From Raillietiella orientalis (Eukaryota): DNA of 64,000 nucleotides. The position numbers and the translations under genes were made by a program. Under the pieces are notes generated by a model, which saw only the letters and a program-made list of their open reading frames with translations, was not told where the DNA came from and made no database searches. The stretch lies in assembly GCA_036172245.1 (NCBI GenBank), contig JAYWIR010000023.1, positions 1,302,001 to 1,366,000 of the forward strand, read 5' to 3'. Each line of letters starts with the position of its first letter. Positions within the stretch are counted from its first letter, which is position 1. Of the stretch, positions 1 to 64,000 are shown one piece after another.

Positions 1-1275
<1,275 letters not shown>

Positions 1276-1447
1276 TTCAAATCAACAACAACAGTACCAT
1301 TTCTACAACACAACCAAAACTAGCAGATTTCAGACCGCTAGCGAAATTTGATTAGTGAAATGATATGCGACAAAAAAATTGACATGGGAAAACTTTGGTG
1401 CACAATTCCGTGTTCAAGGTTTTGGAAGTTGTAGGGGAAAGGACAAA

Positions 1448-1469
1448 CACACACACACACACATACACA
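1448..1469. repeat. (CA)n microsatellite upstream of PLXDC
   Basis: Seen directly. Confidence 0.9.
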
Positions 1470-1612
1470 CGTACGAAGAAAATACTTGAAAAATGCTGGA
1501 GAGTTCGAAAATGCCGACATTTTGAAAAATCAAAATCTCGGCCAGGAAATACTTTGCATTCGAGTTGGAAGTTTATGTACACTAAGTGTGTACTCTGACT
1601 CCCTTCTCTTTT

Positions 1613-1678
1613 CGGGTTAGCTAGCTAAACTTGCCTTCCAAACCCCCCCCCCTTCCCCGGGTTAGCTAGCTGAACTTG
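1613..1678. repeat. 21-bp direct repeat pair CGGGTTAGCTAGCT(A/G)AACTTG at 1613-1633 and 1658-1678
   Basis: Seen directly; one mismatch; copies separated by a C-rich spacer. Confidence 0.85.
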
Positions 1679-2158
1679 TTTCGAAACTGGCCGGGAATGC
1701 CAGGAACTATGAAAAGACAGGACTATGGAAAGATTGTGAGCACAGAAAGGTTTCTTTATGCCTTAAGGCCATGAAATTGCTGGGTTTTCACGAAACGGCT
1801 TCACCGCAGATTCGTCACGGCAAAGGAACGTCTCAACCAGCGCAATGTAATCAACCAGTAGAAGGTTTTTTGTTTTGTTTTTTTTATTTTTCCAGTCGTT
1901 GATAGTGAACTACATGTTCCCAAAGAAGCATTTACTTTCTCCCCAGAAGAAGCACGTTGGCATTACTGAATCGTCGAGCCACAAAGCACACAAATACGGC
2001 AAGCACACCATACCGCGTACATCCCCGTGCACTACGGGAAGCTCTCTCAAGCCGTAGGCTCAAAGTGTGTCCTGACAGAGGCCGATGCAAGATTCCCTCG
2101 TGGGAAAAACAGGGCTGATTTCAAGGTGCTTATTGCTTATACAAGTGGCATTTGCCAA

Positions 2159-2185
2159 GCAGCAGCAGCAGCAGCAACAACAACA
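2159..2185. repeat. (CAG)n(CAA)n trinucleotide microsatellite
   Basis: Seen directly. Confidence 0.9.
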
Positions 2186-2589
2186 AAAAAAGGTTGTCCG
2201 AAGCAGACATTCAGACCGGCGAAAAAATGATCCGTTTCCAAAAGCAAACCTCTCATCTCTTTCGCATATCATCTATGGTCCAGCGTTGGAGTGGCAGACC
2301 CAGTGATGCTTGAAAATGCATTTGAAAAGGAGATCCTGTTTATTTTCCTGGAATTCTTGTGTCTCGAGATAATTACAATGGAATGCTTGTAAGATTGTGG
2401 AAGCATTAGCATGGTTTGGGGTTTGGAACATTTCTGCACTAGCTAAGCTGCTTCTTCAAGACTTCTAACAGATACGATTTTAATGTTCGTTTCTCAGAAG
2501 TTAGACGCCAAACGGCTGTCCACTACTGTCTCAAAGTGCCTCGATTTCTTTTCTGATTTCTTCAAGAGGATCTGTTTGTAATGTAGATC

Positions 2590-3190
2590 CTGAACACCGC
2601 ACTCATTGGGGTGTGCTTCTCCAAAACAATTTCACCAAGGCTGAAGGGCTCGGAGTCCGTTCCTCTCACGCTTGGGGAGAGATCCCCTCGGAAGGGGGGG
2701 ATCGCACCTCCCACCCTGGTTGCCCGCGTCGAAGGCTTTGTAGCTAAGGCTTCCGCGCGTGGTACCATGCGTCGCGGGATCAAATACTCCGGCGGGTTCC
2801 CTTCGGAGAAGAAATTCCTACTAGCCGAACCTTTCCGGGTTCCCTTCGGAGAAAATGAAATGGAGAGGACCACCCCCCTCCCGGGGAGTGTCCCTCCGGA
2901 GAGAATGAGGAAGGAGATTCCCTTCGGGGTTCCCCTTCGGAGACAACCAGCGTGAGAGGAACGGACTCCGAGCCCTTCCTGGATTCATAGGACGGACCCC
3001 CATCCGGGGAGTGTCCCCTAGCCTGAAGAATTACGTTGAATAATTACACTCCCCCCTGCGGGTGGCCGCAGGCGGAGTGGCGTGGAAACAAAACTGTGTG
3101 TTTAAAGAGCCACGTGCGCCGCGAGGCACGCGATCGGTTCATGAGGTACTCAGCGAACCAAAAAAATGAAAACCCGAAAAAAAAAAAAAG
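2590..3190 (+). mobile_element. Composite UUCG-hairpin repeat, copy A1 (opposite orientation to A2-A4), with an internal perfect 30-bp inverted repeat and an A-rich end
   Basis: Repeated CCCTTCGG units. Shares GAGTCCGTTCCTCTCACGCT and CCTGGATTCATAGG blocks with the copies at 32.6, 45.3 and 60.9 kb. Inverted repeat at 2643-2672/2949-2978. A-runs at 3159-3189. Confidence 0.75.
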
Positions 3191-4299
3191 CGACGACAGA
3201 AGAAAAAGAAGAACCCAAGGATTTCCATCATCCATCATTTCCATCGTTGTTCTGCGCGTGCGCAACCATTCCCGGAGCAACGAGAAAAATACTGCTACTG
3301 ATACTGCATCTTCCTGGACGTTCGGATAGCTGCCCATCTACCGAGAGTATCAACCCTCTCGTGATGCTCAGGCATCACCGGTGGTGGTAAGCCGTGTCCT
3401 TCGGTCTACTAGGCAAATCTGGATTTGGAAAGTGGAGGCTGTGCCCAATCATGAATGGAAGACTCAGCAAAATATTCCGCCATGTTTTCGGAGGATCGAT
3501 TGCATTATGTGTCCCACGTTCCTCACTGTTCGTACTCTGCCTGCTCGGTATGGTCGGCTGGAGGCTGGGAGGCGGCTCTCGTCTGATGACTGAGCCGTGA
3601 ATCTCCTTGATATACTTTGGAGTTCTTCACGAGGAGTGAAATCTCTTGGCATGGATCCACCCGTTTGGTGCTCCAGATCGAGGACCTGGCAGCTGCGCTG
3701 ATCTTGCTGCTGGAATCTGCCCAGTTAGTGTCAGGGAAAAAATGTGGCGGCAACTCTGCTCTGTTAAGGGACGCCACAACATTGCGCCTATTGTGATTCT
3801 TCATCTGTGCATCTGTTGTTAACGTCAGCGCTTTTCATCTCGAAAAAGGACCCTGTGAACAATGTCAATGAAGTGCTGTGGCGGCCGTATTCCCCCAAAA
3901 GAGAAATGGGACTTTATGTTTGGGTCCCAAAGGTTCCTTTGATTTCTGCAGGATCTTCCTGGAACGTTTTCTGCAGAAGCTTCCTATCGAAGGAGCTTCG
4001 ATGTGCTCCTGAAGGCGCCACCATTTCCTGCAATAAATTCTCACGGGTAACTTCCGAGTCCAGGTGCCGAATTCCAGGAGCAAAGTCAAGATACTCTGAG
4101 AGGGCCAGGTGTCGGCACCTTTGGATGATATCGCGACTGGCATCTGGAGCCGCTAGACTGACTAACGAGGATTCAGACGGACGCCGAGGAAACGCTGTTT
4201 CTCTCCAGATGCGTTAATCATAATTTTACTTGGGATGTTGCATCTTTACGATGCATGAAATGCAGGCGAAGAATTGACCAAATGCCTGTCCTTTCCAGA

Positions 4300-5300
4300 C
4301 TAGAAATCTGCAAACTGCTGAGGTTCCAGTATTGACTGCATTTTTTTCAAGAAGGAAGAAAAAGCGCGAAGTTCCCAGCTGAAGCTGTTTGCCTCGTCCT
4401 GTGCTCTCTCTATCGGTCCATTCCTTTCCAGTTACCAGGTAACTTCGTGACTCCTCCTGCTGAAAATTTCTGATATTTTAACCCCCGAAGGCTTTCAGAT
4501 GTCCTTTTTTTTTTTTTTTAGCCCCTTAAGGCTCAGTTTTTTTCTCGCCACTGCAGAAGTTGCAAATATCTGAGGGTGGCATCATCTGAAGAGCCAATGC
4601 GAGAAGGATAAGGGGATGAAAGGTAGGTGAGAAACTCCTATTCTTATTCATTCTGCACACGGTCACGAGGGGACATCCTCGCCCTCTTTTCCTTGTTCAA
4701 TGAAGCTTTTTTTGGAGCTATAGTCCGGTTTCGCATCTCCAGCTGTCAGCGAGAGTTTATCTGTGCTGACATCTGCTTGGGGCTGGGCATCCCGTAGAGA
4801 ACGATTTCCTCACCAGACGAGAAGCAATACTTCTTTCGAGTGCGCCTCCCAAACCCTCGAGAGTCTTTACCTTGTTGCATTAGTTACGAGTGTCCGCTCT
4901 TGATCTTCTGCCATAGCTGTCTGCAAGAACAGATCTTTTTCCGGAAGATCGCGCGAGGAAGCTCATGAAGATTTACAGTCCATAAATTTTTCTCCCACGA
5001 GAAGACGTGAGAACTCCAAAATCGTGTTCGCCATCCACCCTTTCTCGGATGTGCGAGGGCACTCTGATTCGGGTGTTTTCAGGATCTCGGAGATTTCCTT
5101 AGAGGTCGGTCGAGTGCCGTTTGCACTTCCAGAGCGAATCCTGTTGAAGAATGAAACACCTGAAGCTTGTTCCCCGCAGATCCCCTCTACGTTTTACCTT
5201 TCGTGGCGTTCCTTGCTTTTTGAAGGTCATCGTTCATCACTTGGCATCAGTGGTTTTGATTTTCACTCCTGGGAACCCTTCCAGAGATTTGCACAAGAAT
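4300..5300 (-). pseudogene. Possible decayed viral glycoprotein-like fragment upstream of the L N-terminus
   Basis: CFILQQDSLWK (~5125-5160) resembles YCKLQQDSMK at ~54305-54335. Position matches rhabdovirus G-L gene order. Weak. Confidence 0.3.
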
Positions 5301-8300
5301 TCTACAAGCGATTTCCAGGTATTTTCGACATTGTCTACTCGATGATGAGCGATTAGATTTCACGTTCTTGGAACTGATGCTCTCTTTGCTTAAGAAGGTC
5401 TAAGTAGCTATCTATGAGAAATTGCAAGAACCTGGTGATCCATTGCAGATTTTTGATATTCTATGTGCACAAGCTGCACTTTGCCTGTAAGCTCTAGGTT
5501 ATCTTTTGCACTCACTGTCCTATGAAGTCCTATGACATTTCATTCTGACCTAAGCTAGTGACCGAATCACTGAAGCCGATGTTTGATTCCTTTCTTGTAT
5601 GCAAATAAAATTTTCGTTATAATCCTGAAATTACTGCAACCTCCGACAGGACTCAACTCTGCAGAGATTATTCCGAGGAATTTTTTGCTTAATCCTCAGG
5701 TACTGTCCGGTGGGCAGCGAATGGTGAGGGAAGGAAGAGTTCATTAATGAAGATTCTATTTTTGTGACGTTTTACCGAAAATGCTGTAATCGTTGAGGAT
5801 AAACACTGTGGAAGGTAATATTCCTTCCGGGAAGCAGCGAAAGAAAAAGCAGTGAATTAGATATATTTCCTACAAACTGCATGACCACTGACAAACATCA
5901 CTTTAAAGATTTGACTGATACAATGTAATACATCCTAAGGGAGTCCTGAAGCTCCCTTAGATTTGTGATAACTACTCAGGGTCATCATAACTACTCACTT
6001 ATTCATGATCGTCGCGATTCATCGTTTCTCAGATAATCATTTAAAACAGAACCCGAATAGACACGAAAAGCAGCACGGTGGACCTGTAGTGTTGGTATAT
6101 GACACGTACCCGGAAAGAATCTCCGAATGCAAAGTCCTGCTGTGAATCAGCTGATATTCCTACTCTTCCTTCCAGCTAGAACCAAAAAGACCAAATTATT
6201 TACAATAGGATCAACCTATGTGATCCAGTCTGGTTTTTGTCAAGTCAAGTAGCCTGGCCCAGTTAATAACGATCATTTCAAGTTGTTGTAGACGGGTATG
6301 GCACTTTCTGGATTGCAAACTCGTAGGATGACACGCATCATGCTCCATAAATAGATGTTTAACAAGAGACTGGTTCTCTGTGGCTGCTTTAGGAACAGAC
6401 CAAAATTCCCTCTCTTGAGTTTGCTTGATAACTCCGGGAGATCAAGGAGATTTACCTATCTCACAAGACATGTCAGTGAGTGCGCCGTTGGCGTTTCCTG
6501 AATTATTTTTCCATAGCAATGGTTCCGTCCGTGCATCTCAATCAGTTCTGTCTCTGAGCGAAAGATGTGACTTTACACAATGAAATATTGATATTATCTT
6601 CGCGTTTCAGCAGCTTCCCCATGGAAGCTTTTGAGCACTTGAGTGAGTCTGCTGAACAGAAACGCAGAATTTCCTTTGAGGTTTTCAATCATGGAAAGAC
6701 CTGTTTGAATTCAGATGATCTCACGACTGTGATGTACCGTCCTTGAACTTTTGAATGATCATGACGATTTAGAAGGATGCAAGAACTACTCATGTGAGAG
6801 CGAGGCAGTGCCATGGGGAAAAAAAGCACTGACAGACGTGAAAAAGATTAAATGTAAGAAGACCATCCCTGCTCTTCGCCGACGGAGGAGCATCGGCTTC
6901 AGAGGTGTATTTCTGGGAACCTGAGATCGGAAGAGCTGCAGGATCCGAGAACTTGGTCTCCTTCGTAGGCAGCTTACATGAGGAAGAGAATGAGATGTGA
7001 GCCAATATCCGACACAGCCGTGAGACATCTTGCGTTACTGACCGGGGCGAACAACAGTTATCGAGTCCCCGGCGCACTAGTAAGATAGTGGAAATTCTGG
7101 AGAACTTCTCCAAGATATATTGTGTGCAATAAAATCGATCGGAAGCTACGATTCAGTGGCATGGAAAATATCCAGTTAACCTAACGTTTTTCGAGCAGTT
7201 TTCACCTTGTGCTGGAACGCCAGACTAAGTGCAAGCGGTTCATGGGGGAGCGTCCCGAATATGGGGGTGGGAAGCAAGGAGAAATAAATGTGTTTCCTTC
7301 GCGCAATCTGTTCGGAAGCCTTCCTCTAACTGTTGTAAGCAATCCCTACTTGAAAGAAGGGATCGTGTGGCAAGCTGACGTGAGCAAATGCCCATTCTTC
7401 CCCCTTCGTCCTATGAATCTGGCCTGGTAATCATCCCGAGGGAGGTTAGCGCTATCTGTGCTGTTGTGTTGAGATGAGAAAAAATGATCGCGAACGTGTG
7501 ATGGTATTTCTTTGAACTCTGACCTTCCACGGGTATAGTGTGATCCCATGGCAGTGTGTGAGCTAGCCCATCTGAACACGTACTTCCCTGCTCAAGTATG
7601 CCACCGGATGAGTCATGCTCGGGATTACAAAAAGATCTGGAGATTCGCCGAGTGTGTTTGGCTGCTCCCTAGATACGATGCCTGTTGGAGAGGGAAGAAA
7701 AGGAGTGCAATAGGGAGTGAGTACCATTTGGAAAAAAACATGATTCTGCGTGTTTCTCTATGAAAGGTGTGATCCTGCGTGTTTTGGGCTGAACCTGAGC
7801 CATGAGCGCGGATACGATTTGGACCACTCAATAAATTCTACCTAGCGATTCTTCTTAATCGCGATCAAATGAATTGTAAATCAAGTTTCATCGTATCCCA
7901 GCTCCCTCAAACCCTCACTAGTCAGCGATCAACGTCTCTCTAGAAGGAAGTTACCCACACGACTTTGCGTTGCTCACACTGCTGCGATGTTGGCATGGAT
8001 GAAGCACGTGGGGAGCGTCCGGGATTCTCCCAGTGCAGCAGACTGCCATGGCTGTTGATGGATGATTCACGACGCAACCAGGCATCTGAGTCAACTACTT
8101 ATTTTGGAAGAAGAGGGAGGGAGGGGGGAGGGGAGAGGAGAAAGGATGCTCAGCTTCCTTTGCTGTGAGCTCAGACTGGAAGCACTGCATTGTTGCAGTG
8201 ATTCTTTTTTCCTTCTTGAGTTGCCCTTGGCCTTCACGTAATTTGCTAATGCGACAGGGTTTGCTCGGATCGTGACTCAGAGACGGCTTCTCCATCAGAT

Positions 8301-9200
8301 CAGCATCACGTTGCTAGGTTCTGTCCAGATCAGCAAGAATTCGCACCGGGAAAGGAGGAGAATCGGAGTTGAGTTTCAGCAGCCGAGTTGAAAGAAAGTG
8401 GCAAGCTGTCTCCGCGCGCGTTTCATTCAGCTCCTTCCAAAGCACTGGACAGGGAAGGAACCGGCTGGGAGTACTCTAGGGAAGTCTCCCGTCATTTGAA
8501 TTAGGCGAAGCAAAAAAAGGATCTTCCGCAGAGCTAAGCAAGGTCTGTGGAAAATCCTTTCTTGTTTTCTTTTTTTTTTAATATTTCATACGGACCCCTT
8601 CCCATTTCCTCAGTCGGACTATTGAATGACCATCATGACTCCGAAGCAAGGTAAGTTGAAAAGTAGATTGTGAATCTGTGTACACCAGTGAACTTCATGG
8701 TAAGGAAGTTGATTACGATGTAAAACAACTCATAAGAATGGTGCTAAGAAGCTCCCCATTATTCCTTATGATCTCCTTGTACTTTAAAGAGAGCGTACTT
8801 CAAAAGGCCGCCTCAGCCGCTTATTGTTTGGAGCATGCTTTGTTTTTCTCTTTGGACACTACATGATGACCTTTGGAATAAGTCTTCACCTATTCAGCAT
8901 TCTCACTAATATGAGAATTCTATTATTATACAACTAAACTGGAATAAAGTAACCTATAAGTATTCTGCATGATGACATGAAGTGTTCTTCCAATGATATT
9001 TCTCTCACGAAGCTCAGACTCAAGTTTGTCTAACTTGCTTTTGTTTCGTGCCACATCCAGAGTTTAGGTACATTCACACAAGCACGTTAGTTCCTTAGGA
9101 AAATAGTGGTTACATGTTTTCAAAAATCTATGTGTTTATCTGAACTTTCAGCACTTGGATTTGCGACAAGGTTGCTTCCTCTCCAGTATTTTGGAATTTT
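5300..9200 (-). pseudogene. Endogenous viral L fragment: conserved region (CR) IV through capping and methyltransferase domains
   Basis: In collinear order: LLFNLPCFG (~8640-8670; LPxxLGG), EDPF (~8514-8526), PSLSHD (~8270-8290), ASYLGSSQT (~7655-7680; PYxGSxT), EGRVGISA (~6150-6175; GEGxG) and S.*EIYL (~5860-5885). Confidence 0.72.
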
Positions 9201-9439
9201 ATAGACTGACGGCTTTTCTACGCAGGTTTAATCTGCTAAGCGGGTAAATTTTTTCCCAAAACGCACCCACGAATGGGGCGAAAACGAATAGGTATGCGGC
9301 AAACGCACAGCAAAAGTATCTGTTGGTAGATTTCGATGAAACAGAAAAAAAGGTTTATTCATGGAAATTTCGTTATCGTACAGAAAACAAGAAGCTTCAT
9401 GCATAAGAAGAAGAGAAAAACTCATATAAGAGATTCCAC

Positions 9440-10520
9440 TTGATTTTTCCGTACGATCTTTTCCGAAACAAAGATACGCCACAGAGTGGCACCTCCCAGG
9501 GTGAGCACCAACGTCGCGTTTCCTTACGAATGCCCTGTTTTGAACACCACACGATGCATCTTCCCGATGCACTCGTTTTCGATGGTGTACATGGCATAAA
9601 ATTTGGAGAATGTTTTCCGATGAGACGTTAGGCTTGGTAGCTGGTCGACCAGCTGTCACAGTTTCTAGAGTTGAAGATTCCTCAATAATCTGTTCAATAC
9701 ATTCGAGCAAAGAATCGAATCCATTTAATTTTCCATTCTTTTTTTTCATATAATATGAATCCGAGCACATGACGTCTAAAAGACGGGGAAATATTCTCCT
9801 TCTTTAACCTCTTTCTTGCCAACGCATGGGCTGCAATTCTACCATCGCTTCTATCCACTCCATCCATTTTTTTTCCCATAGCCAACAACCACTTCAAGCT
9901 TCTTTTTTTTTATTTTTTTTTTTATTTTTTTTACCACACCCCGTTTCTCCGTTTCCATCATTGGCTGGAGCCATGTATATTGTACTGAGGAACAGTACAT
10001 CCCTTTTGTCCCACCACTTCAATGACATGATTTTGTCATTATATCTCGCAATGTACCGACCTTAGAAAAGTTGTTTTTATATCCTCAAAGATACCGAGTC
10101 TCCACTGCCCCATTGTACCAATAACGTCTGTCTTACAAGTGTATGGTTTCGGTGTGAGTTCTACACTTGTGTACCAGTTACCCAAATAGAATGTATATCC
10201 CTGGGCTAATAGGTCATGAGAGAGTTCAAGAACGATGCGAGTAGCGGTCTTATAACGAGAATAATTTTGACCCTGTTGAAATTTCAAATTTTCTATCCAG
10301 ATTGACTTTTGCATAAGACAAAAGATTTCATCCGAAAACGACTCCTTTTAGAAGGTATATCTTCTTCTTCCAAGGCAATCTCCGTTCCCATAACAACGAG
10401 GATTCATCAACACGAATGTCTTGTTCTGGGATGCATAAGGATTTGCATTTAAGTTGGATTCTTTCTCCAAATAGCTTCAATTTTAGAAATTCTGCTTCTT
10501 GAGGTCATTTTTCGGTTACC
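9440..10520 (-). mobile_element. Decayed piggyBac-family (PGBD4-like) transposase
   Basis: IPEQDIRVDESSLLW..RLPWK; IVLELSHDLLAQGYTFYLGNWYTS..TDVIGT; KWWDKRDVLFLST; MDGVDRSD..ARKR; C-terminal RCIVWCSKQGIRKETRRWC..EVPLC. Motifs are split across frames and the DNWY catalytic D reads G. Confidence 0.9.
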
Positions 10521-11276
10521 TTCGAAATGAAAAAAAATAAAATGACGTTTACATCCTACATCGATCACTTTTTGCCAAAACGAATCATTTAAAGCCTTAA
10601 TTGAGGAAAATTATTATTTTCCTCAGTTAGGGCTTCAATTATGTAAAAAATATATGAACAAACTCAGTACGTAAAAACAAAAGGAAAGAAGAATCATTTT
10701 GTTTGGTTGGCATGCCTTACATCACTTCAAAAATGTGTTGATTAAAAATTAATGAGGTCACTGCACATTGCAGTGTCGATCAACATATAAAATCGAAATA
10801 CACAAATAAATGAGATTGTTTTGACTTTTTTTTCTTTTCTACTAAAATTCCGTATTTCGATAGCAAGATGCAATTTTTCCACATATTCGTCAAACGAACC
10901 ACAGTGACATCTTTGCAGAGCGTAGGCACGTGTCGAACTCTCTTAGGTGAATGTCCAGCTCCATTTTACAGAGATTATGCACAAATAACCATCATACAGT
11001 GTTCAGAAACTATTTTGAGAACTTCCTGTTTCATTAATAAATGTGTTTTATCACTTGATCTATGTGTTTTCATATGAAGAAGTTTCGTAGTTGCCTTCTG
11101 AAAGGCTATCAATTTTGGGTTTTAATCCGCAACCTTCTGATTACAGATTGATATTGTTTTCCACAGTGATGAGAAGTGCTTAAAGTAAGTATTATGTACA
11201 TAATGCTTCCACTGGAAAACACCTCCCCCTCCGAAAAAAGAAAAGTACTGAAGGAATGACAGCTTTTAGTAAATAC

Positions 11277-11278
<2 letters not shown>

Positions 11279-11306
<28 letters not shown>
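11279..11306. repeat. (AT)n microsatellite
   Basis: Seen directly. Confidence 0.9.
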
Positions 11307-11310
<4 letters not shown>

Positions 11311-13099
11311 CAAATCTCACCATTCAGAAAATTTCTTCCTACTATACAAAATAGCACGCATTTTATGTAATTTAAATATGTTGTTGAATTTTTCATTTTG
11401 CTTTTCAAGCAATGATTTAGTGCTACCTTAAAAAATTTTTCCGATGCAAGAAAAAAAGAAGCATCTACAACCTACAAAGGAAAATTCAAATCTTTCCCAG
11501 AGGGCAAACCATGTGGAAAAAAAAGTCAAAAAGTTCGGCATCAAAAAGGGAAAAAAAAGTAAATGTCGAAACCACAAGTGATCCACATTTCAAACACATT
11601 CGTACCCTGAAGTGCCGCTTCCGTACAGACACTGCGCGTCACCATGGAAAACAGAAACGCGCGTTCCTACATCGGGAAAGAACGTTGTGCAATCTAAAAT
11701 TCCAGGATGTGGCTACGTCTTCAGAAAACTGGAAACTCCAGATTCCGTGAAACAAACAACTCGCCCATTTAATTAAGTCCCTTGGTCTAAAATATTACTG
11801 CTGCAAATGTTTCGGATGATTCGTTGCGGGGATCGTGGGTTTCGTTTCCAATGTTCCAAATGGTGGTGGTTTCCAATTACGCTTAATTCCATAGAACCGA
11901 CGTAACTCTTGCCAAGTGTCTATTACTTTCATGCAAGCTCTAAACTGCCTGTTGACAGTATGTGGCTGTATTGCATTTCTTCCCTAATGAAATTTTGAAA
12001 TTTACGTGAAAGCCTACTGAAAACACGTTGTTATCTTTAAAATTCGGTGCAATCGGCGTAGAGATATATCAAGTGATCTCATTATGCCCAATGTATTTTT
12101 TACTGCGATGAAGTATTCCACATTTTCCTCGTCAACAAATCAAGGTTTTCCTAACGCTTTTTATGGGAATATGTTGCAATTCATGGCTTCCAACGGTTCT
12201 TCAGGAACCCATTGGCAAGCGGAAAGAAACCAACGACGTTGGCACCAGCTGCTCCATTGGGCAGCACCATTCTTTTGCGTTTGATGCATTGCCTAGTAAT
12301 ACTTTGCTCAACGAGCGTAGTTCTTTAATTTCGCTTAGATGTTTCTTAGAAATTCGTTTTCTATCACCTCACATCAATTTCCATATTCACGTCTACATTT
12401 GGAAGTAAAGCTGAAATGTTTCAGATATCTTTTCAACTCATTATGCTGTAGACTGAATACATCAGTCATTCGTTCACTTTAATAAAGCCTTACTTGGGTA
12501 CAGAGTGACTAATCATTAAGAAATGAGTCCTAATACCTGAAATAATACTTTACATTTTCGTCCTTACTACTGTCATTATCACCCTTATCACAAACCAACA
12601 TACCAAAAAACAGTTAATGATAATAATATTCATTTGATGTGATTATCATTAGTGAACTATCCCCCAAAGTGACACCGCACTGTACTCTCCAACAGCAGCA
12701 AACACTTGACCAAAGTAAGCACTATGCCTTACTGCACCCTCAGTTGGCATAGTGCTTATGACTTTACCGACTTCAATGCTACGTTTCCCTTCAGGAAACG
12801 TTCCTACGTTTCCGTTCATGTCACCGTCAATACAGGTGAGACAAGAAATGTCTCACCACGTCAAGGACCTCATATCAACAGTTCAAACTCATCTCCCAAC
12901 ACCAACTTAACCACTAGAATCCAGGTCCCAGTAAGCCTCCTTCCCCAATGACAAACATCTCATATGCAATCTTGCTTTTGCTTATGGCTTTTTATGAGGC
13001 CTGGTACGAATCGATACGTTGAAGGAAGAAAACCAAATCATAAGAAACAACAAATGTGAAGAAATCAAGCACACGTGCAGTGGTTTAGTGCAAACATTG

Positions 13100-14900
13100 A
13101 TTCGGTTGGTGCAGTGTCGCCATTATTCGGCTCAAACAACTGCGAACGCACAAACTAATAAAGGTGAGTTCCTGCATTGCCAATTTCTCGTACATCCGCA
13201 GCGCACCGAGAATTTCTGCGCCATCTCATCACTACGCAGCAGCATTCCTCATCCGTTTCAATGCCTTCGCAACGCGTTGGCGCTGCGTGAGGCACTGCCC
13301 CGTCATCTGGCGATGGCAGTCCTCCACGGGCATCACCGCCGTGCACCGTAACCCTCCTCCTCACCCTTTCGCTACGGGGAAAACGAAGATGGTCCGTTAC
13401 TTTGGCAAAGACGCGGAGAGTTTCTGAAGCACGTTCGCGCTCCGAAGAATCGCGCGCCCGCACCGCTCGTGACGAACTCTTCGTGCAGCTTCCCCCCCCG
13501 GAGCTAGAGAAAATCCAGTACAACGGATCACAACAGGAGCAAAATTGTGCTATCGAGAGGTAGGCGGTGCTGGCCCGAAGCAAAGATGAGAGCCGATGCA
13601 GCGCACCCGCTCTGCAGACTTTAAGAAAAGATGGAATCTGAGCTTGGACTTGGAAAATTTCAGTGCCCTCTGCTTGGTTCTCACTCTTCGGAGACTCAGC
13701 GCACCGTCCAGCTGACGGGCGAGGCGGTGGTCTCAGCAGCTGAGAAATCCACAGAGTATTCGAGGAAAATCCTCAAAGGAGCCCGATCGCTCAAACATCT
13801 CTTTGGCCATCGATGAGACGAGAAAACGCTTACGGAAAGATCCAGCCAGGAAGACGTCCAGCCACCGAGCGAGAGATGCGGCTTGATCCCTAAAGGATGT
13901 TCCACCCAGAGGCAGCCGGACACATATCCTGAGAACTAGTCGCATTTTAGCAAGCAAACGGAGAAAGAAGGGATTCGGATGCGGAAGCCGTGTGTTAAGA
14001 ATGGTCTTGTCCGTGTACCGCACCCTCTTGGAAGCTGTGCTGTACCAAACAGAAGGCCAATTTCAACTTTAAGTTGCAATCGGCGTTTACAGTCTCGAAT
14101 CATGCAGCCACTTTCGTGGCCGCAGGCAACTCGTAAGGCTGCTGCTTCCCTGACGTGCAAGAAGCCTCCGTTCCTGCCACCCGTGCATGGAAGAAAAAAT
14201 GTGCATCTCATGTGCATCTTCTCCATCCCTCGATGGAGGGCGAGCTGCTTACGTGCAGGGACTTTGGACATTACTGCACTGTTGCGAATGGCTACCGCGT
14301 GTTGCCACTGCTGTTGATTCGTAAGATGCGCTTGCCACGAGCGTGCTGCGTGGCTTGACCAAATACAGCAACGGCATCAAAGGATTTCATGAAGCTGGCG
14401 ACAACCCTCAGCTTCGACACTGTTGTTGCCAAAAGTGAGATCAAGACAAACAAGAGAATAGCAGCCATCTGGGAGAGGGGCTGACCTACTGGGCAGATTC
14501 GAGTCTCCGGGAGAATACAGCACAATCGGATCCAGTGGGTCTGAAGACGAAAAGAAAGCTGCTGAAACGTGTCCTCTGGAAAGCCCATCACAAAACGGCT
14601 CCCTTGAGAGATATTCAGCCCTCTCAACTTCTAGGTATTCAGCTTGCCGAACTGTGTCGTTCAAGAGAGGTTTGGAGATGGTGAACAGGGCAGTCTATAC
14701 GACGTGTCGAGGAAAGCCCAAGCCGCAGGCAGTGAAGTAAATTCGAGTTGCGAGTAAACAGATCACGCTGGAAGAGTTCGTTTCAACCATCATTTTATTC
14801 AGGAATGTTAGGCACACGCACTTCGAAACCTATATTCTTTCCACGGACAAGAAATGCCTCTGGCAAGACCGTGATGTCCCCAGTTGGTGCACCCTTTCTT
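13100..14900 (-). pseudogene. Probable endogenous viral L fragment (methyltransferase/C-terminal region)
   Basis: GC-rich island. FCDGLSRGHVSA..IVLYS (ORF 14377-14664) resembles the GDGxGG..YNSL part of the L MTase; FFLPCTGGRNGGFLHV follows downstream. No RdRp motif anchors the call. Confidence 0.45.
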
Positions 14901-16041
14901 GAAGAAAATCGATTCGTTAAGAAGTAATTTGTAAAGGTAGTCTTTAATGTTAAATTCCTTATAAACATCTCAAGATTCCAAGTTCTAAAGCAGCTATGAA
15001 CATGTATTTAATACCCTCCAATGAATCTGCATAAGCGTTTACTGTTAATTACTATTAAGACTGTCAGTGGTGTACTCGGAAAAGATTTTACAGTACGTTT
15101 CTTTTTATAGAAAGTTATCTTTGCTGCCAATACGAAACACGAAGCTCCACTATCTTCTGTCTTTATGTCATTTGGCTTTCACGATCCGATCCTAAGGATT
15201 TTTTACGCAATGCTCTGCCGTCATAAGGTCAATGCTCAACATCACGAATCGTAAAGACTCGTTTCAGATGCAATGCTTTGTTATTCTTTCATTTTTCTGA
15301 AGAAATTTATTAATATATAATCTGTTTCTTGAAAAGTTAAAGGCTTTTTCCGATAGTTTTTTCTGTTCTGTGGTGTTGCAAAAGATACCCACGTCGGAGT
15401 ATGCTTAGTATTGTGCCTGTAAGTTGTTTTTAAGAGTATGTTTTCTTCTATACTCAGCGATTTAAGCCATCATTTAACTTTTGCAAAAATCGTTTCATGG
15501 CATCATGGTTTAGAAAAATGCATCCAACAGGTTCTGCCATTACATTTGCCAACAACCTGCTATGGCCTAAATATCTATCCATTTGCCTATATTTTCTACT
15601 CCCAGTTCTATCAGTTTCCTTCCTAACTTTCAATCCTTTGTCCTGCTTTTCCTTCGAACTTGATTTCTTATTTACTTTAGAATGGTTATCAATATAAACT
15701 TTCAAAGTTACTGCAACAAAAGTTGAAATTGCCTTGATTTCTTTTTCATGAACAGCTTTCCTGTTCCTCTTACTTCAGATAAAATTCGAAAAAGGAAATC
15801 TAAAAGGAAACTTCAGGAAATCCAACATCTGATATCATTCGGGATCTTATCCAGCAAGTATGATGTTTCAGATTAAGGTGAATAATACCTCTGTAAGCAC
15901 CAAGCAACGACAGAGTGCAATGTTGCAATACTTTCAAAATCAATTTCTTAAACATGCAAAACAGGAGGGCGTGGAAAAAGAAAGAAAGAAAAAAAAGAAT
16001 ACAATTTCAATTCAGTTTGAGCTTGTTTATTAAGTAGATAT

Positions 16042-19000
16042 CTAAGTAGAAGCAACTAACTGTTTCAGTTGTTTAAGGACTGTATCCAGCAATCGCTTTT
16101 TATCTCTTTCACTTCTTTTAAGCACTGAAAGCATTTTGCCTTTATCTGCTTCCCGAATTCTGGAAAAAAAATTACATTTAAATAAATAACTCCTTACATT
16201 AAATCATTAACTAACTTTTCCAAGAGAATTATACAGTACTGAGGGTTAACCCTGAGGTATTTACTATTTTCTTTTCCATAATCACTAAAATATGTTGACC
16301 AGTCCCAAGTCATGAAGAGATCGAGCAGTTGACGGAGGTCAAGGAAGCACATCTGCAAAGAGCCTTCTTGGAACCCTGCAACTGGCTCAGACGCTGCAAA
16401 GTCTGTAAAATTTTGTGAATAAACACTCGAAAGATCGTCTCAGCTTACGTTCACACTGAATAACATCCAAATTAACTTGTTGTAGAGCTCCCAATGACAT
16501 CTGCTTGATGTGTTCATCTAATAAGAATCCGAGAAGACGTTTGGCAATTTGTTGGCAAACACACATGCAAGCAGTTTGACAAACTCTATCCTGGAAAAAA
16601 GAATACAATTCCTAGATAAAATATTACGGAATCGGAAATACCGGTAGATCTTCAAAAGACTTAAATGTTTCTTGGAGAAAATCTATCAATTCAGCTATAT
16701 ATGGGGAGCACTGACCACTAGGTTCATGTAATAACCAATTGTACAAAGAAATCTTCACAAACTCATCCACTTTATCTCTTAGGCATCGATAAATCTGTTG
16801 TTCAGTTTCATTTCTTAAATCTTGGTACGTACTGCGGGCATGCAAAGAGATTGTCTGGATGGTACTAGCATCACTTGTATCATTTGCACTAATTACAGGA
16901 TTGGCATATATAGTGATTGAATGCATCAGACCTTAATGAGCTGTTCATGTAATCTTTTAAGCCTTCTTCGCTAGCTTCCTCCAAACACTGGAGACTGACA
17001 CTTATCTGCAAAAGATGTTGCAAATTATGTTTTGATTTCTCGAGAAATTCCATCACACATCCTTTGAAACCTTTGGTTAAAAGTAGGTTAATTGCTTTTC
17101 TCAACATATCTTCTGCTTCATTTGATCTAAATACACAAATGCAACAAACAAACCTATTTGAAATGCTTTCAAACATAAATTACCGGAGATTTAAATCACA
17201 GGAAAATTTGCAACAGTCATCGATGAAATGAAGTAACTGTTGTTGAATAGCTGGAACCATCATTGAAAAAGGAAACTTCTTTGGAAATGTCACCTAATAC
17301 AACATATTATTTACAATTTATGGACCTAACAATTTCCATTCAAATTCTCAAATCAAATACATTGAAAATTACGATCAGTTTCTCCCGAAATACTTTCTTA
17401 ATTGACGATCGGAAACGTTTTATTTTGATTACATGCCAATTTTGTTGACACTCAAATAAAATTCAATGAAGAAAATAAAACATACCAAAGATATTCATGG
17501 GAATAAAAGAAAGGCGGCACATGAACTGATTGCAGATACATATTGACATGTATTCATAGAGATTATTATCTAATAATTCCCCTGGTAGCCATTATACCAT
17601 GGAAATGCTAAGGATATGTTTTCAAAGAAAAAAAAAATCCTAGTTTTTACTCTAAAATTTTTGCAAGAGTTTTGTAAATAATAAAGGGAAATGTGAATAT
17701 TAGAACACAGGTTAAATGCTACCATTAGTTGTCTTTTTTTTTTACTGAAAGAATAGATGCAATACTTCTAATCTGTTATGTTCTATTCATTAATCTAATG
17801 TAACCTCACAGTAAATTAAGATATGTCTCAATATTTAACCAGGAGTCTCTCAGTAGATGTCAAGCACTATAGCAAGAGGACTATTTTATTTCATAACATC
17901 AGGATGTAATAAATAATGCCAACCAGTAAACAGCAATTTTTACCGTTTTCTCACTGTGAGGAAAATTACAAAAATAACGAATATTTCTTGCAACACTACT
18001 CAAAAATAAATCGTTTCACACTAAATTCAATTAAAAGAACAGTGTCAGTTGAAGATACACGTTTGTCTTGAATAGAAGCACAGTAAAGCATCCAAAAAAG
18101 TTTACATTCTTTTCTGTCCCCCAGAAGTTTCTAGTTATAAGCGTTTTGGCTCAAAAAAAATAGTTCTCAGATTTATACGAATGAAAATTTTCCAGCAAAA
18201 TAATCAACAAAATAAAAAAGGATAAATATAGAATCATATTCAACAATACCGTTTCCTCGTTTTGCAGGAAAGGAAACTGGGATATTATTTCATTGTATTC
18301 CTTCTGATTGTGTGCAAAAATAGGTTGACAGTAATCTGCATTACAGATTCTTGCAAACACCTATCAGTAAAACAATCAATTTTGACAGGTTTTACAAAAT
18401 GTTTCACTAATTTCAATTTCAGAAACTTTTGAACTTGAAGCAAACAGTAGTCATGCACACAACAGGCTATTTCTTTGATAGTTTGAAGTGAAAAGATCAT
18501 TCACTACAAAAATGCAACATTTGGCAAAAATTTTCTGGAGGGAATTAACATAATTTTCAGATTTTTTTTTTTTTAAAGAAACTCATGCTTATAAACAATT
18601 CAACAAAAGCAGACGAGTAAAAGTTTTCAAATATGCTAAAGGAGCAGAACAAAAATTTATGCTTTCTTCACACATAACATCAATGCACTGTAAAAAAGTG
18701 GAGGACCTCCCATGGTTTTAAAAAAACTATACCATAAGGAACTATTTATAAAAAATAATAAACAAAATACTTTGGAACATTTACAAATTTTTCATCACAA
18801 ACAAGAATGAAAGAAAAACTTGTAAATTAGAACTCATGCAAGACAAATGTAAACAAAACGGAAAAATTTCATTTATTTTTAAAGTACATAAACAGTTACA
18901 GGGATAGTTTCAAACAGAAACAGTTTGATTAATATGCAAACTGAATCATAATATGTAATTTATTTTAAAGCTAATCAGTTATTCAACTTCTGCTGATTTT

Positions 19001-22000
19001 GAGCACTTAAAAGAGGCAGAGAAGAGCATTCTGATCCACATTAATTTAAATGACATTACTGATATGCTACAAAATCTGTGCAGTTGGCAAAACAAACACA
19101 TCTAGAAGCAAAAAGTGCAACGTAATCATATCTCCAAAAAAGGATCATGAAGTCACAAAAACACACATAACTGTATAAATATGGATATATTTATGCAAAC
19201 ACTTGCCTGCGTGCATTCTTGCACCAAAATTTCTATATAGTGATCTTGCATATCCAACAACACAGCGCTTAATTCTTTTGCTGAATAGCCATATGCCTGA
19301 ATAATTCAAAGTGATACATAAATCACATGAGAATCCACATAGTCATGATTAATTTAAGCAAAGATTTTCTTTTAAAAGTTAGTACTTGAGATATACATTA
19401 CCTCCATACACTGACCAAACATAAGAACAAGATCTTTGATTTGAATGATTACATCATGACTAGCACACTGTGCCTACAAGAAAAAACAGTGTGACTTCTT
19501 TGATCTGTAAAATTTTCTCAAAACTACACATTAATAAAAAATCAACTAATCAACTCAGATGTACTGCAATACATCAAATGCATGAACAAAGCACTGTAAC
19601 ATGGAAAAATGAAATTAAATTACAATTTTAAATTATAAATAATCAACAAAAGAATGACAGACGTGGCTATGTGAATTGTAATTTCATTCTCTCTTACATA
19701 CATAAGAAAACAGTTGTGAATGCTGAGTAAATGAAAGAACTAAAACAATTTAGTCAATCTGCTTCTAATTTCTCATCAACATTAACTTACGATTGGATTT
19801 TTGAGAGCTGCAATCATCTTTGAAAGAACGAATTTCCACATCTCGTCCACATAAGTTTTATTTACTAAGTCAGCTGCTGTGTTCAGCAAATGATCTTCCA
19901 CCATGAAGAATCCCAGAATACCAAAGAAATATTGCTGATATTCTTCAACCGTGTTCTACATGGGAAAAATTATGAAATGAAATAACTTCCGATTACGATT
20001 TGCAATTATTGGATTTTTACTGCATCAGTTCTTGCATGCAATACCATTACCTTAGTTATGTGTTTCATGAAACTCATACTTTATGATACTTTCATTGCAA
20101 AGTGTTTTTTTTTTTTTTATGATTTTTGATAATTTGCATAAAAAAAAAAAAAGGAAATACATGTTAAAGGAAAAAAATTCGGGAGTGATTTCTCAAGCTA
20201 AAGCTTGCATGAATTTCTTATGCTCATTTCTCATTTCAGAAAAAGAAAGGATAGTTGATAGAACTACAGCAATTTACACAAAATCAGAAAACCTTTATCC
20301 TTTAAGGTTACTGTTTTTTGCAGCTCAAATTCTGAACCTCTACAATTAACAGTAAGACTACAATAATGAACTTTGGTATTGCATGCTAGTTTTTTCTTCA
20401 CATTAAAAGGCACTATGCATATGCAGAAATAGACTTCAGAAATTTTTGTTCATAAGAGTCCATGAGTGCTCTAATATACAAATATTCAAGAATTCATATT
20501 GCCACAGAACATGATTATCACGAATTTTTTCAAATTTGATCTACCACCCATTTTATGAAAACAATTTAAAACGAGCACTGCAATTGAAGATGCAATAACA
20601 AAAATGCATCAATATGAATGAAAACACAAAACATATCCCAAAATCCCTCAAATTGCATCAACATGCATTTCTTCAGTTGGCAAATCCAGAAGCAAATAAA
20701 TAAACATGAATTCATTTGGAATGAAGGGGAAAAAGAATTTGGCAGCAAGCTAAACAAGATGAATTTTGTAAAATCTCAATGGAAGAAATAAACCAATACC
20801 AGAATTCATTCAAGAAAACTGTTTGTGAAAGCAGTCTGGAATCTGTAGAATAGATAAATAAATAAAAAAAATTGATATTTTCAAAAACAAACAAATGCAA
20901 GAAATAATGAATCCTGATTCAATTTATCATGTGCATGTCTTTGAAACTATCAAGAGCATTCCAGTCCTAAACATCGTACTCTTTGCATGCCTTAATAGTA
21001 CACTTTTAACAAGCACTTCACAAATTTTGGTGTGAAATGTAAAACAAAGTTCATGCAAACACCAAGCATTTACTTGCAACATAAGTTTCTGGAAGAATTT
21101 TCTGTGGGAATATAGATTAGTTAAAGCTACTTTCTTTTCTTTAAAGTTCAATCATAACTTAAAATTTCACTGCCTTGCAAAACCTTTCAAGTCTTTTGAA
21201 ATGATATCTGAATCCACAAACCATATCATGAGACAATCTTCAATAAGATCATTATTTATTAACAAAATCAAAACTGAATATCTCTCCATAAGCAGAAATA
21301 TGAGTAAATTTTACATAATCACTAGTACTCACCATATTTAATGGAGGCTTCAGGGTCAGTTTTACCTGCTGCCATCTTTGTTTCTGATAATAGGCTATAA
21401 ATGAACTTTTGTCATCCTACAAATTTACACATTTTTTTGCATTCATTCATTATTAAACTTTATTACCAGAGCAGTATGGATGTGAAGACATCTGTACACA
21501 GGTGAAAAATCAATTAAATCTGTAGCATTGACATCTTCATCATCATTCTCTTGAAATGTTTTTACTTCTATCTCTTTTTGCTGTATGGACATCTGAGGAT
21601 AAAATCATTCATTCTGTTTTAAAGCATTACATAGTTACAGTAACACATAATATGAAAAAATCCTTTCTAAATAATATCTCATATCAAAAAAAAATAAATA
21701 AATAAATGGAGAGAAAATAGGAGCTCTGATGACATAAATAAATGCAACCAATGTTCCTACTTTTTGAAACATTGGTACTACTAGCAGGAAAATGACTGTT
21801 TGATTATAGAAAACTTGAAAGAATGAAAAATTAAAAGCAAGTTGTATGACTGTAAGATATTTCAAATTTCCTTGCTCTAAAGTCAATATGCATTCCACAC
21901 TAGGTTCCGAAATTTATGTACCTCAATTGCCTAATAGTTGAATATAATCAGCAACTTATCATATGAAGGTTGCAAAATCGTTATTTGGACCAACTCTTAC

Positions 22001-24648
22001 CTGGTTGACAGCTATGTGACCTATTCTTGGAGAGATTTCACGTATATTTTCCAAAAAGTCTTTCAATTCTACCAAAGCATCAGCCTTGATATTATCCTTT
22101 TTTTTCTGAAAACTACTTAGCATCAAACTAAAGAATCTATATTTAGGCAAGTATTTGAGATCATGATCTTGAAGTTGGTTTAAAATTTTGAGACCACTAT
22201 AAAATCTGAAATTACAAATATTTCAGCCTGATACTTGAGAATTCAAAAACTTTAGTCCTAACACAATATAGATGCAACATCTCCCAACAATGCAACATCT
22301 CCCATTCTTAAATACATTAACTTTGCAGAAAAAATCTTACTCTAAAGCCAAATATAACAATCACTAACTTCCTATCTCGTACCAGCTGCTTCATCTTTTC
22401 ATAAGTCAGCAAAACAGACTGTATTTGTTTTAATGCATTTATTACTAATGCAATGTTATAAGAACGCTGGCGAACTTGCTTCAATTCAGACTTGACATTA
22501 CAAACAGATTTTATGGATTTCTGCAAGCCATCCTCAATTCCTGCCACTTCTTCCTGAAACCATACTCTGAAGTCAAATTTTTGAGATATTGCATGCAATC
22601 AACATAAAATCAATCAAACACAAATTAGACACATATGTGAATACCAACTTCTCATTGATAATATTCATGATGAATAAATGATTAAAGATTTTTGTCATAG
22701 TGTTTAAACCATTGCTTAAACGAAAAGAAATTTTTGGGGACAAAGATAAAACAATACTGCAGCATAACCAAAACATCTAGCTTCCAGGGAGATTCTTCCA
22801 CATGTTCTGTTTCAATTCTTTCCATTTAATATCCAGTTTGTTGAATATTTGTAAAAATAATGTACATGATCAGAATTTCCGCATTTTCAAAGTTGAAAAT
22901 GCGGAAATTGCCTGGCTGACAGCTATGTGACCCATTCTTGAAGTGCTTGTTGTCCAAGTGTACAAAACATGTGATACTCTCCATTCCACGCTGTATTTAT
23001 TTATCTCAACACAAATAACCTTTATAATTCGTGAACTGAGTGAATTGCCCCAAAGTGCAAAGCATAATTTGAGACAATAGTTTTAAAGAACTTATCATGA
23101 TAAATTATTGCAAACATGATTGTCGACTGAATATCTGGTGAAAATTATATGATGGGTTATACTATCATTGTATCACAAACCTATACATTAATGTTAAGAA
23201 CCATGAAGCAACAACTGAAACTTTTACATTGTACTCTTAATTGTACATTGTACATTTTTCATCCCTTAGAGAAACAAAATAATACATCATGGTTTGTACA
23301 TGTCCTGGCATTACCAGGATGAACTGTCAGTGGCCTCCAGTAGGGTAACGAGGTGGGAATGACTGCAAGAATTCTACGAACATTTATTACACATACCAAA
23401 ATTGAATAAATTAGGAAAAAATCTGTTATTTATCCATGGTGAGATGAAGAGTGTTAGCACACAAGTAATTACGATGGGATACAGGAACAGGCTATGACTT
23501 TCCAATTAAAAGTGGCCTACATGCTTCACAATTACAGTTATCATAAACAGAAATCTACATGAATATAAACTTATCACTAAACTCAATTTGCATCTAGTCA
23601 CATAATCTGTTTCATACATAATCACTAATATAAACAACATAATTATTTTTATAATAACACATTGATAGTATAAGGGAATAGTAATACCTTCAGCTGGACA
23701 AACTTGGTACGCACTTCAAGCAGCTCCTTCACAAATTCAATGAATCCCTCATAATAATGACTACATAGTTTCTCAATTTCTTTATCATGGTGCTTTATGC
23801 GCAAGTCCAATTTCTGCATAAACTTTTCATGATCATTTCCATCGTAAATCGCTCTACAATGCAATAGGCTTACATTATTACATGTTCCAGTTATCAATAA
23901 ACTCTAATGATGCTATACTACAAAACAGCACTGCATGCTTTGTCAAATAAGCAATACTAAACAAAAGAATTAGCAATATGGTGTTAAATAAAAACTGCAC
24001 TACTCTTTGCTCTTTTCATTTCATTTATGCAAAATACTTCATGCTATGCAAAAGTTAACAAAATCATGGCAATTTCGTCAACATTCCAAACACAAAAATC
24101 TTGCTAAACTTGAATAATATCGTGCATATTACCAAAGCAGTACGTCATTGCACAAGCAGCTAAAAATCATCTAAATTTAATATCTGAATGCTCTTGCAGC
24201 TAAACTACTTCAGTTGAAACAGGCATATTCAATATCAAATACCTTATAACAGTGACAACACTTCCTATTAATGCATCCTCTGATTCATCTAGAAAATGGT
24301 CAAATTTCCCGCAAGAAATATTCGTGGCTTGATAAGATAAGATATTGAAATTCTCTCAACACAGAATTTAAAATACATTGAAACAAATAAGTCAAGGCAG
24401 TCATAAAGTACACAAGCTCTTCATATCTTTTAAACATTCGTACATACATTTCTGTTACTTATATCTTCAAAGTTATTGAGCATTGTATTATAATAAAAAA
24501 CAAAAAACAAAAAATACCTGAATGTTGGTCCCCAAAATTCATCAATTGTTTCAATTTCTGTTAAATATAGGTCATAAAATTCACTTAACAGTTTGTTTTC
24601 GTCATAAAATTGTTTTTGATTCTTAGTAGTATTCGTTTTTATACTCAT
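16042..24648 (-). CDS. EXOC6: Exocyst complex component 6 (Sec15), 16 exons: 24648-24518, 23853-23688, 22553-22369, 22205-22001, 21592-21467, 21416-21333, 19955-19791, 19473-19402, 19296-19207, 18360-18250, 17293-17184, 17126-16932, 16888-16642, 16590-16449, 16402-16216, 16159-16042
   Basis: Exons join in frame (2334 nt, 777 aa + TAG). Sec15 signatures: WGPTFR, RIKHHDKEIEKLC..YYEGFI, LKDFLENIR, DLIDFSPVYRCLHI, GFFMVEDH, PKKFPFS, DLRQLLDLFMTWDWSTYFSDYG..SKYLRVNP, ERDKKRLLDTVLKQL. Confidence 0.96.
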
Positions 24649-25879
24649 AATATATCATTTGAGACTAAAACATTTTTACACTATGCTGTGAAGGTTCCAA
24701 AGTACACTCACACACACACACACTACAACAACAACGAAAAAAAAAAAACCAAGAAATAGAATACGCACGCAGTCAAATTTCCCAGTCACTTAGCAGTTCA
24801 TCAAACTTATAAACGTAGTAGAAATAAATGTTGCACAGCTGCAGGATTTTCCAAAAATCTTTGGCACGCGGGAATTGAATCGTTTTTTCTCATTAGCTCG
24901 TAAAGTTCCAAATAATTTTAATGTACGCAACTCGTACTCCGTACAATTTTTTCCCCAACGCCTTGTACACACATTTCTGCTAAACACATCACCCATTCAA
25001 AGCCCTATTAATCATCATATCTTAGAAAAAGGCCCCACAAGAAGTAAAATGCTGGTTTCCCGGACTTTATTAATGCTTCGATTTTGAATGTTTTCTCGTA
25101 TGTATGCTTTTGTAAGCAAAAGAAATGAAAAGACAGTTCGATTCTTTGAAGTGAAACAGGGCATTTCATCTTTAGTCGGCAAAATTGTTTACTGTGTATT
25201 GAGATAACCCCTTTGCAATTCTAGAGACGTGGAAAATTTTCGGATTCGAGGTTCGAGGTTAAACTACGAATGCATGTAACGAGCTTTGCTAAACGTTTGC
25301 TTACCAGAAGCGTTTGTTATAATCGAATCCATGACTAAAGAATAACCAAAAGCAAACTCATGTTTAGTTCAATACTTTTATTTGAGGTTTTTACTTTTCA
25401 CAAGCTTCATGAATGATCTCGGGGAAGGGTGGTTTTCAATGAGCGACAAACTGGGGATTCCCTCGTGCATAAATTCCAGTTTTGCTGCCATTTAGAATTC
25501 GTCGATGTGCAGTGCCAGAATATCCAAGTTAAAACGTTCGTGATGAATTTATGTTTAAGGATTTCACAAATTTGCAAAACTGTTGAGGTGGCGCAAATTC
25601 GGTGGGCACTTTGTACGAAAGGTATGAATATGTGTAAAACTGAAAATGTGGGCATAAAGGATACCTTAATATTATGCCTTCTCTTTCCATACGCAGAGAA
25701 AGATGCTCGAAAATGCCCAAAAGATAACGATGAATTTCTCAAATTGAATAGATATACATATATATAACCGCTTGGTTATACAGCAGCGGCAATCACAGCA
25801 GCGCCGATATAATGTTTGATAGTAAATGATTCACTTCTAACAAAGTTGCTTTCCTATGTATACTGTTATGGGTATTACA

Positions 25880-28100
25880 GTATGAAGAACCTGAAATCAT
25901 GAACGAGAGATGAGAATGGGGCAGGGTGGAGATGGATCAAGACGGCAGTGGACTGGAATGAAAACGGGTTTGGGCTCGAAGCGTTCGCGTGCTGGGCTGA
26001 GGTGAAGTGGAGCAGCGGAAGCAGTGAGCAAATTCGGTGAGCACACAACCTTCGGTTTCCTGGAAAACGGGCTGCTACTCGCACACGACCAGAGACGAAT
26101 TTTTTAAGCTCGTGCGAGCGACGTCATCATCAGCAGGAGGTGGTGAGGGAAGAGGGTTGGGGGCGAGGGAAAAGCAGGAGGAAAATTTGTCCGCGAGTCC
26201 CACCGTTGGAAGTGCTGTTGGAAGTGCCCAGTGACCAGGGGCGAAGTGATCCGACCTGGGAAGGCGGCTTGACACCTTCTCCTCTCCTCTCCTTCCTGTG
26301 AGGATGTATCGTTGTGATTTCGAGTGTGCGCGGGATCGCGCCACCAGCCGCGCCTCGTGGTCGCAGGCGCGGGACGAGTCGCGGAAAGCGACGAGTCCGG
26401 AGGAGGTGCACTCGACGGGAATTCCCTCCTGAGCCAGCAGGTCCGAGAACGGTCCAGGTGAGTGAGTTCCGTGATGCTGCAGAAGCTCAGCAGAGACCAG
26501 CCCTTCTCCAAGGCAGTTGCATCCCAAATCTCTCCGAAAGACTGAGGAAAACGCTCTCGCGAACCAAGAGACTCGGGAGGCGGGTTCCGAGACGTCTGCA
26601 GCCGCATCCCGGAAGTCTTTCTCCGTCGCCGTCGCTCCAAGAGGTCGTTGCCGCCGCCGTCCCTTTTATCCCCTTCCTGAAACCTGGAAACGGGTTTGTA
26701 CTCCTCTTTCAACGGTTTCGTGAGGACAAATGGCCAAGCTCGCTTCTGAAGCGGGCAGTGGCTCCTCTGGAACGCTTCCCTCAGCAGTCTCCACGTGAAT
26801 CTTCACAGCTTCAGCATCTTCCCGCCTAGAGGGAAATCTGACATGACGCACTTCTGCTCCTCGTGACTCCCAGCTCACCCCCCGGCGACGCAACGCAGAT
26901 CACCTCCCTCTTCAAAGTCATCACGAGACAAGCGGAGATACGAAAGCTGCAGGATACAGAAAAGCCTCCCAGCGATCACTTCTTGGGGAAGGGGATTTCT
27001 TCGGGCATCTTTCCTTCCAGTGGCCCCAAGGTCTCGTGCTGCAACGTGTTCGCCGCCGTGGCACGCGTACATGGGCGGCCTCCTCTCCTCTGATGTGCAT
27101 CCCTCTGTATTCTTTCTGGAGCGGGAGGGGATGAAGCTCGATCCGGAAGCAGCATGGCTACCATAGGAAATCTGCATGGGTCTCTATTTTCGTGCCGCTC
27201 GCGGCCTCCCTTCGGCACTTCGCGGGGAAGGGAAAGGAGGGAGGGGGGGGGGGGAACCCCGCTGCTCGTCGGTGCCCTCGGAAGGGCGCACCGGCAACCA
27301 GGGGCTCCTCGAAACGCGCCGCTTCCCTCAGCATCACCCAACTATCCTGCCCAAAGCGAATCCAAGCAGCGCCGCCTCCCTGAAAGCAGTGCGTGTATCG
27401 GTGGCACCAAGGCGCGCTTGGATTCACGTAGAAAGCGGCGCCAATGTCGACCAGGTTCCTTTCCTGAACGACCGCGTCGGAGGCTGCGAGAAGGAGGAAA
27501 AAGTGAGGGGAACGCACGCTCGCGGGGCGGGGGCTTCCTCTCGAAAATCTCCCGCTCGTTGCTAGGGGGAATGCTTCCGACAGAAGCGCTCCTGCATCTC
27601 GGAGCAGGACTCCCTCCAGTGGGCTTCTGGACCCAAGACCCAGAAAGTCGTGTGTCCGCACCGATGCCTGACCTCTTGCTTTCGTGACTCCCCTGAAGTT
27701 CTTCTCGGGTCAGGAAGCTTCCGCGTTTCCAGCCATGCGACCATCACGTCCCAAGTCGCAAGATCGCAAGACCAGTAGCCACTCCTGTTCCCATTGGAAA
27801 CGGACCCGGGAGCAAGGTATCCGTGGGAAGAACCAGAGCATCAGAAACCCTGGTTCCGGCGCATTCCAATTTTCCGTTCCCGCCAAGGTTGACGCTTGTC
27901 GCCCGGGGTCAGCTTCTTTGCTGACGGTACTGCTCGAGGTCACAGGGAATGAGAGCCTGACAATCCTCTCCAGGACGCTTTCGTAGGCGGCGGTGGCGCT
28001 CGGAAGAGTCCTCCGGCCCTCCCGTAGGTCTTCCAGGAGTCGCCGCGCGTATCGTGCTCCACTCCTGAAGGAACAACTTACACACATCCGCGCAGCTTCC
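25880..28100 (-). pseudogene. Endogenous viral L fragment: N-terminal region to RdRp motifs B-D (GC-rich copy)
   Basis: MLLPDRASSP (27126-27155; LLxDKAxSP), RGAEVRHVRF..HVETAEGSVPEEPLP (motif F region), RGAAGGAIPRTLEITTI (~26305-26357; degenerate motif B). Collinear. Confidence 0.62.
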
Positions 28101-28337
28101 TCGTAGATTTCTTTTCTTATCTTTTTTTTAATCCTGTATCTCCTGAGCATTCGGTTGCACAAACACTCTCCGTAGTTTCCTTCATCTTCCCCCCCACCAT
28201 GATTAATTGCTTAACTGCTTTAGGAATACACAAACCAGGGCCTATTTGATCCACGAAAGTCCACCTGAGCCATTCGTTGCAGTAGTCAGATCGTCACGTT
28301 AGCAAGAAATCCTTTCGGGCTCCTTCCCTTTCAAGAG

Positions 28338-28438
28338 TGACGTCAGTGAGCTGTCTCGGACTCGTTTCCGCGGCACGCACGTGATTTGCCGGCGGTCTCA
28401 GAGGTCACGTGCTTCGTATACGTCAATAAATGGCCGCC
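28338..28438 (+). promoter_or_regulatory. Promoter-like motif cluster: CRE, two E-boxes, CRE half-site, YY1-like motif
   Basis: TGACGTCA 28338-28345; CACGTG 28378-28383 and 28406-28411; TACGTCA 28419-28425; AAATGGCCGCC 28428-28438. Activity is not shown. Confidence 0.4.
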
Positions 28439-29149
28439 GTTTCTTGCCGGGTATTTTCTGCTTTTGTCGAGACCGGGGCGCTTGCGTGCCACCCGGTGTT
28501 CTTTACTTTGTGGAACTCTCAGGAGCTCCTGAACAGCCAAGCAGCAAATGCATGGGTCCGCAATTTTCCTTCGACTGACCTTCCACTTGTCGAGGCTGGC
28601 CACAGCCGAACGTATGCAACTGACCGGGTTATGCAATTAAGAAGAGAGTACTGCACCCTACACGACACTAGCAAATGGCTATTATTCGGATCGCAGTTTT
28701 CCCTAATGATGGATCACGCGGAAATAATAGACTAATGGAAACCAATGGATAATCGCTGCAACTTCATCCATTATTAATTGGTACTAATGTGTGCATACCT
28801 ACTGTTTAACGAAGGCACCGCGCACATTAACCTGTCAATAGCAAATCGTGATCGTGTTGTGTACATGACGCGAGTGTACGCACATATGCATATGTGCGTT
28901 TACCTATCCATAACTGCGCGTGCGTGCGTGCTTGTTCTAGAGCGTACAGTTTCCCGAATCCAACACAGCGAGAAGATAAACTGGAAGCTGAAAATTAGCA
29001 GACATACACAGAGAAGATGTAATCAGAATGAAGAAAAAGAGTGAGAGGACAGTAAACAGACAGTGAGGGAGACACAGAGAAGAAGTTTTCATCAATTTTT
29101 TTTCTTTCCTCTTTTGATTTGTGATGCTGACCTCAGATTCCTTTTTCTC

Positions 29150-32100
29150 GCTGAAGCCACTTGGTCTTCTGGAATGGCTTCCCTTTCATCCGAAAATATA
29201 AAGACAAAGCTCGTTTCCCAGACGTCGAGTAGAAAGTCCTGGTGTCAGCCGGAGGATGCACTGCATTCTGACGATGGGTGCAGCGAGCCAACTCCCCCAC
29301 GTGACCGAAGCTGCCGCGGTGTTCCCCCATTCTGCAGCTTCGCAAAATCGCTGATGCGATCTCTGAGATGCTTCGCTAAGCGGAGTCGGAAGTCGTTTGC
29401 ATCGGGTCCTGGAGTCGGACCCTCACGTTGCCTGCGTGTGGTTCGGCTAGAGTGGCGGTAGAGAGTCTTGCTTCTTCTCGGGAACCAGGGATGAAACCAG
29501 CCAATGCACTGCTCCGCCCTTCGAAGCTGCTGCGCGGATGATGATTTATCTTCCCAACTTCTCAGAATGAGCAACGCGTGCAGATCTTAATCCGATGCGT
29601 CACGCCTTCTTGCGCACTGATTTATGCAAGCAGTGGCTTCGGCGGAAAGGCTGGGGCAGCCAAGGAGAGCCGGTACGGAAAGGGAGGAGGAGGAGTAAGG
29701 GAGGAAGAAGCCGAGAGGCGTGCCACAGAATCTTCTGCACGGCTGGCCCCATCTCATTGTGTCGGGACGAGATGAAAGTCTTCTCTTCCGAAAAGAGCTA
29801 ACGGAGACCTGCTCTGGTGTGCGAGAACTTTGAGAACGTCAAGCCGTTGAGATTCTCGGAAAAGATGCGGATTGGAGCACGCTGATACACTGTTGCTATG
29901 AAGATGCTGCGAGCTTCATGATGCGTGAGACCTAATGGCTCGTGTGCTTCAGCAACGTCCAGAAAACGTGGATCCCCGTTCTGTGTGGACGTCGTTCCCC
30001 ACTACCTTGACGAAGACAGGGAAACACAGGAAGCGAAATCCAGCACAGATTCCGATATTTCCCAGTATCAAGGAATCAGTGGAACTGCAGCGAATCTCTG
30101 GCTCCGTGGAGTCCCCCTCCGGGAAGAGCTGAAGTATTGGCTCACGGGTCGCTCGCTGCTGAAGACGTTCCCCAACGAATTGCGTGCGGACTGGTGGAAT
30201 TCTCGCTACCTTGGTTACGCTGGCCCGTTCTGGAAGCGTACGATGACGATTAATCTTCTTATCTTCCAGCGTTGTTTGACGAACGCAAGGGCTGTAGATG
30301 CATTCAAGGATCGCTTACTCAGCTTCCAATCTCTTGTTTTCACTGGCGAGGCACCGGTCATATTCATCCAGAGTGCACTTTGCCAACTGCAATCTGATGT
30401 TCCAGCCTTGTGGGCGGGGAGCCGCTAACATTCCCGCCTTTCCCTGTTCTGGGGAATCCTGATGGGAAACCGATATGGTCTTTTGATTTCCTTGAGCTGA
30501 GGGTGCGTGACGTTATGCATCACACACATTCTGGATCGCGGCGTAGCCCATCGTCATGGCGCTGGTCCATTAATTTTTGAAAGCCCTCCCTCGTTCACCA
30601 GCCTTCAGCGTCGTTTACAAGTCGGCCAATCCTGCTTTGCATCACGCTCCTGGTTTGCGTCGTTGCCTCCTGTATCCCTTTCGTACCACGTCGTCAACAT
30701 GCTTACAGTATTTGTGCGAATTCCGGCACGCGCGACAGCCTGCTAGCAAACACCTCTGGTCGGTTGGCTAACAGAGAGCCTTCAGCGGTGAATGACTACC
30801 ACCAATCTTGAAGCCCATCGTCCACAAGCTGTGATAGTAATCAATCTGCACTGCCAGTGTCCTTCGCTATCACTCCTCAAACTTGAGTTGAAAAATTGCA
30901 ATCGCCAAGTGAATCAGAAAAATTAGGTCCCTTTTCCATGGCAACTTGAAAGTTCAAGGGCAGCTGTTTACGAATTTCGTAATTCAGCTAGACGCAGTGC
31001 ACTGGAGTCCCTTGGGAGACTGCAGTTTGATTCTGGAAATGATCACCAATGTCCTCTGCTCAACTTGTGACAATAAAAAGAAAGAGGTGCGGGGAGCTCT
31101 TGTCATTTGTTATTATTTAGTACAATGGTAATTTCATCCCTTGTAGATCTCCGTTTCTGAACCGCAAGGAGCCTTGGCGCTTGATTTTTCGAGAGTATCA
31201 TTGACCTTGAACTTGTCAGATGAAATTCTTTTCATGCAAACGTCGAAAACAGTTGAAACCTCCTTATCCACTCGGTCCGCGCAGTCGGAAAGAGGGTGCA
31301 TTTCCCAACTGTTTTTGTGCCTACTCGAAAAAAGGGTGGCTGCCTTCAACAAATGCGCGTGGATCGATGGCGAACCAGGAGAAACAGCCGCCGAAAAGCC
31401 ATCGGCTAAGGTTCGTCACAATTTGTCCAAAATTTTCGGGACTCTTAGAGATTCCTCTAAATGAAACCAAGATCTTGCCTTCTGTGCATAGAACGGAGAG
31501 AACGGATCTATTCCCCAAGTCATTGGGTTGGATTTGTGATCATCATTGTGGTGACGTACCGTTGCTGTGGCGGTGTACCACTGTCGGAAGCAGACCCAAG
31601 AAATTCACTGCAACTCGCTAGAATGATTGCGCGTCGGATGGGGTTGTTTTCCAGATCATTCTGAACGCTAAGCCTCATAATTATTATTGCAGTCCTTGTA
31701 ATAATAGACTGAAGACCTGCGAGTTGCCATCTCTTCCTATTACAAGCAAAGAAGTACAGTTGTCATGCTCCAGGACCTCTGTTTCTTCAGAGCGCTTTCT
31801 CCTCCTCCTCTTCTTCGATTCTCTTCTGCTTTGCTCACTTCTCTCCATATGCGATCCCAAGCGAACACGGCAACGCCTATTCTGAGATGAAATTTCCTGG
31901 GATCTTCAGCCAAATGAGGCTTTGGAAATCCAAGTGCAAAAAAAAAAAAAAATGCTTGAAAGCATTTCTGTTACGGAAATGAAGGGATTCCACCGGTGGG
32001 TAGTCAAAAATCTAGAGCAGGATCGATATTTCATCGTTCCCGAGTGTTACGGATATTTTTGCTATAGATCGCCGTTACGAACCGGAATGGGCAATGAAGA

Positions 32101-32400
32101 TTCGTTCAAAGGTACCCAGGAAGACCTCCTGTCTATGCAGTCTTGGATGGTTCCCAAATAATGAATGGTGAAAAACTCGAAGCAGACATTTCCTCCTAGA
32201 AAGTCTGGATAACTCGCTGAATAGAAAGTGGGAACGCCTGATACATAAACACGGATGGAATATTCTGACGGCAGTGCGCTGCGAGCCGTCTCTCCCCCCT
32301 CCCCCCCATCGAGATAACTATCTGTCCGTTACGGTTCGCAGTGCTTTTGCCACGCAGTGCCTCAGCGTAGATTCGGAACCGTCAGTGCTGGAAAGCAGGA
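29150..32400 (-). pseudogene. Endogenous viral L fragment: N-terminal region through RdRp core
   Basis: NSWEMHPL (~31290-31315; WGHP), PQLKEIKRPYRF (~30468-30503; motif F), GNIGICAGFR (~30035-30063; motif B), EEKTFISS (~29768-29790; motif D) and QLRSRGGVGSL (~29283-29315). Collinear. Confidence 0.65.
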
Positions 32401-32494
32401 TGTATCACGCCCGGGAACATTTCCGAGGAAGGATTATGGGAGGATTTGAATTCCTCTAAAGGTGGATTCTGCTGCTGTGGTAGAAACTGGAGCC

Positions 32495-33100
32495 AAGTGC
32501 TGAAGAACCGTTCGCCTCCTTGGGGGAAGGTGGGGGGGGGGGGGGGAGGGAGGATCACAGAGCTCTTCAACGCTGTCCACGGCATTCGAGGATGCGTGTG
32601 GCTCTTCGAGTCAGGAGGTGACCCCAGAGACCACCCTATGACTCCAGGAAAGCTATGGAGGAAGAAGTCCGTTCCTTTTGCGCTTGGGAAGAAACCCAGA
32701 GGGGAACCTCTTCTTCATTCTCTCTGGAGGGGTCCTTTGTAGGGAGGGGGGGCATTCCTCATTTCTCCTCCGGAGGGAACCCGAAAAGGATCCATTCCTT
32801 GTTTCTTCCTCTGAAGAAAACCCCGAAGGGACGCTTCCCAATTTTCTCTGAAGGGTCGCTCCCCGAAGGGAAAAGCGCGCTTTTTGACACTCTGGAGAGG
32901 ATCAAACGGTTCCCTGTTACTCGATGGATGGGCGGCCCCATTTGCACAACCGGAGGGGAACCCTGAAGGGAACCTACGCCTCGATTCCTGGAAGGACTCC
33001 GGATGGCCAGCTTCCAATCGCAGCCAGCCAACGGGAGCATCCGATTTCCAGATTCCACGAGTTCGCCTCATCCGAATAGGCCAACCAGAGTCTTCCTGCG
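32495..33100 (-). mobile_element. Composite UUCG-hairpin repeat, copy A2
   Basis: Collinear similarity with 45160-45700, 60790-61080 and 62085-62760; repeated CCGAAGGG units. Confidence 0.75.
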
Positions 33101-33160
33101 GGGAGGGGGGGGGGGAACTGGAAACTCACAACGCACCCCTCGTTCTTGGCGCCGATCCTT

Positions 33161-33252
33161 CACCAGGTGGGATTCGAACCCGCAATGCTTGGTACCACAA
33201 CGCGCGGAGGCCGCAGCAGACACGCGGCGGCCGCCAACGCGGACCACTGGCG
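33161..33252 (-). other. tRNA-like (Leu/Ser-type) degenerate Pol III cassette
   Basis: B box GGTTCGAATCC at 33180-33170 in a GCGGG/CCCAC T-arm. Acceptor-like pairing CGCCAG/CTGGTG and A-box-like TGGTCCGCGTTGG. No clean anticodon arm. Confidence 0.6.
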
Positions 33253-33299
33253 CTAGTATGGACCCATCATCGTATAAGATGATGTACCAAAAAGGGATA

Positions 33300-34200
33300 C
33301 TGGGAACTTCCCTCAGTCTTTACTGGTGAAGGAGGTAGGGAAAAATTCGCTCTGGCAGGGCAAGTTCCGGTAAGGCTCAGAGCTCCACGGGCTGAATTAG
33401 GGCGCCTTTGAGCTTTGGACGGTTTTGAGCGCTCTTGAGAAAGGCGTTTGCATCAAGAGGGAGCTTCGAATCGCGTGCGATGGATCGCGCACCGCGCTCT
33501 TCCGCAGATGCCATGGCTCGCGCGCAATTTCGAGCCAGGGAGTTTCCAGCAGCCGTCGCGGGAAGGAACCGAATTCCCTCAGGCACGGAACTTCCAGACC
33601 GCGCCGCACCGTCGTGGTCCATTTTCCCCGGGCAGGAGACTTCAGCAGAGTCGTGCGGGAGCCGCATCGCTACTTTCGTAGGACTGCGTCACGTGGTTTT
33701 CGGTTTCACTGCCATCGGGTGAGAGTGTTTCCTAGCTGCCTTCGGAGCAATCCTATCCGGAAGCGGAAAAGGGGGGGGGAGAGACGCTTTCATCGAGGGA
33801 ATGAGGGGACCTGCTCGATCTGCGAGGTAGCTTCAGAAGATACAAAGCATCCCGGATTCCGCTTGCTTCCCGTAGGGGCAGATCGGGCAACAAACACTGA
33901 AATGAAGAAAGAAGAGAAATGGGCTTCAATGATGGATAATCTTTGCTCCGATAGGAGTGCTCAAGCAGGAAGTTCCAGTTCTTTGTTTCCAAAGAATATA
34001 AGTTTTCTGCCACGCTGTGCATCCAGAGGAATCGCTGATCCGAAATCTTGGAAGTGTTTTCTCGTTAAGTCGGGAGAGCAGAGAAGGTGAATGCAGGCGA
34101 ATCAGGTGGAATGGTCCTCATTCCTTTCCTTTTTTGATTTAGATCCATTAAACTGGTGTGTTTGGTGTGTTCATCTGGTCATCAAATATTGGCTTTCATC
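33300..34200 (-). pseudogene. Endogenous viral L fragment: motifs F to B/C
   Basis: IFFGNKELEL (~33970-34000; KERELK-like); KWTTTVRRGLEV (~33589-33625; motif B-like). Confidence 0.55.
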
Positions 34201-34278
34201 TTTTGTTGCAACTCCCGGATCTCGTATCTCTGAAATGATTTCTGAAGCTGAGACTGCATTGAAAAAAACAATGGAAGA

Positions 34279-34280
<2 letters not shown>

Positions 34281-34341
<61 letters not shown>
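34281..34341. repeat. Compound (CA)n(TA)n(GA)n microsatellite
   Basis: Seen directly. Confidence 0.92.
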
Positions 34342-34342
<1 letters not shown>

Positions 34343-34699
34343 AAGGTCAAAACAATCTCTGGTTCCGAAGGAAGCAATGTAATGATACGAGGTAAGATAA
34401 GATGGCAGAATCCTGTGATTTCCATGCGGAACAAACAGCATGAGTACTCAGTAGTCCTCTTACATTCTTCTACATTCTATCCAGCCTCATCCCTGGAAAA
34501 GGAAGAAGAGGAAGAGTTAGCTTCCCTACACTAAGTTTCCACCATGCCCTGAAATCCTATTTTTCGGAAGTCTAGGACAAGGCAGGATTTCTGTAATGCT
34601 CGGACACTCAGTGTTCTTCGATGGATTTTAGAATTTCACACGAAAGGAGAAAAGGGAAGAAAGAGGAGGAGGAGGAGGAGGAAGAGACGTCGCGTGGAT

Positions 34700-37600
34700 T
34701 TTCTGGATGCTGTGTGGGTGAGAACGGCAGCAAAGTCAACTCGAAGCATCCTGTGTCCGCTTTTCAGAGCTGCATCAGAGTGCTGGCAACCTGGAAAAGA
34801 GAAATGCCATCCAAAGCTAAGAATCCGACAAGACCTGCAGCGGCTGCACGAGTGAGTGATCTTCCAGGTGGGGATGTCTCAGATTCCAAAGGCTTCGATC
34901 CGGAGAGGACAATGGGCAGGCAAATGAAGGACCCAGAGGTTGAGGCACAGAGCATCGCTAGTACATGCGAGTGAACAAGAAGTCTCTTTGGACAGCAACC
35001 AGGCATGCAGCTTACTCATCTCACATGCATCCTGAATGAGTCATCTTAAATATGCAGGTGATCCTTTCCCCTGTATTTCTTGCAGGAGAAATAGAAACAT
35101 GAGGAACATGGAGCTGCACTGCACGAACAAACTCGCATCTCGTGAAACTAATCACGGCTCCAGAAAATCAACAACCATGACAGAGCTCGTTCTGCGATGG
35201 GAACCTCTGTTGCACTGCTCTTTACTGTACATCATCGACCTTATTTTTTCTGGGACAGATATCCTGTTTCTGACCCAGAAAAAAGAGGCCTACAAAAAAG
35301 AAAGTCCCTCAATTCAACATGTAAGAGCATTGAGCCCCTTACTACGTCAGAGGAACGTGGGATCACGAGATGACCATCCCTAGCAGAGTGATCCTCGTTC
35401 CCACTTAACCATTGCTTCCGCATGCTCCTTGGGAAAAGGAGGAACAGAAGAAGAGGGCCATGCCACTACCGCCCCCCTAACCGCCTCAGCACTGTCCTCC
35501 GTACGGAAACCACAGCTGTCAGCCGGCAGGGTGGGTGACCGCGTGCTCCGCAGCCGTAACGACGGAACCCCTAAGCGAGCGGAAGACGGGACACCTGCAC
35601 CGCACTTAGGTCATAGAAGATGTGGTGAGTCTGACCGATGACCTCTGTCCTTTCCTCCCTTTTATTCATTTATTGTCCCCTCTGCTACACCCTCTCTGAC
35701 CTTCTGTGCAACCGACCTGAGAGTCGGTGATCCGCTTCCCTACCTTTGACATTGCCGAGCAGTCTAGTGGACTTACCCATCCACATTGGTTGTCTTGTTC
35801 CCTGTGTTTTGAAAAAAAAAAAAAAAAAACGTTTTGGGGTGACTGGGTTGGAAACAGGAAGAGGAGGAGGATAGCGGTGTCATCTCAACCTACAGCCACT
35901 GCTGCACGGGTACGACACCTCTCCAAGGAGTTCCCATGCGAATCCACGTTACCTTTTCAATCTCTCTCTGTGGATACCAGAGACCTCGTGCAAAAGCACG
36001 CTCCGCGCAGACCTCCCACCTGTGCACCGCTTCGAGCAGGATTCGAGCCGGGCAAGAGCTCGGTTGTACAAGGCTCCAGAACGTCCCAATCCTGCGCTTC
36101 CGAAGAACCAGGAAAGCCTTCCTCATTCTCAAACACTGAGTTCTGTTGTCCCTGTTGCTCCCTGGGGATACGTCGCGGCACATGCTCAGCATGAGCCAGG
36201 ACGCCTTCTGCGTGATGCGTCGTCATGGAATCAAGCATACCTTTCTCAAAGTAGATCCACAGACTATATTTATCCTCAAGCTTTCCGTGATGCCACCTTT
36301 CTTAGTCCTGAGGAAGCAAGTAAGAAGACAAAATTTTCTGCTTGGAATTTTGAAACCGTCCACCGATCTAATGACGCACACTTGAAGATATACATGAAAC
36401 CGTCATCAAGCCTGGCAGGGCATCATCCTCGCTCTTTCCCTAACGATGAAACCGCCGGCTGAAGAATTTTCTCGATTTTTAGTTCAATGAGAGCATACCT
36501 TCTTTTGTAGTTTGCAGACATTGCGAAGCTGAAGAGGGATGCTACCCTCACAAGACCCTCTTGGAGTCAGACGCACTTACGAGGACGATGCAGCAGCTAC
36601 GGAGACTGCCCAGTTGTGCATGTCGACAAGAACGGTTGCTTCGTCGAGGTGCGGGAGCGGCGACTCGAAGCACCCTGGAATGACAGCACGCGGAGCGGGA
36701 GAAGCGACGAGATTCAACGCACCCGATATCTCTTGGGAAGCAAATCATTCCTAGAAGCTTTGAGGAGAGCAGAAACTTTCACTTCGTGACCTTGGACCGA
36801 ACTGCACTTACACGTGAATCCAGACCAGGGAAGATCGAATATTCTAGAAACACGTGGTTACGCAGAAAACTGGAGCCGTTTATTTAGGAAGCGCCTTACG
36901 TTGCCAGAACGAAAAATCTATGATTTTTGTCCCACCTTCTCTGGACGCCTGCGAGGCAATAAATGCCTTCTGGTATGTCCATCAGGTGTGCCGAGCTACA
37001 TATCAAGCAGCTAGAAAAATGCTGCTTGCATCCTGAGAAACGGAGCTGTTAGCACCAGCTTGCTAAGCACTCCGGAACTCATCAGAACAGCGCTGGTTTG
37101 TTGCATCAAAGAGCATCTCTCATGAACATCTCTCATGTAGCGAGAGAAAATCGAAGTTCTCCCATCAGCACAATAATCACGTCGAATGAACAACACATTG
37201 GGTCCTTGCTCCCGTTTTCAGCGCATCTCAGGGGGTCTTCTGAATGCTTCTTCAATCTTTTGATAACTTGAACTGCACGGCTCCTTCAGCGGTGCAGAAC
37301 AGAGAGAACAAGTGCCTATGACATGACGCTCCTGGTTATCTGTCAGTCTTATTGCTCCTTGCCATTTTTATCAGAAAATGCTCCCATGTTCCTCTTTTTC
37401 TGCTATTTCCATCATCGGCGCTTAAAGATTTCCCCTTTAGAACTTCTGTTCCGTGATTTATTAGATCCTGCATCAAAAAACACAAATGCCTTACAGGATA
37501 GAAAACTCGCCATTTCCAAGTGCTCATTCATGCAGCGGGGATGAGTAGCCGAGGGAAGGGATCTTGGAGACTTCCATGGAAACGTGCTAGCGCATTCTGT

Positions 37601-38885
37601 GCACTGAAGGAGAAAGCCTTATCAATATGCCTGCGGCAAACATACGTATCCCTGCGAAGAACCGCTTTGAAGCAACAGTTGTCAAACGATATGTCGTTAA
37701 GAGTGCTCGATGTTGGAGCACACCATCTTCTTATGCTTGGCACCTAGAAATCCTCGACCCCCCTTCCTTGTTTGGTCTTTGATAGCTGTGCTCCCGGAAA
37801 TCCTACGAGCAGTGCTCGTACTGGCACTTCTTGGGAAGTGAAGCAGAGGCGATGAAGATTCGCTGAGGCTGCTGCCCGTCGCTAACTTTCCCCGCCATCT
37901 CGAACACTGCCGAAAAGTTCATTCCGTTTTTCAAAAAAGTCCGACACGCCTTATCTCACACTCAGATATAATACATGTTTTCTAAAGCTATGCCAACCTG
38001 GAACATGAATTCGCTCGGCAAATGGCTTTACAAGCACCAGACGAGTTGCAGTAAAGAGAAGGAATAAGGAGCAATGCCTTCAAAACGTGTCGAACACTCC
38101 TTCCTGAAAAGAATTCAGAGGTGTTGTGCATGGATGTGGAGTAGAAAACCTCAGCTTGTAATTTCGGACATCTATCGAGATAGGAACTCAAGAAAGGTAC
38201 GAAGGGAAGGAACTCAAGTAAGAATGTAAACAGGTTCAAACCATGCCACAAGAACAAATGGAAATGGATGGTGTGCAGCACAGTCGAAAGCTCGAGGGCA
38301 GCCTCCGGGTGAGGCTAGAAACAAGCCAGGTCTTGAAACATTCACGGTCAAAGTTTCGATTTCTCTGAAGAACTTGTACTCTGGACAGTTCCCCACCAAA
38401 TAGCTGCAGAAAATCCGGATTTCCGAAGTGTACTCTGGACCCTTTCTCGATCAAACAACTTTGCAGTCGTTGGCCCAGTCGTTTAAGCTTTGTAGTCGCT
38501 CGATAAAGGGAAATTTTGTTGCTTTTTCTCCTGAAGTTGTTACTTTCCAATGTGCAGAAGATTCCAATTTTTCGACGGTGTGAACCTGATCTGGAGAGCC
38601 ATAAAGGATTGCCCGCGCTTCGCAATGAGCATGCGTATTGCACACACGTGTTGAACTCGTACTCATTGCTTTGCAGAATGGCCGGAATTTACAGAGAATT
38701 CCCATTGGACGTCGACAGCCACCACCCTTCAGAGAACTCCAGAGAAGTTCTTCCCACAGAGACCCTGGAACGTGCTTTCCCATAACCCATCACGGAGGCG
38801 ATTCATCCACAGTTCTGTTTCATACTCACAGGCAATTCATCCACGAAATTTACCACCCGTTCATTTGGCAAAAAAAGCAGTACAA
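34700..38885 (-). pseudogene. Endogenous viral L fragment: motif A region through CR V and beyond; contains a LINE 3' piece at ~35400-35750
   Basis: LWSSLKGGGCRRP (38705-38744; motif B), ILYGSPDQV (38583-38609; motif C remnant), LKALLLIPSLY (~38050-38084; LLLxPSxLGG) and LQDPFPRLL (~37540-37570; PxxPR). Collinear. Confidence 0.78.
35400..35750 (+). mobile_element. Probable LINE 3'-end fragment
   Basis: Pyrimidine-rich/AT tail followed by CCCCT.TGCT..CTGACCTTC, resembling 46130-46200 and the reverse complement of 61190-61310. Confidence 0.4.
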
Positions 38886-38890
38886 CTTTC

Positions 38891-40850
38891 GGAAATAAAT
38901 TGCCCCTTCCTTGAACAGCATCTCGCGGCGTCTTCGACAAGGAGTTGAAGACGCGCGAGGAAGGCATACCGTCGCGGTAGGAAACGCACATCTCCAACGG
39001 CTTCTTGATGTCCGGAAGCTGCTTTGCAGCGAAGGATACCAGAGCGGCTCTTCTGAGAAGAACGGCGAAACGGGAAGCCAAAAGAACCCGGAAGCAGCAT
39101 CCGTCCAGAGAGAATTAGGGGTACCGAAGAATGAGAACAAGCTGCCCAGGTCCTCGTTCGGACCCACGAGTATCCTCGACGATCCCGTCGCATCACTTCG
39201 TTCGAAACTCTGCGGCAACCGATGAATCTTCGGGAGAACCCATCGCAGTTTCCGCCGCCGAGTCTTCCTGGCTACCCGGTCGGTCGCAAGCTGGAAAGGA
39301 ATGCACAAGGAGACGTCCGGCACGGGATGCAGGCAAGGCGTCATGTGGGAGGGGTCTCTCGCGTCGTCCACGCCTTTTCCGATTCGCGGTCCTCCTGCGT
39401 TCGCGGTCGTTGACACCTGTGCCGACGTCTGCGTTCGTGGACACTGTTCATCTTGGCCGGAGGCGGTCGCACGGAGAGCGAGCTCAGCACGCAGTTCGGC
39501 GGCGCGTCCACTTCGCTCCTTCCGTCCTCGCGCCGCGGCAGAAGAAGCACCTCAGCGCAGGCCACCAAGGATCCTACCTGCCACCACCAGCGCCCTGGCA
39601 GGAGCCGCCAGTTCCTCCCCCTGCCTCGAGGGACAGCTTCCCGTGTCTGTTCGTAGGTCACCATCAGCGCCCTCCCATTGTCGTCACGTGGCTTCTCTGG
39701 GCTGACCGGCAGGGCGTTGCCAATCACCTTGGGGGGAGGGCAGAGAAGGTGAAGGGATTTTCGCGCACAGGGATGCAGAACGGGCGCCTCGCCGACCCGT
39801 GCTGCCATACCGAGCACGCTCGATACTCCGCGCTCCCTGAAACAACCGCCGCTCTCACGCCCGCGCGATCCGCGGGCGCGCGCGAGTTGGCGGGTGCCGC
39901 CACTCCGCGGATCCGCCCAGATCCACGGAAGTCCTTCGGTGGTCCGCGCAGTCAAGAACGAAGAACTTGCGGTTCCTCCCCTCTTCCCTCCTTGCGTTTA
40001 AACGCTCCCGTGTTCCCTGTGACGTGGAAACAGGCGGTGTTGCTGCTCTCCCTGCACCGGGAATCAGCTCTGGCATCTCGTCTCCGGGAAACCGCATCCT
40101 GGAACTGCTCCAGGTGCGGGTCGATGGAGTCGATTCCGCACCTGCTTTCGGACGGCGTTCTCGCCCGGTCACGCCGAGGCGTCTATTTACCACAAACAAG
40201 CCGGTTGGGAAGTCGACTCCCGGCCGAAAAAGTTCCAGGGGAGGGCCCACCGACGCGCAGGACGCGACATCGAAAAAGACGCAACGGGAGGAAAGGGAGC
40301 CATGGATGAATCGGAAAGGGAGAGTGGGACAGGCGAACTACCGAGGAGACTGGCCTATCGGCGCTCTTGTACCGGGAGCACACCGCCCGCGATCTGCTGC
40401 GGCGGTTCTCCGAGTCCGACTCGGACTCTCGACCGGCGCAGTGATCGCGACGACGCCATCGTCACGTGCCCGAGACGCAGGCGCAGCGAAGGGAGGTCAG
40501 CGTGAGGACGGCCGCCAGGTGGCCTCACCTGGGAGTGGAAGGCAGGGAGGAGATCGCCGGCGCCCGTTCCGAGAGACCGCTGCCAAAGACGCCTGTCCTA
40601 CCCTCCCTTTCCGACTCACTCATGGCTCCCTTTCCTCCCGTTGCCTCTTTTTCGATGTCGCGTCCTGCGCGTCGGGCGAGAACACAGTCCGCTTAGGCGC
40701 GAGGAGTGCGGGAAGGGGCAGCAGGAATCTCGACATGGAGGGAATCCGCTCGGTGCTATGCGGCGCAGGGCGTGGACTTTCCGTGACCCGGACGCTCCTC
40801 GACGAGGGAGTCCCGTGCCTCTCTCTGTGCGCTGGAGCATGCACATGCGG
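38891..40850 (+). repeat. Left arm of a ~1.96-kb near-perfect inverted repeat (partner 56850-58809)
   Basis: Positions map as x to 97700-x. The ORF track gives identical translations (39131..40309+ equals 57391..58569-). I noticed mismatches only near the ends. Confidence 0.97.
39620..40675 (+). mobile_element. L1/Tx1-like non-LTR retrotransposon 3' fragment (zf-RVT/CCHC region + 3' UTR) embedded between viral L segments
   Basis: PVTWKQAVLLLSLHRE..WNCSRCGSMESIPHLL matches the C-terminal WxxxH..CxxC..E..H..C zinc knuckle of LINE ORF2. Related motifs occur at ~45735 and ~61650. Confidence 0.7.
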
Positions 40851-41216
40851 CAGGCATGTCTGCTTCTGTGGAGCATGATCTGTCATCCCCAAAGTGGATC
40901 TCATTCTCGGTCGGGTTCTTCGGCAAGTCTTTGCTCGGGCCTCCTGCTTCCCATGCTGCTCTTCGGTAGCTTTGCGATCTCCTGCCAGCTGGGGTTGCGG
41001 AAATCGGCGCTCTTCTTTGTAGAGCATGTACAGAAAAAGTGTGTACAGTTGCATCTCTTTTCTCCGTAGATCCTATCTGCGTTTCCCTGTTCATGCCTGC
41101 TGATGTATTCCAATCTCCACGAGAGGGCGGCCCAAGGTATTTTGGAAGTATCCAAGGAACATCTGTTTGGAACAGGAAAGGAAGAAGGCTTCAGTGAATT
41201 TCCTGCTTTTGTCCTC
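40687..41216 (+). repeat. Left arm of a ~530-bp diverged inverted repeat (partner 42901-43437); viral L CR IV-V sequence
   Basis: Reverse-complement similarity with scattered substitutions and small indels; both arms encode GGPRYFGSIQGT (PYxGSxT-like). Confidence 0.93.
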
Positions 41217-41219
41217 AAG

Positions 41220-42900
41220 TGATCCCTGCTCAGGATAGCAAACACGGAAAGCAGAAAGTGTTTGGAGAGCTGCGAGAGTCCCTCGGGTCTGTGAGAGTCT
41301 GGCTCTCGACGTCAGGGGTGCTCAGCGGCGCGCTGAGCTGCAAAAGCATCCCTCCGACGAATATCCTTCCTCTCCTCGAGCGGCCTCCGAGAAAATGCAA
41401 GTGGGCAGGGGAGATGACGTGATTTCCTTGCCCCTCTTGAGCTCACCCTTCCTCTTCTGACCTATTGACACTTCTCCGCACCGTAGGCACGGATTCCATT
41501 TCTCTCGCGCGGAGGACGCGATCAAAAAATACCAAAGGCGTGCCTGTTGAAAGAAACGGAGAAGAGGGGCGCGCAAATCGCTTGTTTGCTCTGTGCAGAT
41601 CATGGGGGGATTGTGTTTTTCTGAGGAGGGGGGGGGGGGGAACTAGTCACTCTTTAGGGAAACTTCTTGGAACGTCCCTGAGTACTGTTTCCCGGGTTTG
41701 GATCAAAGAGCGATCCCAGATCCCGGCTCTTTCGCCGAACCGCCCCTCGAAGAACGCATAATGGGGAGCAGCACCCGGATTTGGAGCTCACAGCCGCATT
41801 CCCGGAAGGGGGAACGTGTTTTCCGGCAGGCAGACTGCAGCTCGCTCACGAATGCGTGGAGCCGTAAACACGGATTGCGTGTCCGATAGCATGCGTGCCC
41901 TTCATTCCACATTCCCTGTCTTCCAGAGAGCCGCGTCTCGAGCCTCGTCGTCGACGAGGCACGAGCGAATGTCCACCTCCCACCTTCCTTTTCGTCTCTC
42001 GCAGCCCCCTTCGCTGCAGAAGGGCAGGCACGAGGCAGAACGCTCGCGGGCCAGGAGACCTCAGTTGCCCTTCGGTAATGGTCTTCCCCGAATTTAGTAG
42101 GCGAGTAGCAACCTGCGTCAGCAGAGGGGGGAAGTCGCAGAAATCCCTGAACCGGGAAATGGAGCAAGGAGTGGATTCCTCAGCGTCACTCCTCCGTGGA
42201 GCCGAGGCCACGAGGGGAAAGGCTGAAGGCGAACGCAGCAAGAGCTCTCTCCTCGTCTGTGAGGAGAGCATTAGGGAATTCGGTCTGAAAGGAGTATGTT
42301 GCTTGGATCCTGTGATTTGCAGTCCATGTCGGTGGGTAGCACAATTGAAGGACATGTGAGAGGAGAATTCCAGTCATATCTTGCTAATCGGAGTCGCCCT
42401 GCAGGAAGTTTCTTCTGAAGCTGCAGAAGCGCGTGGGTTTCTCGTCCGCTTCTCCGGTTGCTCACCAGCTGGCGTAACGAGCTGATGAACATCCAGAGGT
42501 CAGTGCATGCACCGTGTGCCCTGTGACAGCGGACAGATCGCGCAAGCGTGCCTGTGAGGTGCGGCGGAAGGCAGGGGGAGAGTCCGGGCTTCCTGATATT
42601 CAGCGTCCACTACGAGTTGGCGCTGAAGGCAACGTAGACGGCGCCGAAGAACTTGCCAAGCTCGTTTCCCGATGCCCTGCCCGTGTTCTGCCTGCGTCGA
42701 CGATTTGTCGCTGTTGCCGGACGTCCACCCACGGTGCTCACTTGGATTCTTCGTGCCGACTCGTCAGGATGCGGTCACCATCGACTTCACGGCAAGTCGA
42801 CGGCCGCTCCTGTAGTTCGTGTGTTACCGGATCCTCTTGGGTATCCTCCACAGACATATCTTTAGGTTCCTTGGCATCCCTTCCTGAGCAGTAATCACGT
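41220..42900 (-). pseudogene. Endogenous viral L fragment: N-terminal region to motif F
   Basis: LLTQVATRLLNSGKTIT (GHP region), LRAPLLRFF (RRxL region) and VSIGQKRKGELKRG (~41431-41472; KERELK). Confidence 0.62.
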
Positions 42901-45130
42901 AAGGACAAATAGCGGGAAATTCACTGAAGCCTTCCTTTCCTGTCCCAAACAGATGTTCCTTGGATACTTCCAAAATACCTTGGACCGCCCTCTCGTGGAG
43001 ATAGGAATACGTCAGCAGTCATGAACAGGGGAACGCAGACAGGATCTACGGAGAAAAGAGATGCAACTGTGCACACATTTTCTGTACATGCTCTACAAAG
43101 AGGAGCACCGACTTCCGTACCCCCAGCTGGCAGGAGATCGCTGAAAATCGAAGCTTCCGAAGAGCAGCATGGGAAGCAGGAGGCCCGAGAAAAGACGTTG
43201 CCGAAGAACTCGACCGAGAATGAGATCCACTTTGAGGATGACAGATCACGCTCCACAGGAGCCGACATGCCTGCCGCGTGTGCATGCTCCAGCGCACAGA
43301 GAGAGGCACAAGACTCCCTCGTCGAGGAGCGTCCGGGTCACGGAAAGTCCTCGCCCTGCGCCGCTTAGCACCGAGCGGATTCCCTCCATGTCGAGATTCC
43401 TGCTGCCCCTTCCCGCACTCTGCACGCCTAAGCGGACCCTGGAGTTTTACAGTCTCTCCCTGTGGTCTTTAAGAAAGAGACTGTAGTTTGTTGTGGCTGT
43501 TCGTCACGCCTGGGGTCTCAACGAACGCATCCAGCATATTTTTCAAGAGTGCTGGACGTTGGAGCACACCATGTTCTTCTGCTTGGTGCCTGGGGATCTT
43601 GTATCCCCTTCAGCACCTCCTTCAGCTGTACTCCTTGTCACTCGTGCTCCCGGAGATCCTTCCACCAGTGATCGTATTGGTGCTGTTTCGGACACGAAGC
43701 GGCGAACCCATCCTCGGTATTGGCTCTCCTTGAGCTGAGTGTTGTCGGATCATCCGAAGCCGTTGCGAGGTTACTCGAAGGGGCAGAAGGCGTCCAAATG
43801 ATAATGACTCCCGCATCTCCCTGGAGCTCCAGCTTCAATCTGGTTCCAGGTGTCGGCAAGCTGGGGGCCAGTGAATCCCAATGTTTCCAGCTATCCTTTC
43901 TGATCCAGCTCGCTAGTCTATCATGCCTGTAGGCGAGAAGGCCGGGAATGCTGACGTAGCGATCTGGAACATGAGACGGGTATTCTTTCCCACGTCACAT
44001 ATGTTTTGCTTCTTTGGCCTACGCCATTCATGTGAATAATGCTCGAAGAGTTCTTCATGTTGAGTCGTCCTCCGTGGTCTAGTATGGAGAAGGCAGAACT
44101 GCTGGAGTGGACTCGCAACTCCAGAAAAAGCAAGCCTTCCAGCGTCTTTCATACCGAACTTTCCCACATGGACCGGAAGCTGAGAAATGAAAAAGAAAGG
44201 AGCAGAGAAGGAAGATCGGCATTCGTTTTCGGAAGCAGTGTCGGGATGAAAGTGTTCCACGAAACGGACCACTCTCTGCACTAACCGGTCCGGAAGTGAA
44301 AGCAACCGAGAAAACGGTCATCCTCATTCGGATGTCATGAATAGGGACGGGTGACAGGAAGCGAACCCCATGAGAGCACATCAATAGGGAATGCCAAGGA
44401 AAAGATGGACTGACTGTGAAGGAAATGGCGACGCGAAAAATTTGAAGGCTGCCATCTGAAGAGCTGCAGAACGCGGAATAGTCGGAGAGGACGAGGCCTC
44501 GAGACAAGGACGCTCAAGCAGCAGCTCGGTTCGAAGTGCAAGGCATTCAGGGACGGAAAAGTCACCTACCTGCAGCCAGGATCCAGAAGGCGCGCTAACC
44601 GTTGTTTGCTTGGTAGTTGGTCCTCATGCAAACATTCCCTGCCGGTACGTCCATCGAGCAGGATTGCCACGATGTTTGCCGGACGGGAGACAAGAGGTAA
44701 ATAATCAGCGACACTGCGCGAAGGAGCTGCTTATTTGCTCGGGGCGCCTCTCATGATTGCACTTCACCCTGGTAGCTACCAGAACTTCGAATTCAGCCTG
44801 ACGAATTTGCTGCTGCACCTCTGCCCGCCTCCGTTGCTCAGAAATGCTCGCATCGAGGGCGACGCATGTCCCTCCAGAGCTTTCCATGAAGCGGTAGAAA
44901 CTGGAGCGGTAGAGTGGAGATTCGTCTTCTTCCTCGGGAAGAAGAGGTCCTCGAAGATGGCTTCTTCCTGAGCTTTGGACACTCCGTGACGCCGACCTAA
45001 AACATCCAACCGTCCTCGAAGAAAAATGGTGCCATTTTGTTTGTTGTTGTTTTTGTTTTGAGCGTTGAGCAGAGGAGAAATGCCCCTCTTCTTCAGTTTC
45101 CTATGCTTTCGGAGTCTGGAGGTATCGGAA
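42901..45130 (-). pseudogene. Endogenous viral L fragment: motif B to CR V
   Basis: WKALEG (motif B-like), QGEVQ remnant at ~44757-44772, QLPVHVGKFGMKDAGRLAFSGVASPL (~44105-44182; cf. rhabdovirus LDPSLGGVSGMSLSRFLIRxFPDP), DDPTTL and PRYFGS. Confidence 0.78.
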
Positions 45131-45159
45131 GCAACCAAAGCTGACCTCAGAGTATTCCT

Positions 45160-46312
45160 CGAGAACCATTCGCCTCCCTAGGGAGGACTCGCTCTTGAAC
45201 GAGGGAAGCTCTTGAACACTGCCCACGCCACCCGAGGGTGAGTTTTACTCTTCAGTTTATAGGGAATAACCCTAGGAGGGGACCACCCTATGAATCCAGG
45301 AAGGTCCCGGAGGAAGGAGTCGGTTCCTCTTACGCTTGGGAGGGAACCTCGAAGGGAACGTATTCCCTATTCTCTCCCGAGGGACCCCCCGGAAAAGGAC
45401 ACTACTCGTTTCTTCTCCAAAGATACCCGGAAAGGATCCGCTCCTTGTTTCCTCTTCTGAAGAGAACCCTAGAGATACTGAACCCCTGAAGGGACGATTC
45501 CCATTTTCCCTGAAGGGTCTGCTCCCCGAAGGGAGAAGCGTGCTCTTCTTACACTCTGGAAAGACAGTTCCTCGAGGAGGCGGCTCCCTTTTCACAACCA
45601 GAGGGAAATCCCGAAGGGTACTGGCTCTCCTTGATTCCTGGAAGGACACTGGAAGGTCAACTTCCACTCCCGGCCAGTCAACTGGCTGTTTCCGGCTCCC
45701 ACCAGTGTCGCACCTCCAACGGCGCGGTGGGCAGGAATCCCTACCGCACCTCCTAGTGGACTGTGTTGCCCTCCGACACCTTTAGGGACGCTTTGTTGCA
45801 ACCCTTGTAACCCCCGGCGGCAATACCAAAGACATTTTAAAGCTCCTCTTCCTGCGCGATGTCCTCACGCCGGCCGCATCCCTAGCAGCACTTTGCTGCC
45901 CACGCAGCGGGACCGTAGCTGCATGGAGCAACGTCAGAGGAGGCCAGAACGACAGGTGCGCCATCTATTTTGCTGTCCTCTTCATGAGGACAGCGTCAAG
46001 ATGGCCCCTTATGGGAACCATAAAACAGGAACTTGCAGGCATCCTTACAGGGATGCAGAGGACGCCCTCCAGCACACATTGATTCCTTTCAGCATCCCCT
46101 TATTCCATTTTTTGACTGTATATTTTTTGTTTAAATTTTTTTTTCTTCTGTTTGTCTCTCCTTCCCCTGTGCTGTCAAGGCGAACCCCGCTGACCTTCGC
46201 GCCAGTTCCGGCAGATTCCTTCTCGTAGTTATAAGTAACGCGGCAGTATCAAACGTCCTGCCACAGATATTGTATGTTTAATTTATAAATAAATACATAA
46301 AACTAAAATAAA
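45160..46312 (+). mobile_element. Composite element copy A3: hairpin array fused to LINE zinc knuckle, ORF2 end and AT-rich 3' tail
   Basis: 45160-45620 matches A2/A4, then DSWKDTG..QRRGGQESLPHLLVDC. 45730-46070 resembles the reverse complement of 61330-61660. Ends in AATAAA-containing AT-rich sequence. Confidence 0.72.
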
Positions 46313-46315
46313 TTA

Positions 46316-46380
46316 TCCATAAATTAAAATTTTATAAATAAACTTATAAATAAGCCCCGGTGTGACCGGGTGTCAACTAG
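46316..46380 (+). mobile_element. Possible 65-bp mini-Helitron or Helitron 3' terminus
   Basis: A|TC start, hairpin CCCGGT-GTG-ACCGGG (46356-46370), then CTAG|T (46377-46381). Confidence 0.45.
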
Positions 46381-46384
46381 TGAC

Positions 46385-46930
46385 GCACCCACAGACCGGG
46401 TTTCCTGAGCACAGAGTCTGACCCTGGTTCCTTCCCATCCGTTCCAGTCCGGCGCGAGCCCATAGGGAAACATGCTCGCCACCGTAAGAATCCAGTCCAT
46501 CTCATCCCTATTGACTGATTCGCTTGGTGGTCTCGTGTCATCGCCCTTCATCGTCGACCTCCCCCAGGGCGCTTCGTATCTTTTCGCTGCGGGTCGACAC
46601 TTGCTGGACTCTTTCCATGGCAAATGCGAAGACTCCAGAAATAGTGAAAGCACTCTTCCCTCATTTTTCCCGTATGCTTGAACTTTTTGAGGATAGATTA
46701 TCCGTTTTAAGGCAAACACCAAGCTTAATGTCTGAGGATAAGCGCCGGCGCTGATGTTGCAGCCTTCAACCCGGCATAAAACTCGAAGAGCAGGGATCGA
46801 AGCTATCAGACAGCGGCCTTCCCGAATACCCTGAATGCGATGTTCCTCCCAATCCCGATACGTTGGAAGTGGAATGCATGGATGTGGAAGAAGAGGGGTC
46901 GAACCAACTCCTGCGGTGAGCCCCAATCCA
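46385..46930 (-). pseudogene. Possible rhabdovirus-like nucleoprotein fragment (long open frame)
   Basis: R..GRCLIASIPALRVLCRVEG, AYGKNE and PPSESVNRDEMDWI loosely follow the C-terminal half of rhabdovirus N. Confidence 0.38.
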
Positions 46931-46999
46931 AGCCATCAGATTCATAGGCCGAAAAAATTTAGAATGAGAGGATGGACCCGTAGTCTACACGGCAAAGAC

Positions 47000-49900
47000 C
47001 GGAAGCAGTAGAATCACGCTTTCATTATTCTTCTCGTGCATTCCCGAGCCTCGTCATCATCCATTCCGGTCCTTCAAATGAGTGGATCGGCAGGCTGGGA
47101 TGGGATGATTCCGGTGCATTTGGCTTTCGATTCCTGTTAATTAAGGAGGCAGGAACTTTCATTTCTCTTCACGAGAGCACGCATCAGGCCAAAGCAAGCT
47201 TCGCCTTGCTCACTGCAATAAAGGGTGTTGCCTTGAATGTACAGGAAACATCTCTGAGAAGCATTTGGGGATAGTTCTGCTTGAGCGTGACCACGGTTCG
47301 AGCACAATGAAGCTTTTTCTACGTCCCTCAACACTTCCCTCAGCATTCAAAGCCTTCATCTGCCAAATGGGAATGACAAAATGCATGCTGTTCTCGGGAA
47401 AGTGCTTAGATAAGACATGTGTGTTGTACTGGAAATCCTAAGAAAGAGGTTTCTGAGTTGAAGAGACGCCGTGCAAGATTGGGTCCAATGAGTAAGTGAG
47501 CAGCAGCTGTTTCCAATATGATCAGAAAGTTGGACCACCCTCGAATCGTGTGAACAAACAAACTTTCGGAAAACAAGCAGGTGGTTGTCTTAGGATACGC
47601 CTCCAGCGCGTCTGAGTTTTCTTTGTCTCGCGTGTCTCCTGTGAAGTTCCTTGCTGGAGGCGCTCTTGCTGATTCCTCAAACGATCACTTCCAATGGCAG
47701 CCAGTAGATATCAGTGGGGGCACAGGGAGTACAAACATTATATGACCTTGGTCCCCATCGGCTAGAGAGGAGAGGAGGCTCGCCATCATTTCCACTGCTT
47801 TTTTCATTTCTTTCCTTGACTGAATAGGGGTGCCATTCATGTGAGATTCCTGCTTCGCAGCAGATGCCTCAGGAGATCATTTCCAAAGATGTTGCGTGAG
47901 CACGGAATACCGAAACACACCAGCTCGTTTCGGACGTGTTCCGTCTGGTGTTGAGGCATAATCTTAAACTCTCATGATAGACAGCGCCGCATCGCTCTCT
48001 GAGTACAGGATAACAAGCATCCTGCAACAAGTGCTCTTCTTTCCTCTGAGACTCTTTTAGCAGAGAAGTAGCGAACCAGTTATCCGCATTTGCCTTTTTT
48101 TTTTTCAGGACTTTACGTCGAAAGACCCTCAACGTCTCCAAAGACGTTGGAGGTCTATCGAAGGAAAAAGCAAGATCCAGAATGGCGGCACTTTCCTTTT
48201 CTTGCAGCTGCATCAAGTCGGTCTGAGGTCTGGGAATCAGCGGCGCCGGCTACGGGCTGGTCCCAGGTCACCATCCTTTTGTATCTGAAAGGCTACTCAG
48301 AGGAGTAGCCTTTTGGACGTGTGCTGCCATCTCGTTGTTCCTCAGCGCGATTGGAAGCTGGCTGCAGATGTAGTGATTCAGCATGTTTGCGAGCAATTCC
48401 ATCCATGCCTTGACCTTCGACGCATCACATCCTACTCTCCGTTGCTAGTGGACACAACTCGTACAGGCAGCTAGGCTGAGCTACACCGCATGTATGAACC
48501 GGTGATCAACAAACTTCCGCTTGCTCTCCATCGAAGAGGAGTTGCTAGGATGCGCGTGCTGTCTCACCCTTGATCGGGATGCTTGCTCATCAGAAAGGGA
48601 AACGCTTTTTTGAGCTGGAGGATGCACGGATCGGAGTCAACTTCTTTCTCATTCCAAGAGGATGAACCTGCTTTTCTCCAACGGTTATTCAGACCTTGGA
48701 GAACGACAAGGTTGGCGTCCATTCTTCCGGAGACCTGGCTGCCAACTGTGCAAAGACTGTTAATGGAACTGCTGGATCTGCTGAATTTTTTTTGGATATC
48801 GCTGGTCAAGAGCTTCCACAAGTCCTCTTCCATTGGCGTCTGAAGCCGTTAAGCTAGGAGGTAGTCTAAAGGCGGGCACGACTTTTTAGGCAACGTTCCA
48901 AGGTCAACAACGTTTCCAGCAACTTACCCTCGAGGGTAAATATGCTTTATGGAAGCAAAACAGTTCCGCTAGTCTAATTTTAGACAAGAAGAAAGGGGTT
49001 AGTTATGGGTCGTAAGAACAAAAGATGCACACAGTCTTGTACAATGTAGCGGATGCGGACACAATGCAGCCATTTGGCGAATGCAGGCACGATGCTTTGA
49101 CTACCTCCTCTTTCTATTCCCCAAATCTTCACACTGATCTCCGACTACATTCTGTTGGGAATTACATGGAATCCTCAGCTCGTGGTAGACGTGATGTACT
49201 GGAAATGGTCAGGTCTTATTCGATTCGATGAACAGGGTTTCGAAGTGTTGCGGCAGCTGATGTGAAGGGTTCCTCCAAGTGAAACTCTCTGCACTTCATT
49301 CTCGAGGCGTGCTCTGCAGTCCGACGATTATGATATCGGGAGACAAGTCCTTCATCAAGTTCTTTGAATGAGAGGAACTTCATAAGATGCTGCGATTCCT
49401 AGAAACGTGTCCCGTCGATACTGACTATGGGTTGATTAGAAGTGACAGTCTTTCCTTGAGAGATGCACGCACCTTCAGTTTTCATCCTTGACTCAGTGTT
49501 AGCGGAACTAAGATTAGATCGATGGCCTTGCTCAGTTGGAAATCATTCGAGGTTGTTCTGCGTCCTCTCCAGGGATTTGTGATCTGAGGTGGAGTGCAAA
49601 GTTTTTGAAGGAATGAGATCTCTTTATATATACTTAGGAGCAAGCGAAGCAGATCACAACGTAGTCAGGAACAAGATGGCGATGCAGGTGATAATGGAAG
49701 AAGGAATCCGCATTTCTTCCCACCTCCACGAAATGCTCGAGTCAACAGCTTTTATGAATTTCTGCACACGGCACTGATCATGATCGGCACTGGTACGCTA
49801 CCTTAGCCACAGCCCTTAGCTATCTGGAACAATGGCTTTTCCGTTGACCAACTTCCGAAGTCAGCACCGATCTTCTTTCCTCTCCACAAGAATGTTCCCT

Positions 49901-51150
49901 TAGTTTACAGGTCATCCGCTGCCCCTATGTTTCGTTCCAGGACCTGAAGCATTCGCAATGCTGAAATCGAACTTCACTGCTCTTCAATTGATAGCTGATT
50001 CACGCTCTTCGATGGAGTTGTGATCGTCTCAGGTATCGCTGAACCTTCGTCATTTACAAAACGGGATCCCCTAGAGAGATACATCGTTCCCACATGGGTA
50101 AGTTTTTTATATGCATAAGATGAGCGGCATGAGATCACCAAAACGAAAAACAAAAAACAAACCAAACAAACAGGAGGAGGGTTGCGATTTCAGGTTCAAA
50201 GTTTTGAGCTGAAGATTAGAAACCTCGGCACTTCCTATTTCAAAAAACCCACAGACTGAGAAGAGAGTACTTCAGTTCTCATCAGGAAGAAACGCCTCCG
50301 TTATGGAATGCAAGATAAGAGGTACATTGAAGGATAAATCAGTGAGCCGGGATTCCTCCGAAGATTCCCTGGTTTTTATTGGGGAACAATACCTCTCCAC
50401 TCCTAAGGCTGATATTCCTCAGATTGATTTCACCCTTTCGTTCGGATGACAACGTGCTATGTGGGAACACTGACGTACGGTAGTAGTGCGTGGAGCCAAT
50501 ATTTGCGTGGACATGAAAGGATTCTAGATGCGTTGAATCGCTCAGGTGATGGATGCTATAGAGATGGTCACTTAAATCTAAACGGTCTAACTGATTTCCC
50601 GGTGAACTTGAAATACTTCTAGCAATAGATTGCAATCTATCTTGCTATTGTTTCGTTTTAGAAATGATCTTTTCAGGGACTTCCGAAACCAAACAAATAT
50701 AGACAGAATTGTATAGCGAATTCTATAGATAGGTCAGTAGCTCTGTTGTCGATGGCAACACATTGCAGGCTGTTGCCTCCACTACGTTTCGAGTAAGGAA
50801 CTTCAGATGTTTGAGGAAATAAGTCGTTGACATGGACAAGGTCATCACCAATCTAGCAGAGTCAGCTAAGAATGGATAGTGAGAATACCAGCCGAGTTTC
50901 GTTTACCGATTCGTAGGGGATGCTCACGGGTTATCGAAGAGTGTACATGGAGGTTCGTGGCGGCAGAAATTATCGTGGTGTTCGACGCTTGCCTTTCTTT
51001 CATTCCAGTGATGAATGTACATCAATATACGTTACAAGCAATATTTTTGCTTTGTGCTGTTGTCTGCATCCTTTGGAGAGATAGGTCTCGTGAATGCAAT
51101 CTTTGAGCAGCGAGCATCGCCATCAGAGATTTCTGGACATTAGTGCTCTA
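47000..51150 (-). pseudogene. Endogenous viral L fragment: N-terminal region through CR V (longest collinear copy)
   Basis: LTHVGTMYLSRGSRFVNDEG (GHP region), ESRMKTEG (~49471-49495; motif F), KLLETL (motif D), QKKFSRSSSSIN, DLAFSFDRPPTSLETLR..NWF..YPVLRER (CR IV), SRWGP..CTP and EAYPKTT. Confidence 0.8.
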
Positions 51151-51199
51151 CTCCGAGCAACTTTTTGACCACCAGTTCAAGTTCCCTTTCGAAAATTCA

Positions 51200-52847
51200 A
51201 GATGTGCCGTTCACGGAGGATTCCGAGGACCTGCATCCCGATCCTCAGACCACCGCCCAATCTGAGGATTAGATTGGAGGTCTCGAGGTGTGCCCGAGAC
51301 CGCCAAGGCAGGGGATGAATCTGTTCACTTTCAGGTTCGGGAACGCGCCAGAGGCTCTCAGACAGCTCCAACGTATCCTCTTGCTTCCGCATGGGTCAGA
51401 GAAGATGAACGTCATCGTGTTACCCGTTAGATCGAATCGTTTGTGGACTTTACCACAGAACGAGGAAAAAAGATTGATCAAACCATTCAGCAGCCCGTTC
51501 CCTACGAAAATTACTGCCCTCCTCTGCTTCACCCTAGAATGTCTGGTTCTCGTCGGAGTGGAAGGAAAAAAAAATATTATCCAGTAAAGCCAGTGATTAG
51601 GGGTTCCGAAGTATGGACCATCTTGAACTTGGGTGAGATGACTGAGAAGTTTGGCTCTCTCTAGCGATGGAGCCCGGGTCGTCGGATCCCCAGCGGTCTC
51701 ATTTTGGTAAGCAAAACTGGCTCCGAGGGATGAACCAAACAGTAGGTAAAGACTCACCCAATGCGGAGCTCGTCGGATCCCACGAAAAATGCTGGTTGCT
51801 GAGGACAGCAGGATCGCAGCATCTTTTGTCTGCGTTTGGTTTTCGCAGCACGTGTTCATGGGGGGCTCAAGCAACGACGGAGGAATTCCCAGCATGGCCA
51901 TCCTCGAGCCGCTCCGTTCTGCTGATAGAATCGGTCCAAACTGAATCCACGATTGGTTCAATTGGGACCGACTGACTCATCTTGTGCCTCCAGCAAAGAT
52001 GTTTTTAGAGCGTTAGATGGTTGAGAAGACCATCTCCTTCCTCAGCTCTTCTGCTTTCTTCTTCGAAGCCCTTGGCTTCTTGAGTACATCGTGAGTATAT
52101 TCCTAAGTACATTCTGAATGCTCGCAGAATCCCATGATCTCAGGAATCCCACGGCGACTTGTTTCTGGAGTTATCCTTCGAGGCAAGCCAAAGAGTCGGT
52201 CCAAGACAGTTGCTTTTGCTTTCCAACCTTGCTCCTCTGGTGCCGCGGCGGAGTGTCCTTGTTGCCACGCTATCTCGAAGATGACCGGTATGCCTTCTCG
52301 CTGGGAGAAGGGAAGCGAATCTTCTGAGATCATGGAAGCAGGAATCCTCTGAGGAGTGCTCAATGTCTCTCCTGTCGAAGTACCTGACCCTGAAAACGCA
52401 TGGCGCTCAAGAGTGGAGCCTGAAGCCAGCCGCCGAGAAAGAGCCACTTCTGTTTCCGCCTTCAGTATAGATCTTATTTGCAATCACTGCAACGAGATCT
52501 TGCAGTTCTGTTGTGGCAAGGGGTTCCATGAGAACAGCCTTTGTCTATGGTTTGGATGATTTTAACTCCCCGGAACTTGAACGAGAACGCGTCCTTGCAC
52601 AAGTTTTTGTAGGTATCGCTTGGGAACGGGAGCTAGCTGCATCCGTTTTCTTATGGAGCATCTCGAAAATTTCATTTCGTTTTCAGAAATCCAATGAACG
52701 CCGACCGGTAAATTCATTAAAAGCCACGGACAATCACATTTTTCACATAAAGACGTTTGCTGCACACAGAAGCAGACGTCTTCAATAAATGCCGACTGGT
52801 GCATTTGCAGCAAACGTTGCCGAACGGGAAAAGTTCCTATGACAACG

Positions 52848-52908
<61 letters not shown>

Positions 52909-53600
52909 AAACAATGAAATGAAGGAATTCAGAAAAGCTGAGACAGTGTTCTCAGAATGATATAAAGTTGCTGATATTTAAATGATACCGTTACAATTCG
53001 AAGAGATACAGTGTGGAACATGAGGGCATTCGTGCTTCACAGAGGAGCATTGTACGTGTTCTCGTTCTCGGAGAGAGAGTGCTTGTTCACGCCCATGAAA
53101 ACCGAGGTCAGAGCTCTGAAAGCTTCAGAGAATGGAACACAAAGGAAATAAGAAATCGCCTTCCCCATGGTTTCCACAACTGTGTCTGAAGAGTGCCGCC
53201 TACCTTATGAGTGTATTTGGTCACTGAGGGCAGTCTGCTCACTGAGCTAAAAAGGAGTGATTCAGATGTGTATTTTTCGAGTCAGTTCTAGCATCCTATG
53301 CTGAAGGGGGAAAGAGAAAGGAAAAAATTTGCAATCAATCTACAATCGCTGATGTGCTCTCTCACTGTGGAGATGGTTTCCCGTGAGCTAACAGGATGTT
53401 CAGGAGTTCAAAGGTGCCTCACGTGACCCAGAGGATTTGGTTGTCACCACCAGGGACCTCGAAATGAAGTTCATGGCTGCAACACGTCTCTCTTGGAATC
53501 TGTCGACACAGATACGCAGAGCGGTGTGATGCACACCAAAGAACTCTAGTCGACAAAGAATACCAGGAGCACTGTTTCAAGCGGCAACTCCTCCTCGACT
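51200..53600 (-). pseudogene. Endogenous viral L fragment with a recognisable catalytic motif C (GGDNQIL) through CR V
   Basis: GGDNQILWV at 53451-53425 (GDNQ is the Mononegavirales RdRp motif C). Downstream LYLLFGSS..PSLERAKLL (CR V). Confidence 0.85.
52849..52906. repeat. Long (CA)n microsatellite inside the L fragment
   Basis: Seen directly. Confidence 0.95.
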
Positions 53601-54900
53601 GCACTCTTGTTGCTCTGAGCAGGAGCTAGCTGGAAAAGAAAAAAAAATACTCTCTCGAGGAAGGCTAGGCAAAAGGCTCTCTTTCTCCTCTTTGTAATCT
53701 CGTACCCCTGCGAGATGGGATTCTGCTTCCTGCCTGCTACGAAATGGTCTTCGAAATGCTTCGAACTTTGATCTTCTTTCAGCAGAGAAGAGAAGATCAG
53801 ACAATATTCTACAGGCATGCAAACAGTCTTGTCCTCAGCGCAAAAGAGTCTTGGAAAAAAAGTGGTTTTCATGTTTGATCCTCCTGTGCGAAAATCAATC
53901 CGTGAACCCCTTGAAGAGCACCCTTCCAACACGATCGATGTGCTTCTCCGCTGGAGTTGCCGGATGGGAGACTTTGGGCAACGCTGACTTGATCAACGCT
54001 CATTCGGTGAGCGAAGACACCGCAGATGTCTTCGCCGTGCACTGGGTATCCGCCGGCGAGGTGGGAAAGCGACCATACCGAAGATGAAAGCCGGACGGAG
54101 ATTGCCACGGGTTTACCCCCGCTGACGCATTCACAGATGCTTCCCTCCCTTTTCCCGCTCCTTTGCCACCCTCCCAGGGAGAACACACCACTAAAGAGTG
54201 AGGAGGGGAGGGGGGAAGATGATCCCGTTGACACCGGAGGCATCCATCAGAGGCATCCTGTCCATCAGGTGACACGCGACATTCGTATCGAAAGTGTCCG
54301 AAGTCTTCATGGAGTCCTGCTGCAATTTACAATAAGGATAATTGGAACAAAAACCAGTAGGAGAATTCTTCATCACTAAATTGTGGAAACTTGGATTCCG
54401 GTACAGGGAGTCAAAGACTTAAGGGAAGATCGAAATGGAATCAGCTCGTATCGCATCTCTGCTCTAACACGAGAGTGGGCACTTCGAGACATCAAGGATT
54501 CATTTCATCAGAGGTACATGAGCTTAAGGATGTGAAGAGACCAATATTAGATTTCGGCAAAGCCTACGAGTGCCTAAGCGAAGCTCGTGGCTTAGGACTG
54601 CTTCCATCGAAACTCACCAAGCAACAGATCACCACGAAAGTGATCCCAATAATGAACTGAGAGTTGTCCCAATGACAATACCTAAATGCCACGAGAAGAT
54701 TCCACTTTCCTCGCCTGGGTACTGCCAGAAGTCGGGAATATCTGAGAAGACAAAATGGACATCCATCAACAGTAACATCAGGAAACTGTATGAAGGTCCC
54801 AGAAAGGGCAGCCAATGGATGCCTGTGTGCTGGTACATCAACGAGATATCCTGACCTATCCAATCTTCTGATGACAGCTGCTTCAACTCGTTAGGCTTTC
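53600..54900 (-). pseudogene. Possible rhabdovirus-like glycoprotein fragment between two L pieces
   Basis: Cys-patterned GFCSNYPYCKLQQDS, and ICECVSGGKPVAISVRLSSSVW resembling the CxxxxCGxxGxRxxxGxW segment of G. Confidence 0.35.
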
Positions 54901-56250
54901 TAGATCCAGCGACACAAGATTTATTCGAGAGGGCGTTGAGCTACAGGCACCTCCAACGCGCGGATTTTGGTCTCAGGGTTTTCACATCCCTCGCGATTGA
55001 TGGATGTCGAAACAGACTCGGTAGCAACACAGGAAATATCCGGACGACAGAAAGGCGGGTATCTGGAACTGAGGTTGAGAGACAAGAGAGAAAAGTCTGA
55101 TAAAGAAGAAACATTCAGGACTTCATTCGGAAACAGCCTCGGTGAGCGGATTCTCTCAAGTGAATGCAAACTTTCGGGCTGCTGAAAAAAGCAAACGTTG
55201 GGTCCATCCAGCAATTCTGCCTGTGTTTGATGTTTCCTCCTTGTCAGGAGAGATTAACCTACGTCTGAGTCCGAAGAATTGAGGAAAAAAGTGGACCAGA
55301 TTTCGAAACACAGAAAGAAATTTTTTTGCAACAATTTCATTTCTCTTCTTCAGTGGTGAGCTATGGATCTCTTCGTTTGCCATCTGCATTCTTTCTGGAA
55401 CTCCTGCTTGTTCACTGCTTATCCATTACACTTCAAGATGATGAAGTTGGCTACTCGTGACTTTTCCTTATGTTTTATGCAGGGAAATACAAGTTCATAT
55501 TGGAGAGTCGAGTGGATTCCAGAGTAGTCCGCGCTGCTCGGTGACAGCAACTGAAATCCATCTATCACAGAGATGATCACCATGGTATGTAGGTATTCGC
55601 TTTCTTCAACGGAGAAACTCGATCATATCCTAAAATTTCCAACATTTCAGTGACCTCAAATTTCTTACATTCATTCGATCAGATTCCAAACGTCCTTCCC
55701 AGCAAATGCACCAACAACAGTTATGCTTTCCTTTGCTTTGAAAAGCCGTGCTTTGAAATCTTAGCTTCCTACGTCTCTTCTGCTCACTTACTGATTTTTT
55801 TGGTCCTTGGAATCCGGAGTCCCATTCTTGTCTTCGTGATGATCATTTTTGAGTCTCTGCTCAGACCCAGCTGTGCCTCGATGGCTGTGCATTCTGAGAG
55901 TCAATTTCAAGGAGCAGATATTTAAATAAATTCTCGTTTCAACTTGTGCTCTTTCCCACGATGAAAAAAATGTCATAGCAGATTTTCAAGTCGGAGGACC
56001 CTGTGATTTTCTCGAAGGTTGTTCATCTCATTATTCAGAGTGCATTTCTCGAAGTCATTTCTCAGAAGCAGAGTGCATCCCACTGCGCTCTGCTGTCATG
56101 CTAACGTCCCAGGAATGCGCCTTCAGATGTCGGCTGAACAGGCGGTTTCTTCTGTAGCTTCCTTTGAAGCAACAAAAAAGTTTTTTTTTCTTCTTTCCAT
56201 CATCAGTTGACTTTCAATCACAAGAATAGATGACGTTATTCGAAATTTCG
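54900..56250 (-). pseudogene. Endogenous viral L fragment, N-terminal region
   Basis: PQFFGLRRRLISP (~55245-55285; LFGLxRxWGHP-like), then ETKIRALE (RRxL region). Confidence 0.55.
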
Positions 56251-56849
56251 AAAGCTGATATCAATGCGAGTCATCTATACTTGTTTTTAAAAAACAGCAA
56301 CCGCAGCAGCAGAAGCAACAAAAACATAAATATAAAAAAAAACCACTGAATTTTCTCCGTGGAAGACCCAGCAACCTCCCTCCCTCTTCCAAGTGCCACA
56401 TAATCGCATCGCTTTGAGTCAGACACAAAATTCCATAGATAATTCCGCTTCTAAGAAGTGCAAGACTTCATCAGAAAATGCCGAAGATGCCGTGGCATTC
56501 GACACGAAGGTGAATTGTGCAGAGAAATCAAACAGATGTGAGTAAAGTAAAGCTGCTAACACGAAGCCGTTGCGAACCACCCTATGGCTATTCCACCTAC
56601 AGCAGTTGCGGGAAGAATCCAGTCGTTCACTCCAGATGCAGACCTAGGAGTGTTCATGTCCTATGTGGCACCTGAAAAGATCAGCAGGCCGAGCAAGGAC
56701 ATCAGAATATAGGTCCTCCAATATCTGATGAGCAGTGTCCATCTTCGTAAGTCCGAGTGCCCTGGACTTACGAAGAAGCCGAACTGAACATGATACCAGC
56801 TCTCTGGTGAGTACACGTTTGGTCGGCTCACAGCGAGCCAAATCACCTC

Positions 56850-58809
56850 CCGCGTGCGCATGCTCCAGCGCACAGAGAGAGGCACAGGACTCCCTCGTCG
56901 AGGAGCGTCCGGGTCACGGAAAGTCCACGCCCTGCGCCGCATAGCACCGAGCGGATTCCCTCCATGTCGAGATTCCTGCTGCCCCTTCCCGCACTCCTCG
57001 CGCCTAAGCGGACTGTGTTCTCGCCCGACGCGCAGGACGCGACATCGAAAAAGAGGCAACGGGAGGAAAGGGAGCCATGAGTGAGTCGGAAAGGGAGGGT
57101 AGGACAGGCGTCTTTGGCAGCGGTCTCTCGGAACGGGCGCCGGCGATCTCCTCCCTGCCTTCCACTCCCAGGTGAGGCCACCTGGCGGCCGTCCTCACGC
57201 TGACCTCCCTTCGCTGCGCCTGCGTCTCGGGCACGTGACGATGGCGTCGTCGCGATCACTGCGCCGGTCGAGAGTCCGAGTCGGACTCGGAGAACCGCCG
57301 CAGCAGATCGCGGGCGGTGTGCTCCCGGTACAAGAGCGCCGATAGGCCAGTCTCCTCGGTAGTTCGCCTGTCCCACTCTCCCTTTCCGATTCATCCATGG
57401 CTCCCTTTCCTCCCGTTGCGTCTTTTTCGATGTCGCGTCCTGCGCGTCGGTGGGCCCTCCCCTGGAACTTTTTCGGCCGGGAGTCGACTTCCCAACCGGC
57501 TTGTTTGTGGTAAATAGACGCCTCGGCGTGACCGGGCGAGAACGCCGTCCGAAAGCAGGTGCGGAATCGACTCCATCGACCCGCACCTGGAGCAGTTCCA
57601 GGATGCGGTTTCCCGGAGACGAGATGCCAGAGCTGATTCCCGGTGCAGGGAGAGCAGCAACACCGCCTGTTTCCACGTCACAGGGAACACGGGAGCGTTT
57701 AAACGCAAGGAGGGAAGAGGGGAGGAACCGCAAGTTCTTCGTTCTTGACTGCGCGGACCACCGAAGGACTTCCGTGGATCTGGGCGGATCCGCGGAGTGG
57801 CGGCACCCGCCAACTCGCGCGCGCCCGCGGATCGCGCGGGCGTGAGAGCGGCGGTTGTTTCAGGGAGCGCGGAGTATCGAGCGTGCTCGGTATGGCAGCA
57901 CGGGTCGGCGAGGCGCCCGTTCTGCATCCCTGTGCGCGAAAATCCCTTCACCTTCTCTGCCCTCCCCCCAAGGTGATTGGCAACGCCCTGCCGGTCAGCC
58001 CAGAGAAGCCACGTGACGACAATGGGAGGGCGCTGATGGTGACCTACGAACAGACACGGGAAGCTGTCCCTCGAGGCAGGGGGAGGAACTGGCGGCTCCT
58101 GCCAGGGCGCTGGTGGTGGCAGGTAGGATCCTTGGTGGCCTGCGCTGAGGTGCTTCTTCTGCCGCGGCGCGAGGACGGAAGGAGCGAAGTGGACGCGCCG
58201 CCGAACTGCGTGCTGAGCTCGCTCTCCGTGCGACCGCCTCCGGCCAAGATGAACAGTGTCCACGAACGCAGACGTCGGCACAGGTGTCAACGACCGCGAA
58301 CGCAGGAGGACCGCGAATCGGAAAAGGCGTGGACGACGCGAGAGACCCCTCCCACATGACGCCTTGCCTGCATCCCGTGCCGGACGTCTCCTTGTGCATT
58401 CCTTTCCAGCTTGCGACCGACCGGGTAGCCAGGAAGACTCGGCGGCGGAAACTGCGATGGGTTCTCCCGAAGATTCATCGGTTGCCGCAGAGTTTCGAAC
58501 GAAGTGATGCGACGGGATCGTCGAGGATACTCGTGGGTCCGAACGAGGACCTGGGCAGCTTGTTCTCATTCTTCGGTACCCCTAATTCTCTCTGGACGGA
58601 TGCTGCTTCCGGGTTCTTTTGGCTTCCCGTTTCGCCGTTCTTCTCAGAAGAGCCGCTCTGGTATCCTTCGCTGCAAAGCAGCTTCCGGACATCAAGAAGC
58701 CGTTGGAGATGTGCGTTTCCTACCGCGACGGTATGCCTTCCTCGCGCGTCTTCAACTCCTTGTCGAAGACGCCGCGAGATGCTGTTCAAGCAAGGGGCAA
58801 TTTATTTCC
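56850..58809 (-). repeat. Right arm of the ~1.96-kb inverted repeat (L CR IV-V + LINE 3' fragment + L piece)
   Basis: Reverse complement of 38891-40850. Confidence 0.97.
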
Positions 58810-60770
58810 AAAAGCCATCTTTAGAGACTGGTCCAAGTGGAAATGTCTTCTCGTGAAATGCTCCCTGTTCCACCCTGCGAAGGAGTAGTGCGTCTCTCCA
58901 GCAAGCCGCATTCAGAGATGTTTCGTGCTCTCCGAACGCATTCCTGGATCCCATGCAAGTGCGTCGTCAGCTGCCACCTCTGAGTTTTTTTCCGAATTCT
59001 CTTCGAGAGAGATCTTCCATGTCAGTGTGCCGTCTGTGTAGAAGAGCGAAAAGGTTTGTCGCCGAGATGATGGTTTGGTCAGCACTGGTCTGCTTTGTTT
59101 TGGGTCCTCGGCATGCTCTACGGGGCTCGAGAATCTCGAATTCGGAGGAAGCGAAAGTATCTATTTGGACGATGAAATCTGTTCTGCTCGTTAAGCATTC
59201 TTGCCATGAAATATTCTTTTTTTTTCTTTTTAAAAGAAAAGAACAGCAATGAGTCCTTGAATTCTCTCAGTGTCCTGTGAAGCGCATTTCATAAAGTACA
59301 AATCCATTCGAAGCTTTGGATGTTTGTTGCTGATGATTTTTGAAGGAGTACCTCAAAGTTGAAAGATCATCTTTGGGAATCTGGAATTCCGGATTTTCAG
59401 CTGCGTCTATGCAGAGTCAATTCATAGGCGGGATGAAATTGGACCAGTGGAAGCTGCAATCGTGCGAATGCTTGGAAAGAGATGGAAGTGTGCATGTTAC
59501 ACCCGGGTTTCCCCAAGTGTTGCTTGGAAGGAAGACCGAGACACCTATGAGCAGGCGAGCACTGATGCGGTGTTGTTGGCTTCCGGTTCAGGTGATCACA
59601 AACACGAACAAGTGAGTAAGTTCAAAAGGTGTTGAAGATGCACGTCCTTGCCTTCCTAGGGTTTGAACTAGGGCTTGCTCGAAATCCACTAGCTGACCAC
59701 CCTTGCCGAGTTCTTTGAGATCTCTTCGAGCATCTTCTTCGGAAGGAGGCTGGCGACTGAAGTCGAAGACAGGAATATTACCAGACTGCCTCCTATCATT
59801 CCATTCCCTCTACTTCCTCGCTCCTATCGATCGGAATTTCCTGGACCCCAAGAATTTGCCATTCGATTTCTTCCGCATGTTTCGATGGGCAAACTTTACG
59901 AACACAGAAAGGTCACAAGGTCGTTCGGAAGACTTTGAATTGGAATTTCATTTAGAAAAACAAAATAAAAATAGAACACTTATCACCAGTGAAACTTCGA
60001 AAATAAACAACACGGGAATGATACTCTGATGCTAGCAGTATAGGAGGGAGAAAATTATACGAATGCAATTAATGTGAAAATAAATTTGCACCTGAATTCC
60101 AGGATGACTGCGCCCGGAACACATGCTGGACGTGATGCATGACTGCTGCGATCATCATGGTATTTTCGAGATTTGAATTACATCCATGAAATGCTTTGGT
60201 GCTACTCTTATCATTGCAATTATGTACCGCTCTCAGGATGTGTGCTTCGTGCTCAACTCTCTTGGCAAGTTGGTGGAGCACCCACCCACCCTTCAGTGGA
60301 TTCCGCCTTTGGGGAATGTAAATCAAGGTTTAGACTAGAATCTTACAGGGTCAATTCGTAACACACAGTTTGTTCGCATCCCAGTGTTTGTCGGAGCAGG
60401 CAGTGAGAAACCCTTAAAGTCTGCCGTTAAAAAAAAAAAAAAGGATTTGCCATTTGGCCGCGATTTCACGATGACCTCAGGTCCAATGGATGTTCCGTGG
60501 TTCTGCGAATGAAAGCGGCGCCACAACTCATCAAGTTTCCAGTGCATGGTAGGCAAGTCGTGGCTCCAAGTTCGTTGAATTGATGCGCGCTATGCGGATA
60601 TCTCGGTGCGTTTAGTGAATGATTGCGAGACCCTCTAATGGAGTCTTCGAACCCACAACGAAGGATGAGCACATTCATTGTCATTGGAACGTCATTCTTA
60701 CGCACCATCTATCCGATGGTGAATTAATGACTCATCATTCTTTGCATTGAGATGTTCTGAAAGCACATTT
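58100..60770 (-). pseudogene. Endogenous viral L fragment: motif F/A region through CR V
   Basis: VFVKFAHRNMRK (~59870-59906; motif A-like), GGQLVDFEQALVQ (~59662-59702; motif B-like), LGETRV (motif D), LNSISRRLRQGVE..NAHLQRLL (CR IV) and RQGVMWEGSLASSTPFP (CR V). Confidence 0.68.
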
Positions 60771-60789
60771 TAGATCCCATAATAGACGC

Positions 60790-62760
60790 TGAGTGCTGAA
60801 GAGCTGTTCGCCTAGGAACACGCGAAGCCCTCTGACTCTGTGCGGGCCGCCCGAGGGTGAGTGTTACTCTTCAAGTTATAGGGAATAATCCTAGGAGGGA
60901 CCACACTGTGAATCCAGAAAGGCTCTAAAGTCAGGACTCCGTTTCTTTTACGCTTGGTAGGAAAATCCGAAGGGAACCTTCCACCCTAGTTGTGTCCGAA
61001 GGGAACTCCGAAAGGATCCTCTTCGTCCCCATTCTCTCCGGAGGGATCTCCCGAAGGGGATCACTCCCCATTTCTTGAATTTCCACCTGGATGCCCCGGG
61101 ACGTTTCTTAAAATTTAAAAGAAACTCACAAATTCTGATGGGACACGTGGTGGTCCTACCACACTCTGTTTGTCCACGGACCCTCCGGGTCACCGGTGCG
61201 CAGAGCAGCGGGGGTCACCTCGGCAGCGGAGGGAGAGGGGAGAAAACAAAAATAAAAATAAAAGGAAGAGTAAATAAAAATAAATAAATACTTTATAAAT
61301 AAATAAAAACTTTGGGAGGGTCGGGAAGAGACCCCTGGGAGTCTGCATCCTTTATAGGATGCCAGCAACCAGGTCCGTCCGAATGGATCCCAGGCGGGAC
61401 CATATATACGCAGAAATCGAACTGCAAGCTGGACGGCGTCCCCACATTTCTTCTTCTGTCGGCTTCGTTCCAGGCTGCCGCAATCCCGCGGATGCAGCAG
61501 AGCACTGCTAGGGCTACGTCCGGCAGAAGGGCATCCTGCACGAAGAGGAGCCGTAAAACGTCCCTGGGGGTGCCAACCGGGATCCGTAGGGGCATACCTA
61601 AACGTTTTCATAGGGGCCGGAGGGCCGCACAGTCCACAAGCAGTTGCGGGAGGGATTCCTGTTCCCAGCACCTGCGACAGTCCGGACTCGCCCTCCCCAC
61701 CGTAGGCGATGTTGCAGGGATCCCAGTGCGACAGCAAAAGCGCCGACTCCTGCCACTCCAGGAGGGGGACGCTGCTGTTCTTGAGCACTGGGGGCCACTC
61801 CAGGTCTTCGCTAAAAATACCGAACAGCTCTCTTCAGAGGTGCAGTCTTCGTGGAAGGAACTCGGGGTTGCAGCATCCGCCAGCTGTCCCACGGTCCATC
61901 ACTCATCAGATTTCGCCTGCCTGCGATCTCGCAGGAGACCTTCCACCTCAGCATCTGGCTGCTGCCCAGTGCACTCCTTAGGAAGGGCATCGTTGCCTCG
62001 AGGTGGATCGCTCCGCCCACGCGGTCATGCTGGGATTCTCGAGGATCTTGTGGGCAAGGGAGTTTGGGCGGTGGAATTTCTTCTCCGGAGGGAGCTTACA
62101 AGGGAACCGCTCCTTGATACTCCTCTGAAGAGAACCCCGAAACAACGATGCCCAATTTCTCTGAAAGGTCACTTACCGAAGGGAACAGCATGCTTCTTGG
62201 CACTCTAGAGAGGCATCATCATCAATCCATCAGCTCCATGGAGCGCGATGGAGGGTCGCCCCGTAGAGGAAACGACACGGACAGCCGATGGACGCGCTGG
62301 TGCTCGAACAGGAAGAAGCCTTTCATGCTGCCTATCTGTCCCACGTTCCTGTATCCGTGCCGGGCCGACACTCGGCCGGCTTCCTGGGATCATCCCGAGA
62401 TGTTGACGGCGAACCGATTGGTGTGGACGTCCTGCCTGGCGCAGGTCAGCGGGGTGCCAGGATGGCGAGCGGACCGCCACACCGGAGGAGCCAATCCACG
62501 GCAACCATGGCACGGAGGAGGAGGTGAATGCGAGCCCACGGGGGAGCGCGCAGTGTTCAAAACGACGATGGCAGGTGCAAGGGGGGAAGAGTGCTCCTTT
62601 TTTGCCACCGGAGGGGAACCACGAAGGGAACCGGTGCTCGTTGATCCCTGGGAGGACGCCGGATGGTCGACTTCCAATCGCAGCCAGTCAACGGTGGCAT
62701 CCGTTTTCCTCCTTCCATTAGTGGAGCACATCTGAAGCCCACAGGCCAGCAAGCGCCATC
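60790..62760 (-). mobile_element. Composite UUCG-hairpin element copy A4, split by a LINE fragment (61085-62070) and retaining an extra RT-thumb-like segment (62215-62560)
   Basis: 60790-61080, 62085-62212 and 62590-62715 align collinearly with copy A2. Confidence 0.72.
61085..62070 (-). mobile_element. L1/Tx1-like LINE 3' fragment
   Basis: LKNSSVPLLEWQESALLLSH / GIPAT..PDCRRCWEQESLPQLLVDC, followed by a T/A-rich 3' UTR (61243-61310). Confidence 0.72.
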
Positions 62761-62796
62761 CTGCAGAGGGGACTCTTAGCCCCCGACGAACCTATT

Positions 62797-62888
62797 CGAT
62801 CCTTCCCCAGGTGGGATTCGAACCCGCAACGAATGGCAGCACGCACGGAGACCTCAGCCACATGGCTGTCAACGTGGACTCGTGTATG
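62797..62888 (-). other. tRNA-like Pol III cassette, second copy
   Basis: B box at 62824-62814. Shares CGATCCTTC.CCAGGTGGGATTCGAACCCGCAA and CAACG.GGAC with 33153-33245. Confidence 0.6.
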
Positions 62889-63099
62889 AGTAATTTTTTC
62901 TTTGTATGTTGCTTACTACTGGAATTTATTTGATGATTTAATAAAGTTGGTATGCTTGATAGAATCAAGCTTTGCATTGGTGTATCCGGGGTTTATGGGT
63001 AGGATTAAGGTTTCTGTGAAGAAGAAGATGATTGCTGATTCCACATTAAGGCAGCAGAGAATAGTATTTATGGGATTGAGATTAAGGAATAGGATTTGA

Positions 63100-63760
63100 G
63101 GTTGAGAGAGTGCTACTTTATCATTTTTTTCGTAGATGTGACTTGCCAGATTGGAATTTCATTTTGACACACGTCGGCCTGTTGCTGTACATTTTGCTCT
63201 TCCCGTGTTGTATTGCATCCAGCTTCACTTGACAAATTGATTCACTCTTTCATTCTGTTACAAAAGTTCCAGGAAGAACTCAGAGCGGAGTCGTCTGGAG
63301 GGTGCAGCCTGATCCATGGGAAATGATTGTGTGTGTGTGACTTGACGCGAGGTCCTCTTTGGAAAACGGGATGAAATAAAATCATCAGGTCAGCGACCTT
63401 TACTGCAGTCAGAGACCGATTGCTCAAGAAATGTTTTAAATTTTAAAAACCTATGGGGCGCTGGGGGAACATGAAAAACGGACGATCTTTCATTTTGATC
63501 CTTTTCCATGCTCGCGAGCGTGGAAAGATTCTGCCGGAATCGCATTCGTTTTAGGGGAAAATTTCTGGAATTTTGGCTCCGAGTCTCTGCTAATAACGCA
63601 AGAGATTACGCCGTAATAAACGCAAGTATAAGAACACCTGAACGTATTGGGCAACACAATCTCATCTCCATAAAACGCTACATTCACACGCAAGCCCACG
63701 ACACTAGACACTACACTCAAGGTTGCGCACAGCAAAAGTGCAAGAGGGCATCAAATGCAC
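63100..63760 (-). pseudogene. Possible viral glycoprotein fragment
   Basis: FRCSYTCVYYGVISC, HPVFQRG..H..WI and CVKMKFQSGK appear in the order expected for rhabdovirus G. Confidence 0.35.
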
Positions 63761-64000
63761 TTTGCAGGTGAACATCACCTGAAGAGTGCCAAGACGACGT
63801 AACCAAGTGCTTCCTGTGATGTGAACATGGGCTCTTGAGATCTGAACCGTCCACGGTTCTAGGTATGCCTAGGAAGAAGTTTCTGAATGCCTGGCTCCAC
63901 ATGAACTCGGTGGTTTTCTTCGAGGTGCTGGAAGCGACCTGGGACCCTAAGAGTGAGCATCCAAGTTATTGCTGCCTTGTTCTTGTTTGCATATCTGCTG

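Follow-up and report, generated by a model that had tools for sequence, protein, structure and literature searches.

The region analyzed here is a 64,000-nucleotide window of the genome of Raillietiella orientalis (contig JAYWIR010000023.1), the features of which are listed in Table 1. It contains four copies of a repeat, parts of two LINE families that have inserted into two of these copies, a multi-exon exocyst Sec15/EXOC6 gene, a fragment of a piggyBac-type transposase, and a 1.97-kb inverted duplication with 99.7% identity between its copies. The duplicated segment contains an internal 86-bp inverted repeat and shows a weak match to a LINE zinc finger. The original prediction for this window described a composite element consisting of UUCG hairpins, a LINE remnant and a tRNA-like cassette in four diverged copies, and the relatedness of the four copies is borne out both by BLAST comparison of the window with itself (68–82% identity) and by profile hits.

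Table 1. Features of the 64-kb window, with positions counted from its first base.
Feature	Position	Strand	Basis or remark
Antisense piece of another subfamily-B copy	2643..2723	-	abuts head of copy 1
Copy 1, young subfamily B	2720..3255	+	nhmmer, B positions 2-72 and 519-1023
piggyBac-type transposase fragment	10042..10347	-	DDE_Tnp_1_7, E 7e-7
Sec15/EXOC6 gene, multi-exon	16197..23903	-	Pfam; AT-rich stretch without SINE hits
Copy 2 (flagged), SINE subfamily A	32492..33249	-	nhmmer 650 bits, model positions 5-706
Hairpin-unit array of copy 2, ~41-44-nt units	32600..32900 (limits approximate)	-	consensus unit decomposition, CTTCGG counts
"DSWKD..W" reading	32983..33006	+	antisense frame of SINE consensus
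tRNA-derived head of copy 2	33169..33249	-	B box 33181-33169, read from sequence
1.97-kb inverted duplication	38886..40854 and 56846..58814		99.7% identical
Partial third copy of the duplication	42882..43437		
Copy 3, SINE subfamily A positions 159-700, headless	45156..45714	-	nhmmer 445 bits
LINE-II insert in copy 3	45715..46375	+	antisense to SINE, at the fixed site of the family
L-like frame, first	46327..46935	-	
L-like frame, second	51272..51976	-	
Copy 4, SINE subfamily A in three pieces	62878-62589, 62256-62076, 61076-60784 (span 60784..62878)	-	nhmmer
LINE-I insert in copy 4	61077..62075	-	sense to SINE, where two hairpin units join
332-bp insert in copy 4	62257..62588	.	unrelated to LINE-I or LINE-II

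Copy 2, on which this work is centered, extends from the head to position 706 of the model and ends before the A-rich tail; it contains no LINE and differs from the subfamily A consensus by 14%. In copy 1, the relatives of which are 75–85% identical to it, an internal deletion joins the head to position ~519 and the sequence stops short of the terminal hairpin. The inserts in copies 3 and 4 each consist of a 5′-truncated ORF2 C-terminus and a 3′ UTR. That in copy 3, which belongs to a family that we will refer to as LINE-II, includes a CCHC zinc finger and is flanked by a duplication (positions 45701-45714 and 46376-46389), and that in copy 4 (family LINE-I) has a short duplication of approximately AAGAAAT on either side. 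The 332-bp insert, which is also present in copy 4, matched itself alone among 294 loci. The predicted LINE ORF2 remnants are real in copies 3 and 4, but the DSWKD..W motif that had been counted among them is, judging from the consensus, encoded by the SINE body when read in antisense. This motif is lacking in two long natural ORF2 sequences from the same genome, whose best match to the SINE consensus had an E value of 0.12, whereas one of the two matched the inserts of copies 3 and 4 (tblastn E values of 3e-28 and 4e-22).

A search of the 210-Mb genome with copy 2 gave 4,784 first-look candidates, of which the 40 that were scored were spread over many contigs with about 67–77% identity, and 30 loci that were fetched shared a common block of about 0.7–0.8 kb within mostly unique flanks. 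In a sample of 40 stretches of 10 kb each, which were chosen blind at round-number positions, 15 SINE segments representing 13 elements were detected, accounting for 2.05% of the bases (0 segments in shuffled sequences); genome-wide, this extrapolates to ~7,900 segments with a 95% interval of 4,400–13,000. The copies fall into an older subfamily A, with a consensus of 807 nt, and a younger subfamily B, with a consensus of 1,045 nt, the median divergence from the subfamily's own consensus being 18.7 and 5.6%, respectively. A pattern placed in the terminal hairpin of subfamily B had 134 matches in the genome versus 0 for the control, and the anatomy of the element was studied in 30 loci that were chosen by means of this hairpin. 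The start base was identical in 21 of the 30 and a T-run with an A-rich tail closed 28 of them, while target-site duplications of at least 12 nt, mostly of A's at their start, were present in 13 of the 29 loci scored, two of these 13 being copies of one insertion. LINE coding sequence joined upstream of the SINE was found in none of the 30 loci, either with profiles or by reading of the junctions, and the open frames over the SINE parts of the window contain no Pfam family. At its 3′ side the element has an internal A-rich tract, which is followed by the terminal hairpin, the T-run and the A tail.

The tRNA-like cassette, which had been described as the end of two copies, is present and carries a B box; however, the SINE, which reads on the minus strand at copy 2, begins with this cassette at its 5′ end, and three copies possess it, including copy 1 (positions 2720-2793). 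In comparisons with 53 distinct tRNA sequences from the same genome (62 found, 60 fetched and 59 called), the heads of both subfamilies were best matched by tRNA-Arg(CCT), with identity in 49 of 72 and 49 of 71 columns (68–69%) and scores exceeding those of all 100 shuffles. The runner-up tRNAs were close in score (Arg 56 vs. Asn 55, and Arg 54 vs. Gly 51), and the derivation of the head from tRNA-Arg(CCT) should be regarded as uncertain. Neither Rfam nor ARAGORN called the head as a tRNA; within the 64-kb window no tRNA was found by ARAGORN, and no Rfam family reached the cut-off in the window, in 12 loci or in the two heads.

When these characteristics are compared with the description of SINEs in SINEBase (PMC3531059), the repeat resembles the head/body/tail SINEs of that resource in being interspersed in more than 100 copies and in having a tRNA-like head and a simple tail. 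Its heads show the identity to tRNA of at least 60% over at least 60 nt that is used there, and its tail and target-site duplications occur without coding capacity. As in SINEs covered by this source, its subfamilies differ by internal duplications, and CHRS provides a precedent there for a tandemly repeated body motif. In contrast to the 175 families listed, which span 75–662 nt without the tail, the SINE described here is longer than all of them; subfamily A lies within the 1-kb limit of the definition, whereas B is slightly above it. The position of its A-rich tract, internal and followed by hairpin, T-run and A tail, also distinguishes it from the SINEs as presented in SINEBase. These results support the view that the repeat is an undescribed-looking tRNA-headed SINE of an ordinary kind, ~0.8–1.05 kb in length, and of the options raised in the original prediction, that of an undescribed tRNA-headed SINE is the one favored by the constant start base, the tail, the duplications and the tRNA-like head.

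The SINE is most likely transcribed by Pol III, as is indicated by the B box and by the lack of any TTTT run in the A or B consensus; transcription would proceed from the internal boxes to the T-run and the RNA would then gain an A tail. A-rich duplications together with an A tail are a sign of L1-type mobilization, and an L1-type LINE enzyme may copy the SINE RNA into A-rich nicks by target-primed reverse transcription. A LINE sharing the 3′ hairpin of the SINE, which would be a candidate for the mobilizing partner, was not seen among 30 loci. A third abundant LINE family was considered as the partner and rejected, its 3′ ends being unrelated to the SINE hairpin, and the lack of poly(A) in LINE-I and LINE-II counts against either of them in this role.

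Several individual copies depart from the usual anatomy. Two full-length B copies (L112 and L122) terminate with T's and lack an A tail, a search for duplications around them was negative, and in L112 a TATA-like stretch is present ~30 nt upstream; these are candidate source copies, or they may have lost their tails. Four A copies (L003, L008, L018, and L025) carry a 5′ extension of ~15 nt that is complementary to the head and gives a longer hairpin, and the subfamily-B head folds as a rod (z -4.0) instead of a cloverleaf. Four B copies (L042, L043, L050, and L054) stop at the internal A-rich tract yet have duplications, which is the expectation from internal priming.

The repeated UUCG hairpin motif that had drawn attention to this locus is confirmed as a one-sided feature. 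CTTCGG occurs 4, 2, 2 and 4 times in copies 1–4 and never on the opposite strand, and it is present six times in the A consensus and five times in B (none in antisense, and about 0.5 in shuffled sequences). Decomposition of the consensus shows that the SINE body consists of tandem units of ~41–44 nt with the joint CCCT(C/T)C^GGAGA; in copy 2 the CCC-TTCG-GGG loops are located in this array, which went undetected by Tandem Repeats Finder. The body would have grown through tandem duplication of a hairpin unit of ~42 nt, and the UUCG loops recur because the array arose as duplicates of one such unit. An alternative view of the array is that it is the selected structure of a functional Pol III RNA, comparable to BC1, with the repeats as its retrocopies. 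The strand-confined excess of CTTCGG is in keeping with such an RNA, as are the ending of L112 and L122 in T's without an A tail and the folding of the B consensus, which is better than that of shuffled sequences in some windows (z of -4.0 at the head and -4.7 near the 3′ end). However, copy 2 folds no better than its shuffles (z -0.20), the windows of the A consensus range from z -1.3 to +1.0, no Rfam family reached the cut-off, and the loops, as copies of one unit, are not independent of each other. Covariation, which had been suggested as a check, was examined for four stems in 30 subfamily-A copies (582 cells), where 101 pair-breaking and 56 tolerated single changes were counted, as well as 11 double changes that retain pairing and three that break it. 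The retention of pairing in 11 of the 14 double changes and the slightly lower divergence of stem sites (14.0 vs. 17.3% for other G/C sites) could be cited for selection, but a similar number of double changes (estimated ~13) would be expected if the mutations had occurred independently, and the 101 broken pairs speak against it. No clear covariation is thus seen in the stems, and their changes are those expected of neutral decay, any signal being weak at best, this test being one in which dead copies of a single master cannot reveal selection on the master. We therefore regard a selected BC1-like RNA as an unlikely explanation and the array as a product of unit duplication.

The original prediction also placed the copies at the junctions of viral fragments, and in one case within a fragment of a viral L gene. 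No search confirmed any viral fragment in the window. Viral Pfam families were absent among its 419 open frames of at least 65 aa (frames wholly inside the second copy of the 2-kb duplication being omitted from the scan), and the two candidate L-like frames (Table 1), which by eye we take to resemble decayed mononegavirus L motifs, had no viral hit in PDB. For one of them no viral hit was obtained among 1.84 billion representatives or in the Atlas, and for the other none in a set of 5.8 billion. A genome search for PF00946 and PF14318 gave no match, but as the controls were likewise unmatched, this result carries no information. The window, which was selected for having SINE copies, contains four SINE elements where 2.1 are expected (P 0.16), or six segments versus 2.4 expected (P 0.036), and SINEs make up 4.2% of its bases compared with 2.1% in the sampled stretches; a mild local excess is therefore possible. 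For the proposal that the repeat is a structured spacer which was co-mobilized with viral cDNA and marks the junctions of viral fragments, one can point to this roughly twofold density and to the two frames that appear L-like by eye. Against it are the thousands of SINE copies dispersed throughout the genome, whose density roughly accounts for the number in the window, the duplications that SINE copies have of their own, and the failure of the Pfam, PDB, representative, homolog and Atlas searches to confirm viral sequence. This proposal is extremely improbable, and the SINE copies next to the putative viral remnants are best described as ordinary background insertions with no shown viral link.

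The LINE-II family, to which the insert of copy 3 belongs, has 2,661 candidates in the genome, and over 232 aa of the ORF2 C-terminus it is 68.5% identical to LINE-I. In the best 15 LINE-II loci, the SINE head was located directly 3′ of the LINE, in antisense and at the identical base, in 12 cases, and the SINE body was present on the 5′ side in 13. In these 13 loci the LINE varies in length from 570 to 1,577 bp and is flanked at either end by a copy of the duplicated target motif. A second sample was drawn without regard to the flanks by taking 20 of the 310 exact matches of a LINE-only motif (three previously listed loci were skipped), and in 15 of the 20 (14 of 19 without one duplicate) the SINE head directly followed the LINE 3′ end; of the remaining five, four begin with the first target bases and one is without the LINE end. 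The sequence spanning the LINE-II/SINE junction, which is situated ~105 nt behind the B box, has 204 matches in the genome versus 0 for the control. In 10 loci, the LINE-II parts were 84.5% alike and their SINE flanks 76.5%, compared with 74.6% for 15 empty heads; LINE-II is thus younger than its flanks and entered SINE copies among which divergence had already taken place. Beside one LINE-II insertion, which is present in duplicate (L169/L170; G000:C12:1749308-1749380 and 1758183-1758255), the truncated SINE head is closely followed by a true tRNA gene.

LINE-I, for which 3,152 candidates were found, enters the same SINE in the opposite orientation. All 29 matches of a LINE-only motif were examined, and in 24 of them (21 of 26 without duplicates), one of which is copy 4 of the window, the SINE followed directly at the 3′ end in sense. 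The LINE joins the SINE at GGAGA of two different hairpin units (85 and 15 junction matches, with 0 for the controls), at ~400–500 nt from the B box. The 5′ ends of LINE-I are variable, with a range of about 100 bp to more than 1 kb; at the 5′ junction, duplications were clear in only a handful of the 29 loci, and two copies outside the SINE are found at a look-alike site with duplications of 10–14 nt.

These observations make it very probable, in our view, that LINE-I and LINE-II have inserted independently and site-specifically into copies of a tRNA-headed SINE, and that the copies in the window are part of its ordinary background. Independent targeting is indicated by the variable 5′ ends, by the duplications and by the younger age of the LINEs relative to the SINE flanks. 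The tests applied are those by which Kojima separates targeting from hitchhiking (PMC4494074): a single repeat type, the SINE, accounts for 75% of the flanks in LINE-II and 83% in LINE-I, where more than 20% is called for, and 5′-truncated copies exist in both families. The hitchhiking explanation, which is implied by the title of the original prediction and holds that composites were multiplied from a single chimeric SINE-LINE master or a small number of them, would account for the constant 3′ junctions, some loci are indeed plain duplicates (L194-196, L202/203, L169/170, and L209/210), and one third-family LINE with SINE positions ~390–740 in its 3′ UTR (L295) indicates that chimeras do form. 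However, within SINE copies that are otherwise collinear the 5′ ends of the LINEs vary, and the inner junctions show duplications; the LINE-II parts, at 84.5% identity, are younger than the SINE around them (76.5%); the antisense orientation of LINE-II does not allow truncation of a composite from the inside; at least two hairpin units serve as LINE-I sites; and T-runs in the LINE-I 3′ UTR would be expected to stop Pol III. Amplification of composites has accordingly little to recommend it, and we consider it very unlikely.

Under independent targeting, LINE-I and LINE-II, two L1/Tx1-like families that are related to each other and lack poly(A), would later have used the thousands of SINE copies as landing sites. 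The simplest cause of the site choice would be recognition of DNA sequence by the presumed APE endonucleases of these families, which are known from their 3′ parts. The main mechanistic rival for LINE-II is tethering to Pol III factors at the SINE B box, in the manner of TRE3 of Dictyostelium. The position of its site falls within the window of 40–150 bp reported for TRE3 (PMC5911963), but LINE-II inserts at an exact base, its copies outside the SINE begin with the same few bases, and it is antisense where TRE3 is sense. LINE-I inserts far from the B box at joints of a repeated sequence, and the young relatives described below enter the coding sequence of LINEs, where a B box is absent. Neither family thus combines a position 40–150 bp behind a B box with the same orientation, and we judge tethering to be a quite unlikely substitute for recognition of DNA sequence.

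A search for intact members of LINE-I or LINE-II using protein sequences revealed only decayed close copies and young relatives with ~58–61% identity; a long candidate (L226) proved fragmentary. One young relative is intact and encodes an ORF2 of 1,217 aa with an RVT_1 domain (E 7e-22), whose C-terminus is 58–67% identical to those of LINE-I and LINE-II; in this protein zf-RVT is below the cut-off and the APE motifs are recognized by eye, with no Pfam hit. The database proteins nearest to it are 24–30% identical. LINE-I and LINE-II can be described as L1/Tx1-like and as possible members of the Tx1 clade. Eight young relatives with visible 3′ ends (L225 and L227-L233) share a common terminus without poly(A), and none of them is in the SINE; in all eight LINE sequence follows, which in some was identified through BLAST or translation and in others by eye. 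Four of these join at the same RT motif (one in sense and three in antisense), and the motif at which two more join is similar to the LINE-II target. For the third LINE family, an antisense insertion in the SINE near position 590 (L145/L300; G000:C2:7160226-7164430) is possibly a third SINE target site, and in L295 (G000:C27:2959600-2961060, minus strand), a single locus, ~360 bp of a subfamily-B array with 74% identity precedes the normal terminus. As the relatives and the third family also enter retroelements, several families in this genome land in other retroelements.

The original suggestion of a Tx1-like element beside its target holds in spirit for copies 3 and 4, except that the target is the SINE and not a tRNA gene; that of an internally deleted element does not, as the LINE pieces in these copies are 5′-truncated insertions, and a spacer co-mobilized with viral cDNA finds no support in the genome-wide dispersal and the unconfirmed viral fragments. 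Two of the outcomes that had been named beforehand as contradicting the original prediction were indeed obtained, namely a spread of the element over the whole genome and hairpins without clear covariation. Among Tx1-clade LINEs, the main text of Kojima (2015; PMC4494074) describes Tx1L in Tx1D (a piggyBac element), Tx1-Mar in Mariner-N4_AMi and Tx1-9_AMi in Harbinger, as well as Tx1-8_Crp and Tx1-4_AMi, which target LTR elements; snRNA and 5S genes and microsatellites are also targets in this clade. LINE-I and LINE-II share with these LINEs the fixed site and orientation in an interspersed repeat and the independent 5′-truncated insertions, and an ORF2 with APE, RT and zinc finger may also be common to both, to judge from the intact relative. 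They differ from the Tx1-clade LINEs of this source in that the target is a SINE, and that each of the two families has its own site and an orientation opposite to that of the other, with a repeated unit as one of the sites. With TRE3 and TRE5, as portrayed in PMC5911963, they have in common that they are of L1 type and occupy a defined location with respect to a Pol III gene; however, the position specificity of the TREs extends over a window and is linked to Pol III factors, whereas LINE-I and LINE-II insert at an exact base and at a sequence motif, and do so outside the SINE as well. The presence of LINE sequence amid a SINE-like element is reminiscent of the SINEs with LINE-derived bodies (Kojima, 2018; PMC5786205), but the LINE part of the latter is described as a fixed module from the 5′ regions of RTE or Vingi, in contrast to the variable 3′ pieces that were inserted here copy by copy. 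No SINE-targeting LINE was found in the literature searched, which lay mostly outside subscription papers and the supplementary target lists of PMC4494074. The use of a SINE as a LINE target may be new, LINEs that target other transposons being already known.

A broader scenario may be considered, in which a radiation of poly(A)-less LINEs has endonucleases that are specialized on other retroelements, viz. on each other's coding motifs and on two or three SINE sites. SINE and LINEs would then co-evolve, the LINEs gaining thousands of safe sites and disabling an element that competes for LINE enzymes. In this view, the hairpin array would be a multiplied LINE target and not an RNA fold. This scenario is speculative and on balance rather doubtful.

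Taken by itself, the SINE merely adds a family, of unusual length, to those known, and the targeting of it is of greater importance. The results also call for caution in annotation, since nests of LINEs in SINEs mimic composite SINEs. This SINE would join the sequences that have been adopted by target-specific LINEs, and two sister families of LINEs, with 68% identity between their ORF2 C-termini, use different sites and orientations in one host repeat. Together with the intact young relatives that hit LINE coding motifs, LINE-I and LINE-II would form a natural series on the change of APE specificity, a change that bears on tools for site-specific gene insertion.
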